Shown here: positions 1 to 64,000 of the stretch, piece after piece
How the letters are laid out: every line of letters begins with the position of its first letter
Numbering within the stretch: position 1 is the first letter of the stretch
Assembly: GCA_964581115.1 (NCBI GenBank)
Contig: CAZOMY010000006.1
Span: 314 to 64,313, forward strand
Source of the DNA: an uncultured Ignavibacteriaceae bacterium
GTDB taxonomy: Bacteria > Bacteroidota > Ignavibacteria > UBA10030
Length of the DNA stretch: 64,000 nucleotides
Direction: 5' to 3'
The notes under the pieces: generated by a model
Database searches by the model: none
Told to the model about the DNA's origin: nothing
What the model saw: only the letters and a program-made list of their open reading frames with translations
Made by a program: the position numbers and the translations under genes

Positions 1-179
1 AATGGCCATTCCACTTGGAATCCGGATCGCCCATTAGCAAACTGAATCATTGGACGGAATACCCATAGAAAAAGGATCCTGCAGGCATTGACTCGAATCC
101 GACATTTGTGTTCATTATTATCGATAAAGTAAACGTTAAAATCACGTTGAAAGACTGCTAGATCGAATTGAGGCAAGAC

Positions 180-1442
180 ATGATCTCTAAGACACCATCA
201 CTGGGACGCTTTTCGCTAGGAATCGGCGATCGCTTCGGAATGGAAGCACCCGCACAGCTTCGCGCACTGCAGAAGGCGCTTGGTCAAGGGGTCGAGGTCA
301 CTCCGGTCTGGAACAAGTCGAACCGTGAGCACACGATCATCGGTACCGAACCGTCGACGGTACGTGCCGCGGCCGACGATGCCGTCAAGTCAGCAGGATG
401 GAAACTGCCTCACTTCGTCGATGCCGACCATATCGGGCTCAAAACGGTCGACCGCTTCATGGCGGCCAGCGATTTCTTTACCATCGATGTCGCCGAAGCC
501 ATCGGAACGCCCGCTCAAGATGCGGCGGTCGACCAGTGGGTCGACATGATCCGTCCGACGCTGAAGCAGGCATCGCATCCCGATCTCAACGGTGACCTTG
601 ATATTACGCCCGAGCAGCTCCGGACGTTCGGAAAGAAATACTCCGCCGCCATCAAGGAGGCGGGTGCCATCTATCGCTACATCCTCAAGGCCAAAGGGGC
701 GACGCCCTTCATCACGGAGGTCTCGGTTGATGAGGCGAACGACCCGCAGCGGCCGTACGAGCTCTATCTGTTCCTGGCCGGGTTGGCGCAAGAAGGGGTC
801 CGCGTCAACACCGTGGCGCCGAAGTTCACGGGTCAGTTCCTGAAAGGCATTGACTACGTCGGCAATATTGCCGCGTTCACAAAGGAGTTCAAGAACGACC
901 TGGCCGTCATTGCCGTGGCGGTCGAGCAGTTCGGCCTTCCGGCAGACCTGAAGCTCAGCGTTCATTCCGGCAGCGACAAGTTCTCCTTGTACCCGATCAT
1001 GGCACAGCTTGTTCGAAGATCGGGAGGTGGTCTGCATCTGAAGACGGCGGGCACGACCTGGCTTGAAGAGGTCATCGGTCTGGCAAGAAGCCCCAAAGGG
1101 CTCGACATCGCCAAACGTATCTACCGTGGCGCGTTCGACAGGTATGACGAACTGCAGAAGCCATACGCGACGGTCATCGACATCGACCGGGCCAAGTTGC
1201 CATCTCCTGCGACGGTTGACGGATGGACATCATCTGAGTATGTGTCGGCCCTCGAGCATGACCAAAAGAACCCGAAATACAGCATCCATGTCCGACAGCT
1301 CGTTCATATCGCCTTTCGCATCGCGGCGGAGATGGGGGACGAGTACCGTCAGGCCCTCCGCGATCACCGCGCCGTCATTGAAGAGGGCGTCGCAAAGAAC
1401 CTGTACGACCGCCATGTACGTCCGCTGTTCATCGAACGATGA
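180..1442 (+). CDS. Putative tagaturonate/fructuronate epimerase-like TIM-barrel sugar-acid epimerase (UxaE-family-like)
   Basis: ORF 168-1442. ATG at 180 is preceded by GAGG 6 nt upstream (the track start at 168 is a TTG). 420 aa, no signal peptide. The N-terminal FSLGIGDRFG motif and protein size resemble Thermotoga-type UxaE. First gene of a block with exuT, uxaC and kduI. The family call is from memory of motifs only; the CDS itself is solid. Confidence 0.45.
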   Translation: MISKTPSLGRFSLGIGDRFGMEAPAQLRALQKALGQGVEVTPVWNKSNREHTIIGTEPSTVRAAADDAVKSAGWKLPHFVDADHIGLKTVDRFMAASDFFTIDVAEAIGTPAQDAAVDQWVDMIRPTLKQASHPDLNGDLDITPEQLRTFGKKYSAAIKEAGAIYRYILKAKGATPFITEVSVDEANDPQRPYELYLFLAGLAQEGVRVNTVAPKFTGQFLKGIDYVGNIAAFTKEFKNDLAVIAVAVEQFGLPADLKLSVHSGSDKFSLYPIMAQLVRRSGGGLHLKTAGTTWLEEVIGLARSPKGLDIAKRIYRGAFDRYDELQKPYATVIDIDRAKLPSPATVDGWTSSEYVSALEHDQKNPKYSIHVRQLVHIAFRIAAEMGDEYRQALRDHRAVIEEGVAKNLYDRHVRPLFIER

Positions 1443-1649
1443 CCTGTCGTCGCGTCGAATACCGATCATGTACACTCACTGTCGTCGTTCCAGCGCCCGG
1501 CACCACGTCGGGCGTTGGGCTTTGAACGCTGCTGTCTCCTCATGACCGGACCTCGCATGTCCCGCACGGTCGCCGTTCAGGATCTTGCGCTCGTCCTGAG
1601 GCCATTCGCGTCTTCGTCCTCCATGATCAATGGTCGACGGCTGTGCGTG

Positions 1650-2531
1650 ATGACAACTGTCGTTCTCACGACATGGATACTCGGCTCCGGATGTGCCGGA
1701 GCCGGAGCGACCCATGACGTGCCCGCCGTCACTGACGTGCGATTCGTAGAGCCCCGTGAGGACCTGGCGTGGGAGAATGACCGTATCGCGTTCCGTGTCT
1801 ACGGACCGGCGCTGGCGGCCGAAGTGAGCAACGGCATCGATGTTTGGTCGAAGCGCGTCTCGTACCCCGTGATCGAGAAATGGTATGCCGGCGACGCGGC
1901 GACGGGACCGGCCAAGCGCTCCTACCATGTCGATCACGGCGAAGGGGCCGATTTCTTCTCGGTCGGCCGAACGTTGGGGTGCGGAGGTTCATCCATCCGC
2001 GACGGGGACTCGCTGATCCAGCCTGGCGTCTTTGCGTCGTACCGCATCATGTCGACGGGGCCGAAGCTCGCTGAGTTCGAGTTGACCTATCCGCCCGTCA
2101 TGTTCCGTGGAAGAGCCGTTCGGGAAAGCCGCCGCGTGGCATTACCGGCTGGCGATCATCTTAATCGGATCGACGTGACATACTCCGTCGAAGGCGATCC
2201 CATCGATGTTCCGTTCGCCATTGGACTGGTGAAGCGCAAAGGCGTCCTCGTCACGCGCAATCCGGCGGACCATTCCATCAGTATCTGGGGACCGATGAAC
2301 GACGATCCGGTCAATGGCGAGTTGGGGATGGGGGCGGTGCTTCCGGGGTCGGCCTTTCGCAAGATCAGCGAAGATGCGACGCATGTGTTGTTGCACGGTG
2401 AGATCAGGTCGGGAGTACCTGTGACCTACTATGCCGGAGCCGGCTGGACAAGAAACGGTCGGATCTCAGTCAAAGCTGATTGGGAATCGATCCTTCGAAG
2501 GACATCAGAGTCTTTCGAATCGCACCCCTAG
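1650..2531 (+). CDS. DUF4861-family lipoprotein (pectin/hexuronate locus-associated)
   Basis: ORF 1515-2531. Internal ATG at 1650 gives MTTVVLTTWILGSGCAGAG, a lipoprotein signal with lipobox Cys. Composition and length are typical of DUF4861 proteins found next to kduI/kduD/uxa genes in Bacteroidota. Confidence 0.55.
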   Translation: MTTVVLTTWILGSGCAGAGATHDVPAVTDVRFVEPREDLAWENDRIAFRVYGPALAAEVSNGIDVWSKRVSYPVIEKWYAGDAATGPAKRSYHVDHGEGADFFSVGRTLGCGGSSIRDGDSLIQPGVFASYRIMSTGPKLAEFELTYPPVMFRGRAVRESRRVALPAGDHLNRIDVTYSVEGDPIDVPFAIGLVKRKGVLVTRNPADHSISIWGPMNDDPVNGELGMGAVLPGSAFRKISEDATHVLLHGEIRSGVPVTYYAGAGWTRNGRISVKADWESILRRTSESFESHP

Positions 2532-2706
2532 GGATTCCGAAAGCCGAATAAGATCTGTGCTTGAGACACGCCAATGTTTCATTGCTCGGCCTGGCCTCAG
2601 CTGAAATCTACTTGCTTCTGAGCCAAAAAGGCCGAAGATTAGGCCTACGTTATCGTTTAAGTAAGAAGTCAATTGTGAAGTCAGATGTTATCGAAAGGAT
2701 GCCCCA

Positions 2707-3981
2707 ATGGAGACCACTGCTCCAAAGATCGGCCGATACCGATGGGTCATCGTCTCACTCCTCTTCTTCGCCACCACCATCAACTATATCGACCGACAGG
2801 TCCTCGGCATCCTCGCGCCGGTCCTCCAAAAGGAGATCGGGTGGAGTGAGATCGAGTACGGGTATATCGTAACGGCATTCCAGCTTGCGTATGCCATAGG
2901 GCTGTTGTTCGCCGGGCGATTGATCGACCGCATTGGCACGAAACTCGGCTTCGCGATCGCTATCGTGGTGTGGAGCGTCGCCGCCATGGGTCACGCGCTG
3001 GCCAAGACGGTGATCGGATTCGGGGCGGCGCGCTTCGCGCTCGGCGTGGGCGAGGCGGCGAACTTCCCGGCGGCGATCAAGGCGACGGCGGAGTGGTTCC
3101 CCAAGAAGGAGCGCGCGTTGGCGACCGGCATCTTCAATTCCGGCGCGAATGTCGGCGCCGTCTTCGCGCCGTTGGTGGTGCCCTGGTTGACGATCGAGTA
3201 CGGCTGGCAGATGGCCTTCATCGTGACCGGTGCGCTCGGTTTCATCTGGCTTGTCTTCTGGTGGCTCGAGTACGAAAGGCCTGAAGTGAGCAAGAAGCTG
3301 GGCCAGCCGGAACTTGAGTACATTCTGAGCGATCCCCCCGAGCCGAGCGTCGCCCAGATCCCCTGGAGGTCGCTCCTTGGCTATCGCCAGACGTGGGCGT
3401 TCATCCTCGGCAAGTTCCTTACCGATCCTATCTGGTGGTTCTATCTCTACTGGCTTCCGAAGTTCCTTAACACGAAATACGACCTCAACATCGCCCAGCT
3501 CGGCCTGCCTCTCATCGTCATATACATGATGACGACGGTCGGCAGCATCGGTGGAGGATGGCTTTCGTCTCGGTTCATTTCGAGCGGGATGGCCATCAAC
3601 AAGGCGCGCAAGCTCGTGATGCTGATCTGTGCGTTGTGCATCGTTCCCATCATGGGTGCGGCGGAGGTTGGCCTGTGGGTCGCCGTTGGACTCATTGCCG
3701 TCGCCGCAGCGGCACACCAGGGCTGGTCGGCGAACATCTTCACGACGGCCTCCGACATGTTCCCGAAGAACGCCGTCGGCTCGGTGGTCGGACTTGGCGG
3801 AATGGCGGGAGCGGTCGGCGGCATGATCCTCGCCACGACGGCCGGCTACATCCTCGAGTTCACCGGCAGTTATTTCATCCTGTTCATCATCTCCGGCTCG
3901 GCGTACCTTCTTGCGCTGGCCATCTTCCATTGGCTTGTGCCCCGCATCGAACCGGTCACGATCACGATTACAGCATCCTGA
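2707..3981 (+). CDS. exuT: MFS transporter, hexuronate transporter ExuT-like (ACS family)
   Basis: 424 aa with about 12 TM segments. The N-terminal motif YRWVIVSLLFFATTINYIDRQVLGILAP and GEAANFPAAIKATAEWFPKKERALATG are characteristic of ExuT / hexuronate and anion:cation symporters. AT-richer promoter region upstream (2532-2706). Confidence 0.8.
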   Translation: METTAPKIGRYRWVIVSLLFFATTINYIDRQVLGILAPVLQKEIGWSEIEYGYIVTAFQLAYAIGLLFAGRLIDRIGTKLGFAIAIVVWSVAAMGHALAKTVIGFGAARFALGVGEAANFPAAIKATAEWFPKKERALATGIFNSGANVGAVFAPLVVPWLTIEYGWQMAFIVTGALGFIWLVFWWLEYERPEVSKKLGQPELEYILSDPPEPSVAQIPWRSLLGYRQTWAFILGKFLTDPIWWFYLYWLPKFLNTKYDLNIAQLGLPLIVIYMMTTVGSIGGGWLSSRFISSGMAINKARKLVMLICALCIVPIMGAAEVGLWVAVGLIAVAAAAHQGWSANIFTTASDMFPKNAVGSVVGLGGMAGAVGGMILATTAGYILEFTGSYFILFIISGSAYLLALAIFHWLVPRIEPVTITITAS

Positions 3982-3990
3982 GGCGATCTC

Positions 3991-4824
3991 ATGACGCTCA
4001 AAGAGTTGTCTGCATCGTATGACCTCTCGGGCATGGCGGCCTTCGTCACGGGAGGCACGGGCGTTCTGTGCAGCGAGATCGCGGTGGCGATGGGGGGATG
4101 CGGCGCGTCGGTGGCCTTGCTGGCCCGCGACCTGAAGAAGGCCGAGCCCGTGGCCGAGCGCGTCCGGATGGCCGGCGGCAAAGCCCTGATCGTTCAAGGA
4201 GACGTGACCGATCCGGCTCAGGTGAAGGAGGCGGTCGACGAAGTCCTCTCGGCGTGGGGAAGGATCGATGCGCTCGTAAACGGGGCTGGCGGGAACGATC
4301 CGAAGGCGACGACAAATCCGTCGCAATCGTTCTTCGATCTGATGCCCGAGGCCATCCGTGGCGTGTTCGACCTCAATATCATGGGGACGATCATTCCGTC
4401 GCAGGTCGTCGGTAAGCACATGGCTTCGCGAAAGCAAGGGATCATTCTCAACGTCTCGTCGATGAGCGCTTTCAGTCCGCTGACGCGGGTCATGGCCTAT
4501 TCCGCGGCCAAGGCCGGGGTCAACAACTTCACGGAGTGGCTGGCGGTGCACATGGCGCAGGAGTACTCGCCGGCCATCCGCGTCAACGCCATCGCCCCCG
4601 GGTTCTTCCTGACCGACCAGAACCGATTCCTCCTGACGGACAAGGAATCCGGCAAGCTGACGGAGCGCGGCCGGAAGATCCTCGATCATACGCCCATGAA
4701 ACGCTTCGGCGAGCCGGCGGACCTGCTCGGTGCATCGCTGTGGCTGCTGTCGCCGCTGTCAAACTTCGTCACGGGCGTCACGGTGCCGGTGGATGGCGGC
4801 TTCGCGGCGTACAGTGGGGTCTGA
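3991..4824 (+). CDS. SDR-family oxidoreductase, UxuB-type (putative D-mannonate/fructuronate oxidoreductase); KduD not excluded
   Basis: 277 aa. Rossmann motif TGGTGVLCSEIA and the YSAAK catalytic motif (MAYSAAKAGV). The GGNDPKATT insertion is typical of Bacteroidota UxuB-type SDRs. Lies 10 nt after exuT. Confidence 0.7.
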   Translation: MTLKELSASYDLSGMAAFVTGGTGVLCSEIAVAMGGCGASVALLARDLKKAEPVAERVRMAGGKALIVQGDVTDPAQVKEAVDEVLSAWGRIDALVNGAGGNDPKATTNPSQSFFDLMPEAIRGVFDLNIMGTIIPSQVVGKHMASRKQGIILNVSSMSAFSPLTRVMAYSAAKAGVNNFTEWLAVHMAQEYSPAIRVNAIAPGFFLTDQNRFLLTDKESGKLTERGRKILDHTPMKRFGEPADLLGASLWLLSPLSNFVTGVTVPVDGGFAAYSGV

Positions 4825-4965
4825 TGATCGTTTCACGCGGCGGCCGCTGTGGAAGCGGCGATCGCGGCGGAAGCAATAGGATCCTTTTCAATTTTCTCCT
4901 CATCATAGACGTTGCGTTCGCGGCACCCGCCGCGTGCGCTGCGCGAAACAACTAACTGAAAGAAC

Positions 4966-6417
4966 ATGGCTTCGGCTGATATCGGTCTCGTCGGTCTCGC
5001 CGTGATGGGCGAGAACCTCGTCCTCAACATGGAAAGTAAAGGGTTCACCGTGGCCGTCTACAACCGGACGGTTGAAAAGGTGGACCAATTCATGAATGGC
5101 CGCGGCAAGGGAAAGAGATTCGTCGCCGCCCACTCGATCGCGGAGCTGGTGGCGGCGCTCAAGCGACCCCGCAAGGTGATGCTGATGGTCAAAGCGGGCA
5201 AGCCGGTCGATGAGTTTATCGAGTTGCTCCGGCCGCATCTGGAGCCGGGTGATATCATCATCGACGGTGGCAACAGCCACTTCCCCGACACGATCCGCCG
5301 GACGAAGGCGTTGGAACAGGGCGGTCTTCTCTACATCGGCACCGGAGTCTCCGGTGGCGAAGAGGGGGCGCTCCTCGGTCCCTCGATCATGCCGGGCGGT
5401 TCGGAGGCGGCCTGGCCGCACGTGAAGCCCATCTTCCAGGCGATCGCCGCGAAGGTGGCCGACGGTACACCGTGTTGCGACTGGGTTGGAGCCGACGGCG
5501 CCGGTCATTTCGTCAAGATGGTCCACAACGGCATCGAGTACGGCGATATGCAGCTCATCGCCGAATCGTATTTCATGATGAAGGAACTGCTCGGACTCTC
5601 GGCCGACGAGATGCACGCTGTTTTCGCCGAGTGGAACAAGGGGGAGCTCGACAGTTACCTGATCGAGATCACGCGCGACATCCTCGGCACGAAGGACGCC
5701 GACGGTTCGCCGCTCGTGGAGAGGATCCTCGACACGGCCGGACAGAAGGGGACCGGGAAGTGGACAGGTGTCGCGGCGCTCGACCTCGGCATTCCGCTGA
5801 CGCTGATCGGCGAGGCGGTCTTCGCCCGCTGCTTGTCGGCGATGAAAGAAGAGCGGGTGAAGGCTTCGAAGATCCTTTCCGGACCCGCGCCGCAGTTCAA
5901 GGGCGACCGGAAAGCTTTTGTGGCCGACCTCGAGAAGGCGCTCTACGCGTCAAAGCTCGTTTCGTACGCGCAGGGCTATATGCTGATGCAAGAGGCCGCC
6001 AAGGAGCATGGATGGAAGCTCAACTACGGCGGTATCGCCCTCCTCTGGCGCGGCGGATGCATCATCCGGTCGGCCTTCCTGGGCAAGATCAAGGAGGCGT
6101 TCGATCGGCAGTCCGACCTGAGCAATCTTCTGTTCGACCCGTTCTTCCAGAAGAAAATGGCCGACGCGCAGGCTGCGTGGCGGCGCGTCGTGTCGACGGC
6201 CGTGGAGAACGGATTGTGGATCCCGGCGCACGCAACGGCGCTCGCGTTCTACGACGGGCTCCGCAATGGACGGTTGCCGGCGAACCTGTTGCAGGCCCAG
6301 CGCGACTACTTTGGAGCGCATCAGTACGAGCGCACCGACGAGCCGCGCGGGAAGTTCTTCCACACGAACTGGACCGGCCGCGGCGGCGCGACGGCGTCGT
6401 CAACGTATACTGTTTAG
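4966..6417 (+). CDS. gnd: 6-phosphogluconate dehydrogenase, decarboxylating
   Basis: 483 aa. N-terminal ADIGLVGLAVMGENLVLNMESKGFTVAVYNRT is the canonical Gnd NADP-binding region, with full-length similarity to Gnd. Confidence 0.95.
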   Translation: MASADIGLVGLAVMGENLVLNMESKGFTVAVYNRTVEKVDQFMNGRGKGKRFVAAHSIAELVAALKRPRKVMLMVKAGKPVDEFIELLRPHLEPGDIIIDGGNSHFPDTIRRTKALEQGGLLYIGTGVSGGEEGALLGPSIMPGGSEAAWPHVKPIFQAIAAKVADGTPCCDWVGADGAGHFVKMVHNGIEYGDMQLIAESYFMMKELLGLSADEMHAVFAEWNKGELDSYLIEITRDILGTKDADGSPLVERILDTAGQKGTGKWTGVAALDLGIPLTLIGEAVFARCLSAMKEERVKASKILSGPAPQFKGDRKAFVADLEKALYASKLVSYAQGYMLMQEAAKEHGWKLNYGGIALLWRGGCIIRSAFLGKIKEAFDRQSDLSNLLFDPFFQKKMADAQAAWRRVVSTAVENGLWIPAHATALAFYDGLRNGRLPANLLQAQRDYFGAHQYERTDEPRGKFFHTNWTGRGGATASSTYTV

Positions 6418-6538
6418 AAGCGAACTCACGCAATGTCGCTAAGGCGCAAGGACAATGTCTCTTTCCGCCTGGAACTCTTCGTTGCGCCATTGCGTCGTGG
6501 CGTGATGTCTTCGTCCTAAGGATGCGGCAGGACCTCTT

Positions 6539-7690
6539 GTGAAGCTAGTCATCGTTGCTGACCAGAACATTCCATTCGTCGCGGAGATGTACGCCGGAGT
6601 GGCTGACCTGCGCTCCGTCGACGGCCATGCGATCACGCCGGCGGCTGTGCGGGATGCGGACATTCTCCTCGTCCGATCGGTGACGCCGGTGACGCGAGAG
6701 TTGCTCGACGGAAGTCGCGTTCGGTTTGTGGGAACGGCGACGATCGGCCACGATCATGTCGACCGGGTCTATCTGGACGAGCGCGGCATCGCCTTTGTCA
6801 GCGCTCCCGGCAGCAACGCCAACTCGGTCTCGGAATATGTGACCGCGGCCCTCCTCGAAGCGGCCGATCGGTTGGGTTGGACGCTGAGAGGCAAGACGAT
6901 CGGGGTCATCGGCGTCGGAAACGTCGGCCGTCGCGTGGTGCAGAAGGCCGAGGCCCTTGGACTGAAGGTCCTGAAGAATGACCCTCCCGTACAACGAGCG
7001 ACGGGAGACGCGTCGTACGTCACGCTCGACGAAGCTCTGACCGCCGATATCGTCACGTGCCACGTGCCGCTCACGCGCACGGGTGAGGACGCGACGCATC
7101 ATCTGATCAACGCCGAGCGCATGTTGCGAATGCGGCCGGGTGCGCTTCTGCTGAACTCATCGCGGGGAGCTGTCGTCGACGGCTCGGCACTCAAGGCGAA
7201 TATTCGCTCGGGACGCTTGTCGGCGATCCTGGATGTCTGGGAAGGGGAACCGAAGATCGACGCAGAACTCCTCGAAGAGGTGCTGGTCGGAACGCCTCAC
7301 ATCGCGGGTTATTCAACGGAGGGCAAGACGAACGGCTCGATCATGCTCTACGAGGCCGTGTGCCGGTATCTGGGCATTTCGGCGACGTGGAGTGTCGACG
7401 GGAAACTGCCGCCCCCCGAACATGCGTCGATCGTCCCGGAGGGGAGCGACGACGAATCCCGACTGCGTTCGGTGATCCGTAAGGCGTATCCGATCATACG
7501 AGACGACGCCCGGCTTCGCGAGATGCTGACGATGGATCCCGACAAGCGCGCCGAACATTTCAAGCGGCTCCGTTCGCACTATCCGGTCCGCCGCGAATTC
7601 CCAGCTGTTGAAGTCATCATCGGACACAACCGTCCGCCTCTTTCCGGCGTGCTGCACAGACTGGGTTTCAAGGTCGTGAGCGTCCCGTGA
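6539..7690 (+). CDS. pdxB: Erythronate-4-phosphate dehydrogenase
   Basis: 383 aa, GTG start. Aligns along its length with E. coli PdxB (VRSVTPV, FVGTATIGHDHVD, GVIGVGNVGRR, LDVWEGEP, HIAGYS). It includes the PdxB-specific C-terminal dimerisation domain (FKRLRSHYPVRREF). Confidence 0.85.
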   Translation: MKLVIVADQNIPFVAEMYAGVADLRSVDGHAITPAAVRDADILLVRSVTPVTRELLDGSRVRFVGTATIGHDHVDRVYLDERGIAFVSAPGSNANSVSEYVTAALLEAADRLGWTLRGKTIGVIGVGNVGRRVVQKAEALGLKVLKNDPPVQRATGDASYVTLDEALTADIVTCHVPLTRTGEDATHHLINAERMLRMRPGALLLNSSRGAVVDGSALKANIRSGRLSAILDVWEGEPKIDAELLEEVLVGTPHIAGYSTEGKTNGSIMLYEAVCRYLGISATWSVDGKLPPPEHASIVPEGSDDESRLRSVIRKAYPIIRDDARLREMLTMDPDKRAEHFKRLRSHYPVRREFPAVEVIIGHNRPPLSGVLHRLGFKVVSVP

Positions 7691-7694
7691 GCTC

Positions 7695-9020
7695 ATGCCG
7701 TCGAATGATCTCTCAACTTCATTCATTTTCTTTGCGTTCTTTGCGGCAATCACCTTCCCCATGATCGGCACCGGCTCACCCGATAACCTCCTCACGGACG
7801 ACCAGGTCCGCGACATCTGCGCCTCGTTCGTCGATGCGCACCAGCTGGCCGGCAAACGCGTGCTCGGGATCATTCCCGATCATACGCGATCGGCGCCGAT
7901 CGATCTGATGTTCCGAACGCTCTACGACCTCCTCGGCCGCGGCAACGGTGCATTCGACCTCCTCATTGCGCTCGGCACGCATCCGCCCATGTCAGAAAGC
8001 GCGATCGACAAGCGGCTCGGTCTTGCTCCGGGAGAGCGGGCATCGAAGTTCGGCCGAACGAAGGTCGTCAATCACGCATGGGACGACCCTGCTCAGCTGC
8101 GGAGGATCGGGTCCTTCAGCGGCGATCGGATCGCGGAGTTGAGCGAAGGTCTTCTGCGCGAATCGGTCGACATCACGATCAACAAGCTGGTCTTCGACTA
8201 TGACGTCGTGCTCATCATCGGCCCGACGTTTCCGCACGAGGTCGTCGGCTTCTCGGGAGGCAACAAGTATCTCTTCCCCGGCATATCAGGCCGGGAGATC
8301 ATCGACCTGTTCCACTGGCTCGGAGCGCTCATCACGAACCCGCGCATCATCGGCAAGAAGTGGACGCCCGTGCGGGCCGTGGTCGACGCATCAGCGGCGC
8401 TCCTCTCGGTTCCGCGGCTCTGCCTCAGCATGGTCGTGGACCGGCACGAACTGGCGGGTCTCTACGGGGGAACGCCGGAGGAAGCGTGGTCGGCCGCCGC
8501 CGACCTCTCCGATCGTATCCACATCGTCTATAAGGACCGTGCGTACTCGAGCGTTCTATCGTGCGCTCCGACGATGTACGACGAATTGTGGGTGGGGGGC
8601 AAATGCGCCTACAAGCTGGAGCCGGTGGTCGCCGACGGTGGCGAGCTGATCATCTATGCCCCGCACATCGACGAGATCTCGGTCACGCACGGCACGCTCA
8701 TTCGAAAGATCGGCTACCACGTGCGCGACTATTTCACGGCGCAGGCCGACCGTTTCGCCGGCATCCCGAAAGGCGTGCTGGCCCATTCCACGCATGTCAA
8801 GGGCATCGGATCCTACCGCGACGGACACGAAGAGCCTCGCATCCGCGTGACGCTTGCCACCGGCATCCCGGAGGAGGTCTGTCGAGCCATCAATCTTGGC
8901 TATCGCGACCCGCAATCGATCGACCCGATCGCGTGGATGGCGAAGGAAGAGCAGGGTTTCCTGCACGTGCCGAAGGCCGGAGAGATCCTCTACCGTCTGA
9001 CGAACGACCCATTTCACTGA
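7695..9020 (+). CDS. LarA-family protein (nickel-pincer-dependent lactate racemase-like 2-hydroxyacid racemase/epimerase; DUF2088)
   Basis: 441 aa. LarA motifs are conserved: PDHTRS (SDHTRP in LarA), ALGTHPPMSESA (ATGFHRPSTHEE), and GFSGGNKYLFPGISG (GFSGGRKSVLPGIAS, containing the NPN-tethering Lys). The N-terminal 22 aa are low-complexity, so the true start may be ATG at 7761 (MIGTGSP). Confidence 0.75.
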   Translation: MPSNDLSTSFIFFAFFAAITFPMIGTGSPDNLLTDDQVRDICASFVDAHQLAGKRVLGIIPDHTRSAPIDLMFRTLYDLLGRGNGAFDLLIALGTHPPMSESAIDKRLGLAPGERASKFGRTKVVNHAWDDPAQLRRIGSFSGDRIAELSEGLLRESVDITINKLVFDYDVVLIIGPTFPHEVVGFSGGNKYLFPGISGREIIDLFHWLGALITNPRIIGKKWTPVRAVVDASAALLSVPRLCLSMVVDRHELAGLYGGTPEEAWSAAADLSDRIHIVYKDRAYSSVLSCAPTMYDELWVGGKCAYKLEPVVADGGELIIYAPHIDEISVTHGTLIRKIGYHVRDYFTAQADRFAGIPKGVLAHSTHVKGIGSYRDGHEEPRIRVTLATGIPEEVCRAINLGYRDPQSIDPIAWMAKEEQGFLHVPKAGEILYRLTNDPFH

Positions 9021-9032
9021 TCAGGAGTCACC

Positions 9033-10115
9033 ATGGCGTCAACGTTTTCCATCCCCACAACCGGAGAGCTCGACCTCGTCAGTCTCGGCGCGCTCGTTCA
9101 TCGGCTTGACCCCGGCGTCATCCCGTTCCGGAAGGCGACGCACTGTGCCATTCATGTCAGCGGCGGCGAGTTCAACGTGGCTGCCAACCTGGCCGACTGC
9201 TTCCGGTTGAAGACGGGGATCGTAACGGCGATGGTAGACTATCCGATCGGCGACCTCATTGCGGAGCGTGTGCGGGCGATGGGTGTCCGACCGTTCTACA
9301 AGCGGTACGTGCACAATGGCGTGAACGGACCGAATATGGCAACAGTCTACAGCGATCAGGGATTCGGCGTGCGGGCGCCGGTCGTCTTCTACAATCGTTC
9401 AAACGAAGCCGCCGCACTGCTGAAGCCGGGCGACATCGACTGGAAAGAGGTCTTTGCGGGTGGCGTGCGGTGGTTCCACAGCGGCGGCATCTTTGCGGCC
9501 CTCTCGGCGACGACGGGCGAACTGATCGTGGAAGGGATGAAGGCAGCCAAGGCGGCGGGGGCCGTGACGAGTTTCGACCTGAATTTTCGAGCAAAGCTTT
9601 GGAACATTTGGGGAGGCGAAAAGAAGGCCGTGGAGGTCGTTGCCCGCATCGTAGAGCACGTCGACGTTCTCGTCGGCAACGAAGAGGACCTGCAGAAGGG
9701 CCTCGGCATCCCCGGCCCTGAGGTGGCCGCGAAGTCTGAACTCGATCCCTCGGCCTTCCTGGCGATGATGGACTCGGTCGTTAAGAAGTATCCGAAGGTC
9801 AAAGCGGTCGCAACGACCCTCCGCGAGGTCCACAGCACGAATCGCCATCGCTGGAGCGCCGTGGCGTGGGTCGAAGGGAAGGCCTATCGGGCACCGACCT
9901 GCGATCTGGACGTCATCGATCGCGTGGGCGGCGGTGACGGCTTCGCGGCGGGATTCATCTACGGCTTGCTCGCTGGCGAGTCGCCCGAGACGGCCATCAA
10001 GCTGGGCTGGGCACACGGCGCGCTCCTGACGACGTTCCCCGGCGACACGACGATGGCGACCGTCGAGCAGGTCAAGGCGTTCGCGGCGGGCGGCTCGGCG
10101 AGAATTCAGCGGTGA
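9033..10115 (+). CDS. PfkB-family sugar kinase, 2-dehydro-3-deoxygluconokinase (KdgK)-like
   Basis: 360 aa. Ribokinase/PfkB fold with the C-terminal signature DRVGGGDGFAAGFIYGLL. Lies between the larA-like gene and kduI. Substrate not determinable from sequence. Confidence 0.7.
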   Translation: MASTFSIPTTGELDLVSLGALVHRLDPGVIPFRKATHCAIHVSGGEFNVAANLADCFRLKTGIVTAMVDYPIGDLIAERVRAMGVRPFYKRYVHNGVNGPNMATVYSDQGFGVRAPVVFYNRSNEAAALLKPGDIDWKEVFAGGVRWFHSGGIFAALSATTGELIVEGMKAAKAAGAVTSFDLNFRAKLWNIWGGEKKAVEVVARIVEHVDVLVGNEEDLQKGLGIPGPEVAAKSELDPSAFLAMMDSVVKKYPKVKAVATTLREVHSTNRHRWSAVAWVEGKAYRAPTCDLDVIDRVGGGDGFAAGFIYGLLAGESPETAIKLGWAHGALLTTFPGDTTMATVEQVKAFAAGGSARIQR

Positions 10116-10221
10116 GAATTTTGCACCGCAATGACGCAGCGGCGCGAAGGCAAATGATCAAATCACGTTGCGCCTTCGCGTCTCTGCGGTGTATATCTTC
10201 TCTTTCGATCGAGGTGCTTTC

Positions 10222-11055
10222 ATGGAAGTCCGCTTTCTCCCCGACCCCGCGACCACGCGTCGCATGACCACCCAGGAGCTGCGCGAGCGGTTCGTGTTCG
10301 ACCGTATCGCCGTCCCGGGCGAGATCCGCACGGTCTACGTCGACGCTGACCGGTCGATCATCGGCTTTGCGATCCCGACCACGGCGCCCCTCGATCTCAC
10401 GGCCAGCCGAACGGAGATGGCGGCCGATCATTTTCTCGAGCGCCGTGAGATGGGCATCGTCAACGTCGGGGGTGCCGGCGTTGTGATCGCCGACGGGAAG
10501 GAATTCGTCCTTGCAAAACGCGACATGGTCTACCTTGGTCGCGGCACGAAGGCGGTGTCGTTCAAGAGCGCCAACGGCTCGAATCCGGCGGCGTTCTTTT
10601 TCGTCTCGTATCCCGCACATCGGGAGTATCCATCGCGACTGATGACGTTCGCCGAATCCGCCGCCACGCCGCTCGGCACGCCGAGAGACGCAAACAAGCG
10701 GACCATTCACAAGTACATTCACGAAGCCGGCATTCCCAGTTGCCAATTGGTGATGGGGATGACGGTGCTGGAAGAGGGGAGTGTCTGGAACACGATGCCG
10801 GCGCATACGCATCTGCGCAGGTCGGAGGTCTACATGTACTTCGACGTCCCTGAAGACGGGATGGTCGTTCACTTGATGGGCGAGCCGACGGAGACGCGTC
10901 ACGTCATCCTCCATAACCGCCAGGCCGTGATCTCGCCTGTCTGGTCCATTCATGCGGGCGCCGCGACGCAGGCCTATTCCTTTATCTGGGCCATGGGCGG
11001 AGAGAACCAGGCGTTCGATGATATGGATAAAGTTGCCGTGAGAGATCTGAAGTAG
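10222..11055 (+). CDS. kduI: 5-dehydro-4-deoxy-D-glucuronate isomerase
   Basis: ORF 10168-11055; ATG at 10222 (MEVRFLP). Strong full-length similarity to E. coli KduI (FLERRELGVINIGGAG, NLWNTMPCHTHERRMEVY, NEQAVISPSWSIHSG, ENQVFDDMDHVAVKDL). Confidence 0.9.
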   Translation: MEVRFLPDPATTRRMTTQELRERFVFDRIAVPGEIRTVYVDADRSIIGFAIPTTAPLDLTASRTEMAADHFLERREMGIVNVGGAGVVIADGKEFVLAKRDMVYLGRGTKAVSFKSANGSNPAAFFFVSYPAHREYPSRLMTFAESAATPLGTPRDANKRTIHKYIHEAGIPSCQLVMGMTVLEEGSVWNTMPAHTHLRRSEVYMYFDVPEDGMVVHLMGEPTETRHVILHNRQAVISPVWSIHAGAATQAYSFIWAMGGENQAFDDMDKVAVRDLK

Positions 11056-11239
11056 TAAGCAGTAAGCAGGTACAGTCAGGTTGTAGGCAGGCTGAGGTCC
11101 AATGACAAAGAACAAATGATCTTTCTTCTCGGGCTTCTGTCTGACCGTACCTGATGGTTTCTGAATACTGCCTGCTCCCATTCGCCTTCACGAGATTTCT
11201 CTTGTCTATTCAGCGCACCTGACAGCCCCGGGAGCCACC

Positions 11240-12658
11240 ATGGCCACCAAGAAACTCACCCTGCACCGCGACCGCTACCTCGACGCCAACCCGGCCGTGC
11301 GCAAGATCGCGCGCGAACTCTATCATTCCGTCAAGAAACTGCCGATCATCAGCCCGCATGGGCACGTCGACCCGGCCCTCTTCTCAAAGAACAAGCCTTT
11401 CCCGGATCCGGCGCAACTGTTCATCGTGCCGGACCATTATATCTTCCGGATGCTCCACGCGCAGGGGATCCCTCTCGAGCGCATGGGCGTGCCGACTCGC
11501 GATGGCTCGCCGACGGAGACCGACGGCCGCAAGATCTGGCAACTCTTCGCTGAGAACTATCACCTGTTCCGGGGTACGCCGTCGGGGGCATGGCTCGATG
11601 CCGAACTGGTCGATGTGCTTGGAGTGAAGGAGAAGCTGAACGGCAAGAACGCCCAGAGGATCTACGACTTCATCCAAGCAAAGCTCGAGACCAAGGAGTT
11701 CCGTCCGCGCGCCCTGTTCCAGCGTTTCAATATTGAGGTGCTGGCAACGACCGACGCCGCGACGGATACGCTTGACCATCACATAGCGATGCGTGCATCC
11801 GGTTGGAAGGGGCGCGTCATTCCCACTTTCCGACCAGACGGCCTGACGAACCTGCTCGATGCGGCTTGGAGCGCGAACGTAAAGCGCTTGGGCGAGCTGG
11901 TCGGGCATGAGATCACGACCATGCGTGCGTTCATCGCTGCCCTCGAGTCGCGCCGCGTCTTCTTCAAGTCGATGGGGGCCGTGGCTACCGATCATGGAGT
12001 GCAGAGTCCATACGTGCATCAGCTGTCGGAGCGGGAGGCCGACGACATTCTCGGAAGGGCGTTGAAAGGACTGGCCACCGCTCAGGATGCGGCCCAATTC
12101 ACGGCGCACATGCTGATGGAGATGGCACGCATGAGCAGCGAGGACGGCCTCGTCATGCAGCTCCATGCCGGCGCTCTGCGCAATCACCATACGGGCATCT
12201 TCCGGCGGTTCGGTCCCGACAAGGGCTTCGACATTCCAGCTCCGACGGAGTACGTGTCGAACCTTCGCGAGCTGACGGAGAAGTTCGGCAATCACCCGAG
12301 CTTGAAGATTATCCTCTTCACCCTCGACGAGACGACGTATGCGCGCGAACTCGCCCCGCTCGCGGGGGTCTATCCGGCCCTCTTGGTCGGTCCGGCCTGG
12401 TGGTTTCACGACAGCATCGAGGGGATGGTCCGCTACCGCGCGAACATCATGGAGACGGCCGGTCTCTATAACACCGCCGGATTCAATGACGACACGCGGG
12501 CGTTCTTGTCGATCCCGGCCCGGCACGACCTCTCCCGTCGCATGGATGCGAATTGGGTTGCTTCCCTCATGGCCCGGCATCTCGTGAGCAAGTCCGAAGG
12601 CCTCGAGATGATGTATGAGCTGGCGAACGGATTGGTGAAGAAGGCGTACGGATTATAG
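11240..12658 (+). CDS. uxaC: Glucuronate isomerase
   Basis: 472 aa. The N-terminal LPIISPHGHVDPALF and overall length match UxaC. A 184-bp AT-richer leader with repeats lies upstream. Confidence 0.95.
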   Translation: MATKKLTLHRDRYLDANPAVRKIARELYHSVKKLPIISPHGHVDPALFSKNKPFPDPAQLFIVPDHYIFRMLHAQGIPLERMGVPTRDGSPTETDGRKIWQLFAENYHLFRGTPSGAWLDAELVDVLGVKEKLNGKNAQRIYDFIQAKLETKEFRPRALFQRFNIEVLATTDAATDTLDHHIAMRASGWKGRVIPTFRPDGLTNLLDAAWSANVKRLGELVGHEITTMRAFIAALESRRVFFKSMGAVATDHGVQSPYVHQLSEREADDILGRALKGLATAQDAAQFTAHMLMEMARMSSEDGLVMQLHAGALRNHHTGIFRRFGPDKGFDIPAPTEYVSNLRELTEKFGNHPSLKIILFTLDETTYARELAPLAGVYPALLVGPAWWFHDSIEGMVRYRANIMETAGLYNTAGFNDDTRAFLSIPARHDLSRRMDANWVASLMARHLVSKSEGLEMMYELANGLVKKAYGL

Positions 12659-12719
12659 AAAGGGACGACGTCACGAGGGAGGAATGGAGAGATGGAGTGA
12701 CGGAGTTCACGTGAAGAGA

Positions 12720-12750
12720 CCAGCGCCTGTTGGCTTTCGACGGGCGCTGG
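12720..12750 (+). terminator. Putative intrinsic terminator after uxaC
   Basis: GC hairpin CCAGCGCC-(15 nt)-GGCGCTGG about 60 nt after the uxaC stop, followed by a short T-containing tract. Weak U-run. Confidence 0.3.
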
Positions 12751-12831
12751 CGTTCAATGCATGGGCGAAGGGCGCATCTGCAGTGAAAATGCCGCATATT
12801 CTCGGCATCACTCCGAACGCATGAGGATCCC

Positions 12832-13917
12832 ATGCAGATCGGTATCGTAGGCCTTCCGTTCTCCGGCAAATCAACGCTCTTCCAGACGCTCACCCGAACG
12901 CATCTCGATCCGTCCGCCCTCGCGAAAGCAGAGGCCCATCACGCGGTCGTCCGCGTCCCGGACGAGCGGATCGCCAGACTCTCGGCCCTGTTCAAACCCA
13001 AGAGTACCGTCCTTGCGGCGATCGAGTTCGTCGATGTCGTAGGCCTCAAGAAAGGGGAGACTGGTTCGACGCAGTTCACGACGAACTTCCTCGGCAACGT
13101 CAAGAACAACGATGCGCTCATCCAGGTCGTCCGGACCTTTGCCGAGCCCTCCGTCCCTCATCCGGATGGTTCGATCGATCCGCTCCGCGACGTCGCTACG
13201 TTCCACACCGAATTCTTGCTGGCCGACATGGCCATTCTCGAGAATCGGGTGGAGCGTATCAAGAAGCAGCTGGGAAAGCATCAAGACGACCATCTCAAGC
13301 GTGAGTTGCCCCTGCTCGAAAAGTGCCGTCAGCTGCTTGAACAGGAGCGTCCCCTGCGTGACGTCGAATGGACGAAAGAGGAGCTCCACCTTCTGAAGAC
13401 CTATCAGTTGTTGACGCTGAAGCCGATGCTGATCGCCCTGAATGGCGACGAGTCACAGCTCAAAGGCATGGACGCCACGGTCAAGGCCGTTGCGGCGAAG
13501 TTCGCCGGCCGCCACACACGCGTCCTGGCCTTCTTCGGCAAGGTCGAACAGGAGATGTCCGAACTGGACGAAGCCGATGCCTCGGCGTTCATGCAGGAGT
13601 ATGGCATCTCGGAATCAGCCCTCACGGCCATCATTCGAGAATCGTACGACCTTCTCGGACTGCGCTCGTTCTTCACCGTCGGCGAGGATGAATGCAGGGC
13701 CTGGACGATCCGGGAGGGGATGACCGCGCAAGAAGCGGCGGGGGTGATCCATACCGACTTCTTCCAGAAGTTCATCCGCGCCGAAGTGGTCCACTACGAT
13801 CATTTCATCGCCGCGGACGGCTCATTCGCCAAGGCCAAGGAGACCGGTCATTGGCGGCTTGAAGGGAAGGAATACGTGGTGAAAGACGGGGACATTCTGT
13901 CGATCAGGCATAACTGA
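12832..13917 (+). CDS. ychF: Ribosome-binding ATPase YchF (Obg-family GTPase/ATPase with C-terminal TGS domain)
   Basis: 361 aa. P-loop GIVGLPFSGKSTLF. C-terminal TGS-like segment GKEYVVKDGDILSIRHN. Confidence 0.9.
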   Translation: MQIGIVGLPFSGKSTLFQTLTRTHLDPSALAKAEAHHAVVRVPDERIARLSALFKPKSTVLAAIEFVDVVGLKKGETGSTQFTTNFLGNVKNNDALIQVVRTFAEPSVPHPDGSIDPLRDVATFHTEFLLADMAILENRVERIKKQLGKHQDDHLKRELPLLEKCRQLLEQERPLRDVEWTKEELHLLKTYQLLTLKPMLIALNGDESQLKGMDATVKAVAAKFAGRHTRVLAFFGKVEQEMSELDEADASAFMQEYGISESALTAIIRESYDLLGLRSFFTVGEDECRAWTIREGMTAQEAAGVIHTDFFQKFIRAEVVHYDHFIAADGSFAKAKETGHWRLEGKEYVVKDGDILSIRHN

Positions 13918-14038
13918 GGACAGAGGACAAAGGCACTGATTGCTGATCACTAACCATTGGCTCCTGATGGCCGCCCAGTGATCATTGGTCACTGACCAGT
14001 TCTGGGACTGCCGTCTTCGCAACTTCAGAAGGAACCGT

Positions 14039-14734
14039 ATGGGTTCTTTTGCTGATTATCTCTCCATGTTGCCCGACTATGTCATCCGGTCGGTATTCGC
14101 GCTCGTGTGTGGCGGGCTGATCGGGCTCGAACGGGAACGGCGCGGCAAACCGGCAGGGCTTCGGACGAACATCCTCATCTGTATCGGCTCGGCAATGTAC
14201 ATGATCGTCGGGGATCTCATCTCGTACAGGTCGGAGGTTGCGAGCGACCCTGCCCGGATCGCGGCCCAAGTGGTGACGGGAATCGGTTTCATCGGTGCCG
14301 GGACCATCATTCAATCCCGCGGCACGATCACCGGCCTGACGAGCGCGGCGGTCACCTGGTGTGTCGCCGCTATTGGCATCACGATCGGCGCGGGACATAC
14401 CCTGTTGGCCGTCTATTTCACTCTTCTGATCCTATTCGTCCTGTCCATCTTGGCGCACTTCGAGCGACGACTGCTCGGGACGTGTGTCTATGCGAAGTGT
14501 GCGGTGGAGCTTGAGGACAAGGACGGACTGGCGTGGGCGCGCGTGAACGAAGTGTTGCGCGAGCATGACGTGCCGGCGGAACACTACGAGATCCTGAAAA
14601 AAGGGAAGCACATCCTGCTGAATATCACCTACTGCGAGCGACATGCATCGCACAACAGGTTCCTGTTCGACCTTTGGGCGTCGCCGGGCATCCGCGACGT
14701 GCAGAGCGATCTGCCGTTGAAGAGTTTCAAGTAA
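14039..14734 (+). CDS. mgtC: MgtC/SapB family membrane protein
   Basis: ORF 13985-14734; ATG at 14039 (MGSFADYLS). Motifs CGGLIGLERE and GLRTNILICIGSAMYM and the VTGIGFIGAGTII transmembrane domain are typical of MgtC. Confidence 0.8.
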   Translation: MGSFADYLSMLPDYVIRSVFALVCGGLIGLERERRGKPAGLRTNILICIGSAMYMIVGDLISYRSEVASDPARIAAQVVTGIGFIGAGTIIQSRGTITGLTSAAVTWCVAAIGITIGAGHTLLAVYFTLLILFVLSILAHFERRLLGTCVYAKCAVELEDKDGLAWARVNEVLREHDVPAEHYEILKKGKHILLNITYCERHASHNRFLFDLWASPGIRDVQSDLPLKSFK

Positions 14735-16011
14735 TGAAATGGGCTCCTTGTGTTCTTTGTGGCTGCAATCCCCTAACCCCGGAAGCACGATTGACGACAT
14801 TCTCCCTCGATCTCATCCAGACGCTCGCGCTTGCGGCCGTCGTACTCATCCTCGGCTACTCCATTCGCAAGCGCATCGGGGTCCTCGATCGTTACAATAT
14901 CCCGGCTCCCGTCGTAGGCGGATTCCTGTTCGCCGGGCTTGCGCTGACGCTCCGCTCCTCCGGCACTGCTGCCTTCGCCTTCGATACAACACTGCAGTCT
15001 CCCCTCATGATCGCCTTCTTTACGACGATCGGCCTTGGGGCCAATGTGCGCCTGTTGAAGATCGGCGGCCCGCAGGTCTTCCTGTTCTGGCTCCTTGCTT
15101 CAGTCCTCGCTGTCGTCCAGGGCGGCGTCGGCGTCGCTTTGGCAAAGGCCATGGGCGTTGATCCGTTCCTCGGCATCATCGCCGGATCGATGACCATGAC
15201 CGGGGGGCACGGCACGGGTGCGGCCTTCGGAAAGTTGATGGAGGACCAATACGCGTTCACGGGCGCGGTGACGCTTGCGATGGCGGCGGCAACCTTCGGC
15301 CTTGTATCGGGGGGCATCATCGGCGGACCAGTGGCGACCCGCCTGATCCAGAAATGGCATCCCCATCATCAGCGGTCGTCCGCCAAAGCGCCGTTGACGA
15401 TCACGCCGGACGACGAGGTCGTGTTGAAGGAGCGGGCACCGGCCGAAGAAGGCCTGGCCTTCCGGCTCTTGCGGACGATCGGGACCATTTTGATCGCGAT
15501 GTCGGTCGGTTCGCTCCTGAGTTCGTGGCTCGGGCAATACATGACCTTGCCGGCCTACATCGGCTCGATGATCGTGGCGGCGATCATGTGCAACCTGGCG
15601 CCGCTCGTCCAGATGCCCCTGGACAGCCGCATGATCGAAGATCTCGGCATGGTGGCCTTATCGCTCTTTCTCACGATGGCGTTGATGTCGCTCAGACTGT
15701 GGGAACTGCTCGACCTGGCGGTCCCGCTTTTGGTCATTCTTTCGGTCCAGGTCGTCCTGATGGCGGCCTATGCCACTTGGGTGGTCTTTCGATTCATGGG
15801 CAAGGACTATGACGCGGCCGTGATGGCCGGAGGTCACTGCGGCTTCGGCCTCGGCGCTACTCCCAATGCCGTGGCGAACATGGAGGCGATCACAGAACGA
15901 TACGGTCCTGCGCCGCGTGCATTTCTCGTGGTTCCGATGGTCGGGGCGTTCTTCATCGACTTCACGAACGCTATCATCATCACAACCTATATCAACCTCG
16001 TCGCACCGTAG
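14734..16011 (+). CDS. gltS: Sodium/glutamate symporter GltS
   Basis: Aligns end to end with E. coli GltS (GSMTMTGGHGTGAA, AGGHCGFGLGATPNAVANMEAITERYGP, FLVVPMVGAFFIDF). The ATG at 14734 overlaps the mgtC stop (TAATG). The Cys-rich N-terminal 19 aa look non-native, so the true start may be TTG about 14791. Confidence 0.9.
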   Translation: MKWAPCVLCGCNPLTPEARLTTFSLDLIQTLALAAVVLILGYSIRKRIGVLDRYNIPAPVVGGFLFAGLALTLRSSGTAAFAFDTTLQSPLMIAFFTTIGLGANVRLLKIGGPQVFLFWLLASVLAVVQGGVGVALAKAMGVDPFLGIIAGSMTMTGGHGTGAAFGKLMEDQYAFTGAVTLAMAAATFGLVSGGIIGGPVATRLIQKWHPHHQRSSAKAPLTITPDDEVVLKERAPAEEGLAFRLLRTIGTILIAMSVGSLLSSWLGQYMTLPAYIGSMIVAAIMCNLAPLVQMPLDSRMIEDLGMVALSLFLTMALMSLRLWELLDLAVPLLVILSVQVVLMAAYATWVVFRFMGKDYDAAVMAGGHCGFGLGATPNAVANMEAITERYGPAPRAFLVVPMVGAFFIDFTNAIIITTYINLVAP

Positions 16012-16025
16012 GGGATCGAAGCACT

Positions 16026-16127
16026 TCACAGAGTTCCACAGAGGTTACACAGAGATCCACCGAGGGAAAGTAGGTGGAAGAGATGTTTTTCTCTGTGGAA
16101 CTCTGTGATTCTCTGTGGATCTCTGTG
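16026..16127. repeat. Long imperfect inverted repeat built from CACAGAG motifs
   Basis: Left arm CACAGAGTTCCACAGAGGTTACACAGAGATCCAC (16026-16059). Its near reverse complement CTCTGTGGAACTCTGTGATTCTCTGTGGATCTCTGTG is at 16089-16127. Forms a stem of about 35 bp immediately after the gltS stop. Confidence 0.6.
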
Positions 16128-16154
16128 TCACGTCCTTTGTTCAAGAAAAAAGAG

Positions 16155-16220
16155 GACGCCCGCCGGAACATTGGAAATTGTCGATTGACAATTTGAAATT
16201 CCCAATGGTTCCAGCGGGCG
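16155..16220. terminator. Bidirectional terminator-like long hairpin between convergent gltS and the MCP gene
   Basis: ACGCCCGCCGGAAC...GTTCCAGCGGGCGT flanks the perfect inner palindrome GAAATTGTCGATTGACAATTTGAAATTC, giving a stem of about 30 bp. The A-run upstream (AAGAAAAAAGAGG) provides a U-tract for the minus-strand MCP transcript. Confidence 0.5.
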
Positions 16221-16296
16221 TTGTTGCGGAAAGCCGGGAAGGCTGGTGAGGCGCGGCTGTGCGAGGCGCGCGCCGGTCCGTCCCGGCAGGGGGAGA

Positions 16297-17949
16297 TCAG
16301 GCCTTCGGCCGCGCGGCCGCAGGATGTTTCACGAGGACGCCGTTCTCACGCACGGCATACGTCGACCGTGACCCTCCGGACGACCGGCCGGAGGGAGCCG
16401 GCTTGGCCGTGCCAGACGGTCCAATGTTCGACCGAAGCTGGAACCGGTCGACGAGCTGCTGCAGCTGCTCGGTCAATCGGTTGAGATCCTCGGCCGTGCG
16501 GGCGATCTCTTGCGTACCGGCCGCCGTCTGCTGCGTGACGCTGGTGATGGCTTCGACGCTCTTGCTGATCATCTGGCTGCTGCCGGCCTGCTGTTCGCTG
16601 GCGCTCGCAATGTGCGTGACCATATCGGTGAGATGCTGTGAGATGTCGACGATCTCGCGGAGCGACGCGCCGGCCCGATCGGCAAGGGCGATGCCTTGGT
16701 CGACCTCTTTCGTGGCCTCTTCCATTGTGCGCACGGCTCCCTTCGTGTCGGCCTGGATGCGCTCGATCATGGCGGCGATCTCTTTCGTTGCCGTGGCGGT
16801 CTTCTCGGCCAATCGGCGGACCTCGTCGGCCACCACCGCAAAGCCGCGCCCCTGCTCTCCGGCACGGGCGGCCTCGATGGCTGCATTGAGGGCCAGCAGA
16901 TTGGTCTGGTCGGCGATGTCGTCGATGACGCTGATGATCTCGCCGATCTGATTGCTCGAGGCGCCGAGATTGCTGACGGTGGAAGCCGATTGCCGGACGA
17001 CTTCCGCAATGCTCTTCATGCCCGAGACCGTCTCGTTCACGACGGTCCCGCCCTGTTCGGCGGCGGCTTTCGCCCGCTTCGCTGTTTCAGCGGCCGCGGC
17101 CGCGTTCTTGGTGTTCGTGCCGATCGTCGCGGCCATCTGAATTACGGCGCCGGCGACCTCGGTGGCTTGTGCCGTCTGCTCATGCGCTCCCGCCGCCATT
17201 TCCTCGGTGCTCGAGCTGATCTCCGCGCTGGCGCTGGCGACAGCCGTGGCCGATTCAGAGACCTGCAGTAATGTCTCCCGGATCGACACGACGAATCGGT
17301 CGAATGAATTCTGCATCTGGCCCACCTCATCCAGCCGACCGCTTGCAAAGCGCGTGTTGAGGTCGGCATTGTCAATGCTGGCCCGGATGGCGTTGAGGTC
17401 GCCGATCAGCGAACGTGCCACGACGACGACGATCGTGATGCCGGCCGCTGCGATCACAAGGTTGATCAGGAGGGAGACGATGATCTGCGCATTGATGCCC
17501 GCCATGATCGGGGCCAGCGAGACGCCGACGTAGGCCGACCCGAGTGTCCGGTTCTTGTAGACGATCGGAGCGCCGGCGACCGTGACATCGCCCAACTGAT
17601 ACGTCACGTTGCTGCTCGTTCGATGATCGACTTTGACATTGAACGGATTGTGCTCGACGATCGGATTCCCCTGTTCGTCGTAGATCAAGACGAGCGTGAC
17701 GGTGCTGTCGGACCGTGCCCAAGCAAAAGCGGTCTGAACGAGCTCGAAATTGCTGTCGCTCAACCCCGCTCCGATGGAGAACGAAAGCATCTCGGTCAGC
17801 AGGTGCGCTCGTTGCCGCGCCGATTCGTATCCGGCCGCGCGTTGATTGAGTGGATAGTAGATCGCGGCGAACAGAATGATCGCTACCATCGGCAGGATGA
17901 AAAGTGCGATAAGACGCGCCTGCAGAGATCTCTGGAAGAGCTGCTTCAT
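16297..17949 (-). CDS. Methyl-accepting chemotaxis protein (TM plus HAMP plus MCP signalling domain)
   Basis: 550 aa. N-terminal TM helix. C-terminal MCP signalling domain with [34 protein letters not shown]. No che genes adjacent. Confidence 0.85.
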
Positions 17950-18218
17950 GGCCGGTGCCTCGAAACGGTGATGAGCATGACTGATTTCGTGGATGTAATG
18001 TACACGGAGCCGGCTCCGGGCTGTATCAGGAACGGCGTGATTTGAGGGTAGGAATTGTCCTACCTCCGATGCGCGGTTGGTGAGGCGGCCTCGATGCGGC
18101 TACCGCGATGGGCTGATTTCGGGCCAAAACGGGCTGTTCGGCCGTTGACCAACCCACTTGCACTTTCAAAGACGAAGCCCTACGGTTGAACATCGACGCA
18201 CGATATCGCGAGCCCGAA

Positions 18219-19418
18219 ATGAAGATCCTGATCGCCGACGCATTTCCGCCACGCGCCCTGACGCGCCTCTCGGAATTGGGCTGCGACGTTGACTACCGTC
18301 CCAAACTCACGTCTGATGAGCTCGCCGGTGCGGTCGGCGACGCATCCATCCTGATCGTCCGCTCGACGGAGGTCCCGAAGGCGTGCATCGACGCCGGACG
18401 CATGCTCAGCCTCATCATCCGCGCGGGGGCCGGCGTCAACACGATCGACATCAAGGCGGCGAACGCCCGGGGCATCTACGTGTCGAACTGTCCGGGCAAG
18501 AACGCCATCGCGGTCGCCGAGTTGACCATGGGACTGCTCCTAGCCGTCGACCGACGGATCCCGGACAACGTTGCCGACCTGCGGGCCGGACGATGGAACA
18601 AAGGGGAATATTCGAAAGCGGAAGGGCTGTGCGGAAAGACCATGGGCATCGTCGGAGCGGGCCAGATCGGACGCGAGGTCGTGGTGCGCGCCAGGGCCTT
18701 CGGACTCAAGGTCGTGGTCTGGTCGAGGTCGATCACGGCGGAAGAGGCGGAACGCCTCGGCGTGTCGCGTGCGACGTCGTTGGAGGATCTGCTGGCCCGT
18801 TGCGACATCATCTCGCTGCACGTCGCGTTGACGCCCGAGACCCGCGGGATGATCAGTCGGGAGGCGGTGGCGAGAATGAAGCCGGGCACGATCCTGCTGA
18901 ATGCGGCGCGTGCCGAAGTGGTTGATGAGGCGGCGGTGCTCGAGGCGGTCGAAGCCGGTCGCTTGCGCTACGGAACAGACGTTTTCTCCGGCGAGCCGGA
19001 GGAGAAATCAGGACCGTTCGTGAGCCGACTGGCGCAACTGCCGGGCGTGGTCGGCACCCACCACATCGGTGCGTCGACGGAGCAGGCGCAGGACGCGGTG
19101 GCCGATGAGGTGGTACGGATCGTCGACCGCTACCGACGGTTCGGTGAGGTTCTCAACTGGGTCAACCGCCAGCGTACGTCCGCGGCAACATGGCAGCTCG
19201 TCGTCAGGCACTACGACCGACCAGGCGTGCTGGCCAACGTGCTGTCGGAACTGAAGACGGCCGGCATCAACGTGCAGGAAGTGGAGAACGTGGTGTTTGA
19301 AGGGGCGCTGACCGCCTGCTGTACGTTGCGCCTCAACGCACGTCCGGCGCCGGGCGTCATGGACGCTATAGCGGCAAGGAGGGACGAAGTGATCAGCGTG
19401 CTGCTCAGCCCGTTGTGA
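18219..19418 (+). CDS. D-isomer-specific 2-hydroxyacid dehydrogenase, D-3-phosphoglycerate dehydrogenase (SerA)-like with C-terminal ACT-like domain
   Basis: ORF 18186-19418; ATG at 18219 (MKILIADA). NAD-binding GIVGAGQIGREV. Catalytic region ILLNAARAEVVDEAA and HIGASTEQAQ. The C-terminal roughly 80 aa are ACT-like (VVRHYDRPGVLANVLSELKTAGINV). Confidence 0.8.
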   Translation: MKILIADAFPPRALTRLSELGCDVDYRPKLTSDELAGAVGDASILIVRSTEVPKACIDAGRMLSLIIRAGAGVNTIDIKAANARGIYVSNCPGKNAIAVAELTMGLLLAVDRRIPDNVADLRAGRWNKGEYSKAEGLCGKTMGIVGAGQIGREVVVRARAFGLKVVVWSRSITAEEAERLGVSRATSLEDLLARCDIISLHVALTPETRGMISREAVARMKPGTILLNAARAEVVDEAAVLEAVEAGRLRYGTDVFSGEPEEKSGPFVSRLAQLPGVVGTHHIGASTEQAQDAVADEVVRIVDRYRRFGEVLNWVNRQRTSAATWQLVVRHYDRPGVLANVLSELKTAGINVQEVENVVFEGALTACCTLRLNARPAPGVMDAIAARRDEVISVLLSPL

Positions 19419-21186
19419 ACAGGTCAGCCGTCGTTGACGGCGACCCGGCAGGATCCAACGGAAGGGAGAGCGTGAACGTCGCTCCCCCGTTGACGATGGA
19501 GTGCGCGCTGATGTCTCCGCCGTGACGCTCGAGGATGCGCCGCACGATGGCGAGACCGATGCCCGTACCCTCGAATTCCTCCCCCGTGTGCAGGCGCTGG
19601 AAGAGCCCGAAGAGCTTCGAGGCGTACTGCATGTCAAACCCCGCCCCGTTGTCCTCCACTTCGATCGTACACCATCCTTCCTTCGACGGACCAGGACCGA
19701 CCCGAATGCGAGCCACCTCGCAGCGTCGCGTGAACTTCAGCGCGTTCCCCAGCAGGTTCACGATCACTTGACGCATCAATCCCTCGTCGGCTGTCACCGT
19801 CGGAAGGTCCCCGACGGTCCACTCCACCTTCCTACCGAGCGTCTCGGGTTCAAGTTCGTCGATGACGCTGCGCGTCAGCGTCACGAGATCCACGGGCTGG
19901 CGCTGCACCTGCGATCGATTGACCCTTGACAGGCTGAGCAGATCGTCGATGAGGGCGGCCATGCGACGCGCCGATCGTTCAATGGTTTCGATGTACCGGT
20001 GCGGACCGTCTCCCAGCCGGGCACCCGTTTCGTCGCGAAGCATGGCCAGGTAGCCCAGCACGTGCCGCAACGGAGCGCGGAGGTCATGCGATACGGAATA
20101 CGCAAATGCCTCCAGTTCTTCGTTCGCTGCCGTCAGCGCGCGCGTGCGGTCCTGCACCCGCGCCTCGAGCTTCACGTTGAGCTCCTTCACCGCCTCTTCC
20201 GCGCGGATACGCTCGGAGATGTCGATCACGATGGCCGTCACCGACTGCAACGTTCCGTCACGGACGAGAGGACTGAAATGCAGTTCATACCAACGCTGGC
20301 CGTCGGCTCCGAGCCGGAGCGCCCGGCAGCTGGAGGGCGCTCGACGTTCGAGACAGCGCTCGAAGGTCAGCATGACGTCGCCGGCTGTTACGGGTTCGAA
20401 GAATGAGACCACGGGTCGGCCTGCTTCGTCAAAGGCGTTCCGTTGGCGCCCGTCGGCCCGCTCGACGATTCCCGTGGGTCGAATGGTGAGGATGGCCCCG
20501 GGAAGGTTCTCCACGAGGCAGCGCCACCGTGATTCTGACTCGACCAGCTCTGCCGAACGGGCCAACAGTTCCTGCCGATGTCTCAGCAACTCTTCGCGTT
20601 GTTGCGAGAGCCGCTCAAGCGTTCGATGCAGGTTGTGCGACAGAATGGTTCCGGCCAGAGTGGCGATGCCGATGATGAGGATGACGGCGATGACCTCGAC
20701 CCAGGTGATCTCGGGATCCTTCAAGGCCTGATACCAGCCCAGCGTTTCCGCCAAGGGAATCGACGTAGCGATCGCAATGGTCAGCAACGCGATCGCGATG
20801 AAGGCCCGCCCCTGCAACAAGAGTGCAGCCGTCATGACCACGATGGGATACAAGAGAAAGGCGATGTCGCGGACCCCGCCACCGTTCACGGTCAGAAAGG
20901 TCGTCACGCCCAGCAGTGAGCCGAGGAGGACGGCACTGGCCGTTGTCGGGTGGCCGCGCCGCGCCAACCAAAGCCCTCCGCCAAGAACTGTCGCCGCGGC
21001 GATCAGGGCCAACGTCCGTTCGCGGCCGATGAGCGAATGCATGACGACGGCAGCCAGGAGCGCCGCGCCGATGAGAACCACGAATGCGGCCTGGAGCGGC
21101 TTGGAGTTCTCGTGGCCGTCAGGGGAGGTGGAAAGGGGTCGAGATAACGATGCTTCGCCCAACATGCCGTTCTGCTCGTACCGCAT
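19405..21186 (-). CDS. Sensor histidine kinase (multi-TM N-terminal sensor, PAS, HisKA, HATPase_c); orphan
   Basis: 593 aa. The N-terminal about 190 aa hold several TM helices. H-box SVSHDLRAPLRHV. G-boxes DNGAGFD and GTGIGLAIVRRILERHGG. No response regulator in the window. The 3' end overlaps the serA-like stop convergently by 14 nt. Confidence 0.85.
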   Translation of the reverse strand: MRYEQNGMLGEASLSRPLSTSPDGHENSKPLQAAFVVLIGAALLAAVVMHSLIGRERTLALIAAATVLGGGLWLARRGHPTTASAVLLGSLLGVTTFLTVNGGGVRDIAFLLYPIVVMTAALLLQGRAFIAIALLTIAIATSIPLAETLGWYQALKDPEITWVEVIAVILIIGIATLAGTILSHNLHRTLERLSQQREELLRHRQELLARSAELVESESRWRCLVENLPGAILTIRPTGIVERADGRQRNAFDEAGRPVVSFFEPVTAGDVMLTFERCLERRAPSSCRALRLGADGQRWYELHFSPLVRDGTLQSVTAIVIDISERIRAEEAVKELNVKLEARVQDRTRALTAANEELEAFAYSVSHDLRAPLRHVLGYLAMLRDETGARLGDGPHRYIETIERSARRMAALIDDLLSLSRVNRSQVQRQPVDLVTLTRSVIDELEPETLGRKVEWTVGDLPTVTADEGLMRQVIVNLLGNALKFTRRCEVARIRVGPGPSKEGWCTIEVEDNGAGFDMQYASKLFGLFQRLHTGEEFEGTGIGLAIVRRILERHGGDISAHSIVNGGATFTLSLPLDPAGSPSTTADLFTTG

Positions 21187-21474
21187 CTTGCAACAGATTC
21201 TGGATAGGAGATCGCACTAGAATAGTCAATGGACAATGAACGCGCAAGGTGGGCGTTCTTACCGTGTTGCAATGGTCGACCGATTCGCACGATTGACAAC
21301 GGGTGGGGCGGACACGTTGCTTCTCAACGGTTTTTGTCGGAAGATTCATTCAAGACCGCGCTTGCCCAGCGCCGGCGCCGGCCTGCTCTCCACCCCACAC
21401 GTCGCGTTCCCCGCCGCCGGCAACCTGCATCGTGACCGGCGGTCCGGGGTCGTCGCCACCCCATCGAGGATTGC

Positions 21475-21717
21475 ATGGAAAGGTCTGAGATCCAGCAGCG
21501 TGTCCGCAGCGTCGTGGCATCCGTCCTGAACATCGACCCCAACGAGATCACCCCTGCCTCCAATTTTGTCTTCGACCTGGGCGCCGATTCGATGAAGAGC
21601 GTTGAACTCATCGCCGGATTCGAGGAGGAGTTCAACATCGAGATGGACGAGGACAAGGCCCGCGAAGTCCAGACCGTCGAAGGGGCGGTCGACTTCATCG
21701 CGCAATACCTGCGCTGA
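21475..21717 (+). CDS. Acyl carrier protein-like (phosphopantetheine attachment site)
   Basis: 80 aa, acidic, four-helix ACP pattern. DLGADSMKSVEL matches the ACP D-S-L phosphopantetheinylation motif. Lies 27 nt upstream of the acyl-CoA synthetase gene. Confidence 0.7.
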   Translation: MERSEIQQRVRSVVASVLNIDPNEITPASNFVFDLGADSMKSVELIAGFEEEFNIEMDEDKAREVQTVEGAVDFIAQYLR

Positions 21718-21744
21718 CCCTGACCCTTCATTGCCGGAGGCACC

Positions 21745-23877
21745 ATGTCCGATCCTGTCGGCAGGGGCCCGGAACGTCTGGACCCCATCATTGCGCCGCG
21801 CTCGGTCGCGGTCGTCGGCACAACGCGCGTTGCCGGTACCGTTCCGTACGATCTCTTCGCCAATCTGTTGCGCGACCGCTTTGAGGGGACGCTGTACCCG
21901 GTGAGCCCCAAGGAACGCTCCATCGCGGGCGTCAAGGCCTACAAGTACGTGCTGGATATTCCCGATCCCGTCGATCTGGCCGTCATTGTCTTTCCGAGCA
22001 GCGTCGTCAACCTGGCGCTCGAGCAGTGCGGGCAGAAGGGGATCAAAGGGGTCGTCATCATCAGCGCCGGGTTCAGGGAGGTCGGTCCCGCCGGCGCAAA
22101 GCGCGAAGAGGAGATCAAGCAGATCGCGGCCAAGTACGGGATCTCATTCATCGGCCCCAACTGCCTCGGCCTCATCAACACCGATCCGTGTGTCAGATTG
22201 AATGCGTCGTTCGCGCGACGCATGCCGCGCGAAGGGTCGATCGGCTTCTTGTCGCAGAGTGGGGCGCTCTGCACGGCGGTGCTCGACTATGCCCACGCCA
22301 AGAACATCGGCTTCTCGAAGTTCATCTCGTTCGGGAACAAGGCCGACGTCAGCGACATCGACCTGATGATGTACCTGAAAGACGACCCGGCGACGAAGGT
22401 CATCCTGATGTATCTGGAGGAAATGACCGCCGGTGCGCGGTTCGTCGAAGCGGCCCGCCGCGTCATCCATGAAGCGGGCAAGCCAGTCCTGGTCTTGAAA
22501 TCAGGCCGGACGACGGAAGGTGCGTCGGCGGCGGCGTCGCACACCGGTTCGCTGGCCGCCAGCGACGAGATCGTCGACGCGGCGCTGATGCAGGCCGGCG
22601 TCATCCGATGCACGACGATCGAGGAGATGTTCAACAACGCCATTGCGCTCGCCTACCAACCCCTTCCGAAGGGGCGTCGGGTAGCGATCATAACGAATGC
22701 CGGCGGACCGGGGGTGCTGACGACCGATGCGGCGATCCACGAAGGACTGCAGCTGGCCGGATTTTCGGAGGCCACGCGCGAGATCTTCAAGCGCTCGCTG
22801 CCGGTGACGGCCAACATGAAGAACCCGGTCGACGTCATTGGCGATGCGCGCGCCGACCGCTATCGCGTGGCGCTCGGGGCCGCCCTCGCCGACCAGAACG
22901 TCGACGGTGCTCTCGTCATCCTTACGCCGCAATCGATGACCGACATCGATACGATCGCGACCGAGGTCTGCAATGTCGCGGGGGGCTTCGACAAGCCGAC
23001 CTACGCGTCGTTCATGGGCGAGACCGACGTCGCCTCGGGCATCGCGATCCTCCAGAGTCGCAACATCCCTCACTACATCCTGCCGGAATCGATGTGCCGC
23101 GCGTTCGCGCGGGCTGACGACTTCCGCTACGAGCGCGACCATCCGCACGCGCCGGTACCGGTCTTTGACGACGTTGACACGGCGAAGGCGAATGCCATTC
23201 TGGAAGCGGCGAGGTCCGCCGGCAGAAACTACCTGCCGCAATCGGAGGCGTTCGAGGTGCTCGCGGCCTACGGATTGCCGACGCTCGCCGGCCGGATCGC
23301 GACGTCGGCCAACGAAGCGGCACAGATCGCGCTCGAGGTCGGCTTTCCCATCGCCCTCAAGGTCGAATCGGACGACATCATCCACAAATGGGATGTCGGC
23401 GGCGTACTGCTAAATGTCGCCTCGGCGGACGAAGCGGCGAAGGGCTACGAGGCCGTGGTCGCGAACGCCGCCGCCGCGATGCCGAAGGCCCGCCTGAAGG
23501 GCGTCTACGTCCAGCGGATGTCGGGCACGGGCGAAGAGGTCATCCTCGGCGTCAAGCGCGACCCGGCGTTCGGTCCGGTGGTCCTGTTCGGCCTCGGAGG
23601 CATCTTCGTCGAGGTCTTCCGCGACGTCAGCTTCCGCATCGCGCCGCTTCCGCCGGATGTTGTGCGCGATATGATGCAGCGCATCAAGGCGTATCGACTG
23701 CTCACCGGGGCTCGCGGACGTCCCGTGCGCGACGTCGATGCTGTGGCTCAGTGCCTCCAGCGCCTGTCGCAGCTGGCGGTTGAATGTCCGCTGATCCGCG
23801 AACTCGATATCAATCCGCTCATCGTCGGGAACGCCGGCCAGGGCTGCTCCGTGGCCGACGCCCGGATCCTACTCTGA
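21745..23877 (+). CDS. ADP-forming acyl-CoA synthetase (NDP-forming; fused alpha/beta: CoA-binding, succinyl-CoA-ligase-like and ATP-grasp domains)
   Basis: 710 aa. N-terminal CoA-binding Rossmann [19 protein letters not shown]. Central ligase-CoA domain [23 protein letters not shown] with the phospho-His region. C-terminal ATP-grasp ([21 protein letters not shown]). No GNAT domain, so it is not Pat-type. Confidence 0.75.
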
Positions 23878-23896
23878 CCCATCGGAGGTTCCAACC

Positions 23897-24703
23897 ATGC
23901 GCATCATCATTCACGACAGCTACGATGCCCTCAGCAAATGGACCGCGCACTACATCGCGTCCAAGATCAACGCGTTCAAACCGACAAAGGACCGGCCCTA
24001 CGTGCTCGGCCTCCCGACGGGCTCATCCCCCATCGGAACGTATCAGAACCTCGTCAGCCTGCACCAACAGGGAAAGGTCTCGTTCAAGAACGTCATCACC
24101 TTCAACATGGACGAGTATGTCGGCCTGCCCGAGGATCATCCCGAGAGCTATCACTACTTCATGTGGCACCATCTGTTCAGCCACATCGATATCCCGCACG
24201 AAAACGTCAACATCCTCAACGGCAACGCGAAGGACCTCGAGAAGGAGTGCTCGGACTACGAGGAGCGCATCCGCAAGACCGGCGGCATCCATCTCTTCCT
24301 CGGCGGCATCGGGCCGGACGGACACATCGCCTTCAACGAACCGGGCTCGTCATTGTCGTCTCGCACGCGTATCAAGACGCTGACGATGGATACCCGCATC
24401 GCCAACTCGCGCTTCTTCGGCAACGACCCGAACAAGGTCCCCAAGACGGCCCTGACGGTCGGCGTAGGGACGGTCATGGACGCACAGGAGGTCGTCATCA
24501 TCGTGTCGGGCCACTCAAAGGCCCGCGCCTTGCAGAAGGTGGTGGAAGAAGGAGTGAATCACATGTGGACGGTGTCTCAGCTTCAGCTGCACCGCCACGG
24601 CATCATCGTCTGCGACGAGGCGTCGACCTACGAGCTCAAGGTCGGCACGGTCAAGTACTTCAAGGATATCGAAGGCGATAACTTGAGGATCGCCGACCTG
24701 TAG
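23897..24703 (+). CDS. nagB: Glucosamine-6-phosphate deaminase
   Basis: 268 aa. Canonical NagB motifs [18 protein letters not shown] and [21 protein letters not shown]. Confidence 0.9.
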
Positions 24704-24715
24704 AGGAGCATCTCC

Positions 24716-26701
24716 ATGACCTTTCGATCGTTGACAGCCGACGAGGTCCGGCGGCTCGAACAGCAGGGATGTCGTGCGGAGTCGTGGCAACGCGTGACGG
24801 TTCATCCCGACATCGCCGTCGACCGGGTCTGCGGCGTCGAATTCCGCGGCGACGTCCGGCTGGGAGACAATCGCGGTTCGGTCCTGGTGGAAGGCGTCGA
24901 GCTTCCGAGCGGTGTGTCATCGGCGATCCTGGCCGATGTTGAGGTCGGCGACGGTGTGCGCATCGACCGCATCGGATCGGTCGTCTCGAACGTGACGATC
25001 GGACCCGGGTGCGTCATTCAGGACGTGGCGGCAATCACCGCCGAGCCGGGTGCGGCTTGCGGCATCGGGACCGAGCTCGAAACGGTCAACGAAGGGGGAG
25101 GTCGTGTCGTTCGATTGACGCCGTCTCTGTCGGCGCAATCGGCGTATCTACAGGCTTTCCGTCTGCATGACCAGGCGGCGGCCGGCGCCATCGCCTCGTG
25201 CGTGGCAAGAACCGTCGACGAAGCGAAGAAAACGAAGGTCGTCGTCGAAGCGGGTGCCCAGCTCCTCCATTGCGGCCCGATCCGAAACGTGCGGATCGGC
25301 CCCAAGGCGATCCTCCGCGGCGTTGCTGCGCTCGAAGATGGCACGATCCTGAGCTGTCCGGAACATCCGACGATCCTTGGGGAGGGCGTCAGCGCGAAGC
25401 ACTTCATCATCGCCGAGGGGGCTGCCGTCGGGTCCGGTGTCATTCTCGATAAGGCGTTCGTCGGGCAGGCGGTGAAGCTTGGCAAGCAGTTCTCGGCTGA
25501 GAACAGCCTCTTCTTTGCCAACAGCGAAGGATTCCATGGCGAGGCCGTTTCGATGTTCGGCGGGCCGTACACCGTCACCCACCACAAGTCCACCCTCCTG
25601 ATTGCGGCGCAGTTCTCCTTCTACAATGCCGGTTCGGGGACGAACCAAAGCAACCATATGTACAAACTGGGCCCGGTGCATCAGGGGGTGTTCGAGCGTG
25701 GTTGCAAGACCGGGTCGTTCTCGTACGTCCTGCATGAGACGCACGTCGGGGCCTTCAGCGTCATCATCGGCAAGCACTATACGAACATCAACACCCCCGA
25801 CCTGCCGTTCGCGTACATCCACGAATCCGAAGGCGAGTCTCAGATCGTTCCTGGCATGAACCTCTTCTCGGTCGGGACGGTGCGTGACGGAGAGAAGTGG
25901 CCGAAGCGCGACGGCCGCAAGGCGCCGGTCAAGCGTGACCGGATCGTGTTCGACGTGTTCTCGCCGTACACGGTCGAGAAGATGCGGCGGGGACGAGACC
26001 TCCTGTTGAAGCTGCACGAAAGCACGCCAAAGGAAAAGCACTCGGTGGCGGTGGGGGGGGTGATCGTGAAGCGACTGTTGCTGCGACGATGCGCAAAGTA
26101 CTACTCGAACGCCATCGCTCGCTATTTGAATGGAGCTGTCCTGGCGCGCATCGAGGCGGCCGCGGCTGCGACGTCGTGGATGGAGGTGCGGAAGGCCCTC
26201 GGGGCACCGTCGTCGTTGAAGGAGCCGTTCGTCTGGACCGACGTTGCCGGACTCCTCATACCGGTGGAGCGTCTGCGGGGATTGGAAGCGCGCTTGGCCG
26301 GCGGAACGATCACCGGCGAAGCGGGGCTCGAGGCCGCGTTTGACGAGATCGCCGCGTCGTACCGCTCCGACGAGTGGGAATATGTCGCCGCGGCGTTCGA
26401 GTCCGAATACCGGGTCCGTCCGGAATCGATGACGAAAGAGCAGGCGCTGGAAACCGCAAAGGGGTATTTCGACGCCGCGTCGTCTCTGCTTGGAATGATC
26501 CTTGAGGATTCGAAGCGCGAATTCGATGCGTTCGCGCGCATCAGCTATGGACTCGGGATGACCGAGGAGGAACGTGCACAGGAATTCGCTTCTGTCCGTG
26601 GCAGCGCCGAGACGAATGGCGTTGTGCAGAAGCTGGTGAAGGAAAAGGCAGAGCTGGAGGCCAGGAAGGCAACGCTGGTGGCGATGATCGATCGGTTGTA
26701 G
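24716..26701 (+). CDS. DUF4954-family protein with N-terminal left-handed beta-helix (hexapeptide-repeat-like) region
   Basis: 661 aa. The N-terminal roughly 300 aa have imperfect hexapeptide-like repeats (GVEFRGDVRLGDNRGSVLVEGVELPSGVSSAILADVEVGDGVRI...). The nagB-DUF4954 pairing is conserved in Bacteroidota. Function unknown. Confidence 0.6.
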   Translation: MTFRSLTADEVRRLEQQGCRAESWQRVTVHPDIAVDRVCGVEFRGDVRLGDNRGSVLVEGVELPSGVSSAILADVEVGDGVRIDRIGSVVSNVTIGPGCVIQDVAAITAEPGAACGIGTELETVNEGGGRVVRLTPSLSAQSAYLQAFRLHDQAAAGAIASCVARTVDEAKKTKVVVEAGAQLLHCGPIRNVRIGPKAILRGVAALEDGTILSCPEHPTILGEGVSAKHFIIAEGAAVGSGVILDKAFVGQAVKLGKQFSAENSLFFANSEGFHGEAVSMFGGPYTVTHHKSTLLIAAQFSFYNAGSGTNQSNHMYKLGPVHQGVFERGCKTGSFSYVLHETHVGAFSVIIGKHYTNINTPDLPFAYIHESEGESQIVPGMNLFSVGTVRDGEKWPKRDGRKAPVKRDRIVFDVFSPYTVEKMRRGRDLLLKLHESTPKEKHSVAVGGVIVKRLLLRRCAKYYSNAIARYLNGAVLARIEAAAAATSWMEVRKALGAPSSLKEPFVWTDVAGLLIPVERLRGLEARLAGGTITGEAGLEAAFDEIAASYRSDEWEYVAAAFESEYRVRPESMTKEQALETAKGYFDAASSLLGMILEDSKREFDAFARISYGLGMTEEERAQEFASVRGSAETNGVVQKLVKEKAELEARKATLVAMIDRL

Positions 26702-26841
26702 CTATTGCGAGCATCGCCAGAGTCGCCAGTGGTTTCGGATCTTGCATTTTCTGCGTTCGGCGCCCTTGGCGCTTCATTGCTTTCCTTCGGTCTTGGCGTT
26801 CTTGGCGGTCAGATTCGGGATTTCTCGAGCGACGTTCAATG

Positions 26842-27597
26842 TCAGAAGTTCGTCACCACCGCATGCTTGTCATAGAACGCGGCGATCAGGCTGGCCGCTT
26901 CGGCGGGGTCGTCGGTCACCGAGAAGAGCTCCAGGTCCTGAGGTGAGATCATTCCTGCCGGCAGAACCGTCCCTTTGATCCACTCGAGCAGTCCGCTCCA
27001 GTAGGCCTTTCCCATCAGCACGACGGGGAAGGCCTTCGTCTTTCTGGTCTGGATGAGCGTGATCGCCTCGAAGAATTCGTCGAGGGTCCCGAATCCTCCC
27101 GGCAACACGACGAAGCCATGTGCGTACTTGACGAACATGACCTTTCGAACGAAGAAGTGCCGAAACACGGCCACGCGTCCGCGGTCGATGTAGTCATTCG
27201 TCCGCTGCTCGTGCGGAAGGTCGATCGTGACGGCGGCTGACGCTCCCTTCGCACGTTGCGCGCCTTTGTTCCCCGCCTCCATGATACCGGGCCCTCCCCC
27301 CGTGAGAATGTTGAAACCGCGCTGGACGAGTTCCTCTGCAACCCGCACTCCCAATTCGTAGTCGGGCGATCCGGGCGGCGTGCGCGCCGACCCGAAAATG
27401 GAGACGAGCCGCTCCTGCCGCGACATCACAGTGAAGCCCTCGACGAATTCCGACATGACGCGGAAGATCCGCCACATGTCATCCTGCGCGGCGATGAGTT
27501 GGCGAAGCTGAAGGTCCTGCACGGCGTCGTGCTGGGTACGGGACATGTCGGCCATGGGATGTCTTGAAGGAAGTGCTTTTCGATGGGCAACAGTCAT
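26842..27597 (-). CDS. LOG-family (TIGR00730) Rossmann-fold nucleotide-binding protein / cytokinin riboside 5'-monophosphate phosphoribohydrolase-like
   Basis: 251 aa. Motifs VSIFGSARTP, LTGGGPGIMEAGNKGA and PGGFGTLDEFFE are diagnostic of the LOG family. The start may be the internal ATG at 27558. Confidence 0.8.
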   Translation of the reverse strand: MTVAHRKALPSRHPMADMSRTQHDAVQDLQLRQLIAAQDDMWRIFRVMSEFVEGFTVMSRQERLVSIFGSARTPPGSPDYELGVRVAEELVQRGFNILTGGGPGIMEAGNKGAQRAKGASAAVTIDLPHEQRTNDYIDRGRVAVFRHFFVRKVMFVKYAHGFVVLPGGFGTLDEFFEAITLIQTRKTKAFPVVLMGKAYWSGLLEWIKGTVLPAGMISPQDLELFSVTDDPAEAASLIAAFYDKHAVVTNF

Positions 27598-27686
27598 GGA
27601 TCACAGACATCGCGGAGCGGTTGCCAGCATTGACCACATGCATGCTGCAGGCAGTCTCCCTGTGCGAGGCGCTGGTGGGACAGTAC

Positions 27687-28499
27687 CTACATGAACCAGC
27701 GTCGCTCATTGTGGACCGCATCGCCAAAAGATCGGATGAAGTCCATCTCCTCCGACGACAGAGGTCCGCGGTTCAGCGCCTCGAGGTTCTCATGCAACTG
27801 CCGCAGGTTCCGCGGCGCGCTCAGACACACGTCGACGTGAGCATTGGAGAGGACGAATCGATACGCTTCGCCGGCCGTCGGTATCCGGCCGTCGCGAGGC
27901 CACGTTCCGGGACGCCGCAGAAGTGCGGTCCATCGGGTGGCCGTGTAGCTGATCACTCCAACCCCGTGTGCGCCGACATGCGGAAAGATCTCCAGCTCCG
28001 CTCCACGATGAGCGGCATTGTACCGGATCATCAATATATCAAGAGCGCCTGATGCGGCCAACTGTCCGGCAAAGCGCCGGTCGTGGCACGAAATGGCCAC
28101 GGCCCGTACGCGCCCGTCCTCCTTGAGTCGGACGAGCTGATCCAGAAGCGAAGGCGGAAAGTCCTCCGGCTTCATAACGCCCAGGAAATGAAAGACATCG
28201 ATGCGGTCGGTCCGAAACTGACGCAGCCTCTTTTCCATCGTCGCTCGAAAGTTCTGCCGCGTCCAGATGTAACTATAGGCGCCCGTGCCCAGGATGATGT
28301 GTTGCTTCAGCGACGAGGGGAGGTCACGAAAGAACGTGACAAGTTGCCGGTCGAGGCCGAATCCGAAGAAGTAGTTGACGCCGGAATCCAAAGCGTGGAC
28401 CAGGGCTTTGCGGCCGGGCAAGTAGCTGGCAGCGATACCAAGCCGGAAGACCTGGCGGCCTGTCCGGCCGAGCGTGGCGTGCGTGAAGTCGCGGACCAT
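27687..28499 (-). CDS. Aldo/keto reductase family oxidoreductase
   Basis: 270 aa. AKR TIM-barrel pattern (LGRTGRQVFRLGIA, NYFFGFG, RIDVFHFLGV). Same strand and close spacing as the flanking LOG and dCMP deaminase genes. Confidence 0.65.
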   Translation of the reverse strand: MVRDFTHATLGRTGRQVFRLGIAASYLPGRKALVHALDSGVNYFFGFGLDRQLVTFFRDLPSSLKQHIILGTGAYSYIWTRQNFRATMEKRLRQFRTDRIDVFHFLGVMKPEDFPPSLLDQLVRLKEDGRVRAVAISCHDRRFAGQLAASGALDILMIRYNAAHRGAELEIFPHVGAHGVGVISYTATRWTALLRRPGTWPRDGRIPTAGEAYRFVLSNAHVDVCLSAPRNLRQLHENLEALNRGPLSSEEMDFIRSFGDAVHNERRWFM

Positions 28500-28515
28500 G
28501 AGGGTCCCCCGATGC

Positions 28516-28950
28516 TCAGCCCTTGGCGCCCATGAAGATCAGGGAGATATCGGCCTGACGGGCGTATTCGGTGATGCGCTCATCACGGTAGAACTCTCTG
28601 TAATAGATGGTCTTGATACCGCTGTTGGCAACCAACTTGAAGCAGGTAAGGCAGGGGGAGTGGGTGACATAGAGCTCGGACCCGTCGATCCTGACACCGT
28701 TGCGCGCGGCCTGGGCGACGGCATTGGCCTCGGCATGTACCGTACGGACGCAATGTCCGTTTTCCAGGTCATGGCCCAGGTCGTCGCAATGAGGCGTTCC
28801 GGGCAGACTGCCGTTGTAGCCGGTGGAGAGGATCGTCCGGTCTCGTACGATGACAGCGCCGACGTGGCGGCGGTCGCAGGTGCTGCGCGTCGCGACCTGT
28901 TCGGCGATCTTCATGAAGTAGTCCATCCAACCGATGCGGCGATCTGGCAT
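28516..28950 (-). CDS. dCMP deaminase (ComEB-type cytidine/deoxycytidylate deaminase)
   Basis: ORF 28516-29040; ATG at 28950 (MPDRRIGWMDYFM). Zinc-binding motifs HAEANA and PCLTCFKL. Confidence 0.85.
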   Translation of the reverse strand: MPDRRIGWMDYFMKIAEQVATRSTCDRRHVGAVIVRDRTILSTGYNGSLPGTPHCDDLGHDLENGHCVRTVHAEANAVAQAARNGVRIDGSELYVTHSPCLTCFKLVANSGIKTIYYREFYRDERITEYARQADISLIFMGAKG

Positions 28951-29066
28951 GGCATTCCCCTGATGTGGTGCCCGGAACTTAGCCACAAAAAGGTAAAAAG
29001 GCACAAATTGATTTTGCCGTTCCCGATGGGTACCATGCATGCGTCATTTCCTACGGAGAGGGACCT

Positions 29067-29519
29067 GTGGAACAATGGATCGATCCTGAACTTGCATGGT
29101 TTCTCGTTGGTCTGTTGCTGTTGCTTGCTGAACTCGTGACGCCGGGCTTCGTGGTGATCTTCTTTGGCGTGGGCGCCTGGGTCACGGCCCTGCTGATCGC
29201 GTTCGGCCTCCTGCCGTCCTTCAATGCACAGCTGCTCAGCTTCATGCTGGCCTCGGTCGCCTCGTTGTTGTTGTTCCGCAAGAAAGGGAGGTCGCTCTTC
29301 GAGGGCCGTCGAGCCGGCGGCTACGGCGCCAATGATGCGGTCGATTCAGTGGTCGGCGAAAAGGCCTACGTCGTGGCCGATATCGCGCCGAACGCTCCGG
29401 GCAAGGTCGAATTCAACGGCTCGCACTGGCAGGCCGAGGCCGGTGTGGCGATCGCCAAGGGAACGACCGTCGCCATCGTCGAGCGCCGTAACCTCACACT
29501 GATCGTCAAACCCCTGTAG
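29067..29519 (+). CDS. NfeD-family membrane protein (short YuaF/YbbJ-like; partner of SPFH protein)
   Basis: 150 aa. Two or three N-terminal TM helices plus a C-terminal OB-fold beta domain (GKVEFNGSHWQAEAGVAIAKGTTVAIVERRNLTLIVKP). Immediately upstream of the SPFH gene. Confidence 0.7.
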   Translation: MEQWIDPELAWFLVGLLLLLAELVTPGFVVIFFGVGAWVTALLIAFGLLPSFNAQLLSFMLASVASLLLFRKKGRSLFEGRRAGGYGANDAVDSVVGEKAYVVADIAPNAPGKVEFNGSHWQAEAGVAIAKGTTVAIVERRNLTLIVKPL

Positions 29520-29636
29520 GACCATCGCCGACCCATCCGACGCATTCTGCCGAATCGTTGCGCCGTGGCTTGTCTGCGCAACGAAGTCAGCGTCGGCGGA
29601 GGCGTCGCACGGTGAGGCACATCGCAGAGGATCCCT

Positions 29637-30584
29637 ATGGAACCCGTCGAGACCTTCATTCTCCTGGGCCTGGTATTCTTTCTCTTCATCGTTCTCCTTC
29701 GCAGTCTGCGGGTGGTGCCGCAGAGAACGAACTACATTGTCGAGCGACTGGGCAAATACCACGCGACGCTCGATGCCGGCCTTCATTTTCTGATCCCTTT
29801 TATCGATCGGATCGCCTACCGACACTCGCTCAAAGAGATGGCCATTGACGTGCCGCCGCAGGACTGCATCACGAAGGACAACATCCAGGTCGAAGTGGAT
29901 GGTGTTCTGTATTTTCAGATCATCGACCCGGTCAAGGCTTCCTACGGCATCAACGATTATGCCTACGGTTCGATCCAGCTGGCGCAGACGACGATGCGCA
30001 GCGAGATCGGCCGGATCGAGCTTGATCGGACGTTCGAGGAGCGCGAGGCGATCAATCACGCGATCGTCAACGTCATCGACAAGGCCTCGGGTCCGTGGGG
30101 CCTTAAAGTGACACGCTACGAGATCAAGAACATCGTCCCGCCGTCGAGCATCAAGGATGCCATGGAAAAGCAAATGCGGGCCGAGCGCGAGAAGCGTGCG
30201 CTCATTGCCGAATCGGAAGGCGACCGGCAGGCGAAGATCAACCGGGCCGACGGCGATAAGCAGGACGCGATCCTTCGGTCCGAAGGCGAAAAGATGAAGC
30301 GCATCAACGAGGCCGAAGGTCGGGCGCAGGAGATCGAGCGGGTTGCAATGGCGACGGCGAAGGGCATCCGCGAGATCGCAGCGGCCATCAGCGACAAGGG
30401 CGGCATGGACGCGGTCAACCTCCGGATCGCCGAGCAATATCTGGGCGAGTTCGGCAAGCTGGCGAAGACGAATAATACGATGATCTTGCCGTCGAACCTG
30501 GGCGACGTCGCGTCGATGGTCGCCACGGTCGGCAAGGTGTTCCAGTCAACCACCGAGAAGCCGGAGGAAGGGAAGAAGAAATAG
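29637..30584 (+). CDS. SPFH/band-7 (stomatin/prohibitin-like, QmcA/YbbK-type) protein
   Basis: 315 aa. N-terminal TM helix. SPFH core VVPQRTNYIVERLGKYHATLDAGLHFLIPFIDRI. C-terminal coiled coil rich in E/K/R/A. Confidence 0.85.
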   Translation: MEPVETFILLGLVFFLFIVLLRSLRVVPQRTNYIVERLGKYHATLDAGLHFLIPFIDRIAYRHSLKEMAIDVPPQDCITKDNIQVEVDGVLYFQIIDPVKASYGINDYAYGSIQLAQTTMRSEIGRIELDRTFEEREAINHAIVNVIDKASGPWGLKVTRYEIKNIVPPSSIKDAMEKQMRAEREKRALIAESEGDRQAKINRADGDKQDAILRSEGEKMKRINEAEGRAQEIERVAMATAKGIREIAAAISDKGGMDAVNLRIAEQYLGEFGKLAKTNNTMILPSNLGDVASMVATVGKVFQSTTEKPEEGKKK

Positions 30585-30620
30585 CGCGGCAGCATGAACT
30601 TCGCGCAAAGGCGAGATCGT

Positions 30621-30645
30621 CGCAGAATCGACTTCTGCGATGGCC
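30621..30645 (+). terminator. Putative intrinsic terminator after the SPFH gene
   Basis: Hairpin CGCAGAATCGACTTCTGCG (7-bp stem) 36 nt after the stop, followed by GGCCACTTTTTC (T-run). Confidence 0.4.
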
Positions 30646-30820
30646 ACTTTTTCAAATCCGTGTTCACTTTGAGGTCTCGAAGCGGGAACACGGATGACAC
30701 GGAAAAAGGAATGATGGTCACAGATACCATTGCTTGATCAGTGATCATCCTTTTCTTCAGTGTTCATCCGTGTTCGCTTTGAAGTCCAACGTTGTTCGAC
30801 AATCGGAGGCAGAGAATGCC

Positions 30821-32365
30821 ATGAAGAAGCTCGCACTCGCGTTGATGCTGGCGATCGTGGCTCCGCTGTATGCCCAGCAGCCCCCGCCGGGCATCGACGC
30901 ATACGTCGAGAAGGTCATGTCAACCTTCCAGGTGCCGGGCGTCGCCGTGACCATCGTCAAGGATGGCAAGGTCGTGCTGGCGAAGGGCTACGGCGTCAAG
31001 AAGTTGGGAGCGGCTGACAAGGTCGACGACCAAACGTTGTTCGCCATCGCATCGAACTCCAAGGTCTTCACGGCGACCGCGCTGGGACTGTTGGTAGAAG
31101 AGGGGAAGGTCGAGTGGGATGCCCCCGTCATTCGCTATCTGCCGTGGTTCCGACTGTCCGATCCGTACGTGACGAAAGAGTTGACCGTCCGCGATCTCCT
31201 CGTGCACCGTAGCGGTCTCGGTCTCGGGGCTGGCGACCTGCTGTGGTGGCCGCCGTCGACGTATGACCGCGAAGAGATCGCTCGCCGGTTGCAGTACATC
31301 CCGCTTGCGACCAGCTTCAGGTCGGAGTATGCTTATGACAACGTCCTCTATCTCGTCGCCGGACTCGTGATCGAGAAGATCAGCGGCATGAGCTGGGAGG
31401 AGTTCATCACGAAGCGCATTCTGGAGCCGGTCGGCATGACGGGCAGCAGGCCGGGTCATTCAGACATTGAAAAGGTTGCGAACGCCGCCTCGCCGCATGC
31501 TGAAGTGGAGGGAAAGGTGCGACCCGTGGCTCCGTTCACGAGCGACAACACCAATCCCGCCGGCGGCGTCGTAACGAACGCTCGGGACATTGCCAAATGG
31601 ATGCAGGTCAATCTGGATTCCGGACGCATCTCCCAGGACCGCCGGCTTTACAAGCCGACGTTGACTCGCGAGTTGCAGGCCGTGGTCACGCCGCTGCGGG
31701 CAGGACCGGCTCCGGCTTCGCTCGCCCCCTTGGGAGCGAACTTCCGCGGCTACGGGCTCGGACTGTTCCTGAGTGACTATCGCGGACTCAAATTGGTGAC
31801 ACACACGGGAGGGCTGCCCGGCTTCGTCTCCAAAGTGACGCTGATCCCGCAGAAGCGGCTGGGCGTTGCGATTCTCACGAATCAGGAAAGCGGCGAGGCG
31901 TTCATGGCGCTGACGCATCATATCCTGGACCACTATCTCGGGGCCAACGATACCGAATGGTTGCAGGGCTTCAAGGACATGAGGGACGAACAGAACAAGC
32001 GGATGGCGGACGCAGAGAAGAAGGTCGAAGCCGAACGAGCCAAGGCGGGGCCATCGTTGTCATTGGAGAAGTACGCCGGAACCTATCGTGATGCTTGGTA
32101 TGGGGATGTTGTGATCGAAGTCAAAGAGGAGAAAGGGACTATCCGGTTCGCGCGCACGCCGTCTCTGGTCGGAGACCTCGAGCACTGGCAGTACGACACT
32201 TTCATTGCTCGTTGGCACGACCGCGAGTTGCGGGCCGATGCGTTCGTGACCTTCTCGCTGGAACCGGACGGAAGCATCCGCGACGTGCGCATGAAGGCCG
32301 TCTCGCCGGCGACGGATTTCAGCTTCGACTTTCAGGATCTCCTGCTGAAACCAGTGAAACCGTAG
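30821..32365 (+). CDS. Beta-lactamase-fold serine hydrolase (class C/PBP-like) with C-terminal DUF3471-like lipocalin domain; signal peptide
   Basis: ORF 30734-32365; ATG at 30821 gives the signal peptide MKKLALALMLAIVAPLYAQ. The nucleophile motif S-x-x-K is FAIASNSKVFTA. The C-terminal roughly 110 aa form a beta-rich extension. Confidence 0.75.
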   Translation: MKKLALALMLAIVAPLYAQQPPPGIDAYVEKVMSTFQVPGVAVTIVKDGKVVLAKGYGVKKLGAADKVDDQTLFAIASNSKVFTATALGLLVEEGKVEWDAPVIRYLPWFRLSDPYVTKELTVRDLLVHRSGLGLGAGDLLWWPPSTYDREEIARRLQYIPLATSFRSEYAYDNVLYLVAGLVIEKISGMSWEEFITKRILEPVGMTGSRPGHSDIEKVANAASPHAEVEGKVRPVAPFTSDNTNPAGGVVTNARDIAKWMQVNLDSGRISQDRRLYKPTLTRELQAVVTPLRAGPAPASLAPLGANFRGYGLGLFLSDYRGLKLVTHTGGLPGFVSKVTLIPQKRLGVAILTNQESGEAFMALTHHILDHYLGANDTEWLQGFKDMRDEQNKRMADAEKKVEAERAKAGPSLSLEKYAGTYRDAWYGDVVIEVKEEKGTIRFARTPSLVGDLEHWQYDTFIARWHDRELRADAFVTFSLEPDGSIRDVRMKAVSPATDFSFDFQDLLLKPVKP

Positions 32366-32420
32366 ATCTTCGGCAAATCCGAATTTCGAAACTCGAAACA
32401 AGTCCAGATCTCGAAGCACG

Positions 32421-32459
32421 AAGGGCGCGGGTGGATCAACAAGACCTCCCGCGCCCTTT
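32421..32459. terminator. Bidirectional GC-rich hairpin terminator embedded in a longer inverted repeat
   Basis: AAGGGCGCGGG-(loop)-CCCGCGCCCTTT with flanking T/A runs. The extended arms GAAACAAGTCCAGATCTCGAAGCA (32395-) and TGCTTGAAGATTCGAACTTGTTTC (-32491) are near reverse complements. Serves the convergent serine-hydrolase (+) and acyl-CoA ligase (-) genes. A second hairpin, GCCCTCGGCCGAGCCGAGGGC, lies at about 32560-32580. Confidence 0.5.
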
Positions 32460-32751
32460 GAATTTCATGCTTGAAGATTCGAACTTGTTTCACTTTTGGT
32501 ATCCAGCAGGGTGCTGAAAAACCCGCTGGAGGTCAGAACCGTAACCGCCAAGCGCGCCAAGCCCGCCCTCGGCCGAGCCGAGGGCGAGGCCGGGGATCGC
32601 CAAGTCGATCGGGGAAAATGAATTGAAATGAACGCGTCTTCCTGGCGAACATGGCTCGCATATGATCATCTCTGACTTGGCGTCATGCCTGCCCGCCGGT
32701 CAGGCGGGGCGGTAATCGTTTTTCCGCAACCTGCTAGTATTTCTCATTTCT

Positions 32752-34674
32752 TCAGGCACCACCTTCGAACAGTCTCCTCACGATCGTCCGATTCTGGTGA
32801 TTGCACACGTCCTTCCCCTCGGGCGTGAACAAGAAGTCCATCCGGTTCTTGTAGAACTCCGTGATGCGTCCGCGCACCATCTTGAGCGTGCTGTTCAGCA
32901 TGCGGTTCTGCTCGGTGAAACCTTCGCCCAGCACAGCAAGAGCGGACGGTAGCCACCGTTCGGGGAACTGGCCGGCGTATCGTCCGCCGCCCTTGTAGGC
33001 CTTGACCTGATCTTCCAGGAGCCGCAGCACCGCGTCTTGCCCTGCCGCCGTTTGCGGGTCCAAGTGCCTGCTCTTCAGCCAGTTGCCGATGGCTTCTTTG
33101 TTGGGCACCACCAGCGCTACCGTGTAGAGCGAGTGGTCGTTGTACAGCATCACCTGGTCGATGTACGGCGAGTGCGCCACGATCGTTTCTTCGATCCCTT
33201 CCGGGCTGTACTTCTCGCCGTCCGAGCTGATCATAACGCTCTTTTCACGACCCAGGACGAAGAGGAACCCATCCTCATCCACGTACCCGATGTCGCCCGT
33301 ATACAGCCATCCATCTTTCAACACTTCCTTCGTCGCCCGATCGTTGTTCCAATATCCCTTCATAACATTCTCACCCTTCACGACGATCTGCCCCTTCTGC
33401 CCGGTCGGGACGGGCTGGTCCTGTTCGTCCAGAATGCGCAATTCAAGACGCGGCAGGATCTTTCCCGACGAACCGAGCTTGTGCGAAGCCGGAGTGTTGG
33501 CGGAGATGACCGGAGCGGCTTCCGTCAATCCATATCCTTGGTACATCGGCAGCCCGATGGCATAGAAGAAACGTTGGAGCTCGATGTCGAGCACCGCGGC
33601 GCCGCCGATAAAGTAGTCGAGGCGGCCGCCGAAGGCCTGCCGGATCTTCTTGAAAAGGAGGGCGTCGTACATCTTGTACTCCAGCCGGTCCTTCACCGTG
33701 GCCCCCCAGCCCCGATTCCACCCCTCTTTATTATATGCGTAGGCGACGGCCAGCGCCCGGCGGAACAACTTCTCGATCACCGGGCCCTTCTCGGAGATCC
33801 CTTTTTCAATGTTCTTCCGGAAGTTCTTGGCCAGAGCCGGTACGCTGAGCAGGAATGTCGGCCGGGTTTCTTTGATGTTCACCGGAATGTTGCGAAGCGT
33901 TTCCATCGGCGTCTTTCCCACCTGTACGGAAGACATGCTGGCGCCGATACTCATGAGCAGATAGACACCCGCGGTGTGCGCAAACGAGTGGTCCCACGGC
34001 AGGATCAGCAAAGAAGTGTACCACGGCGGCTGCGGCAAATGGTCCGAGCATTGCTTGACGTTGGCCGTGTAGTTCCGGTGCGTCAGCATCACCCCCTTCG
34101 GGTCGGCGGTGGTGCCCGAGGTGTAGCAGATGGTGGCCACGTCGCTCTCCTGAACCGCCTGCCAGCGACGCTCGAACTCGCTCCGGTGGCGCTTGAGGAA
34201 CTCTGTCCCGCGCCTCAGCACCTCGTCCATCGTGATCTCATCAGGATGTGGCTTTTCAGAGGCATCCAATAGGATCGTTTCCTCCAGGTCGGGAAGGTCG
34301 CGCTTGATCGTGTCGAGCTTCCGAGCTTGGTTCCCCGAGACGATCACCATGCGGCAGCCCGAATGGGCCAGGCGGAACTTGATCTCCGAAGGTTCTTCGA
34401 TCTTGATCGAGAGCGGCACGTTGATCCCCCCGGCGTACAGGATGCCAAGCTCGGACACGACCCAATCGTTGCGTCCTTCCGAGATGAGTCCCACACGGTC
34501 GCCGGGCTGTATCCCCATACTCATCAATCCTGCAGCAGCGGCATGGACGCGCTCCTGGATTTGGCGGTATGTGAACGGTTGGTACCGGCCGTCGCGTTTC
34601 TCCCACATCAGAACGCTGTCGCCGAACTTCTGAACACCGGTTTCGAGGAGCCAGGGAAGCGTGCGGGGGTTCAT
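32752..34674 (-). CDS. Long-chain fatty acid--CoA ligase (AMP-dependent synthetase/ligase, FAA1-like)
   Basis: 640 aa. AMP-binding motifs ICYTSGTTADPKGVMLTHRN, YGLTE and WLYTGDIGYVDEDGFLFVLGREK. Long eukaryote-like type. Confidence 0.85.
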   Translation of the reverse strand: MNPRTLPWLLETGVQKFGDSVLMWEKRDGRYQPFTYRQIQERVHAAAAGLMSMGIQPGDRVGLISEGRNDWVVSELGILYAGGINVPLSIKIEEPSEIKFRLAHSGCRMVIVSGNQARKLDTIKRDLPDLEETILLDASEKPHPDEITMDEVLRRGTEFLKRHRSEFERRWQAVQESDVATICYTSGTTADPKGVMLTHRNYTANVKQCSDHLPQPPWYTSLLILPWDHSFAHTAGVYLLMSIGASMSSVQVGKTPMETLRNIPVNIKETRPTFLLSVPALAKNFRKNIEKGISEKGPVIEKLFRRALAVAYAYNKEGWNRGWGATVKDRLEYKMYDALLFKKIRQAFGGRLDYFIGGAAVLDIELQRFFYAIGLPMYQGYGLTEAAPVISANTPASHKLGSSGKILPRLELRILDEQDQPVPTGQKGQIVVKGENVMKGYWNNDRATKEVLKDGWLYTGDIGYVDEDGFLFVLGREKSVMISSDGEKYSPEGIEETIVAHSPYIDQVMLYNDHSLYTVALVVPNKEAIGNWLKSRHLDPQTAAGQDAVLRLLEDQVKAYKGGGRYAGQFPERWLPSALAVLGEGFTEQNRMLNSTLKMVRGRITEFYKNRMDFLFTPEGKDVCNHQNRTIVRRLFEGGA

Positions 34675-34900
34675 GGGGGATTCCTAGTGTTGATGAACGT
34701 GGACGGAGTGTCCTTTCAACTGCCGTGCCACAATGGCGGCACGGAACGACCGGGATTCTGAAGGGTCTTTGTGCTCAGCCGCGGAGCGATGCATTCATTC
34801 TCTGTTCTGAGAGGACGAGTTCCAAGATTCGACAAGACCACGACCAGGATCGGAGATCGTCGGCTTGACATTCGGAGAGTACAACCGTACATACTCAGCC

Positions 34901-37159
34901 ATGATGAACCTACGACGATGTCTCCTTCGACCGCTGACGATGACTTCGGCGGTCCTGACGCTTGTCAACGCACAGCCGCAAACCGCAACGCCGTTCCGTT
35001 CGACGCCGGTGATCGAACGGCGCGTTGACTCGCTCCTTTCACTGATGACGCTGGAGGAGAAGCTCGGCCAGCTGAATCAGCGATCGGCTCGTTGGAATAC
35101 CGGACCTGGAAGGATGGACGCAGACTCGACCATGCGTGCCTCTCTGCGCCGCGGGGAGATCGGGTCGTTCTTCAACATCACGGGTGCTGGGGCGACCACG
35201 GAGGTTCAGCGGATCGCGGTCGAGGAGACCCGACTTCGCATTCCGCTCATCTTCGGACTTGATGTCATCCACGGCTATCGAACGATCTTTCCCATACCCT
35301 TGGCGGAGGCGGCGACGTTCGATCCCACCCTGATTGAAGAGGCTTCGCGTGTGGCTGCCGTTGAAGCGACGGCGGCGGGCGTGCACTGGACATTTGCGCC
35401 AATGGTTGACATTGCCCGGGATCCGCGATGGGGTCGGATCGCCGAAGGTGCCGGAGAGGATCCCTTTGTGGGCCGTCAGATGGCCGCCGCCCGCGTTCGC
35501 GGATTCCAGGGTCCTTCATTCAACGATCGGACGTCCCTCCTGGCGTGTGCAAAGCATTATGCGGCGTATGGCGGCGCCGAGGGGGGGCGCGACTACAACA
35601 CCGTCGATGTTTCCGAGCGAACGCTCCGGGATGTCTATCTACCGCCGTTCAAAGCCGCCGTCGATGCGGGCGCAGGTACGTTGATGGCTGCGTTCAACGA
35701 GATCGGCGGCGTGCCCAGCTCTGCGAATCCGTACCTGCTCCATCAGGTACTCCGGCGCGAGTGGGGGTTTCAAGGATTCGTCGTCAGCGACTGGACATCG
35801 GTGAATGAGCTTGTGTTGCACGGCGCGGTTTCCGATCGCACCGAGGCCGGCATCGCAGCGCTGCGGTCGGGCGTCGACATGGACATGGAGTCGAAGATCT
35901 ACGCGGATGAGCTGGTCGCCGCCGGACAGTCGGGGGCGTTGTCCGTCGCCGTCGTCGACGAGGCGGTCCGACGCGTTCTCCGGGTCAAGTTCGCGAAGGG
36001 ACTGTTCGAGGATCCATACCGCGGGACCTCCGTTTCCGCTGAACGGGCGGCCATGGTGACCCCTGCTCATCGGGCGCTCGCGCGACGCGTCGCACAGCGG
36101 TCGATCGTGCTGCTGAAGAATGAGCGCGGAACCCTGCCGTTGCGGACCGACCTTCGATCGATCGCGGTGATCGGACCGTTGGCGGCGAGCACATCCGACC
36201 CGCTCGGGTGCTGGGCCGGACTGGGCGACACGACAGACGTGGTCAGTCTGTTGGAAGGGATCAAGCGGACGGTCGGCGGTAGGACCAAGGTCCGCTACGA
36301 ACGGGGATGCGAGGTCGAAGACGTATCGACGAAGGGATTTCCAAAGGCGTTGGCTGCCGCGCGGGCGTCGGAGGTGGTCGTGCTGGCCTTGGGCGAATCG
36401 CGCAACATGAGCGGCGAGGCATCGAATCGATCGTCCCTTGACCTGCCGGGCGTTCAGCAACAGCTGTTGGAACAGGTTGTCTCCGTCGGCAAGCCGGTGG
36501 TCCTGGTACTTATGAACGGGCGGCCACTCTCCGTCACCTGGGCGGCGGAACATGTGCCGGCCATCGTCGAAGGTTGGTTTGGCGGCATCGAGGCGGGGAA
36601 CGCGCTGGCCGACGTGCTCTTCGGCGCGGTCAACCCCAGTGGACGCCTGCCGGTATCCGTGCCCCGTTCGGTCGGGCAGGTCCCGTGCTATTACAATCAC
36701 AAGAACACGGGCCGCCCGCCATCCCAGGATCATTACACATCCAAGTATCTTGATCTGCCGGCCTCGCCGCTGTATCCGTTCGGATTCGGATTGTCATACA
36801 CCTCCTTCCGATACGGAACCGTGGAACTCTCTTCGCCGTCGGTCGGCTGGAATGACACCCTGTGGGTATCGGTGAGCGTGACGAATGCGGGGACAAGGTC
36901 GGGGGAGGAGGTCGTACAGCTGTACATCCGTGATCGGGTGGGAAGCGTCACGCGACCGGTGAAAGAGCTCAAGGGTTTTCTGCGAATCAGCCTTGCCCAA
37001 GGAGCGACGACGACGGTGCGATTCGCTCTGACGGCGGACGACCTGGCGTTCTGGAATGCCGAGATGCATTTCACGGCCGAGCCGGGTTGGTTCGACGTGA
37101 TGGTCGGAGGCAATTCCGTCGACACGCAGAGCGCGGCCTTTGAGCTCCGGCGTCGCTGA
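34901..37159 (+). CDS. Glycoside hydrolase family 3 beta-glucosidase (BglX-like), secreted/periplasmic
   Basis: ORF 34865-37159; ATG-ATG at 34901 gives a signal peptide (MMNLRRCLLRPLTMTSAVLTLVNAQP). GH3 motifs GLDVIHGYRTIFPIPLAEAATFDP and GFQGFVVSDW (nucleophile Asp region). C-terminal FnIII-like domain. Confidence 0.9.
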   Translation: MMNLRRCLLRPLTMTSAVLTLVNAQPQTATPFRSTPVIERRVDSLLSLMTLEEKLGQLNQRSARWNTGPGRMDADSTMRASLRRGEIGSFFNITGAGATTEVQRIAVEETRLRIPLIFGLDVIHGYRTIFPIPLAEAATFDPTLIEEASRVAAVEATAAGVHWTFAPMVDIARDPRWGRIAEGAGEDPFVGRQMAAARVRGFQGPSFNDRTSLLACAKHYAAYGGAEGGRDYNTVDVSERTLRDVYLPPFKAAVDAGAGTLMAAFNEIGGVPSSANPYLLHQVLRREWGFQGFVVSDWTSVNELVLHGAVSDRTEAGIAALRSGVDMDMESKIYADELVAAGQSGALSVAVVDEAVRRVLRVKFAKGLFEDPYRGTSVSAERAAMVTPAHRALARRVAQRSIVLLKNERGTLPLRTDLRSIAVIGPLAASTSDPLGCWAGLGDTTDVVSLLEGIKRTVGGRTKVRYERGCEVEDVSTKGFPKALAAARASEVVVLALGESRNMSGEASNRSSLDLPGVQQQLLEQVVSVGKPVVLVLMNGRPLSVTWAAEHVPAIVEGWFGGIEAGNALADVLFGAVNPSGRLPVSVPRSVGQVPCYYNHKNTGRPPSQDHYTSKYLDLPASPLYPFGFGLSYTSFRYGTVELSSPSVGWNDTLWVSVSVTNAGTRSGEEVVQLYIRDRVGSVTRPVKELKGFLRISLAQGATTTVRFALTADDLAFWNAEMHFTAEPGWFDVMVGGNSVDTQSAAFELRRR

Positions 37160-37218
37160 ATCGGCTCATTGTCCCGGCCTGGCGGGTAGGCGACCGGTCG
37201 GGTGATCGTCGGGGGGGC

Positions 37219-37274
37219 TTGACAAGAACCCCGAAAAGTCCTAATTTGCCGCCGTCAAATGTAAACGTTTACAT
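37219..37274 (+). promoter_or_regulatory. Sigma70-like promoter (TTGACA-17 bp-TAATTT) with a perfect 16-bp LacI-family operator palindrome ATGTAAACGTTTACAT
   Basis: TTGACA at 37219-37224. TAATTT at 37242-37247 (17-bp spacer). Perfect palindrome at 37259-37274 matching the LacI-family consensus (TGTAAACGTTTACA). It sits at or just downstream of the predicted +1, 34 nt before the lacI-family start. Confidence 0.5.
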
Positions 37275-37307
37275 CACCAACGGTATGGACCGGCGCAGGG
37301 ACGGCCG

Positions 37308-38360
37308 ATGCGATCTACGATCAAGGATGTCGCCGAGCAGGCGAAGGTTTCGATCGCCACCGTTTCGCGGGCCTTCAACGAAGAGGGGAAGGTCCGCGAG
37401 GGAACGCGACAGCGCATCCTCGCCGTGGCGCAGAAGCTGAAGTACACGCCCAACGCCGCGGCACGCAATCTCATCATGAACCGGACCGAGGCGATCGGAT
37501 TGCTGTTGCCCGACCTCCACGGCGAGTTCTTTTCGGAGATCATTCGCGGCGCCGACGAGGCGGCCCAGGAGCGCCGCCACCATCTGATCGTCTCCAGCTC
37601 GCACAACGACCGCTCCGAGATCGAGGCGGCCCTCCGCTTCATGCGAGGGCGCGTCGACGGACTCGTGATCATGTCTCCCCAGATCGAGTCCGACTTGCTT
37701 CTGGCGAACCTCTCGAAGTCCCTGCCCGTCGTCCTCCTCAACTGCCGGCTTGAGAACACGGTTTACGACACGATCACGGTCGACGGCTACGGCGGGTCGC
37801 GCGACATGGTCGGATATCTCATTTCGCAAGGCCACCGGCGGATCGCGATCATCAAAGGCGGCGATAACAACTTTGAGGCCCTGGAACGTCTCCGCGGATA
37901 TCGCGCGGCACTCATTGCGGCCGGCATCCGTCCGGAGCGGCAATTGGAACTCTCGGGCGATTTCACCGAGGCTTCCGGCTACGATGCGGCTCGCCGTCTT
38001 CTGGCGATGCACCCGCATCCGACGGCCGTGTTCGCATCCAATGACTCCATGGCCATCGGAGCCATTGGCGCGTTCCACGAACATGGCATCCGGATCCCTC
38101 AGCAGGTCTCGATGTGCGGGTTCGATGATATTCCGATCGCGAAGTACATCCGCCCGGCCTTGTCAAGCGTCCATGTGCCGATCCACGATATGGGTCGCAT
38201 GGCCGTGAACCGGCTGTTGGACCGGGTCGAAAAAAGGATGCGAAAGCATCCGGCGCACATTCTTGTCCCGACGGGACTCGCCGTTCGCGCCTCCATCCGC
38301 CGGCTGTCGGGATCCGGCGTGCGGGCTTCCACGGTGCGGGCAACGACATCGAAGAAGTAA
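37308..38360 (+). CDS. LacI-family transcriptional regulator
   Basis: 350 aa. N-terminal HTH (TIKDVAEQAKVSIATVSRAFN). Periplasmic-binding-protein-like sugar-binding core with C-terminal FDDIPIAKYIRPALSSVHVP. Confidence 0.9.
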   Translation: MRSTIKDVAEQAKVSIATVSRAFNEEGKVREGTRQRILAVAQKLKYTPNAAARNLIMNRTEAIGLLLPDLHGEFFSEIIRGADEAAQERRHHLIVSSSHNDRSEIEAALRFMRGRVDGLVIMSPQIESDLLLANLSKSLPVVLLNCRLENTVYDTITVDGYGGSRDMVGYLISQGHRRIAIIKGGDNNFEALERLRGYRAALIAAGIRPERQLELSGDFTEASGYDAARRLLAMHPHPTAVFASNDSMAIGAIGAFHEHGIRIPQQVSMCGFDDIPIAKYIRPALSSVHVPIHDMGRMAVNRLLDRVEKRMRKHPAHILVPTGLAVRASIRRLSGSGVRASTVRATTSKK

Positions 38361-38422
38361 TCGCCACGACCATCACGGCAGTATCGTACGCATTCACTCA
38401 CCCCACTCATAGGAGGCATGGT

Positions 38423-40384
38423 ATGAATCTCCGTTCACACCTGACGCTGCTGGTTGTCTTGACGGCTGTGCTGACCGCCGCCGTGCTGGGCCAGCCGGTC
38501 CGGAAAGACGCCGTCTGGGCCCGAACGGTCCCGGCCGGTACGATCACGCTCGACGGCATGTTGAATGAAGCCGCGTGGGCGACGGCCGAGTCGGTCGAGG
38601 TCCGATGGGGCAACGTTCACACGGCGCACGAACCGGGCAGCGGCTATCGGGTCGAGCAAGGTACGTCGACCCCGACCGACCCGACGAATGCCATGATCAA
38701 GTTCCTCGTGTCGAGCGACAACAAGATGTACGTCGCCGTCTGGGCGAAGGACAGCTCGATCGGCGGCGGATTGTTCAACAAGTTCGACGGTCTCCTGATG
38801 AACATCCGCGACCGTTCAAAGCCGGACCGCCCCGTTCCGCCGTTTGAGTACTTCTATGGATGGGTGACGGAAGGATGGGCCGACCCGACGACGGGCAATG
38901 TCGGCGCCTCTCCCGGCTTCTTCGGATGGGCCGGCGGGAAGCGGACCGATTCGACCGGCGGAGTGAAAAACGCCGACATCTGGGATGCCGTCACCAAGGT
39001 CTACGGAGTCTCCAACAGCGACACGCTGGCCAACGGCACGCTGACGAGGGATACCGCGTGGGTCACGGAGCTGATGTTCAACCTCACCTTGCGCGGATAC
39101 GACGTCACGCAGCCGAGCGGAGACATCGTGATGTACAACATCTCCATCTACGACGCCGACTGGCAGTGGCCGCTCGACACGGTCAAGTTCGCGGGCAATC
39201 GTACCTGGCTCCAGGGTCCGTGGGGCAATGGCAACGGGCACAATCACCTCCGCATCTTCGCCCGTCCGACGGTCACGCCGACATCGGGCGCCGTACCGGC
39301 CGTGAACCCGGATTTCGTGATCCCGCAAGCAAGCGCCAATCCGACGATCGACGGCAACCTGAGCGACGCCGTCTGGTCGCAGTTCGGCTCGGAGCGTACG
39401 TTGAAGATCAAGTACGGCGATAACGCGCTGCGGAGTTCATACAAGTACACCATGCCCTATCGCAGCGGACAGTACCAGCCGTCCGTGTACGGCGCCAAGC
39501 CCGACGTGCTGGATCCTGCTGAAGCCGACGTCAAGATGTTCTTCAACGGCGACACGCTCTACATCGGAGTCGACGTGAAGGACAACGTCGTCCAATACCG
39601 GCCGGAGTTTGACCGTCAGGACGGCTTCCGGCTGATGATCAAGGACCGGACAAAGCGTGTCGACGGTGAGTACCACCTTGAAGGCTACGAGCTCTACGTT
39701 CGGGTCGATACGAGCGCGAAGGGCTATGCGCTCGACGGTTTTGCGGCGGTGCTCGACGCGGATACCTTCTCCACAACCGCGATGCGGGGAAGCAAGATCC
39801 GCCTGGCCCTGAAGTCCGGGACGACGGTCGATACGGTCGCCGCGACGAATGACAATGGCTACTCCATCGAGATGAAGATCAACCTGCGGGCGCTCGGGTA
39901 TGCCGCAGGCCGCGGCGACGGCATCGTCTATTTCGGCGCTCTGGTGAACGACGGCGATACCTTCGGCAACACCGGCATTCCGCCGTACGGCAATCGTGTC
40001 TGGTACGCGCAAGAAGGCTCCTGGCCTGATGGCCCCGCCTTTGCGTACATGAATCCCAGCGCCACGACGGATGTGGCGGAAGGAGGCACGGCCGTTCCGG
40101 GTGAATTCCGTCTCTACGGCTCGTACCCGAACCCGTTCAACCCTGAAGCAAAGATCGAATTCGCGATTCCAATGCGGTCGAACGTGAGGGTCAACGTGTA
40201 TGACCTGCTTGGACGCATGGTTGACAGTCAGACGCTGACGATGTTGTCGGCCGGGCGCCATGCCCATCTGTTCAACGGCGCTTCGTTGGCTTCGGGTGTC
40301 TACTTCTACCAGGTCCAGTTGCTCGACCTGACGACGAACAACGTCCTCGACATGAAGTCGGGACGGATGCTTCTCGTGAAGTGA
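38423..40384 (+). CDS. Secreted protein with N-terminal CBM9/DOMON-like carbohydrate-binding-like domain and type-A T9SS C-terminal sorting domain
   Basis: 653 aa. Signal peptide MNLRSHLTLLVVLTAVLTAAVLGQP. N-terminal TLDGMLNEAAWATAESVEV is CBM9-like. The C-terminal roughly 90 aa are a classic T9SS CTD (YPNPFNPEAKIEFAIP...VNVYDLLGRMV...GVYFYQVQL). No catalytic motif recognised. Confidence 0.55.
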   Translation: MNLRSHLTLLVVLTAVLTAAVLGQPVRKDAVWARTVPAGTITLDGMLNEAAWATAESVEVRWGNVHTAHEPGSGYRVEQGTSTPTDPTNAMIKFLVSSDNKMYVAVWAKDSSIGGGLFNKFDGLLMNIRDRSKPDRPVPPFEYFYGWVTEGWADPTTGNVGASPGFFGWAGGKRTDSTGGVKNADIWDAVTKVYGVSNSDTLANGTLTRDTAWVTELMFNLTLRGYDVTQPSGDIVMYNISIYDADWQWPLDTVKFAGNRTWLQGPWGNGNGHNHLRIFARPTVTPTSGAVPAVNPDFVIPQASANPTIDGNLSDAVWSQFGSERTLKIKYGDNALRSSYKYTMPYRSGQYQPSVYGAKPDVLDPAEADVKMFFNGDTLYIGVDVKDNVVQYRPEFDRQDGFRLMIKDRTKRVDGEYHLEGYELYVRVDTSAKGYALDGFAAVLDADTFSTTAMRGSKIRLALKSGTTVDTVAATNDNGYSIEMKINLRALGYAAGRGDGIVYFGALVNDGDTFGNTGIPPYGNRVWYAQEGSWPDGPAFAYMNPSATTDVAEGGTAVPGEFRLYGSYPNPFNPEAKIEFAIPMRSNVRVNVYDLLGRMVDSQTLTMLSAGRHAHLFNGASLASGVYFYQVQLLDLTTNNVLDMKSGRMLLVK

Positions 40385-40398
40385 TCGAAGGACCGGGA

Positions 40399-40424
40399 TC
40401 CCTCCCGGCCCCGGTCGGAGGGGG
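40399..40424 (+). terminator. Weak hairpin after the T9SS CBM-like gene
   Basis: CCCTCCCGG-CCCCGGTC-GGAGGGGG stem-loop 15 nt after the stop. No clear U-tract. Confidence 0.25.
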
Positions 40425-40490
40425 CGCCACCACGGCGCTCCCTCCAACGCCGGGGATGCCACGTACCACTCCTCTGCCTCGAGGTGCCTC

Positions 40491-43154
40491 ATGCTCACGG
40501 CTCGCCGACCGTGTCCCTCGCCATTCTTCCTGTCCGCCGTCGTGGCGGTCCTCTTCCTCGGTGCCCCCGCCGCACACGCAGAGACGCGCGGCAAGCTCAC
40601 CGGAACGATCACCGATGCCCGGACGCGAGAGCCGCTCATCGGCGTGAACATCGTGCTCGCCGGCACCGCCATGGGCGCGGCCACGGATCCCGATGGCGTC
40701 TTCCTGATCTTGAACGTGCCCGCCGGAACCTACGAAGTGCGCATCAGCAGCATCGGCTACAGCACCCGCGTGGTACGGGATGTCCGGATCAACGCCGGGC
40801 AGACGACCACGCTGAACGAGGCCCTGACGGAAGAGGTGGTGCAGGGACAGGAAGTGATCGTCGTCGCGACGCGCCCCGTCGTGGACACGCGCCAGACGAG
40901 CGCGGTGAGCATTCTCGACCGGAAGGATATCAGTGCGCTTCCCGTTCAGGAGCTCAACGATATTGTCAACCTGCAGGCCGGCGTCGTCGACGGGCACTTC
41001 CGCGGCGGTCGGGTGGGCGAGGTGCAGTATCAGGTGGACGGCGTTTCGATCAACAACCCCTATGACAACTCCGCCAGCATTCGCATCGATAAATCCATCC
41101 TGCAGGAAGTGCAGGTCGTGAGCGGCACCTTCGACGCTGAATACGGCCAGGCCATGAGCGGCGTCGTGAATGCGGTACTCCGCAGCGGCTCCACCGACCG
41201 CTTTGAGTACAGCGTGGAAATGTTCGGAGGCGACTATACGGGGAGCGTCTCACGCTTTCCCCATATCGACCGGATCAGTCCCGCGGCCATCCAAAGCTAC
41301 CAGTTCAGCCTCAGCGGCCCGACGCCGCTTCCTTCGACGACGTTCCTGCTCAGTGTGCGACGCTACACCGATGACGGATACCTCTACGGTCAACGCCGGT
41401 TCTCGCCGTTCGATACCTCACGGCCCGGGGAAGGGGCGTTCTATCCGACCGGCGACAACGCCCTCGTGCCGATGAGCTTCTTCCGCGAATGGTCGGGTCA
41501 GGCGAAGATCGCCACGAGGATCTCGGGCGACATGCAGCTCAGCTATCAAGCGGTCTTCAACCGGAGCGAGCGCGGGTCCTACAGCTACGGCTGGCGTCTC
41601 AATCCCGACGGCCTCAAACAGCCCCGCAGCCTCGCGCTGGTCCATGGGCTTGACTGGACGCACACTCTTTCGCAAACGATGTTCTACACCTTCAGCCTGA
41701 GGCAGAACTACTTCGACTACAAGGATGTCAAGTACGATGACATCAACGATCCACGCTACTACACCGCCAAAGGTCCCGTCTCCGATGCCAACTATGAGTA
41801 CGGCGCCGTCATCCAGGGCGTTGATCTCGGCAGGTTCATGCAGCGGACGGATTCGTACGTTGCCAAGGGAAGCCTCACCTGGCAGGCTACTCGTATCCAT
41901 CTCCTGAAGGCGGGCTTTGAAGCGCAGGGAGCCGCCATTCAGTTCGGTCCTCCGGGGATCCTCATCGCCAGCACGAATGCGCAGGGCGTGCAGGTGATCA
42001 CGCCGTTCGTCAACCATCCCGAGCAGCCTCGCATTGTGTCGAACCATCCCCTGTGGTTCTCGTCGTTCGTCCAGGACAAGATGGAGTTCACCGACTTACT
42101 TGTGCGCGCCGGCGCCCGGCTTGAATTGTTCCATGCCCGGACGACCATCCCCGGCGATCTTGCGAATCCCGCGAACGCCATCCCCGGCGCTCCGGTCAAG
42201 GTGCCCGTCGGCACAACCATCAAGGCGTCGTTGGCGCCGCGACTCGGGATCTCCTATCCCATCACCGATCTGGCATCCGTGTTCTTCTCGTACGGCCACT
42301 TCTATCAGTATCCCGCGCTGAGCAATCTGTTCGCGAACAACGACTATTCCGTCCTGCGGAATCTGCAGGCGGGCGGCATCAGCTATGGGGTCATGGGCAA
42401 TCCCGACCTCCGTCCCGAACGGACCACGCAATACGAATTCGGATACAAAGGGGCGCTGACCGAGGCCTTCGGACTCGACGTGAGCGTCTACTACAAAGAT
42501 ATCAGGGACCTGTTGGGCGTCGAGTTCGTTTCGACTTACACAGCGGCCGAATACGCGCGGTTCACGAACGTTGATTTCGGGAACGTGGCCGGAGCAACGC
42601 TGGCGCTTGACTATCGGGCCGGCATCCTGAGCGCTTCGCTGGACTACACGTTTCAGACGGCCCTCGGAAACTCGTCCGATCCGCGCGAGACGGCGACTCG
42701 CGCGGCCGCCGGAGAGGACCCGCGGCCGCGTGTGGTGCCGCTGGGTTGGGATCAGCGCCACACGCTCAACGCCGTCCTCGGCCTGAGCGAAGCGGGAAGC
42801 TATTCCGCCACCGTCATCGCCCGTTTCCAGAGCGGCCAGCCCTATACGCCCGTTCTAACGGCCGGGTTCGGCGGAGACATTGAGACGAATTCAGGCAAGA
42901 AATCGGCGTCGGTGATCGTTGACATGCGCACGGAGAAACAGCTTGACCTCTTCGGAGTGCGCTTGACCGTTTTCAGCCGAATCCAGAATCTGTTCGGCGC
43001 CACCTTTTCGAACGGGTTCATCTTTGCCAGCACCGGGTCGCCCGACTACAGCCTCGTTCCCGCGGTCGATCGCAACACCCTGGCCGACCCCAGCCGCTTC
43101 TACGCTCCCCGGCGGATCGAGATCGGTCTTTCCTTCGGCGGTTCTTCGGAGTGA
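40491..43154 (+). CDS. TonB-dependent outer-membrane receptor with N-terminal carboxypeptidase-regulatory-like (CarbopepD_reg) domain; no SusD partner
   Basis: 887 aa. Signal peptide. GKLTGTITDARTREPLIGVNIVL and VPAGTYEVRISSIGY form the CarbopepD_reg domain. Plug domain (DRKDISALPVQELNDIVNLQAGV). 22-strand barrel with a C-terminal aromatic-rich end. The next gene starts 4 nt later. Confidence 0.85.
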   Translation: MLTARRPCPSPFFLSAVVAVLFLGAPAAHAETRGKLTGTITDARTREPLIGVNIVLAGTAMGAATDPDGVFLILNVPAGTYEVRISSIGYSTRVVRDVRINAGQTTTLNEALTEEVVQGQEVIVVATRPVVDTRQTSAVSILDRKDISALPVQELNDIVNLQAGVVDGHFRGGRVGEVQYQVDGVSINNPYDNSASIRIDKSILQEVQVVSGTFDAEYGQAMSGVVNAVLRSGSTDRFEYSVEMFGGDYTGSVSRFPHIDRISPAAIQSYQFSLSGPTPLPSTTFLLSVRRYTDDGYLYGQRRFSPFDTSRPGEGAFYPTGDNALVPMSFFREWSGQAKIATRISGDMQLSYQAVFNRSERGSYSYGWRLNPDGLKQPRSLALVHGLDWTHTLSQTMFYTFSLRQNYFDYKDVKYDDINDPRYYTAKGPVSDANYEYGAVIQGVDLGRFMQRTDSYVAKGSLTWQATRIHLLKAGFEAQGAAIQFGPPGILIASTNAQGVQVITPFVNHPEQPRIVSNHPLWFSSFVQDKMEFTDLLVRAGARLELFHARTTIPGDLANPANAIPGAPVKVPVGTTIKASLAPRLGISYPITDLASVFFSYGHFYQYPALSNLFANNDYSVLRNLQAGGISYGVMGNPDLRPERTTQYEFGYKGALTEAFGLDVSVYYKDIRDLLGVEFVSTYTAAEYARFTNVDFGNVAGATLALDYRAGILSASLDYTFQTALGNSSDPRETATRAAAGEDPRPRVVPLGWDQRHTLNAVLGLSEAGSYSATVIARFQSGQPYTPVLTAGFGGDIETNSGKKSASVIVDMRTEKQLDLFGVRLTVFSRIQNLFGATFSNGFIFASTGSPDYSLVPAVDRNTLADPSRFYAPRRIEIGLSFGGSSE

Positions 43155-43158
43155 CGCT

Positions 43159-46100
43159 ATGAGAACAACACCCCTTGCTCCCTTGTTGTTTGCGTCGCTG
43201 CTGGCCGGTATCCCGGCGGTTGCGCAGTATCGTCCTGTTGTTCCCAAGAGCCTCAGGGGCAATCTTCAGGCGGAACGACTGGGTGTGCACGATGCCAACA
43301 ATATCCGCACATACTTCTACAACTATGGGATGGTCGGCGACTATCCTCCTGATCCGATCGGAGTGGACCTCAGCGTCTTCCACTCGATGGAGGTTCCCAA
43401 GGGGAGCGGACTGAACTACTCCGACGGGGCCACGCCGTATGTGCTGGCGCGTGTTCCGCTCAATGGCGGCGCCGGACAGAAAGAGCTCATGCTGACCGGC
43501 TACCGTGAACGGCAGGCCTCGGAGCCCTTTGGGCGGTGGGTCATGCGTCTGGAGCCACGACCGGGCTACTTCCAGGAAGACCCCACCATCAATCGCGGTC
43601 GGTCTCCGGCGCTCAGCAACGACGCCCGAACGTGGCCCGACCAGTGGCCCGATCGACTTGCCGATCCCGACGATCCGGGATGGTCCGGGTCGTGGAACGG
43701 CTACTTCGGCAAGCGCGCGGCAGCCGATCAAGAGAGCTTCTTCGTCGTCGACGACGATTACTACACAGCGCTCGATTTCTTTCCCGACAGTCGCGATAAC
43801 ACGCGCCGGGGTCTGGGAATGATGATGGAGGTCCGCGGCTTTCAGTGGGCCAACCCCCAGGCGGGCAATGTTGTCTTCTACCACTACGATGTCGTGAACG
43901 AAGGAACCACCGATTACAACGACAACCTCCTGTTCGGCATCTACATGGATTCCGGAGTCGGAGGGTCGTCCATCTCGTGCGACGGTATCGCCGAATCCGA
44001 CGACGATAACGCGTTCTTCGATCGGTCGCTCGGCTTGAACCTGACGTACACCTGGGATTCCAGGGGCCATGGCGTCGGCTTGTCGAGCACCTGCCTGCGC
44101 ACGGGGTATCTGGGATACGCCTACCTTGAGACGCCCGGCAATCCCTTCGACCTCCGCGACAACGACCTCGACGGTATCACCGATGAGAAGCGCGACGGGG
44201 GGCCCGGCACGCTCATCCAGGGCATGTCGAACATCCGCGCCCACGCCCAGGCCAACTATGACTTTGCCGAATTCGAAGCCTACGGCGGCACACTCGAGAA
44301 TCGTCCCGCCTACAACACGGAGTATTGGTGGACCGGCGACGAGGATATGGATTGGGTCGCGGAGTTCGATGATACGGGCGGCGATGGAGTGTTCGGCACC
44401 AATGACACCGGAGAGGAGGACGGCATCCCGACCGCTGGGGAGGCGAATTTCGATCAGAAAGACATTGAGGAATCTGACCAGATCGGCCTGACCGGATTCA
44501 AGATGAATCGCATCCGAGCCGGTGAAGGAAGCCCGACGACGGAGACCGACGGCATCATCTTCTTCGATGATGGCGTCAAGAACTGGCCCAAGCGGCTCTA
44601 CGACCAATTCACCGACCCGACGGAGAGCAATCGATTCGACCCGCCGCTGGCGCTCAATTACAATATCGGCTTCCTGTTCACCTCGGGGACCTTCCGCCTG
44701 CCGGCGGGGAAACAGGAGCGATTCAGTCTGGCCTTGGCCTATGGCGTTGGATTGGCCGAGCTCCGAACGACCGTCCGGATCGTTCAGCGCATCTACACGT
44801 CGAACTACCAGTTCGTCGTCCCTCCCAAACTGCCTGTGCTCACGGCCGAGTCCGGGGACCGACTCGTCAAGTTGACATGGAGCGACGTTTCCGAGCGAAG
44901 CGCCGACCCGGTCACCCGGAAAATGGACTTCGAAGGATACCGGGTCTATCGCGCCACGGACCCGATCTTCATGGACACGAAGACGATCTCGAACGCCCGC
45001 GGGACCGACAGGATGCCGTTCGGATCCCCTCTCATTCAATTCGACCTGAAGAATGAACACGAGGGATACTCTTCGATCACCGTCGACGGGGTGGCGTATT
45101 ACCTCGGCGCGAACACCGGCGTGCCGCACACCTTCATCGACACGACGGTGACGAACGGCGTAACCTACTACTATGCGGTCTGTGCGTATGACCACGGAGA
45201 TGAGGAGCTGGGCTACTACCCGTCGGAGAACGCGATCAACATCTCCCGGACGCCTCGCGGCGGCACGATCCTTCCCCAGAACGTCGTGGAGGTCCGTCCG
45301 AATCCGCGGGCGCTTGGCTTCTCTGCCGGTTCGACGACGGATGTTGCACGTGTTGCCGGCTCGGGCGAAGGGACGGTCGCGGTACGGGTGGTCAACTCGA
45401 ACGATGTCCCTGACGGGCGGCGACTGCAGATCCGGATGCTGACTTCGGCGCCGGAGAACATCCATGCAGACTACTACCAGATGGTCGACAGCATATCGGG
45501 TACGGTCTATATCGAGCGCGGCACCGACTTTGCCGCAACGGGCAACGGTCCCGTGGGAGCGGGCATCTTGCCCCTGGTGAGCACGATCGATACGCCCACG
45601 CCTGATTCGGCGCGTTCCGGCTTCTCCCCGGGCGCTCAAACGAACGTGCGGCTGACCTTCGCCTACATGCCGGTGCTCCCGGTCAATCGACGCCGGGCGG
45701 GTTACCCGAACGACCTTCGATTCGAGTTCTCCAGTGCCGTTGTGGACACCTCGATACCGCTCAGCTTCATTCTGCCGGCCCGGCCGATCAAGTTCCGTGT
45801 CTGGGCGTTGACCCCCGGCGGTTCGCTGCCGTTGAAGGTGGTGTTCCGCGACGGCTCGGGGAGCGCCGACAGCACGTTGAGCTCCCCGAATGATATCTGT
45901 TATGTCGCCACGCCGAACCCGACGGGTGATTCGCTCATGGCAACCTGGAATGTGAAGGTCGATACGGCCGGAGTCCCCGGCTCGATCGTACCCCCGCAAC
46001 CCGGCGATGTCTACAACCTCCTGCTGAGAATGCCGTTTGTCGACGGGGAGGTCTTCTCCTTCTCGACCTCGGGTCAGCGGATCGATCACCAGAGAGCGGC

Positions 46101-46422
46101 CTCAGAAGGGGCCTTCGAACCTTACGTCGTGCCGAATCCTTACGTCGCGGCAGCGATCTTTGAGCCGGAACGGTTCGCCGTCTCCGGCCGCGGGGTTCGG
46201 CGGCTCGAATTCCGCGGTCTGCCCTCGACGTGCACGATCCGCATCTACACTATACGCGGGGAGCTTGTCGAAACGCTGCGGCACGAGGACTCCCTTGACG
46301 GATACGTCGCCTGGAACCTTCGGACGAAGGACAACCTGGATGTGGCGCCGGGGCTCTACCTGTACCACGTCGATGCCGGACCGTTGGGGACGAAGGTCGG
46401 CAAGTTCTCCATCATCAAATAA
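43159..46422 (+). CDS. Large secreted cell-surface protein (FN3-like domain) with type-A T9SS C-terminal sorting domain
   Basis: ORF 43024-46422; ATG at 43159 gives the signal peptide MRTTPLAPLLFASLLAGIPAVAQ. Acidic D-rich calcium-binding-like stretches (DNDLDGITDEKRDGG, DDTGGDGVFGTNDTGEEDG). FN3-like region KLTWSDVSERS...YRVYRATD. The C-terminal roughly 90 aa are a T9SS CTD (VPNPY...IRIYTIRGELV...PGLYLYHV...KFSIIK). Confidence 0.6.
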   Translation: MRTTPLAPLLFASLLAGIPAVAQYRPVVPKSLRGNLQAERLGVHDANNIRTYFYNYGMVGDYPPDPIGVDLSVFHSMEVPKGSGLNYSDGATPYVLARVPLNGGAGQKELMLTGYRERQASEPFGRWVMRLEPRPGYFQEDPTINRGRSPALSNDARTWPDQWPDRLADPDDPGWSGSWNGYFGKRAAADQESFFVVDDDYYTALDFFPDSRDNTRRGLGMMMEVRGFQWANPQAGNVVFYHYDVVNEGTTDYNDNLLFGIYMDSGVGGSSISCDGIAESDDDNAFFDRSLGLNLTYTWDSRGHGVGLSSTCLRTGYLGYAYLETPGNPFDLRDNDLDGITDEKRDGGPGTLIQGMSNIRAHAQANYDFAEFEAYGGTLENRPAYNTEYWWTGDEDMDWVAEFDDTGGDGVFGTNDTGEEDGIPTAGEANFDQKDIEESDQIGLTGFKMNRIRAGEGSPTTETDGIIFFDDGVKNWPKRLYDQFTDPTESNRFDPPLALNYNIGFLFTSGTFRLPAGKQERFSLALAYGVGLAELRTTVRIVQRIYTSNYQFVVPPKLPVLTAESGDRLVKLTWSDVSERSADPVTRKMDFEGYRVYRATDPIFMDTKTISNARGTDRMPFGSPLIQFDLKNEHEGYSSITVDGVAYYLGANTGVPHTFIDTTVTNGVTYYYAVCAYDHGDEELGYYPSENAINISRTPRGGTILPQNVVEVRPNPRALGFSAGSTTDVARVAGSGEGTVAVRVVNSNDVPDGRRLQIRMLTSAPENIHADYYQMVDSISGTVYIERGTDFAATGNGPVGAGILPLVSTIDTPTPDSARSGFSPGAQTNVRLTFAYMPVLPVNRRRAGYPNDLRFEFSSAVVDTSIPLSFILPARPIKFRVWALTPGGSLPLKVVFRDGSGSADSTLSSPNDICYVATPNPTGDSLMATWNVKVDTAGVPGSIVPPQPGDVYNLLLRMPFVDGEVFSFSTSGQRIDHQRAASEGAFEPYVVPNPYVAAAIFEPERFAVSGRGVRRLEFRGLPSTCTIRIYTIRGELVETLRHEDSLDGYVAWNLRTKDNLDVAPGLYLYHVDAGPLGTKVGKFSIIK

Positions 46423-46437
46423 GCGGGGAGGACCACC

Positions 46438-47448
46438 ATGCGATCACATCGACCCTTCGTGATGGTGTCCATGACGCTGTTCGCCATGAGCGTCGCCGCG
46501 GCGCAGACGAACGTTGCGACGACGATCGGCCAGTTCCTGTTGATCGAGCCGAGCGCACGCATCAGCGCCATGGGCAATGCCGGTTCGACGTTCACGGACG
46601 AACCGATGGCGGCGTATTACAATCCGGCCTCGCTCGGGAATCTGCCGACGGCTTCCGCTCAGTTCACGCACGCACCGTGGCTGGGAGGCATCACGTACAA
46701 CTATGCGCTGGCGACGGTGCCGATGGGGACCTCGGCGCTGATGCTGAGCGTGACGTCGCTGCGCTCAGGCGACATCGCCGTGCGAACGGTCCAACAACCC
46801 CTTGGAACCGGCGAGTACTATACCGTCTCGAACATCTCGTTCGGCCTTGGATATGGGCTCCGGGTGACCGATCGGATTGCCGCCGGCGTTCAGGTGTCGT
46901 ATCTTCAGGAAACGATCTGGCACAGCAGCGTAAGCGCCATGGCCGTCAATCTCGGTACTCAGTACCGATTGACGGACGGCGGGGTGACCATCGGAGCCAG
47001 CCTCTCGAACTTCGGCACGCGCGACCAGTACCGTGGGAGAGACCTCCGGGTCCGATACGACCTTGACCCGGAGACGTACGGCGGGAACAGCGCTTTGCCG
47101 GCGGAGCTCTACACCGACCCTTACGGATTGCCGATCCTGTTCCGCGTCGGTCTGTCGCTTCCTGTTTCCGTGGCCGAGGATCACCGGCTGTTGTTCGTTC
47201 TTGACGCGCAGCATCCCAACAACAACACCGAAAGCATCAGCTTCGGCGGCGAGTACACGTACGCCGGCCTGTTTGCCGTTCGAGCCGGCTACCAGAATCT
47301 TTTCGAGCAGGATTCGGAGGTCGGCCTGACGGCCGGCGCCGGCCTGCTGGTCGAAGCGCTCGGCAGCGACCTGAGAATGGACTACGCTTGGACGGAGTTC
47401 GGCCGTCTCGGACACGTCCAACGCATCACGATCGGCTTCTCGTTCTGA
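46438..47448 (+). CDS. PorV/PorQ-family (UPF0164-like) outer-membrane beta-barrel protein
   Basis: 336 aa. Signal peptide. The N-terminal ARISAMGNAGSTFTDEPMAAYYNPASL matches the PorV/PorQ signature (ARA.GMGGAF.A.ADDA.A.YWNPAGL). Alternating beta-strand pattern. C-terminal ITIGFSF is a beta-barrel signal ending in Phe. Confidence 0.5.
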   Translation: MRSHRPFVMVSMTLFAMSVAAAQTNVATTIGQFLLIEPSARISAMGNAGSTFTDEPMAAYYNPASLGNLPTASAQFTHAPWLGGITYNYALATVPMGTSALMLSVTSLRSGDIAVRTVQQPLGTGEYYTVSNISFGLGYGLRVTDRIAAGVQVSYLQETIWHSSVSAMAVNLGTQYRLTDGGVTIGASLSNFGTRDQYRGRDLRVRYDLDPETYGGNSALPAELYTDPYGLPILFRVGLSLPVSVAEDHRLLFVLDAQHPNNNTESISFGGEYTYAGLFAVRAGYQNLFEQDSEVGLTAGAGLLVEALGSDLRMDYAWTEFGRLGHVQRITIGFSF

Positions 47449-47480
47449 CCGGTGCAGCCGGTCGCACACTACCGCAGACC

Positions 47481-49898
47481 ATGGCCTCCGATACTCCCGC
47501 ATCTTTCCCGTTCGACAACGGGCTCGGCCGTTTTGGTGATGACGGCTGGACCTACCGCATCGCAACTCCGCGCACTCCGCGTCCCTGGGTCAACGTGGTC
47601 AGCAACGGCACATTCGGGTTTGTGATCTCTCAAGCGGGCGGCGGCTACAGCTGGCGGGAGAACGCACAACTCAACCGGATCACCCGCTGGGAACAGGACC
47701 TCATCAAGGATGAGTGGGGAAAATTCCTTTACCTGCGCGATGCCGACGAGGGCCATGCCTGGTCGGCGGCATGGAAGCCGATGTGCGTCGAGCCGGAAAC
47801 CTATGCCTGTACGCACGGTGTCGGATGGTCGCGGATCGATTCGCGTACGAACGACATCGATTCGTCGTGGACGATGTTCGTTCCGGTCGATGCGCCCGTC
47901 GAGGTCTGGATCGTCCGATTGACGAACCGCTCAGCGAAGATGCGCCGATTGCAGCTCCTGACCTATTTTGAGTGGAATCTCGGAGCGGCCCCCGACTGGC
48001 ACCGCGAGTTCCACCGCTCGTTCATCGAGACCTCATACGACGAAAAGCTTGGAGCGCTGTTCGCGACCAAGCGGCTGTGGGAAGTGCCTTCGGACAAGGG
48101 ACACTGGAACCGGAATTGGGAGTACGTCGCCTTCCATGGCTGCTCGCTTCCGCCGGTGTCCTACGACGCCGACAAGGAATCCTTCCTCGGCATGTATCGC
48201 GATCTCCGCTCGCCGCGGGCAGTGGAGGAGGGGACGCTGGGGCGGAACACGGGGAACTGGCTGGATGCGATCGCCAGCCTGCAGAATGAGGTGACGCTGG
48301 AGCCCGGTGCCGATGTGACGCTCGTGTATACCGTGGGGGCAACGACCTCACGTCGAGAGGCGTCGAAGATCTTGAAAGCCTATAGCGATCCCGAGGTCGC
48401 CCAAGCGTCTCTGAAACGTGTCACGGAACGATGGCGCTCCCTGCTTGGGCGCTTCGCCGTCGAAACGCCGGACGCATCGATGAATACCATGCTCTCACCG
48501 TGGTTGCAGTACCAGGCGATCTCAGGCCGGTTGGAGGGTCGAACCGCTTACTACCAGGTGGGCGGCGCCTACGGATTTCGCGACCAGTTGCAGGACAGTC
48601 AGATCTTCCTTCCGCTCGAACCCGCGCGAACGGCCCAGCAGATACGTCTGCATGCGCGTCACCAGTACAAGGACGGGACGGTCTACCATTGGTGGCACCC
48701 GCTCTCGGAAACGGGTCTTCCCACCGACATGACCGATGATCTCTTGTGGTTGCCGTACCTCGTTGCGCAGTATCTCGACGAAACCGACGACCGATCACTG
48801 CTCAAGGCCCGGGAGCCCTTCCTCGATGAGCCACGGGGCGCCACGATCTATGATCACTCGACCAGGGCTATCGACCGCGTGCTCAAACGGATGAGCCGGC
48901 GCGGTCTTCCGCTGATCGGTGCCGGCGATTGGAACGACGGTCTGAGCGCCGTTGGACTGAAATGGAAGGGCGAATCGATCTGGCTGGGCCAGTTCCTGTA
49001 CGCCGTCCTCACCGCTTTTGCGCCGATCGCAGACCGGGCGCGTGACAGCGCGCGGGCGCGTCGTTACCGCTCGGCGGCCTCTCGGCTGAAGCGGAATCTC
49101 AACCGTCACGGCTGGGACGGCGAATACTACTATGGAGCGACCAAGGACGACGGCGAACGGCTGGGAAGCGCCCGGAACCGCCAAGGGAGGGTGTGGCTGA
49201 ACACGCAAACGTGGGCGATCCTGGCCGATGTGGCCGATCCCAAACGGGCACGGCAGGTCTTCGACATCGTCGAACAGAAGCTTGAGGGAAAGAACGGCAC
49301 GTTACTGCTGACCCCTGCGTACTCCGTGCCCGATCCGGACATAGGATACCTCACCCGTTACGCCGCCGGCATGCGGGAGAATGGGGGTGTGTACACGCAC
49401 GCCGCCACATGGTCGATCCTCGCGGCGGCACGACTGGGCCGCGCTGAAGCGGCCTATCGTCTCTTCCGGAAGATCAATCCCATCCTGCTCGGTTCGAACC
49501 CCCGGGAGTACTGCGCAGAGCCCTACGTGACCCCGGGAAATATCGAGGGACCCGATTCACGATTCTACGGAAAAGGAGGATGGACGTGGTACACCGGTTC
49601 TGCCGCCTGGCTCTTCAGAGCCGGCGTGGAAGGGATCCTCGGCGTCAAGGCGGTTCGAGGTGAACTCGCCGTCGAACCCTGCATCCCTGCTGCCTGGAAG
49701 CAGTATCGCGTTCAAAGGACCTTCCGTGGCGCCGTCTACCGCATCCTGGTGCAGAACCCTGACGGACGCTCGGAGGGGATTCAGCAGGCGTCGGTGGACG
49801 GCAAGCCGCTCACGATCACGCCGGGACAGCGCGCCGTCACCCTGCCGAGGGCGCGCCCCGGATCGACGGTGGATGTCACGATCGTCATTGGACAGTGA
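47481..49898 (+). CDS. Glycoside hydrolase family 94 glycoside phosphorylase (cellobiose/chitobiose/beta-1,2-oligoglucan phosphorylase family), cytoplasmic
   Basis: ORF 47388-49898; ATG at 47481 (MASDTPASFPF). No signal peptide. GH94 architecture with N-terminal beta-sandwich and (alpha/alpha)6 catalytic domain carrying GAGDWNDGL (catalytic Asp region) and YGFRDQLQDSQ. Specificity cannot be assigned from sequence. Confidence 0.75.
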   Translation: MASDTPASFPFDNGLGRFGDDGWTYRIATPRTPRPWVNVVSNGTFGFVISQAGGGYSWRENAQLNRITRWEQDLIKDEWGKFLYLRDADEGHAWSAAWKPMCVEPETYACTHGVGWSRIDSRTNDIDSSWTMFVPVDAPVEVWIVRLTNRSAKMRRLQLLTYFEWNLGAAPDWHREFHRSFIETSYDEKLGALFATKRLWEVPSDKGHWNRNWEYVAFHGCSLPPVSYDADKESFLGMYRDLRSPRAVEEGTLGRNTGNWLDAIASLQNEVTLEPGADVTLVYTVGATTSRREASKILKAYSDPEVAQASLKRVTERWRSLLGRFAVETPDASMNTMLSPWLQYQAISGRLEGRTAYYQVGGAYGFRDQLQDSQIFLPLEPARTAQQIRLHARHQYKDGTVYHWWHPLSETGLPTDMTDDLLWLPYLVAQYLDETDDRSLLKAREPFLDEPRGATIYDHSTRAIDRVLKRMSRRGLPLIGAGDWNDGLSAVGLKWKGESIWLGQFLYAVLTAFAPIADRARDSARARRYRSAASRLKRNLNRHGWDGEYYYGATKDDGERLGSARNRQGRVWLNTQTWAILADVADPKRARQVFDIVEQKLEGKNGTLLLTPAYSVPDPDIGYLTRYAAGMRENGGVYTHAATWSILAAARLGRAEAAYRLFRKINPILLGSNPREYCAEPYVTPGNIEGPDSRFYGKGGWTWYTGSAAWLFRAGVEGILGVKAVRGELAVEPCIPAAWKQYRVQRTFRGAVYRILVQNPDGRSEGIQQASVDGKPLTITPGQRAVTLPRARPGSTVDVTIVIGQ

Positions 49899-49906
49899 GG
49901 GGGGAC

Positions 49907-51253
49907 ATGCGTTCCGTCTGCTTTGCGCTCATCGCCCTTGTCATCGTTGAACCTTCGTCGGCACAACCGCTGGCGTCGATCTCCAGGGACGACAGCCTGT
50001 TTCTGAGGATGCTGCAACGGGAGTCGTTCAAGTTCTTCTGGCATGAGGCCGATCCGTCCACCGGTCTCATCAAGGACCGATCGGCGGACTGGTCGCCCAG
50101 CAGTATCGCCGCGGTCGGATTCGGCCTGACGTCGATCTGCATTGCCGTCGATAATGGCTGGCTTACACGCGCTGAAGCGCGGGACCGAGTGTTGACCACC
50201 GTGCGAACCTTCTGGAACGGACGGCAGGGTCCCGAACAGGAAGGAACGATCGGCTACAAGGGCTTCTTCTATCACTTCATCGACTTGAAGACAGGGAACC
50301 GCGTCTGGAACTGCGAACTGTCGACGGTCGATACAGGGCTGTTGCTCCTGGGGATGCTCGACGCGAAGGCCTACTTCAGCCTCGCTCATCCTGACGAACG
50401 GGAGATCCGTTCCCTCGTGGATTCCATCTACCGACGCATTGACTGGGCTTGGGTCTCGCAACCCGACCCGTCGATCGGCAAGGTGGATTCGACGATCGGC
50501 AACGGATGGTTTCCGGAACGGGGATTCATCCGATGGAGTTGGCAGGGCTATAACGAAGGGCTGTTCCTTTACATCCTGGCGCTCGGGAGCCCCGAGGGGG
50601 CTCTTCCGCGGCATTACTACGACGGATGGCTGAAGACCTACCGCACCGAGACGTGGTATGGGATGTCATTCTTTGCATTCCCGCCGCTGTTCGGCCATCA
50701 CTACGGCCACTGCTGGATCGACTTCCGCAACATTCGGGATGCGAAGAACCGGGAGTCAGGATGGGACTACTTCGAGAACTCCCGTCGCGCGACGCTGGCG
50801 AATCGCGCCTACTGCGCGGAGAATCCACTCGGTCATAAGGGCTACAGCGACAGTCTCTGGGGGCTGACAGCGTGCGACGGACCCGATCTGCCCCCGACGA
50901 AGGGGTATTTCGCCCGCGGAGCCCCCGATCCTGAGATCGATGATGGCACGATCGCTCCGACGGCGGCTGGAGGTTCGATACCGTTCACGCCGCATGAATC
51001 CATCGTTGCTCTAAAGCACATGTACCGGCTCCTGTGCAGCGGCCACGACCGGCGACTGTGGGGACCCTATGGCATGCGCGATGCCTTCAACCTGAGCGTG
51101 AACTGGGTCGCTGCCGACTACCTGGGTATCGATCAGGGACCGATCGTCATCATGATCGAGAATTTCTTCACGCAGAGTGTCTGGAAGCGTTTCAGCGCCA
51201 TCCGGGAAGTGCGGCGCGGACTGGAGCGGGCTGGTTATCGATCGGCGCCGTAA
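49907..51253 (+). CDS. DUF3131 / GH144-like (alpha/alpha)6 glycoside hydrolase ('glucoamylase family protein'), periplasmic
   Basis: ORF 49895-51253; ATG at 49907 is preceded by GAGGGGGG. Signal peptide MRSVCFALIALVIVEPSSAQP. 57% identical paralogue of the next gene. Size and composition fit the DUF3131 family (characterised members are endo-beta-1,2-glucanases). Family call from memory. Confidence 0.5.
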   Translation: MRSVCFALIALVIVEPSSAQPLASISRDDSLFLRMLQRESFKFFWHEADPSTGLIKDRSADWSPSSIAAVGFGLTSICIAVDNGWLTRAEARDRVLTTVRTFWNGRQGPEQEGTIGYKGFFYHFIDLKTGNRVWNCELSTVDTGLLLLGMLDAKAYFSLAHPDEREIRSLVDSIYRRIDWAWVSQPDPSIGKVDSTIGNGWFPERGFIRWSWQGYNEGLFLYILALGSPEGALPRHYYDGWLKTYRTETWYGMSFFAFPPLFGHHYGHCWIDFRNIRDAKNRESGWDYFENSRRATLANRAYCAENPLGHKGYSDSLWGLTACDGPDLPPTKGYFARGAPDPEIDDGTIAPTAAGGSIPFTPHESIVALKHMYRLLCSGHDRRLWGPYGMRDAFNLSVNWVAADYLGIDQGPIVIMIENFFTQSVWKRFSAIREVRRGLERAGYRSAP

Positions 51254-51326
51254 TGGCGCCCGCGCGGCAAGACTCGACGAGGCGCGGCTGAACGAAGGCC
51301 GCGCTTCGCTGTTCTGAAAGGACACG

Positions 51327-52970
51327 ATGATGCTTCGACAGATGGTGCCGTTGCTACGAGGCCTGGCGTTGTCGGTGGGATATGTCGTGCTGAGCTGGAT
51401 GCACGCCGATCTCTACGCGCAGCCGCTGGCCGCGATCAGCGCTGAAGACAGCACATTCTTGCGAATGGTGCAGCGTAAAGCGTTCGATTTTTTCTGGATC
51501 GAGGCTAACCCTTCGAACGGTCTTATCCGAGACCGCAGTCAGAGCGGATCGCCGAGCAGCATCGCCTCGGTCGGATTCGGCCTGTCGAGCATCTGTGTCG
51601 CCTCCGACTACGGCTGGGTGAGCCGTGCCGCCGCGGCCGACCGGGTGCGGACGACCTTACGCACGTTCTGGAATGGACCGCAAGGCTACGCGGCCCAAGG
51701 CATGATCGGGCGCCTCGGCTTCTTCTATCATTTCCTCAAGATGGACACGGCGGTGCGGGATTGGAACTGTGAGCTCTCGTCCATCGATACAGCGCTATTG
51801 CTGGCCGGCATCATCCATGCACAGCAGTACTTCGACGGGACCGATCCGGTCGAACAGGAGGTCCGCGCTCTGGCCGATTCGATATATCGGCGCGCCGACT
51901 TTGAGCGCTTCCGGAATTTCGGCACCACGCTGAACATGGGTTGGCATCCTGAGACCGGATGGCTCAACGCCTGGTGGGTCGGCTACAACGAAGCAATGAT
52001 CCTCTACATCCTCGGTCTTGGCTCGCCGACGCATCCGATCACGCCCGACCTGTGGGACAATTGGACGGGCGGCTATCATTTCGCGTCGTACTACGGCCAG
52101 ACCTACGTCGTGTTCCCGCCGCTCTTCGGACATCAATACTCTCACTGTTGGGTCGACTTCCGAGGCATCCGTGACGCCAAGATGGCCTCGTACGGGCTGG
52201 ACTATTTTGAGAACTCACGACGGGCGACCTTGGCGCAGCAGGCGTACTGTACGGCGAACCCGCTTGGACATGCCGCCTACAGCGACAGCATCTGGGGCAT
52301 TACGGCCTGCGACGGACCATCGGTCCTGGGCGGCTACAAGGCACGCGGCGCGCCGCCGGCTGAGAACGACGACGGCACGCTGGCTCCGACCGCCGCCGGG
52401 GGATCGATCGCCTTCACGCCCGAAGCGTCTCTGCGTGCGCTGAAGACGATGTACCGACAATACTGCGCGGGTCCCGAAACGCGGCTGTGGGGACCGTATG
52501 GTTTTCGCGACGCGTTCAACCCGAAACTCGATTGGTTCGACCTTGACTACATCGGCATCGACCAGGGGCCGATCGTGCTGATGATCGAGAATCTCTTCAC
52601 GCAGAAGGTCTGGTCAACCTTCATGTCGAGCCCGTACATCCAGACCGGATTGCAGCGTGCAGGATTCACCCCCGTCACGAATGCCCACGACGAGGGCGCG
52701 GTGCCGGAGAGGTTCCGGCTGGAGCAGAACTATCCGAATCCATTCAATCCTCAAACCACGGTTCGCTTCGAGCTTTCGGAAGCAGCCGACGTGCGCCTCG
52801 AGGTGTTCGACCTGTTGGGCCGCAGCATCCGAACGATGGATCTCGGCCGCCGCAACCCGGGTTCGCATCTGGAATTTCTGAACGGTGCAGACATGACCTC
52901 GGGCGTGTACCTGTATCGATTGATCGCGGGCCGTTATCAAGCGACCCGGACAATGGTACTGGCGCGATGA
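51327..52970 (+). CDS. DUF3131 / GH144-like (alpha/alpha)6 glycoside hydrolase with type-A T9SS C-terminal sorting domain (cell-surface/secreted)
   Basis: 547 aa. Signal peptide. The catalytic region is paralogous to 49907-51253 (FFWIEANPSNGLIRDRS, WNCELSSIDTALL, HCWVDFRGIRDAK, GPIVLMIEN). The C-terminal roughly 85 aa are a T9SS CTD (YPNPFNPQTTVRFEL...VFDLLGRSI...GVYLYRLIAG). Confidence 0.5.
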   Translation: MMLRQMVPLLRGLALSVGYVVLSWMHADLYAQPLAAISAEDSTFLRMVQRKAFDFFWIEANPSNGLIRDRSQSGSPSSIASVGFGLSSICVASDYGWVSRAAAADRVRTTLRTFWNGPQGYAAQGMIGRLGFFYHFLKMDTAVRDWNCELSSIDTALLLAGIIHAQQYFDGTDPVEQEVRALADSIYRRADFERFRNFGTTLNMGWHPETGWLNAWWVGYNEAMILYILGLGSPTHPITPDLWDNWTGGYHFASYYGQTYVVFPPLFGHQYSHCWVDFRGIRDAKMASYGLDYFENSRRATLAQQAYCTANPLGHAAYSDSIWGITACDGPSVLGGYKARGAPPAENDDGTLAPTAAGGSIAFTPEASLRALKTMYRQYCAGPETRLWGPYGFRDAFNPKLDWFDLDYIGIDQGPIVLMIENLFTQKVWSTFMSSPYIQTGLQRAGFTPVTNAHDEGAVPERFRLEQNYPNPFNPQTTVRFELSEAADVRLEVFDLLGRSIRTMDLGRRNPGSHLEFLNGADMTSGVYLYRLIAGRYQATRTMVLAR

Positions 52971-55606
52971 ATCCTGTCAGCGTCTCGATCGGGAGCGGCG
53001 GGCCTCGGACGACGATCGGGCTGACGGGCCGCTGGCAACTGGCCTTGTGCCACACCGAAGAGCCTCCGGCCACGTTCGACCATCAGATCGACGTTCCCTC
53101 CGTCGTAGACTGTGCGGAACCAGGCCTCCATGGCCGACAGGCTCCATACTACTGGTACGCCCGCGATCTGCAGATCGAGCCACTGCCTCCCGATACCCAG
53201 ATCTGGTTGCGCATCGAACAGGCGCAATTCGGCACGTCGGTGTGGGTTGACGACCGGTGGGCCGGATCGTCGGATGCCTGCATGACCTCTCAAGAGTACC
53301 GCATCGATCCGCTGTTTCGGAACGGTGAACACCGCTTGGCGGTTCGTGTCGGCGCGCGAACGACACTGCCTCCGGAAAGCGCCGCCGGCCGAGACCAAGA
53401 GAAGGAGGTTTACACCCCCGGCATCTGGGGCGATGTCTCGCTGATCCTGACCGGGCCTGCGCACCTCCGGGACATCCTCCTGTTGCCCGATCTGGCGGGT
53501 GCCAGTGTCACGGCAAAAGTGTGGGTGATCGATGCCGGACAGCCCGCCGATCGACTGCAGGTTCATGTCGCTGTCAACGACCCGGATGGACGTCCAGCGT
53601 CGATGACCGCGCATGCCGTCCTTGTTCGTGACGAAGATGATTGCCGCTTTTTCGAGGTCCGCATCCCGTTGACGGCTCCTCGCGCATGGTCGCCGGAGGA
53701 TCCAGCCCTGTATACCGCCCATGTCTCGGTGTCCGTCGACGGCGTGCCTGCCGACGCCGGCGCTGTTCGATTCGGCATGCGCGACTTTCGCATCGTCGGA
53801 CGCGAGTTCCATCTTAACGGCAGGCCGCGATATCTGCGCGGCGGCAATATCGCCTTTCATCGGTTCCTGTCGGACCCTGAGCGTCGAAAGCTCCCGTGGA
53901 CGATGGAGTGGGTGCGGAGGCTGCTCATTGACATTCCGCTGGAACATCACTTCAACTTCTTTCGATTTCACCTTGGCCCTGCGTATCATCGTTGGTACGA
54001 CCTTGCCGATGAGCATGGCATGCTGCTCCAGGACGAGTGGCCGTTCTGGAACGCGACAGGGTCGAATGCTGCGATCGCGCGTGAGTTCCGTCAGTGGATC
54101 AAAGACCACGGGAACCATCCGAGCATTGTCATCTGGGATCCGCTGAACGAGTCGACGGACGACAGCTTGATCCACGATGTGGTCCCGTTACTGCGGGAGC
54201 TCGACCCGACGCGTCCGTGGGAAGCGGTCGATTTTGTCGAGCAGCATCCCTACATCTACTCCCTGGGAATGACCCTGAATCACCGTCCGTTCGGCTACGC
54301 GAAGGCTCTGCCCGAACTCGAACGATCCTGCGTTCCCGTTGTCGTCAACGAGTTCCTGTGGTGGTGGTTCGATGCTTCGTGGTCTCCGACCATCTTGATG
54401 AAGGAGGTTGTCGAACGCTGGTTGGGGCGAGGAGCGGATACGGGCGCGATCATCCGTCGGCAGGCCTATCTCGCGGAGGAATTGGTCGGCCTATTTCGCA
54501 GGATGCGATGCGCGGCCATCCAGCCGTTCGTCTATCTCAGCAACAATGAGGGGCCCACGGCACATTGGTTCGAAGGCCCCATCGGGGATCTGCGTCCCAA
54601 ACCGGTGCTCGCGGCGCTCAAGAATGCGTTCGCGCCCTTCGGCCTGAGCATCGACCATCCCGACCGACATCGGGAGACCAGCGAGGCGACCAGCCTGCTC
54701 GTTCACGTCTTCAACGACACCTCACAGGTACGGCACGGCGACGTGACGGCGAGCCTGCAGGCCGCCGACGGGAGCGAAGATGCCATGGATCCAGTGCCCG
54801 TGCGGGTGCCGCCCGGCGGTCGAGCGACGGTTCATCTGTCGTTGACGATGCCGGCAACCCCGGGGACGACGACCGTACGGTGCGAATTAATGGAAGGGGT
54901 CCACGTCGTCGCCACCGCGCAGCGGGTCATCCATGTACTGGCAAGGCAGGCGCGGCGACCCGTACCCCTTCGGCCGGCGGTCATTCTCGACCCGGGGGGA
55001 GAGATCCTGGAGTTCCTCGAGCGGCAGGGGACGGACGTGAGGCCATGGGAGGGACCACCTTGGCCTGAAGAAGCTGTGTTCTTCGTCGGGAGTTTCGGCC
55101 TGGGACACCGTGCCTATCGAGATCGGATCGACGCAATCGGCAGCCGGGTGAATGATGGGGCCACGCTCGTTGTGCAGGAACCGGAATTCCGCGTCGTCGA
55201 GCCGACAGAGTTACAGGTCCTCCCAGGTCTGCACCTTCATGTGTCGCGCCGAAACGACATCGACAAAGGCGGTTATGATTCGTACGTCTTTCCGGAAGAC
55301 CCCGCTCATACTTTGTGGCGTGAGCTTCGACCGGAGCATTTTCAATGGTTCAACGGCGGGGTCGGCGGCGAGATCGTCTCTGAGTACTCGGTGGAGCCTT
55401 CGCTTCCATCGGTGCGCTTGGCCTCATGCGGACTTGGATTGCGCGTCCCAGCCGTGTTCGAGGTGCCCGTGGGACGCGGGCGGGTTGTCGTGTCGCGGAT
55501 CCAGGTTCGGGGGCGGTTGCGCCGCAGCGAACATTCGACGGACCCGTTCGCCCGGAGATACGACCCCGTCGCGGCGCAATATCTCCTCAATCTTCTTTCC
55601 TTGTGA
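52967..55606 (+). CDS. Glycoside hydrolase family 2-like (clan GH-A) enzyme, cytoplasmic
   Basis: 879 aa, no signal peptide. The start ATG overlaps the previous stop (ATGA). N-terminal sugar-binding jelly-roll (LTGRWQLAL). Acid/base motif WDPLNEST (W-x-x-x-N-E) in a TIM barrel. C-terminal beta-sandwich domains. Confidence 0.55.
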   Translation: MNPVSVSIGSGGPRTTIGLTGRWQLALCHTEEPPATFDHQIDVPSVVDCAEPGLHGRQAPYYWYARDLQIEPLPPDTQIWLRIEQAQFGTSVWVDDRWAGSSDACMTSQEYRIDPLFRNGEHRLAVRVGARTTLPPESAAGRDQEKEVYTPGIWGDVSLILTGPAHLRDILLLPDLAGASVTAKVWVIDAGQPADRLQVHVAVNDPDGRPASMTAHAVLVRDEDDCRFFEVRIPLTAPRAWSPEDPALYTAHVSVSVDGVPADAGAVRFGMRDFRIVGREFHLNGRPRYLRGGNIAFHRFLSDPERRKLPWTMEWVRRLLIDIPLEHHFNFFRFHLGPAYHRWYDLADEHGMLLQDEWPFWNATGSNAAIAREFRQWIKDHGNHPSIVIWDPLNESTDDSLIHDVVPLLRELDPTRPWEAVDFVEQHPYIYSLGMTLNHRPFGYAKALPELERSCVPVVVNEFLWWWFDASWSPTILMKEVVERWLGRGADTGAIIRRQAYLAEELVGLFRRMRCAAIQPFVYLSNNEGPTAHWFEGPIGDLRPKPVLAALKNAFAPFGLSIDHPDRHRETSEATSLLVHVFNDTSQVRHGDVTASLQAADGSEDAMDPVPVRVPPGGRATVHLSLTMPATPGTTTVRCELMEGVHVVATAQRVIHVLARQARRPVPLRPAVILDPGGEILEFLERQGTDVRPWEGPPWPEEAVFFVGSFGLGHRAYRDRIDAIGSRVNDGATLVVQEPEFRVVEPTELQVLPGLHLHVSRRNDIDKGGYDSYVFPEDPAHTLWRELRPEHFQWFNGGVGGEIVSEYSVEPSLPSVRLASCGLGLRVPAVFEVPVGRGRVVVSRIQVRGRLRRSEHSTDPFARRYDPVAAQYLLNLLSL

Positions 55607-56886
55607 ACGTGCGCCTGGCTCAACTGACCGTTGTCGCCGCTTTCTTGGGCCTTTCCTGCGTTTCGGAGGAAGGCGGGCCCGTCGTTGTGCGCTTCTGGGG
55701 GATGGGGAACGAGGGCGAAATGGTGCGAAAACTCATTCCGGAGTTCGAGCGGAGGCATCCGCAGATCCGCGTGGTGGTTCAGCAGATACCGTGGACCGCA
55801 GCCCATGAGAAGCTGTTGACCGCGTTCGCCGGCGAGTCGACGCCGGATGTCTGCCAACTGGGGAACACCTGGATCCCGGAGTTCGGTGTTCTGAACGCCC
55901 TGGAACCCCTCGACCAATGGGTCGCCGCATCGTCCGTCGTTCAACCCCACGACTACTTTGAAGGCGTCGTTCAGATGAATGTCCTCGACTCGACGCTGCT
56001 CGGCATTCCGTGGTACGTCGACACGCGCGTTCTCTACTATCGCCGGGACCTTCTGGCCGAAGCCGGGGCCGATTCGGCGCCGGCGACGTGGGACGGGATG
56101 CTTCGATTGTGCGACCGCATGAAGCGGCGGGCTGAGAAGGCTGGGCGCACCCACTTTCCCTTTTTCCTTCCGACCAATGAGTGGGTGCCGGCCATCATCC
56201 TCGGCACGCAGGCGGGCGGCTCGTTCCTGGCGGACGGCTCGACAAGAGGCAATTTCGGCGGTCCGGAATTCAGGCGCGCCTTTGAGTTGCTGGAGACGTT
56301 CTATCGCCGCGGCTATTCGCCTCCCGGGCAATCGCTCATCACCAACATGTACCACGCCTTCGACGACGGGTTGATCGCGATGTACATCACCGGTCCGTGG
56401 AATATCGGCGAGTTCACCCGCCGGATCCCGGCGGACCGGCAGCACATTTGGATGACTGCTCCGCTGCCCTCCATGGACGACCGAACTCCGGGGGCCTCCT
56501 TGCCGCTCGGCACGAGCCTGGTGATGTTCCGCGGATCGAAGCACAAAGATGAAGCTTGGAAGCTGATCGAGTTCCTCGCCTCGACCGAACAATCCATCGA
56601 GTTCTATCGCATCACGGGCAATCTCCCTCCTCGGCGCTCTGCCTGGTCAGATACCTCACTCGCGAATAACCGCTACGTGCAGGCCTTTTACCGGCAGCTA
56701 CAGCGCGTCGACCCGTTGCCGCCGGTTCCGGAATGGGAACAGATCGTCATCCGCCTTCAATCCTACGTGGAGTTCGTTGCCACCGGTGCGATGACCGTCG
56801 ATGCGGCCGTACCCTCCTTTGACCATGACGTCGACCGGATGCTCGAAAAGCGACGGTGGCTGGCGTCGCAGGAGGGAAGGCCGTGA
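55603..56886 (+). CDS. ABC transporter extracellular solute-binding protein (family 1, sugar/oligosaccharide)
   Basis: ORF 55426-56886. GTG at 55603 overlaps the GH2 stop (GTGA) and gives a signal/lipoprotein-like N-terminus VNVRLAQLTVVAAFLGLSC. SBP_bac_1 features (VVRFWGMG, WTAAHEKL, IPWYVDTRVLYYRRDL). Confidence 0.8.
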   Translation: MNVRLAQLTVVAAFLGLSCVSEEGGPVVVRFWGMGNEGEMVRKLIPEFERRHPQIRVVVQQIPWTAAHEKLLTAFAGESTPDVCQLGNTWIPEFGVLNALEPLDQWVAASSVVQPHDYFEGVVQMNVLDSTLLGIPWYVDTRVLYYRRDLLAEAGADSAPATWDGMLRLCDRMKRRAEKAGRTHFPFFLPTNEWVPAIILGTQAGGSFLADGSTRGNFGGPEFRRAFELLETFYRRGYSPPGQSLITNMYHAFDDGLIAMYITGPWNIGEFTRRIPADRQHIWMTAPLPSMDDRTPGASLPLGTSLVMFRGSKHKDEAWKLIEFLASTEQSIEFYRITGNLPPRRSAWSDTSLANNRYVQAFYRQLQRVDPLPPVPEWEQIVIRLQSYVEFVATGAMTVDAAVPSFDHDVDRMLEKRRWLASQEGRP

Positions 56887-57782
56887 GCTTGCGACTTCAG
56901 GACCGGCGGAAGCAGGCGATCGCCGCCTGGCTGTTTCTGGCCCCGGCGCTTGCCGTCCTGGCCGCGTTCTTTGTCCTTCCCGTGGCGGCCGCGTTTGTCA
57001 TGAGTTTCACCGACTTCGACATCTACGGACTGGGTGACCTGTCGACGGTGCGATTCATCGGCATTGACAATTACGTGCGCATCCTCGACACACCCCTGTT
57101 CTGGACGGCACTTTCGAATACCTTCTACTTCGTCGTCGTCGGCGCTCCGCTTTCGGTCGGCGTCTCTCTGGCGGTTGCGCTCATGGTGAATGCCAGAATG
57201 GCGCGGTTCAAAGGTGTCTTCCGTACGATCTACTTCCTGCCGGTGGTCACCAGCCTGGTGGCCGTCGCGATCGTATGGCGGTACCTCTACCATCCGGCTC
57301 ATGGGCTTCTCAATCATGCTCTGGGCTGGCTTGGCATCGGTCCGGTGGATTGGCTCGGCGATCCGGCGGTGGCCATGCCGGCGATCATTGTGCTGGCGGT
57401 CTGGAAGAACTTCGGCTACAACATGTTGATCTTCGTCGCCGGCCTGTCCAGCATTCCGGAGGATCTCTACGAAGCGGCCCACATCGACGGCGCTTCGGGC
57501 TGGAGACAGTTCATTGACATCACCCTGCCCATGCTGACGCCGACCACGGTCTTCGTGGTCATGATCACGCTCATCGGCTACTTTCAGCTGTTCGCGGAGC
57601 CGTACGTCATGACACAAGGGGGGCCGCTGAACGCAACCCTGAGTGTCGTCCTCATGATGTACGAGCAGGGATTCCGCTGGTGGAACATGGGATACGCGGC
57701 TGCGATCGCCTTCGTCCTGTTCGCCATCATCCTCTTCTTCACGGTCGTTCAGATGTTCGTCCAGCGGAAGGTCGAATCGTGA
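56883..57782 (+). CDS. ABC transporter permease (MalF/UgpA-like, sugar)
   Basis: ORF 56856-57782. GTG at 56883 overlaps the SBP stop. 6 TM helices. The EAA-loop region is EAAHIDGASGWRQFIDITLP. Confidence 0.85.
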   Translation: MSLRLQDRRKQAIAAWLFLAPALAVLAAFFVLPVAAAFVMSFTDFDIYGLGDLSTVRFIGIDNYVRILDTPLFWTALSNTFYFVVVGAPLSVGVSLAVALMVNARMARFKGVFRTIYFLPVVTSLVAVAIVWRYLYHPAHGLLNHALGWLGIGPVDWLGDPAVAMPAIIVLAVWKNFGYNMLIFVAGLSSIPEDLYEAAHIDGASGWRQFIDITLPMLTPTTVFVVMITLIGYFQLFAEPYVMTQGGPLNATLSVVLMMYEQGFRWWNMGYAAAIAFVLFAIILFFTVVQMFVQRKVES

Positions 57783-58600
57783 GCCGGCCCGCTCATCGCG
57801 CACTTCTGCACACTGCACTGATGCTGGTTGCGCTTCTGACCATGACGCCGACGGTCTGGATGGTGGCGGCGTCATTCATGCAGTCCGGAGAGGCAAGCGG
57901 AACGCCGCCGCCGTTCCTGCCGGCGCGTCCGACCTTGGAGCACTATGCAGCGCTCACCGAGCGGATGCAGATGCCGACATACTTCTTCAACAGCTTGCTG
58001 ATCGCGTCGGTCGTGACGTTGGTCTCGCTCGTCGTCAATTCGATGGCCGGATTCGCCTTTGCCAAATACCGCTTTGAAGGTCGGGACCGGCTGTTCAGGG
58101 CTCTCTTGAGCGGGATGGTGGTGCCGGCGCAGGTGACGATGCTCCCGCTGTTCCTGATGATGAAGAAACTCGGTCTGGTGAATACCTACCTCGGTGCCAT
58201 GATCCCGGGGCTTGCCAGCATCTTCGGTATCTTCCTTCTCCGGCAGTTCGTCCGGTCGGTGCCCGACAGCCTGCTGGAGGCTGCCCGTATGGACGGCGCC
58301 GGCGAGTTCAGGATCTACCGCACGATCATCCTTCCGCTCTGCAAGCCCATCCTCCTGACGCTCGCCCTGTTCACCTTCATGGGCATGTGGAACGACTTTA
58401 TGTGGCCCCTCATCATCATGACCGATGACGCTCGATACACCCTGCCCGTGGCGCTGGCCAACCTCATGGGCGAACACGTCTTGGACTTGGAGCTGATGAT
58501 GGCCGGCTCGGTCATCACGGTCCTGCCTGTGGTCATCTTGTTTCTTGCCTTCCAACGCCACTACGTTCGCGGGATCATGCTCGGCGGCGTCAAGGAATGA
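57779..58600 (+). CDS. ABC transporter permease (MalG/UgpE-like, sugar)
   Basis: ORF 57680-58600. GTG at 57779 overlaps the previous stop. 6 TM helices. EAA motif LEAARMDGAGEFRIYRTIILP. No ATPase gene follows. Confidence 0.85.
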   Translation: MSRPAHRALLHTALMLVALLTMTPTVWMVAASFMQSGEASGTPPPFLPARPTLEHYAALTERMQMPTYFFNSLLIASVVTLVSLVVNSMAGFAFAKYRFEGRDRLFRALLSGMVVPAQVTMLPLFLMMKKLGLVNTYLGAMIPGLASIFGIFLLRQFVRSVPDSLLEAARMDGAGEFRIYRTIILPLCKPILLTLALFTFMGMWNDFMWPLIIMTDDARYTLPVALANLMGEHVLDLELMMAGSVITVLPVVILFLAFQRHYVRGIMLGGVKE

Positions 58601-58656
58601 GGCTCTGTCCGGAGGATCCCTGTTTGCTTGATCCGATCACCCAACCTGAGTCCGCT

Positions 58657-61600
58657 ATGAGAAGCATAAGCCTGTTTCTTGCAGTGTTCCTCGCAGCTTC
58701 AAGCGTCCCCGCGCGTGCGCAGTTGATCTATGCAGGTCTGGAGGCAGACGGCGATACCACCGTGTGGCGTGCCTTCCGATCTACAGGGGTGACGAGCGAA
58801 CGGTGCTCCGACGAGGGGCGCGAAGGTCCCGGCTTGCGGATTGATGTGAAGTTCCCTAAGGGCTCCGGCTATGGAGGGGTCTTCCGTACAGTCGAAATCC
58901 CGGTCGTGACCGACTTTCAGATCGTCTTCTGGCTCCGCGCAACGGTGCCGGTGAACAACTTTGAGATCAAGGTCAGCGACGATACCCTTGGCGAGAACAT
59001 CTGGTGGGTGAACCATCGGATGTACGCATATCCTGCAGGATGGAAAAAGCTCGTCGTCAAACGTCGCCACCTCAGCTTCGCCTGGGGACCGCGTCCGGCC
59101 GCGGCGCCGACGGTCCTGCGTCGCCTGGAGTTTGTGGTCACCGCGGGCTCGGGGGGCGAAGGAAGCATCTGGATCGACGACATTTCGATCGAAGAGGTAC
59201 CGCCGATACCCGACCCACTCCCACGGCCGAAAGCCTCGGCATCGAGCGGCGCGCCATCGGCCCGGGCGGCCCTGATTGGGATCGCTGGATCGTGGGACCC
59301 CGGCACGAAGGACAGTGCGTGGTGGCAGGTCGACTGGGGGTACCGGAGGGAGTTCGGCGGCGTCGAACTCGAGTGGGAGGCGGGGCAGACGCCGATCTCG
59401 TACGACCTTTTGACCTCAAATGACGGACGAGCGTTCGAGTCCGTTCGACGGGTCGAACGTGGTGGCGGAGGACGTCGCCTGGTGTTCACGCCCGAGTCCG
59501 AAGGTCGATTCCTTCGCGTGCATGTGCGAAACAACACGGGGGCCCGCCTTCCGAAACTGGCCTCTGTGGATGTCGTATCCTCAGAATCATTGTCGACCCG
59601 GAACGACTACGTCAGCCGACTGGCGCGTCAGCATCGGCGGGGTCTCTTCCCGCGGGGCTTCTTGAAGGAGATGTCATACTGGACCGTCGTCGGCGTTGCA
59701 GACGGACGGCAAGAAGGATTGATCGATGAGGACGGCGCATTCGAAGTGGATAAGCAAGCCTTCTCCCTCGAGCCGTTCGTCTCCCTCGAGCCGACGAAGC
59801 GCTTGATCACCTGGGCTGACGGAGCGTCCGACCAGTCGCTCGAGTCGGGTCGCTTGCCGATCCCGACCGTCAAGCGCAGGGCATCGGACATCGACCTCGA
59901 GATCACGCTTCTTGCTACGGGAACTCCCGAAGCAGCATCGCTGGCGGCTCGATACACGCTGAGGAACCGATCAGCATTGCCGATGCGAGGGACGCTCTGG
60001 CTGGCCGTTCGTCCGTACCAGGTCAACCCTCCTTCGCAATGGCTCAACTTCGACGGAGGAGCGACCTCGATCCGTTCCATCAGGTTCGACGGCACCTCGG
60101 CCGACGTTGACGGGCGTCTCGTACGAGTCTCGGGCATTCCCACGTTCGGAGCCTCGTCGATCGATGAGGATGAAGTGACGGTGCAATTGGCCGCGGGTGT
60201 GGGGCCACGACGGGCGTCCGTTGACGATCCGACCGGATTTGCGTCGGGTGCTTTTGGATGGCCGTTCGCTCTCGCGCCCGATGAATCGTTGGTCTGCGTT
60301 GCGGCCGTTCCATGGACCGATCGCAGTCCCTGGGCGGACCGCCCTCCCACTGTCGAGGAATTTGCCGCCGCGCTCGAACGTGAGCGCAGCCACTGGCGCG
60401 CTCGGACGGAATGGATCCGCTGGACGGTGCCTCCTTCGGCGAGGCGCGTGTTCGACGTGGTGCAAGCGACGCTTGGCTATATTCTCGTCAACAAGGATGG
60501 ATTCGGAATCCAGCCCGGGTCACGGTCATACGAGCGCTCGTGGATGCGCGATGGCACCATGACGTCCGACGCTCTCCTCAAGTTCGGCTTGACCGAGCCA
60601 TCGAAGGCGTTCATCGCCTGGATCGCGCCGTTTCAGTATGAGTCGGGCATGGTCCCATGTGTTGTCGACTCGCGCGGCCCCGACCCGGTGCCGGAACATG
60701 ACAGCAACGGGCAGCTGATCTTCGGGATCATGGAGGTCTTCCGATTCACACGCGACACCGTCTTCCTGCGACAGCACTTCCACCATATCGTCCGGGCGGT
60801 GGACTTCATTCAATCGCTCCGTGCCCTTCGGATGACGCCGGTGTTTCGCGATGGCAACTCGGAACAACGAGCCTTCTACGGCCTTGTGACAGAATCGATC
60901 AGCCACGAGGGATACTCGGCAAAGCCGATGCACTCCTACTGGGACAATTTCTTTACGCTGCGGGGACTCAAAGATGCTGCCGAAGCGGCGAAGGTTCTGG
61001 GTGATGATGTACGGACGGTGACCTTCGACAGCCTGTCGCAGGCGTTTCGCGTTGACCTGTACCGATCGATTGAACAGGCGATGAAAAACCGGGGGATCGA
61101 CTTCATTCCAGGGTGCGTCGAGCTTGGCGACTTTGATCCAACATCGACTTCGATCGCACTCTATCCGGGAGGCGAGTTTCGAGCGGTGCCTCAAGAGCCG
61201 TTGCGCAGGACCTTCGACCGGTACTTCGACTGGTTCATGCAGCGAGCCCGGGGTGAGATCAGCTGGGATGCCTACACGCCCTACGAAGTGCGCAACATCG
61301 GCACCTATGTGTATCTCGGGCAGAAGGACCGGGCCCACACGCTGCTCGATTGGTTCCTGCGCGATCAGCGTCCGTCCGGCTGGAATCACTGGGCCGAGGT
61401 GGTGACGCCGCATGCGCGAACGCCCCGGTTCATCGGCGACATGCCGCATACATGGGTCGGCTCCGACTTCTTGAACGCGGTGCGGGCCATGTTCGTGTAC
61501 GAACGCGATGACGATGGCGCCATCATCGTCGGCGCGGGCTTGCGCGATGCATGGGTGGAGGAAGGCATTGGCGTCCAGAACCTTCCCACCCATGCCGGCC

Positions 61601-61812
61601 CCATAACGCTCGACGTTCGTACGCCCGCAGAGCGCATCGTGGTCGCCCGTTTGGACGGCCAGATCGACCCGGCCAAGCATCCGATCCTCCTGTCGACCGG
61701 ACTCCTCACCGCAACGCTCCGCGGTGCTTCGGTGAATCGGGTCAAGGCGATTCCGGTCGATGGCTACCTGCGCATCGACCGACTTCCGGCCACCGTCGAA
61801 TTGGCATACTGA
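58657..61812 (+). CDS. Large secreted glycoside-hydrolase-like protein: N-terminal discoidin/CBM-like beta-sandwich domains plus C-terminal (alpha/alpha)6-barrel with GH15-like W-x-R-D motif
   Basis: ORF 58597-61812; ATG at 58657 gives the signal peptide MRSISLFLAVFLAASSVPARAQ. Two jelly-roll-like regions (IWIDDISIEE, FLRVHVRNN). The C-terminal roughly 550 aa carry ERSWMRDGTMTSDALLKFG (compare GH15 Y-x-W-x-RD), the helix-rich HFHHIVRAVDFIQSL and PHTWVGSDFLNAV. Confidence 0.45.
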   Translation: MRSISLFLAVFLAASSVPARAQLIYAGLEADGDTTVWRAFRSTGVTSERCSDEGREGPGLRIDVKFPKGSGYGGVFRTVEIPVVTDFQIVFWLRATVPVNNFEIKVSDDTLGENIWWVNHRMYAYPAGWKKLVVKRRHLSFAWGPRPAAAPTVLRRLEFVVTAGSGGEGSIWIDDISIEEVPPIPDPLPRPKASASSGAPSARAALIGIAGSWDPGTKDSAWWQVDWGYRREFGGVELEWEAGQTPISYDLLTSNDGRAFESVRRVERGGGGRRLVFTPESEGRFLRVHVRNNTGARLPKLASVDVVSSESLSTRNDYVSRLARQHRRGLFPRGFLKEMSYWTVVGVADGRQEGLIDEDGAFEVDKQAFSLEPFVSLEPTKRLITWADGASDQSLESGRLPIPTVKRRASDIDLEITLLATGTPEAASLAARYTLRNRSALPMRGTLWLAVRPYQVNPPSQWLNFDGGATSIRSIRFDGTSADVDGRLVRVSGIPTFGASSIDEDEVTVQLAAGVGPRRASVDDPTGFASGAFGWPFALAPDESLVCVAAVPWTDRSPWADRPPTVEEFAAALERERSHWRARTEWIRWTVPPSARRVFDVVQATLGYILVNKDGFGIQPGSRSYERSWMRDGTMTSDALLKFGLTEPSKAFIAWIAPFQYESGMVPCVVDSRGPDPVPEHDSNGQLIFGIMEVFRFTRDTVFLRQHFHHIVRAVDFIQSLRALRMTPVFRDGNSEQRAFYGLVTESISHEGYSAKPMHSYWDNFFTLRGLKDAAEAAKVLGDDVRTVTFDSLSQAFRVDLYRSIEQAMKNRGIDFIPGCVELGDFDPTSTSIALYPGGEFRAVPQEPLRRTFDRYFDWFMQRARGEISWDAYTPYEVRNIGTYVYLGQKDRAHTLLDWFLRDQRPSGWNHWAEVVTPHARTPRFIGDMPHTWVGSDFLNAVRAMFVYERDDDGAIIVGAGLRDAWVEEGIGVQNLPTHAGPITLDVRTPAERIVVARLDGQIDPAKHPILLSTGLLTATLRGASVNRVKAIPVDGYLRIDRLPATVELAY

Positions 61813-61814
61813 TC

Positions 61815-63659
61815 GTGCGAACGACCGGACCATGGTTGTTTCTTGCCCTCGTGGCGACGACCCTGCCAGTCGACGCACAAGAGGGTCGGATGGACACGTT
61901 GGCGATGATCGATGACCAGCCGGTGACCTCCCGCGACCTGTTCGAACGACTCCAACTGATGCCGTTCGAGGGCCGGATCGGAAACGTCGACATCGAAACG
62001 GCCAAGAAGCGGGCGGTGGCCTCGATCGTTGCCGAGCGCTTGTTGGCATCGACGATCGATGACGCTCCAGCGACCGAACGATGGCGTATGGGGTCCATGC
62101 GTTCAGTGCTGGAACGATTGTTCGTGCGGGATGCGCTGTTCCTGGATGAGGTGCGAGCAAAAGCCCGGGTGACGGAGGCCGACGTGAGCGCCGCACTGGC
62201 TCGGTACGGGGTGAAGCGCCGAATTGCCGTCGCTCGCTTGACCGATACCTCGTCCGCCTCGTCTCTTCGACTTCGATGGGAACAGGCGCGTGATCGAGGG
62301 GACGCCGGTCCGTCGCTGGTCCGCCTTCTACCGTCCCCACCGGATACGGTGGCGATCACGTTCGGGGCGATCGATCAGCCGCTCGAGGATGCTGCCTTTG
62401 CGCTTCGTCGTCCCCTGGACCTCTCCGTGCCGGTGGTTTCATCGCTCTTCGGTCCCGTTGCCGTGGCCTACGTTGACGAGCACGCCGATGCCGCCGCTCA
62501 ACGACTGTCCATGTCCGACCGGCGTGCAGCGGTCCGAAAGGTTCTCCAGGAGCGACGGGAGACCGAGCGTGTGCGTATCTTCACCGACAGCCTTCTGCGC
62601 GGTCACACGATGACGCTGGACTCGGTACTCGCCACGTCGATCGCTGTACGGATGCGCCAGATGATGCTCGAGGACACCCTTGCCCGCAGCGTGCCCGGAG
62701 GGTGGCGTCCCATGCCCGAGGATGTCTATCGGCTCATGCGAGAGCGATCAGAAGCCCTGACCCGGTCGTTCGTTCGCGGGTCGTTCGGCGAGGTGCCGCT
62801 GGGTGTCTTTCTCGAGTCGCTCCTGCACTACGATTTCGTCATTCCTTCCCTCCGACCGGCGTCGTTTGCAGTGTCATTTGCTCACATCGTGCGGACAGTC
62901 GTCGAGGCGGAGGTGGTGGCGTTGGAGGCATATCGGCGAGGACTTCAACATCGGGCCGAAGTGCGGCGTGACATCGCCCTTTGGATGGCGCATTGGCGGG
63001 CACGCTGGGCGGAGTATGCGATCGCTGAAACGGTAAGCATTCGCAAGGCCGATGCGGTGTTTTCGCTCTGGCGCTATCACACCTCACTTGCCGAGAATTC
63101 CTGCGTCCTGGACGTGCGCGAGATCCTTCGTCCGGATTCCATCAGCTCTGAGCGCATTGCGCAAGAGCTCCGTAGAGGTGCTCCCTTCGACTCGCTGGCC
63201 CGGCAATGGTCGACGCACGTAGCGTGGCGCTCGAACGGAGGTCGTTCAGGCCGCTTTCGATTCCGTGAGCACCCGGACGTGGCGTCTCGGGTCATGGATC
63301 TCGAGATCGGCGAGTGGAAGGGCCCCGTCCGAACGAGCGGGGGATTCTCGTTGATCCAACTTCTGGAGCGCTCTTGGGACAGCAGCCGGGAGACCGTTGA
63401 TTCACTGCTGGAGCGTGAAGCGCGGCGCGTACGGTTGGCCCGTCAACAGGCCGCTGTCGACGCTGCCGTAGCCGACCTGGCATCTCAACGAAGGGTGTGG
63501 ATCGATGAGGACCGCATCAAAGGTGTGGAGATCCAGCCGGTCAACATGATCACCCGGCGGATCATTGGGTTCGGAGGGCGGATCAATGCGGCCCCTGTTC
63601 TCTCTCCAAACTGGGGGTGGGTCGATCGTTGGAAGCAGGGGCGGGTTGCCGTTCCCTGA
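61815..63659 (+). CDS. Secreted PpiC/parvulin-type peptidyl-prolyl isomerase domain protein (SurA-like chaperone?)
   Basis: ORF 61551-63659. GTG at 61815 directly follows the previous stop and gives a signal peptide (VRTTGPWLFLALVATTLPVDAQ). The C-terminal region SNGGRSGRFRFREHPDVASRVMDLEIGEWKGPVRTSGGFSLIQLLE resembles the parvulin fold. The rest is Ala/Arg-rich helical. Confidence 0.45.
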   Translation: MRTTGPWLFLALVATTLPVDAQEGRMDTLAMIDDQPVTSRDLFERLQLMPFEGRIGNVDIETAKKRAVASIVAERLLASTIDDAPATERWRMGSMRSVLERLFVRDALFLDEVRAKARVTEADVSAALARYGVKRRIAVARLTDTSSASSLRLRWEQARDRGDAGPSLVRLLPSPPDTVAITFGAIDQPLEDAAFALRRPLDLSVPVVSSLFGPVAVAYVDEHADAAAQRLSMSDRRAAVRKVLQERRETERVRIFTDSLLRGHTMTLDSVLATSIAVRMRQMMLEDTLARSVPGGWRPMPEDVYRLMRERSEALTRSFVRGSFGEVPLGVFLESLLHYDFVIPSLRPASFAVSFAHIVRTVVEAEVVALEAYRRGLQHRAEVRRDIALWMAHWRARWAEYAIAETVSIRKADAVFSLWRYHTSLAENSCVLDVREILRPDSISSERIAQELRRGAPFDSLARQWSTHVAWRSNGGRSGRFRFREHPDVASRVMDLEIGEWKGPVRTSGGFSLIQLLERSWDSSRETVDSLLEREARRVRLARQQAAVDAAVADLASQRRVWIDEDRIKGVEIQPVNMITRRIIGFGGRINAAPVLSPNWGWVDRWKQGRVAVP

Positions 63660-63730
63660 ACCAGCATGTTCCGGCTTTCGCGTGAGCACAATCTCTCTAT
63701 ATTAGAGGGTCAGACCATCAGACTCACGCC

Positions 63731-64000
63731 ATGACGCTTTTCGACGCCATCCTTCTCGGTATCGTTCAGGGCCTGACCGAGTTCCTGCCGATCAGCAGCA
63801 CGGCGCACCTGACGCTGGGCGGCCGTGCGCTTGACCTGATCGATGCCGCGCATCCTGAACGATGGACCGCCTTCATCGCGGTCATTCAGCTTGGGACCCT
63901 CGTCGCCATTCTCATCTATTTCGCGAAGGATCTTGCGGCGATCGTTCGCGGCTTCGTAGTCGGCGGTCGTCGGTATCTGTCGGACCGGTCGCAGGGGTTG
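63731..64000 (+). CDS. uppP: Undecaprenyl-diphosphatase (UppP/BacA), 5' partial at window edge
   Basis: MTLFDAILLGIVQGLTEFLPISSTAHL is the canonical UppP N-terminus. The ORF runs off the end of the window. Confidence 0.8.
   Translation, partial: MTLFDAILLGIVQGLTEFLPISSTAHLTLGGRALDLIDAAHPERWTAFIAVIQLGTLVAILIYFAKDLAAIVRGFVVGGRRYLSDRSQGL

Follow-up and report, generated by a model that had tools for sequence, protein, structure and literature searches.

The glycan-capture pair SusC/SusD (RagA/RagB) joins a TonB-dependent transporter to SusD, a TPR-like helical lipoprotein encoded directly downstream of it. In Porphyromonas gingivalis, PorZ is held on PorQ and PorU on PorV, in each case by a C-terminal domain (CTD) that is not removed and that keeps a type IX secretion system (T9SS) substrate on a 14-strand barrel of the PorV family; binding of retained CTDs to cognate PorV-like barrels has been reviewed (PMC10202324). 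In Flavobacterium johnsoniae, SprB/SprF and other type-B cargo follow an arrangement in which a dedicated PorV-/PorP-like barrel gene adjoins that of its large cargo. The β-1,2-glucan (SGL) cluster of Ignavibacterium album (IALB_1177-1187) encodes GH144 and GH94 enzymes, a TonB-dependent transporter, and an ABC importer that includes a sophoro-oligosaccharide-binding protein, with GH3 named in the introduction of the same paper; the paper leaves the large protein and the PorV-like barrel without a role, and it describes the transporter as lacking biochemical support (PMC8861115).

We analyzed a 64-kb stretch of DNA, referred to below as the window, that contains a β-1,2-glucan cluster with LacI, GH3, GH94, two GH144, GH2, and ABC importer genes (Table 1). 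Between the regulator and GH94 lie genes for a CBM9-like protein, a TonB-dependent receptor (TBDR), a large secreted protein, which we call BIG, and a PorV-like barrel. We favor, with a probability of about 0.55, the reading that these four genes (38423-47448) are an outer-membrane glycan-uptake module serving the cluster, in which BIG would be docked through its CTD beside the TBDR.

Table 1. Features of the locus in window coordinates, with supporting matches or properties
Feature	Position	Strand	Match or property
GH3 BglX-type β-glucosidase, with signal peptide	34865..37159	+	NF011678, 791.8 bits
LacI-family regulator	37308..38360	+	Pfam LacI and Peripla_BP_3
653-aa secreted protein with CBM9-like domain, canonical type-A T9SS CTD, and signal peptide	38423..40384	+	
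TBDR, 887 aa: CarboxypepD_reg-like N-terminal extension, plug, 22-strand-type barrel	40491..43154	+	PF13715, PF07715, PF00593
BIG, 1087-aa secreted protein of an unnamed family	43159..46422 (with stop)	+	
BIG signal peptide, residues 1-23, cleaved between AVA and Q	43159..43227	+	read from sequence
BIG conserved N-terminal core, residues ~24-550, galactose-mutarotase-like β-supersandwich with helical elements	43228..44808	+	
BIG acidic insert, residues 321-445	44119..44493	+	24.8% D/E
BIG FN3-like β-sandwich, residues ~556-705	44824..45273	+	AF2 strands
BIG variable β-sandwich region, residues ~706-985	45274..46113	+	pLDDT ~85-95, first model
BIG divergent type-A-like T9SS CTD, residues 986-1087	46114..46419	+	
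PorV/PorQ-family outer-membrane β-barrel, 336 aa	46438..47448	+	
GH94 phosphorylase, without signal peptide	47481..49898	+	PF17167, PF06165
GH144-type β-1,2-glucanase homologue, signal peptide, no CTD, periplasmic	49907..51253	+	PF10091
GH144-type β-1,2-glucanase homologue with type-A T9SS CTD, surface or secreted	51327..52970	+	
GH2-like protein, ABC sugar-binding lipoprotein, two permeases (inner-membrane import)	52967..58600	+	

Gene Order and Neighboring Genes

Reading the sequence bears out the spacings originally given. The stop codon of the TBDR (TGA, 43152-43154) is separated by 4 nt from the BIG ATG at 43159; the BIG stop (TAA, 46420-46422) is followed after 15 nt by the ATG of the barrel gene at 46438, and the stop of the latter (TGA, 47446-47448) by 32 nt and the GH94 ATG at 47481. 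The 15-nt spacer, gcggggaggaccacc, contains a GGAGG ribosome-binding site. Terminator-like sites number 16, against 11.5 ± 3.2 in shuffled sequences, and none falls within the gaps. From the short gaps, the common strand, and the lack of a convincing terminator, we infer that the three genes are co-transcribed.

The GH94 protein is probably a cytoplasmic 1,2-β-oligoglucan phosphorylase, for which PMC8861115 supplies the functional context. The GH144 protein at 51327..52970 matches PF10091, PF18962, and TIGR04183 (31.9 bits). The CBM9-like protein matches PF06452 in Pfam (E 1.3e-6), and its CTD scores above the cutoffs of both PF18962 (31.2 bits) and TIGR04183 (29.2 bits). The presence of canonical T9SS cargo in the locus indicates that the organism uses a T9SS; no T9SS core gene lies within the window.

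As the original prediction held, no SusD/RagB-like protein is found in the locus: a scan of ~40 major ORFs from the whole window with Pfam and NCBIfam gives no match. The TBDR itself was rejected as SusC/RagA, scoring 78.1 bits against the TIGR04056 cutoff of 368.25 with a match limited to residues 35-160, and in the PDB its match to RagA is likewise limited to the N-terminal domain. Neither is the locus a PUL in the strict sense of PULDB: it has CAZymes and a TBDR, yet no susD, and the TBDR lies outside the SusC family. BIG does lie directly downstream of a TonB-dependent transporter, as SusD does (a 4-nt gap here, and the same order in 65/65 loci), but it was rejected as SusD/RagB on three counts: no SusD family match, AF2 models that are all-β, and no lipobox Cys.

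A Large Secreted Protein of an Unnamed Family

The length of 1132 aa first assigned to BIG corresponds to a TTG-extended ORF from 43024 that overlaps the TBDR. The start that gives the 4-nt gap encodes 1087 aa, and the JGI calls on two identical metagenome contigs agree. Its signal peptide, correctly noted before, is of the signal-peptidase-I type (MRTTPLAPLLFASLLAGIPAVA followed by Q, mature start QYRP); it lacks a lipobox Cys, the first Cys being residue 274, and the AQ of the cleavage site is kept in the family consensus. No Pfam domain was found in BIG. The family comprises 3746 representative clusters at 50% identity, more than 2243 homologues were scored among 8000 candidates, and among the best 120 of these every one that bears a source name is called hypothetical.

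The AF2 models of BIG are all-β, with a supersandwich, an FN3-like domain, Ig-like sandwiches, and the CTD, and contain no (α/α)6 or TIM barrel. The best structural matches of the supersandwich are the noncatalytic N-domains of GH15, GH65, and GH94, and its fold is that of aldose-1-epimerases as well. Judged by the columns of a 140-sequence alignment, the supersandwich contains no invariant His, so the His/His/Glu chemistry of mutarotases is not conserved. The FN3-like module had been anticipated, and the predicted β-sandwich is matched by Foldseek to FN3 pairs with a probability of 0.96-0.98, alongside a weak profile match to the Fn3-like protein 3mpc. Taken as models, these carbohydrate-associated, noncatalytic folds are consistent with the earlier view of a binding-type protein without a catalytic motif.

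The acidic, Ca-binding-like repeats of the original prediction are instead a single insert of ~125 aa. A canonical DxDxDGxxD motif occurs once (DNDLDGITD at 334), together with more D-rich loops, and the motifs LExPGN..DxxDNDxDG, DxDxDW, DDxGxDG, and GEPNFDxTDxDESDQIGLT are common to the paralogues. The loops are putative Ca2+ sites. From the conservation map and the domain identities, residues ~706-985 are the sole strongly variable part of BIG, with the lowest identity of all of its domains (41.7% among orthologues and 22.5% among paralogues).

The C-Terminal Domain and the Neighboring Barrel

The claim that BIG carries a type-A T9SS CTD holds for homology and fails at the curated thresholds. 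The domain gives no match to PF18962 or TIGR04183 at E ≤ 0.01, and so stays below the Pfam and TIGRFAM thresholds. Against 143 classic CTDs of the same loci, in contrast, hhalign returns a probability of 97.5% (E 5.7e-12, 81 columns), and the AF2 model shows a confident β-sandwich. A conserved, family-specific insertion of ~14 aa follows the PNPY motif. The only NCBIfam match of BIG is a weak one of this domain to the PorZ C-terminus (NF052228, E 0.003), and in Foldseek the full model likewise finds its best PDB match in PorZ (5m11), with low TM-scores. The CTD has the highest identity of all BIG domains, 74.5% among orthologues and 52.8% among paralogues. The mean pairwise identity of BIG CTDs is 56%, as compared to 37% for ordinary CTDs of the same loci. 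Such conservation is expected of a permanent interaction domain, not of a discarded signal.

The neighboring barrel belongs to the PorV/PorQ family, as had been proposed: NF033709 scores 183.6 bits over residues 28-336 against a cutoff of 90, and PF19572 gives 27.1 bits. It was rejected as an orthologue of PorV (NF033710, 69.7 against a cutoff of 250) and of PorQ (NF033711, 75.6 against 220), and a sequence search of the PDB gave no match. By analogy, a dedicated PorV-family partner for BIG fits the PorZ-PorQ and PorU-PorV precedent (PMC10202324).

Conservation of the Module

All of the relatives examined keep the three genes in synteny. BIG has the TBDR directly upstream in 65/65 related loci, the PorV-like gene is directly downstream in 77/77 orthologous loci, and the order is kept in 6/6 paralogous loci, where BIG identity is ~33% and the neighboring enzymes differ (GH13/GH3/GH5, GH130, GH63-like, or GH16/GH3/GH5). 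In three of these (L087-L089, by tblastn) the proteins have diverged together, with identities of 33-36% for the TBDR, 33-34% for BIG, and 37-40% for the barrel; another (L092) has an 803-aa barrel that lacks the CarboxypepD_reg domain, which counts against the favored reading. The CBM9-like protein is a fourth conserved member of the module. Nearly every orthologous locus has its homologue directly upstream of the TBDR, and a CBM/CTD protein adjoins the trio in 6/6 paralogous ones. A LacI homologue heads the module in most related loci with enough upstream flank.

The original prediction treated the trio as a local oddity, and the module is in fact very widespread. The relatives are labeled as Ignavibacteria, Melioribacteraceae, Caldithrix, KSB1, Eisenbacteria, Gemmatimonadetes, Latescibacterota, Krumholzibacteriia, Zhuqueibacterota, Kryptoniota, Fibrobacter, and Rhodothermales, and across relatives labeled as so many different phyla the whole-protein identity of BIG is 55-62%. 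BIG is conserved at least as well as the GH genes of the locus. The trio sits at the center of sugar-polymer utilization clusters in many phyla related to Bacteroidota.

Proposed Mechanism and Alternatives

In the mechanism we propose, BIG would be exported by Sec and would then cross the outer membrane via the T9SS. Unlike ordinary cargo, it would keep its CTD, which would hold it permanently on the PorV/PorQ-family barrel encoded next to it, much like PorZ on PorQ or PorU on PorV, and BIG would thus sit beside the TBDR. The supersandwich/FN3 core may be an interface to conserved partners, possibly with a generic sugar site, and residues ~706-985 are proposed to set the substrate specificity. 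The CTD-bearing GH144 would free oligosaccharides at the surface, to be captured and passed to the TBDR; once they are imported, GH144 and GH3 would trim them in the periplasm, the ABC importer would take them up, and GH94 would phosphorolyze them. The CBM9-like protein is a candidate surface glycan binder, as good a candidate for the primary binder as BIG, and it may itself be the actual glycan binder, the actual client of the PorV-like barrel, or both.

The homology of the BIG CTD to cleavable type-A CTDs also suits ordinary T9SS cargo. In that case PorU would cleave the CTD, leaving a free-standing surface glycan-binding protein, either linked to anionic LPS or released, and the barrel would be otherwise employed, for example as a shuttle for other CTD proteins of the locus, two of which have canonical CTDs and also need handling, or as a FadL-like channel, in line with its weak Toluene_X/FadL-type Pfam signal (E 0.0035). 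We consider this unlikely. No other part of BIG is as conserved as the CTD, which far exceeds the classic CTDs of the same loci and carries its own conserved insertion; the barrel gene follows BIG immediately in all orthologous and paralogous loci and co-diverges with it in the three paralogous loci compared; and known cognate barrel/cargo pairs are co-encoded or act on retained CTDs (PMC10202324).

It is quite unlikely that BIG is instead an enzyme of a new glycan-active family working at the surface, with the TBDR importing only its products. In its favor, the N-terminal core is highly conserved and contains many D/E/W residues that are invariant across paralogues, BIG equals or exceeds the GH genes of the locus in conservation, and many of the invariant acidic residues could serve catalysis instead of Ca2+ binding. 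Against this stand the Ca2+-loop motif in the acidic insert, the lack of an invariant His, and fold matches to noncatalytic GH15/GH94/GH65 N-domains that are followed in BIG by no (α/α)6 or TIM barrel. Moreover, the same core occurs in β-1,2-glucan, β-1,3/1,4-glucan, and mannan loci, which is hard to square with one catalytic specificity. Conservation of BIG is far above that of SusD or surface glycan-binding proteins; this speaks against the favored reading and for some machine-like role. Such conservation would suit a secretion or attachment accessory dedicated to the locus, PorZ/PorQ-like in function, in which BIG and the barrel deliver or anchor the CBM protein and the glycanases and bind no substrate; at least one canonical CTD protein adjoins the TBDR in every module, and PorZ is both the best PDB match and the sole NCBIfam match of BIG. 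Nevertheless, we hold this to be very unlikely. PorZ consists of two β-propellers, as opposed to the supersandwich, FN3, and Ig-like domains of BIG, and the similarity is therefore confined to the Ig/CTD part, at low TM-scores; a substrate-independent component needs no region that varies with locus type (706-985), nor a separate copy for each CAZyme cluster.

Comparison with Known Systems

Two Ignavibacterium loci, L083 and L085, are orthologues of the window, and the I. album cluster shares its GH144, GH94, ABC importer, and transporter genes, whereas the organism of the window is another one, uncultured and with 62% GC. The BIG core differs from the GH15/GH65/GH94 N-domains and aldose-1-epimerases in its identity to them of only ~10%, its large acidic insert, and the absence of both a catalytic barrel and an invariant His (140 sequences). 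The F. johnsoniae cargos are gliding adhesins with type-B CTDs that occur without a TBDR or CAZyme context. PorZ-PorQ is resembled in the C-terminus of BIG, by NCBIfam and best PDB fold, and in the family of the barrel. Unlike PorZ-PorQ and PorU-PorV, the passenger domains of BIG are unrelated to the PorZ propellers or the PorU protease, the barrel falls below both equivalog cutoffs, and the genes of the pair accompany a TBDR gene in catabolic loci, in multiple copies across locus types.

Like SusC/SusD, the locus has a CarboxypepD_reg-like TonB-dependent transporter followed within a few nucleotides by the gene of a large surface protein, the pair lies inside a cluster of regulator and CAZymes, and there is one copy per glycan-specific cluster, with paralogues beside different CAZyme sets. 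The differences are that BIG is all-β (supersandwich, FN3, Ig-like, CTD) where SusD is helical; that it is not a lipoprotein and has a T9SS-type CTD and its own PorV-family barrel; that the TBDR stays under the cutoff of the SusC/RagA model (78 vs 368 bits); and that BIG is far more conserved than SusD, in core and CTD, with only ~706-985 variable. Each of the three outcomes named beforehand as fatal to the original idea (a SusD-like protein, looked for within the window; a catalytic fold in the cargo; loss of synteny in relatives) was checked, and none was observed. The original idea of a SusD substitute is partly supported. A published gene table of Rhodothermus marinus suggests, by its annotations, that the same module may adjoin a true SusC/SusD pair (PMC6987092), in which case "parallel system" may fit better than "substitute". 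By analogy, the trio may be the counterpart, in these bacteria, of the SusC/SusD glycan-capture pair.

Organization of the locus

The region belongs to a window of 62% GC content, which is identical to two JGI metagenome contigs. The intergenic gaps of 4, 15 and 32 nt that had been claimed for the genes from the TonB-dependent receptor (TBDR) to GH94 are exact on the sequence. The length of 1132 aa first given for BIG, our name for the secreted protein encoded just after the TBDR, corresponds to a TTG-extended reading frame that overlaps the TBDR; the ATG that yields the 4-nt gap gives 1087 aa, in agreement with the JGI call. The claim that the locus lacks SusD/RagB stands, as no family match was obtained in any major open reading frame scanned across the 64-kb window.

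Features of the locus and its flanks in the window
Feature	Position	Strand
Hexuronate/pectin-type catabolic cluster	162-12655	+
GH3 BglX-type beta-glucosidase	34865-37159	+
LacI regulator	37308-38360	+
653-aa protein, CBM9-like domain and canonical type-A T9SS C-terminal domain (CTD)	38423-40384	+
Spacer with inverted repeats	40385-40490	
TBDR: CarboxypepD_reg-like extension, plug, barrel	40491-43154	+
BIG, 1087 aa, without Pfam domain	43159-46422	+
PorV/PorQ-family barrel	46438-47448	+
GH94	47481-49898	+
GH144-type gene, first of two, without CTD	49907-51253	+
GH144-type gene, second of two, with CTD	51327-52970	+
GH2-like protein and ABC sugar importer	52967-58600	+
F5/8-type-C protein	58597-61812	+
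PpiC/SurA-like rotamase	61551-63659	+

Signal peptides are found on the GH3, CBM9-like, TBDR, BIG, barrel, F5/8 and both GH144 proteins, and inspection of the N-termini of the locus proteins reveals none on GH94 and GH2. Cleavage is predicted just before Gln in most of the secreted proteins encoded between 38423 and 61812 (AVA↓Q, AA↓Q, SA↓Q, YA↓Q, LG↓Q, RA↓Q), which agrees with the N-terminal Gln/pyroglutamate rule of Bacteroidota. The tandem GH144-type paralogues (49907-52970, +) are 56-58% identical and only the second carries a T9SS CTD, which suggests one surface and one periplasmic beta-1,2-glucanase; the tandem pair is kept in many related loci. Between the CBM9/CTD gene and the TBDR, a 106-nt spacer carries inverted repeats rich in GC (ccctcc...ggaggg, ggggcgcc...ggcgctcc) with no T-run, and these could be an attenuator or processing site between the first gene and the trio of TBDR, BIG and barrel.

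The rotamase gene lies after the ABC permeases, and a rotamase-like gene occupies the same position (17291-18817) in L089, a paralogous locus on a metagenome contig; the outer-membrane proteins of the module may thus have a periplasmic chaperone of their own. A 1127-aa reading frame (58429-61812) was considered as a second copy of BIG and rejected, since BLASTP shows no similarity; it is the F5/8-type-C protein, which is secreted, 1071 aa long, and matches its family over ~100 residues only. Homologues of this protein with 34-44% identity recur in beta-1,2-glucan loci elsewhere (L003, L006, L009, L012, L045, L054, L065, L069, L072, L075 and L085), so that an uncharacterised role in the pathway, as an enzyme or as a binding protein, is possible for it. 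The hexuronate/pectin-type cluster, which is unrelated to the module, encodes a UxaE-like epimerase, DUF4861, an MFS transporter, SDR, 6PGD, a 2-hydroxyacid dehydrogenase, a LarA-like protein, a PfkB kinase, KduI and UxaC.

Conservation of the gene order

With one genome scanned for each GTDB species, at least 534 loci were located. The best 80, which are orthologues because all are of the GH144 type, carry the labels Ignavibacteria, Melioribacteraceae, Caldithrix, KSB1, Eisenbacteria, Gemmatimonadetes, Latescibacterota, Krumholzibacteriia, Zhuqueibacterota, Kryptoniota, Fibrobacter and Rhodothermales. As tblastn with the window proteins shows, essentially all 80 retain the order LacI, CBM9/CTD protein, TBDR, BIG, PorV-like barrel, (GH94), GH144. 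The TBDR is immediately upstream of BIG in 65/65 loci with enough flank, and the PorV-like gene is immediately downstream in 77/77, with estimated gaps beside BIG of about 30-40 nt (median). Identities to the window proteins are 55-62% for BIG (with a single partial match at 77%), 46-62% for the TBDR, 45-59% for the barrel (a single one at 67%) and about 31-52% for the CBM9/CTD protein.

To establish how general this arrangement is, a profile was built from distant BIG representatives and searched, and six paralogous loci were looked up. All six show the order TBDR (or outer-membrane barrel), BIG, PorV-like barrel, together with an adjacent CBM/CTD protein. In L087-L089, the three components have diverged together, with identities of 33-36% for the TBDR, 33-34% for BIG and 37-40% for the barrel. 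The protein upstream of BIG in L092 (1726-4137) is an 803-aa barrel with a weak match to OMP_b-brl_4 only and no Pfam match to CarboxypepD_reg, Plug or TonB_dep_Rec, possibly a transporter partner that has diverged or degenerated. Since these six loci keep the order beside differing enzymes, the trio, really a four-gene unit with the CBM/CTD protein, forms a core common to the CAZyme clusters of these lineages and is no oddity of the window's own locus.

Paralogous BIG loci and the genes found with them
Locus	Source	Neighbouring genes
L087	Rosettibacter firmus	GH13-CTD, GH3 x3, GH5, esterase
L088	Calditrichaeota MAG	ABC importer, GH130
L089	JGI metagenome contig	ABC importer, GH63-like
L090	Ignavibacteria MAG	GH2-CTD, GH16-CTD, GH3, GH5-CBM6-CTD
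L091	Calditrichia MAG	GH130 x2, GH2
L092	ENA metagenome scaffold	LacI, 803-aa barrel, CTD protein

The family itself is large. A word-indexed search scored more than 2243 BIG homologues among 8000 candidates, and the best 120 of these are full-length and 57-71% identical to BIG; none of these 120 has a Pfam domain, the source name, where present, is always "hypothetical", and the few that are named by organism come from MAGs labelled KSB1, Calditrichaeota, Ignavibacteriaceae, Eisenbacteria, Zhuqueibacterota and "Bacteroidetes". When 1.84 billion cluster representatives were searched exhaustively with HMMER, 3746 clusters (counted at 50% identity) reached E <= 1e-3, of which 538 reached E <= 1e-30. 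The orthogroup of the window corresponds approximately to a single full-length cluster (P0121, 53%), beyond which lie many paralogous subfamilies of 1000-1600 aa at 33-44% identity.

Domain anatomy of BIG

The signal peptide of BIG spans residues 1-23, with cleavage at AVA↓Q and no lipobox. An initial AF2 model from 37 orthologues (~60% identity) resolved the C-terminal half only, leaving residues 19-550 unmodelled (pLDDT < 50), and Foldseek returned generic multi-Ig matches. This gap was solved by adding paralogues through the profile search; with 140 sequences, residues 22-720 are modelled at a pLDDT of 89.2 and a pTM of 0.88. An acidic insert at residues 321-445 (24.8% D/E) carries DNDLDGITD at 334 and conserved D-rich loops, which are plausibly Ca2+ sites. 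An FN3-like sandwich (~556-705) is followed by confidently folded beta-sandwiches (~706-985) and a C-terminal sandwich (986-1087). Pfam and NCBIfam scans are empty apart from a sub-threshold C-terminal match to PorZ (E 0.003), which is also the top Foldseek PDB match of the full model, and the family profile gives only a marginal Fn3 match (E 0.13) against all PDB sequences.

Profile comparison indicates homology between the CTD of BIG and those of type A, though the BIG domain falls under the curated thresholds. A profile built from 328 BIG C-termini was aligned with one built from 143 ordinary type-A CTDs, which came from CBM9 and GH144 proteins encoded in the same loci; hhalign gives a probability of 97.5% and an E value of 5.7e-12, and BIG differs by a ~14-residue insertion after the PNPY motif. 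The CTD is also the best-conserved part of BIG, with 74.5% identity among orthologues and 52.8% among paralogues, as compared with 68.4% and 35.1% for the N-terminal core, 61.6% and 42.5% for the FN3-like domain, and 41.7% and 22.5% for the variable region (706-985). Mean pairwise identity is 56% for the BIG CTD and 37% for ordinary CTDs of the same loci. Such constraint fits a permanent docking domain and is unexpected for a signal that is cleaved away and lost.

Proposed mechanism and alternatives

PorZ keeps its CTD and binds PorQ, PorU keeps its CTD on PorV, and PorP/SprF, cognate PorV-like barrels, are thought to shield the CTDs of specific substrates (PMC10202324). On the basis of the PorZ/PorU analogy, the invariable adjacency and the co-divergence, we propose that the T9SS exports BIG, whose CTD would stay docked on the barrel encoded by its neighbour, next to the TBDR, whose gene directly precedes that of BIG. 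Contacts with the conserved partners would be made by the conserved core of BIG, and recognition of the substrate by its variable sandwiches. At the cell surface, the polymer would be bound and cleaved by the CBM9-like CTD protein and by the GH144 that carries a CTD. Oligosaccharides would enter through the TBDR, and the pathway would be completed by GH144 and GH3 in the periplasm, the ABC importer, and GH94 in the cytoplasm. We consider this mechanism slightly more likely than not.

If BIG were instead ordinary cleaved cargo and the barrel had another job, neither the conservation of the CTD nor the strict adjacency of the barrel gene would be expected, and we consider this unlikely. It is slightly less probable still that BIG is a new enzyme: acidic residues are invariant, but the AF2 models contain no catalytic domain, neither an (alpha/alpha)6 nor a TIM barrel, and the same core occurs in loci for unrelated glycans. 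Mutarotase activity was rejected, as the 140-sequence alignment has no invariant His in the core and that chemistry is therefore not conserved. Least probable of these, and very unlikely, is that BIG and the barrel form a locus-specific attachment device for other CTD proteins, against which stands a variable region that differs by locus type.

The original observation is confirmed apart from small corrections. All of its genomic expectations held, and its interpretation of the trio as a possible T9SS-anchored functional substitute for SusD is partly supported, the functional steps being putative. Tentatively, and at well under even odds, the TBDR, BIG and the PorV-like barrel may together make up a physical tripartite outer-membrane machine, in which BIG, delivered by the T9SS and docked through its retained CTD on a private PorV-family barrel, would capture substrate as a lid or arm for a TonB-dependent transporter outside the SusC family, and specificity would lie in one swappable beta-sandwich region. 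Non-Bacteroidia lineages of the FCB superphylum would then take up glycans mainly by this route, which is independent of SusD and may be ancestral. To our knowledge, a CTD retained on a cognate PorV-like barrel is so far known from the secretion machine's own parts. If true, the principle would extend to hundreds of catabolic loci, and the T9SS would gain a role in building nutrient-import complexes besides enzyme secretion.

Significance and comparison with known systems

Glycan-utilisation loci are recognised and counted by their SusC/SusD pairs, the marker on which PUL databases rest. Lineages that are important for polymer degradation in soils, sediments, hot springs and sludge include Ignavibacteria, Calditrichota, KSB1, Eisenbacteria, Gemmatimonadota, Latescibacterota and Fibrobacterota. 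If these lineages use the TBDR, BIG and PorV-like module, their glycan loci become detectable and typable by a new marker, a family of about 3,700 50%-identity clusters with neither name nor Pfam model. The finding extends to thousands of loci, whose labels cover a dozen phyla. The hypothesis is directly testable in cultured organisms that have, or are reported to have, such clusters, namely I. album, R. firmus and possibly M. roseus and R. marinus. Glycan uptake loci centred on a TonB-dependent transporter are a known kind of locus; this one has a partner pair, BIG and the barrel, that appears not to have been characterised before. We found no description of the module in the full-text literature, a search that most subscription journals fall outside, so that an earlier description is possible; it is not described in PMC8861115, PMC3534657, PMC5317091 or PMC6987092.

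By its position and genomic context the trio is like a SusC/SusD pair, yet it falls outside that family, as BIG has neither a SusD fold nor a lipoprotein signal and the TBDR falls short of the SusC family score. The barrel belongs to the PorV/PorQ family (183.6 bits against a cutoff of 90), though it is not PorV or PorQ itself. It was also compared with BamG, a PorV-like subunit in the BAM complex of Bacteroidota, and that identity was rejected (21 bits against a cutoff of 250). The enzyme set of the window matches the beta-1,2-glucan (sophoro-oligosaccharide) cluster of Ignavibacterium album, for which only "a TonB-dependent transporter" is named, without biochemical support (PMC8861115). The xylan locus of Rhodothermus marinus (Rmar_1067-1078) lists LacI and two CBM-GH proteins with Por CTDs (PMC6987092, Table 1), as well as the TBDR Rmar_1070, the hypothetical protein Rmar_1071 with a Por CTD, a further hypothetical protein and then a canonical SusC/SusD pair. 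In the published gene table, this looks like the same module coexisting with SusCD. One SusCDE set is reported in Melioribacter roseus (PMC3534657). Given the SusC/SusD(E) systems reported in these two organisms, the module is better termed SusD-independent than taken as proof of SusD absence.

Follow-up and report, generated by a model that had tools for sequence, protein, structure and literature searches.

The gene encoded directly downstream of the two ABC permeases is, taken as a whole and with reasonable confidence, best explained as coding for an exported five-domain hydrolase from an undescribed family, which takes part in β-1,2-glucan utilisation. Its product probably hydrolyses β-1,2-glucan-derived substrates in the periplasm, as a member of a glycosidase family that has yet to be classified. 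Its domain architecture, its distinctness as a family, its conservation pattern and its genomic linkage are established here. These were obtained from the 64,000-nucleotide stretch of DNA hereafter called the window, together with homologues from other genomes.

The gene lies within an uninterrupted open reading frame of the + strand (58597..61812) which, when read from its first ATG, gives 1071 aa, the length that the original prediction had assigned to a start at position 58657. The gene is a genuine ORF; its length probably has to be revised: position 58657 is the second ATG, from which a 1051-aa protein beginning with MRSISLF is translated, and the first ATG (58597) shares bases with the stop codon of the permease (ATGA). 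The second ATG is likely the true start, since the homologues are 1045–1055 aa long and have their signal peptides start at the corresponding place, the IMG gene call for the same protein (P0270) is also 1051 aa long, and the 20 additional residues are acidic and would leave the signal peptide buried. The permease ORF stops at 58600 on the same strand, 56 nt before this start (the spacing given as 57 nt in the original prediction), and no terminator-like site above chance was found in the gap. A chance ORF can be dismissed, as the structure model is of high confidence and 1,484 of the scored candidates proved homologous at E ≤ 1e-3; the homologues listed are 39–78% identical to the window protein and most of them are full length. 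Clustered at 50% identity, the family falls into at least 1,786 groups, distributed in at least 595 species genomes, and those members that have a name are all called either "discoidin domain-containing" or "hypothetical".

Table 1. Features of the window discussed in the text (nt, position in the window; aa, position in the 1051-aa protein).
Feature	aa	nt	Strand	Basis and remarks
GH94 phosphorylase gene		47388-49898	+	Pfam
GH144 gene 1		49895-51253	+	Pfam; signal peptide
GH144 gene 2		51327-52970	+	Pfam; signal peptide and T9SS tail
ABC importer genes (binding protein and two permeases)		55426..58600	+	
Solute-binding protein gene		ORF 55426-56886	+	Pfam; true start probably later
Two ABC permease genes, directly upstream of the target		56856-57782, 57680-58600	+	Pfam
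Target gene		58657..61812	+	ORF list, homologue lengths and N-termini, IMG call; stop codon 61810-61812
Signal peptide, MRSISLFLAVFLAASSVPARA followed by Q	1-21	58657..58719	+	Inspection; family leaders; model
β-sandwich 1, CBM4/9/11-like	25-180	58729..59196	+	Profile, CBM_4_9 matches, conservation, model
β-sandwich 2, F5/8 type C (CBM32, discoidin)	190-307	59224..59577	+	PF00754; CBM32 structures
β-supersandwich	~340-552	59674..60312	+	DSSP on model, Foldseek, hhalign versus GH94
Helical linker and (α/α)6 barrel	566-946	60352..61494	+	Model, Foldseek, sub-threshold Pfam matches in homologues
Loop motif R623-S-Y-E-R-S-W-M-R-D-G633	623-633	60523..60555	+	Conservation, GH94 alignment
Loop motif SISHEGYSAKPMHSYWDNFF	747-766	60895..60954	+	H750, E751, Y753, W762, D763 invariant
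Motif TPYEVR	874-879	61276..61293	+	Y876, E877, R879 invariant
C-terminal β-sandwich	947-1051	61495..61809	+	Model; collinear alignment with the GH94 C-terminal domain

As anticipated, the protein starts with a signal peptide, which by inspection is of type I, without a lipobox cysteine. All but a few of the 70 family sequences that were aligned have an equivalent hydrophobic leader at the N-terminus, usually ending in ..AQ or ..SQ, and the structure model shows a helix at the N-terminus followed by low pLDDT at aa 18-23. The leaders point to export of the protein, which is most likely periplasmic.

The AlphaFold (AF2) model (pLDDT 90.7, pTM 0.88) places after the signal peptide a CBM4/9/11-like β-sandwich, a CBM32 module, a β-supersandwich, an (α/α)6 barrel and a C-terminal β-sandwich, in this order. 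The helix-rich (α/α)6 half foreseen from the sequence is predicted with high confidence by AF2 and Foldseek; the barrel region contains twelve long helices and is presumed to be the catalytic domain. The β-supersandwich (aa ~340–552) is of the kind found ahead of the barrel in GH15, GH65 and GH94 enzymes; neither this domain nor the β-sandwich that ends the protein (aa 947–1050) had been recognised in the original prediction.

Both N-terminal modules had been described as F5/8-type C-like, which proved correct for the second and not for the first. The second is matched by PF00754 over aa 194–297 (E 3.2e-10, 40.7 bits versus a gathering score of 28.2), and CBM32 structures in the PDB are matched by the family profile (E 3e-11). 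The first is CBM4/9/11-like: the family profile matches the CBM11 structure 1v0a (E 7.5e-5) in the PDB, and CBM_4_9 was found in 10 of 46 family members. When residue conservation was determined over 257 members sharing 31–100% identity with the target, this first β-sandwich proved more conserved than the CBM32 module, with W37, E103, K105, W117 and W143 kept in at least 97% of them.

Outside these modules, the C-terminal ~740 aa match nothing at threshold in Pfam, in NCBIfam or among the PDB sequences, so that, within the reach of these resources, the predicted novelty of the family holds. In the window protein, F5/8 type C alone exceeds the Pfam thresholds, and neither Pfam nor NCBIfam gives a confident match to a characterised non-glucanase family. 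No description of such a protein was found in the literature searched. The family is so far undescribed as judged by Pfam, NCBIfam and the PDB, a judgement which CAZy families having no Pfam model or structure would escape. As had been claimed, the protein does not match the GH94, GH144 and GH3 genes, and neither BLASTP nor tblastn relates it at E < 0.3 to these or any other gene of the window; its BLASTP match to the window GH94 protein has an E-value of 2.9.

The best PDB matches to the model found by Foldseek are all supersandwich-plus-(α/α)6 carbohydrate enzymes sharing 9–14% identity with it. The GH15 dextran dextrinase 9ju0 ranks first (5.6e-18); GH94 phosphorylases (~1e-14), GH78 enzymes (5.6e-12), the GH15 glucodextranase 1ug9 (3.8e-12) and the bacterial GH15 glucoamylase 1lf6 (1.1e-10) are also matched, as are GH116, GH95 and GH65. 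In the model, the protein thus has the same supersandwich-plus-barrel architecture as bacterial-type GH15 enzymes. In GH15, a W-x-R-D motif binds the substrate, the general-acid Glu follows a Trp residue (W-E-E) and the general base is also a Glu. Going by motif resemblance, candidate counterparts in the target are the invariant pair W762-D763 for the acid position, with Asp instead of Glu after Trp, and E877 and E914 for the general base. The invariant W629-x-R631-D632 presumably resembles this W-x-R-D motif, on which sub-threshold matches to PF00723, present in 23 of the 46 members, are centred; in addition, the best NCBIfam match of the window protein is the GH15-type model TIGR01577 (E 0.0023). 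If the protein were a GH15-type enzyme that hydrolyses or transfers α-glucosides, in the manner of glucoamylase, glucodextranase, trehalase or dextran dextrinase, it might for example cleave the single α-1,6 bond of α-1,6-cyclised β-1,2-glucans, which occur in nature (PMC11228985; 10.1101/2025.04.21.649730), or act on an α-linked decoration. However, no GH15 model comes anywhere near its cut-off (TIGR01577 scores 16.6 bits versus 820.7), PF00723 being absent from the window protein at E ≤ 1 and reaching only E ≥ 0.002 in the homologues, and comparison of the family profile with the validated A. niger glucoamylase by hhalign gave no relationship (probability 0.2%). Identity to GH15 enzymes is 10-12%. 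Moreover, the context is one of β-glucan and not α-glucan: α-glucan-active families are not recurrent, with no GH13, GH31 or GH97 among the annotated recurrent clusters of the 80 loci described below. The GH15 resemblance originally reported is therefore real, but faint, surpassing neither that to GH78 at the sequence level nor that to GH94 in profile and fold, the sequence profiles of these two families being equally close or closer. We consider a GH15-type activity unlikely.

At the sequence level, it is GH78 that the barrel resembles most. PF17389 (Bac_rhamnosid6H) is the commonest and strongest catalytic-domain match of the family, being detected in 41 of the 46 members (best E 1.5e-8), a few of which exceed its gathering score (P0066, 34.7 versus 24.5 bits), and GH78 structures are among the Foldseek matches. 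A GH78-like α-L-rhamnosidase, or another glycosidase that owes its place in these loci to the removal of a non-glucose decoration, nevertheless appears highly improbable. PF17389 was not found in the window protein at E ≤ 1, the matches in homologues are confined to profile positions ~44-210 of 339, i.e., about half of the model, and the GH78 companion domains PF05592, PF08531 and PF17390 were found neither in the target nor in any of the 46 members. GH78 enzymes carry their catalytic-acid Glu in an R-E-R motif ahead of the first inner helix. The corresponding position, which by motif comparison we take to be E626, is kept in 74% of the 257 members and replaced by Ala or Asp elsewhere, and no rhamnose-related genes recur in the neighbourhoods examined. 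Faint matches to PF06202, below threshold and present in 10 of the 46 members, further add an echo of GDE.

The GH94 family (cellobiose and chitobiose phosphorylases, the phosphorylase domain of cyclic β-1,2-glucan synthase and 1,2-β-oligoglucan phosphorylase-type enzymes) has, according to the model, the same three-domain core as the target, made up of β-supersandwich, (α/α)6 barrel and C-terminal β-sandwich; GH15 and GH65 enzymes have this core too. Both families share the motifs R-D, Q-Y-x-x-G-x-V and T-W-x-G-S and are found in β-1,2-glucan loci. The GH94 Pfam models PF17167 (Glyco_hydro_94) and PF06165 (GH94_b-supersand) do not match the target; alignment of the family with a GH94 alignment by hhalign is collinear (probability 77%, E 2e-5), with 271 columns at a posterior of at least 0.5 spanning aa 409-988 and loops that align at low posterior. 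These data weakly suggest a remote, superfamily-level relationship, visible in profile and fold alone. The catalytic Asp of GH94 enzymes is found in a D-W-N-D motif and their phosphate-binding His in a GGVYxHA motif, neither of which is conserved in the target family. In the hhalign alignment, DWND lies opposite a non-acidic stretch (posterior about 0.1) and has no clear counterpart, AYTPYEVR, which contains no His, is aligned to the segment GGVYTHAA (posterior about 0.5), and R631-D632 are aligned at low posterior to the R-D of the motif FRDQLQD. The target further differs from GH94 by its export, GH94 enzymes being cytoplasmic, and by its two additional N-terminal CBM-type modules.

This collinearity in profile and fold raises the possibility of a glycoside phosphorylase or transglycosylase, for instance a counterpart of 1,2-β-oligoglucan phosphorylase working in the periplasm, or an enzyme disproportionating chain lengths, which we regard as quite improbable. 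Phosphorylases are normally cytoplasmic, where phosphate and sugar-phosphate metabolism occur, but the target has a signal peptide, and a cytoplasmic GH94/SOGP is already encoded in the loci. In addition, the invariant E877, which stands beside Y876 and opposite GGVYTHAA, the segment that we take to carry the phosphate-binding His of GH94, suggests at moderate posterior a water-activating base. Transglycosylation nonetheless has precedents close by, the top fold match, dextran dextrinase, being a transglycosylase, and GH35 being the family of the β-1,2-glucosyltransferase IALB_1185, a transglycosylating enzyme known from β-1,2-glucan loci (PMC8861115).

The endo-β-1,2-glucanases of clan GH-S (GH144, GH162, GH192-194) belong to the same (α/α)6 barrel fold class as the target and share with it loci and a presumed substrate world, GH144 genes being often adjacent and sometimes fused. 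They differ by having no detectable sequence relationship with it. Comparison with an alignment of 51 GH144 sequences by hhalign gave a probability of 0.3%, the GH144 model PF10091 is absent from the target, and the family profile matched no GH144, GH162, GH189 or GH192-194 structure in the PDB at E ≤ 10. The abstract of PMC12102758 presents the clan GH-S enzymes as barrels and makes no mention of a supersandwich.

Eighteen residues of the barrel half are strictly invariant in the 257 members: R623, Y625, W629, R631, D632, D682, H750, E751, Y753, W762, D763, D825, Y876, E877, R879, D928, H931 and W933. Seven are carboxylates (D632, D682, E751, D763, D825, E877 and D928), and according to model and alignment all eighteen sit in inter-helix loops of the barrel. 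The ERSWMRDG motif, noticed in the C-terminal half at the outset, was located at aa 626–633 (nt 60532–60555). The SISHEGYSAKPMHSYWDNFF loop precedes the barrel helix of aa 761-780, has low pLDDT at aa 749-755 and is a candidate general-acid loop, while E877 is a candidate general base. Since none of the GH15, GH78 and GH94 catalytic motifs is fully preserved, the protein could also be a non-catalytic glycan-binding or scaffold pseudo-enzyme, which would capture periplasmic β-1,2-glucan fragments or pass them to GH144 and the importer. Its two CBM-type modules, the first of which is very strongly conserved, and its high pTM, suggestive of a rigid packing of these modules onto the core, are in line with such a role. 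This possibility is distinctly unlikely: eighteen invariant residues with seven carboxylates on barrel loops are what an active site would show, unlike the surface of a lectin, and the ABC system of the operon already has a dedicated binding protein. Gene fusions also speak against a scaffold, as they suggest multi-enzyme polypeptides. In P0101 (1516 aa), a GH144 enzyme and a target-type protein form one chain, and the identical 1516-aa sequence is present on many contigs; fusions with esterases recur in the family as well. The latter raise the possibility that the protein in fact acts on a decorated glucan, or on another part of it.

Genomic context argues for a hydrolase active on β-1,2-glucan-derived substrates. 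In the window, the solute-binding protein matches the sophoro-oligosaccharide-binding protein Lin1841 (5ysb, E 2e-63), the GH94 protein finds its best PDB match in cyclic β-1,2-glucan synthase, at the C-terminal (phosphorylase) domain (E 1.6e-163), and Pfam also identifies a GH3 gene. Neighbourhoods were compared in 80 genome loci, the closest among at least 595; more distant family members may have other gene contexts. Among these, 43 loci are 20 kb or longer, and 41 of the 43 have a GH144 or GH94/SOGP gene within 10 kb; in 34 of the 80, the next gene upstream is a GH144 gene on the same strand. The 80 loci span Ignavibacteria, Bacteroidota, Calditrichia, Phycisphaerae and other Planctomycetota, Acidobacteriota, Gemmatimonadota, Didemnitutus, Competibacter-type Gammaproteobacteria and Kryptoniota, and the adjacency to GH144, GH94 or SOGP is kept across at least nine named bacterial groups. 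GH35, GH3 and GH1 genes are recurrent in them. The candidacy of the protein within a glucan locus, as first proposed, is supported by this conserved linkage and by the GH144 fusions, and the link is much stronger than could be known from the window sequence. The label "glucanase" is one that context suggests.

Catalytic activity, compartment, substrate, mechanism and residue roles can be inferred from these data as follows. The polymer would first be cut by a surface or secreted GH144 endo-β-1,2-glucanase, and a TonB-dependent receptor would pass the resulting glucan fragments into the periplasm, where they would be further processed by a periplasmic GH144 enzyme and the target protein. Sophoro-oligosaccharides would then be taken up by the ABC importer, or by an MFS_2 transporter in other genomes, before their final breakdown by the cytoplasmic GH94 phosphorylase. 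The target is expected to hydrolyse a glucosidic bond by an inverting (single-displacement) mechanism, in which R631 and D632 would bind the subsite -1 sugar, either D763 or E751, both carboxylates of the loop formed by aa 747-763, would serve as general acid, and E877 (or E914) would act as general base, at the place where the related GH94 phosphorylases bind phosphate. These residue roles are guesses, as the loops align to GH94 at low posterior.

Regarding the bond that is cleaved, the enzyme could release glucose or sophorose in an exo manner from β-1,2 chains, or it could act at substituted or branched residues beyond the reach of GH144. Known degradation of β-1,2-glucan, for instance in Listeria or by the enzymes of GH144, GH3 and GH94 that PMC8861115 and PMC12102758 describe, proceeds without a protein of this type. 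As these known degraders manage without it, the step that it performs is possibly an accessory one. Within the pathway outlined above, β-1,2-glucan degradation may lack an enzyme for which the protein makes a good candidate.

The exported protein encoded on the forward strand from position 58657 is most economically read as a periplasmic enzyme, a putative glycoside hydrolase whose family has not yet been described. Its reading frame is open from 58597 to 61812 and offers two starts: the first ATG, which overlaps the stop codon of the upstream permease gene (ATGA, 58597-58600), gives 1071 aa, and the second, at 58657, gives 1051 aa. The frame is uninterrupted and lies on the + strand; the original observation was confirmed apart from its length of 1071 aa, which conflicts with its own start at 58657. 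The NCBI-derived protein begins at the first ATG (1071 aa), and the IMG gene call of an identical protein, P0270, has 1051 aa. The second start is preferred because of this IMG call, because full-length homologues typically have 1045–1055 aa with a signal peptide beginning at the equivalent position, and because the longer version would bury the leader behind 20 extra, acidic residues; the start at 58597 is therefore less likely, and residues are numbered here from 58657. The leader, MRSISLFLAVFLAASSVPARA/Q, resembles a type I signal peptide and has an equivalent in almost every one of the 70 family sequences aligned, which bears out the predicted export signal. As had been noted, the gene directly follows the ABC permeases on the same strand, with a gap of 56 nt to the second of them. 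A terminator and promoter scan gave nothing above chance, and the interval between this permease and the gene holds no terminator-like site above chance.

The AlphaFold2 model, run on the 70-sequence family alignment, is confident (pLDDT 90.7, pTM 0.88) and has the architecture listed in the table. The (α/α)6 barrel expected from the sequence is predicted there as a twelve-helix barrel, while the β-supersandwich and the C-terminal β-sandwich had been overlooked. Two F5/8-type modules had also been proposed; one stands, since Pfam matches F5/8 type C (CBM32) at aa 194–297 and nothing else, and the other was mislabelled, as β-sandwich 1 (aa ~24–177) resembles the CBM11 structure 1v0a when the 70-sequence family profile is compared with the PDB (E 7.5e-5). 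With the same profile, the C-terminal ~740 aa found no PDB match except a GH15-related one at E 2.4, and phmmer of the protein against the PDB returned CBM32 domains only (E ~0.1). The single NCBIfam match, to a GH15-type model, lies at a meaningless level (16.6 bits against a cut-off of 820.7), so that neither Pfam nor NCBIfam assigns the protein to a non-glucanase family.

Features of the window, of the exported protein and of related loci
Feature	Position	Strand	Remark
GH3	34865	+	signal peptide
LacI regulator	37308	+	
CBM9 protein	38423	+	T9SS tail
TonB-dependent receptor	40491-43151	+	
~1088-aa secreted protein of unknown function	43156–46419	+	without Pfam match
PorV/FadL-like protein	46438-47445	+	
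GH94	47388-49895	+	
GH144	49895	+	signal peptide
GH144	51327	+	signal peptide and T9SS tail
GH2-like protein	52967-55603	+	
Solute-binding protein and two permeases	55426–58600	+	
Exported five-domain protein	58657	+	
PPIC-type PPIase (SurA-like)	61893-63656	+	about 80 nt downstream of the exported protein
Signal peptide	aa 1–21		AlphaFold2 model
β-sandwich 1, CBM4/9/11-like	aa 25–180		AlphaFold2 model
CBM32	aa 190–307		AlphaFold2 model
β-supersandwich	aa ~340–552		AlphaFold2 model
Twelve-helix (α/α)6 region	aa 566–946		AlphaFold2 model
C-terminal β-sandwich	aa 947–1050		AlphaFold2 model
Esterase or phosphatase-type case, locus L002	3239-6921		
Esterase or phosphatase-type case, locus L004	20930-21997		
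Esterase or phosphatase-type cases, locus L005	13941-15428 and 20386-21243		

BLASTP and tblastn found no similarity between the protein and any other gene of the window, in agreement with the original prediction. The best solved relative of the GH94 enzyme in the window is the C-terminal phosphorylase domain of a cyclic β-1,2-glucan synthase (8rf9, 1.6e-163); 5h3z, which we take to be an SOGP-type (1,2-β-oligoglucan phosphorylase) protein, is far more distant (just 2e-6). Some related loci have the short GH94 type and others the long SOGP type (at least 1089 aa in 15 of 37). The solute-binding protein is similar to Lin1841, which binds sophoro-oligosaccharides (2e-63). The locus is of the β-1,2-glucan utilisation kind known from Ignavibacterium album (PMC8861115).

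Other genes of this locus recur among related loci carrying a homologue of the exported protein. The trio of TonB-dependent receptor, ~1088-aa secreted protein and PorV/FadL-like protein (40491-47445) is conserved in 14 of 80 and may constitute the outer-membrane uptake module of non-Sus β-1,2-glucan loci. The GH2-like protein, which scores weakly for GH2 domains and lacks a signal peptide, and which in the PDB comes closest to a β-D-galactofuranosidase and to β-galactosidases (E about 1e-17 to 5e-18), occurs in 20 of 80 and is thus a second uncharacterised conserved member of these loci; in one related MAG (L006, 887-3796), its ORF carries a DUF559 (endonuclease-like) domain at aa 237-343, between the GH2 domains, which may reflect an insertion or else an error of assembly or ORF calling. 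The PPIase clusters with homologues from nine of the 80 loci, and in two of these the PPIase homologue lies directly downstream of the relative of the exported protein, a linkage which may be more than local synteny.

The family is large. Of 8,000 candidates scored (clusters at 90% identity), at least 1,484 match the protein at E <= 1e-3, at least 1,786 representatives of a 50% identity library match at E <= 1e-30, and relatives are present in at least 595 species-level genomes. Without exception, source names are "discoidin domain-containing" or "hypothetical"; the nearest named relative, from a "Bacteroidetes bacterium" MAG, shares 73% identity (L007), and Ignavibacterium album has a homologue (L054). 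Neighbourhoods were analysed in the 80 closest genome loci of these at least 595, which span Ignavibacteria, Bacteroidota, Calditrichia, Phycisphaerae and other Planctomycetota, Acidobacteriota, Gemmatimonadota, Didemnitutus, Competibacter-type Gammaproteobacteria and Kryptoniota. A GH144 gene lies within 10 kb in 59 of the 80 and a GH94 or SOGP-type phosphorylase in 37; when only the 43 loci spanning 20 kb or more are counted, at least one of these two gene types lies within this distance in 41. Co-occurrence was counted twice independently, by tblastn and by ORF clustering, and the counts agree. The gene immediately upstream is a same-strand GH144 in 34/80 loci and an ABC permease in 11/80, and the one immediately downstream is an MFS_2 sugar transporter in 19/80. 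SusC and SusD also recur, as do GH35, the family of the β-1,2-glucosyltransferase IALB_1185 (20/80), GH3 (19/80) and GH1 (6/80).

In P0101 (1516 aa, an identical sequence being present on many contigs), GH144 is fused to the family itself. Esterases of the SGNH/GDSL and DLH/α-β-hydrolase types are repeatedly fused to or adjoin family members, with SGNH fusions in P0067 and P0133, a DLH fusion in P0227 and DLH-type esterases in 9/80 loci. Phosphatase/phosphodiesterase-type neighbours (sulfatase-like, PhoD, Exo_endo_phos) are found as well, a sulfatase/phosphodiesterase-like protein occurring in 4/80 loci. Such associations with esterases and phosphodiesterases point to decorated glucans as natural substrates, with a hint that these are acylated or phosphoglycerol-substituted β-1,2-glucans.

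The best Foldseek PDB matches of the model are all carbohydrate enzymes combining a supersandwich with an (α/α)6 barrel, at 9–14% identity: GH15 dextran dextrinase (5.6e-18), GH94 phosphorylases (about 1e-14), GH15 glucodextranase (3.8e-12) and GH78 (5.6e-12), with GH116, GH95, GH65 and amylo-α-1,6-glucosidase also among the top matches. The protein belongs to this broad six-hairpin, supersandwich-bearing superfamily and, as judged by sequence comparison, falls outside each of its tested families. A Pfam scan of 46 members gave matches to Glyco_hydro_15 in 23 (E 0.002 at best, with the W-x-R-D region at their centre), to GDE_C in 10 and to the GH78 model Bac_rhamnosid6H in 41 (E 1.5e-8 at best); in the last case a few members exceed the gathering score, and only half of the model is covered. 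A GH15-type α-glucosidase, for which these GH15 matches could be cited, is less well supported, as no α-glucan family recurs among the 80 loci; when hhalign compared the family alignment with one Aspergillus niger glucoamylase sequence, validated against PDB 3eqa at 5e-299, nothing was found (probability 0.2%). Profile–profile comparison with an alignment of GH94 proteins encoded by neighbouring genes reached a probability of 77% (E 2e-5) and was collinear under a relaxed setting, with 271 columns at posterior >= 0.5 over aa 409–988. The protein is unrelated at sequence level to GH144-type β-1,2-glucanases (probability 0.3% with a 51-sequence GH144 alignment).

Across 257 members (31–100% identity to the protein, median 40%), 18 residues are strictly invariant: R623, Y625, W629, R631, D632, D682, H750, E751, Y753, W762, D763, D825, Y876, E877, R879, D928, H931 and W933; E680, D827 and E914 are nearly so. 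The predicted ERSWMRDG motif was located at aa 626–633 (nt 60532–60555). In the model, all of the invariant and nearly invariant residues sit in the long loops joining the barrel helices, and six-hairpin glycosidases build their active sites in such loops. A lectin or pseudo-enzyme is less well supported than a hydrolase. By analogy at the motif level, R631 and D632 would bind sugar in subsite -1, like the R-D pair of GH15 and GH94; the general acid would be D763, which follows W762 (cf. the W-E of GH15), or E751, and the general base E877 or, alternatively, E914. E626, considered as a GH78-like catalytic acid, and E746 were discarded because they are just 74% and 86% conserved; removal of decorations by a GH78-type enzyme likewise fares less well than the hydrolase of an undescribed family. 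E877 aligns at moderate posterior with the GH94 segment GGVYTHAA, which presumably carries the phosphate-binding His. A phosphorylase or transglycosylase has less in its favour. By analogy, the residue pattern, with a carboxylate opposite this segment, and the predicted export to the periplasm favour a hydrolase over a phosphorylase. β-sandwich 1 is strikingly conserved (W37, E103, K105, W117, W143); the high pTM suggests that, in the model, it packs against the core, and it may therefore be part of the substrate-binding apparatus.

Such a periplasmic hydrolase would follow GH144, or work beside it, ahead of the import of sophoro-oligosaccharides across the inner membrane. It might release glucose or sophorose from β-1,2 chains in an exo fashion, hydrolyse sophoro-oligosaccharides as an inverting exo-enzyme, or cleave cyclic or osmoregulated glucans at branched, acylated or phosphoglycerol-substituted residues which GH144 cannot process. 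That the family is a hydrolytic periplasmic relative of the GH94/GH15 supersandwich-barrel enzymes, founding a new GH family, performing an undescribed step of β-1,2-glucan breakdown and forming a core locus component in many phyla, is a tentative proposal to which we give slightly less than an even chance.

Searches of the literature for an account of such a protein returned nothing relevant, and the GH192–194 paper is limited to GH144-related barrels (PMC12102758). Set against those CAZy families having a Pfam model or a solved structure, the protein probably represents a new GH family whose fold class and pathway are already known. β-1,2-Glucans are factors of symbiosis, virulence and osmoprotection. 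Enzymes degrading them have been identified only since 2014, each discovery founding a new CAZy family: GH144, GH162, GH186, GH189 and GH192–194 (PMC12102758, PMC10514313, PMC10834661). The present family is the most consistent uncharacterised GH144 neighbour found in this analysis, and its activity is open to direct test, since enzymatic synthesis can now supply β-1,2-glucan and sophoro-oligosaccharides as substrates. Assigning an activity would probably found a new GH family, would fill a gap in the pathway model and complete the pathway map of a young field, and would improve the annotation of many environmental genomes of Ignavibacteria, Bacteroidota, Planctomycetota and Gemmatimonadota.
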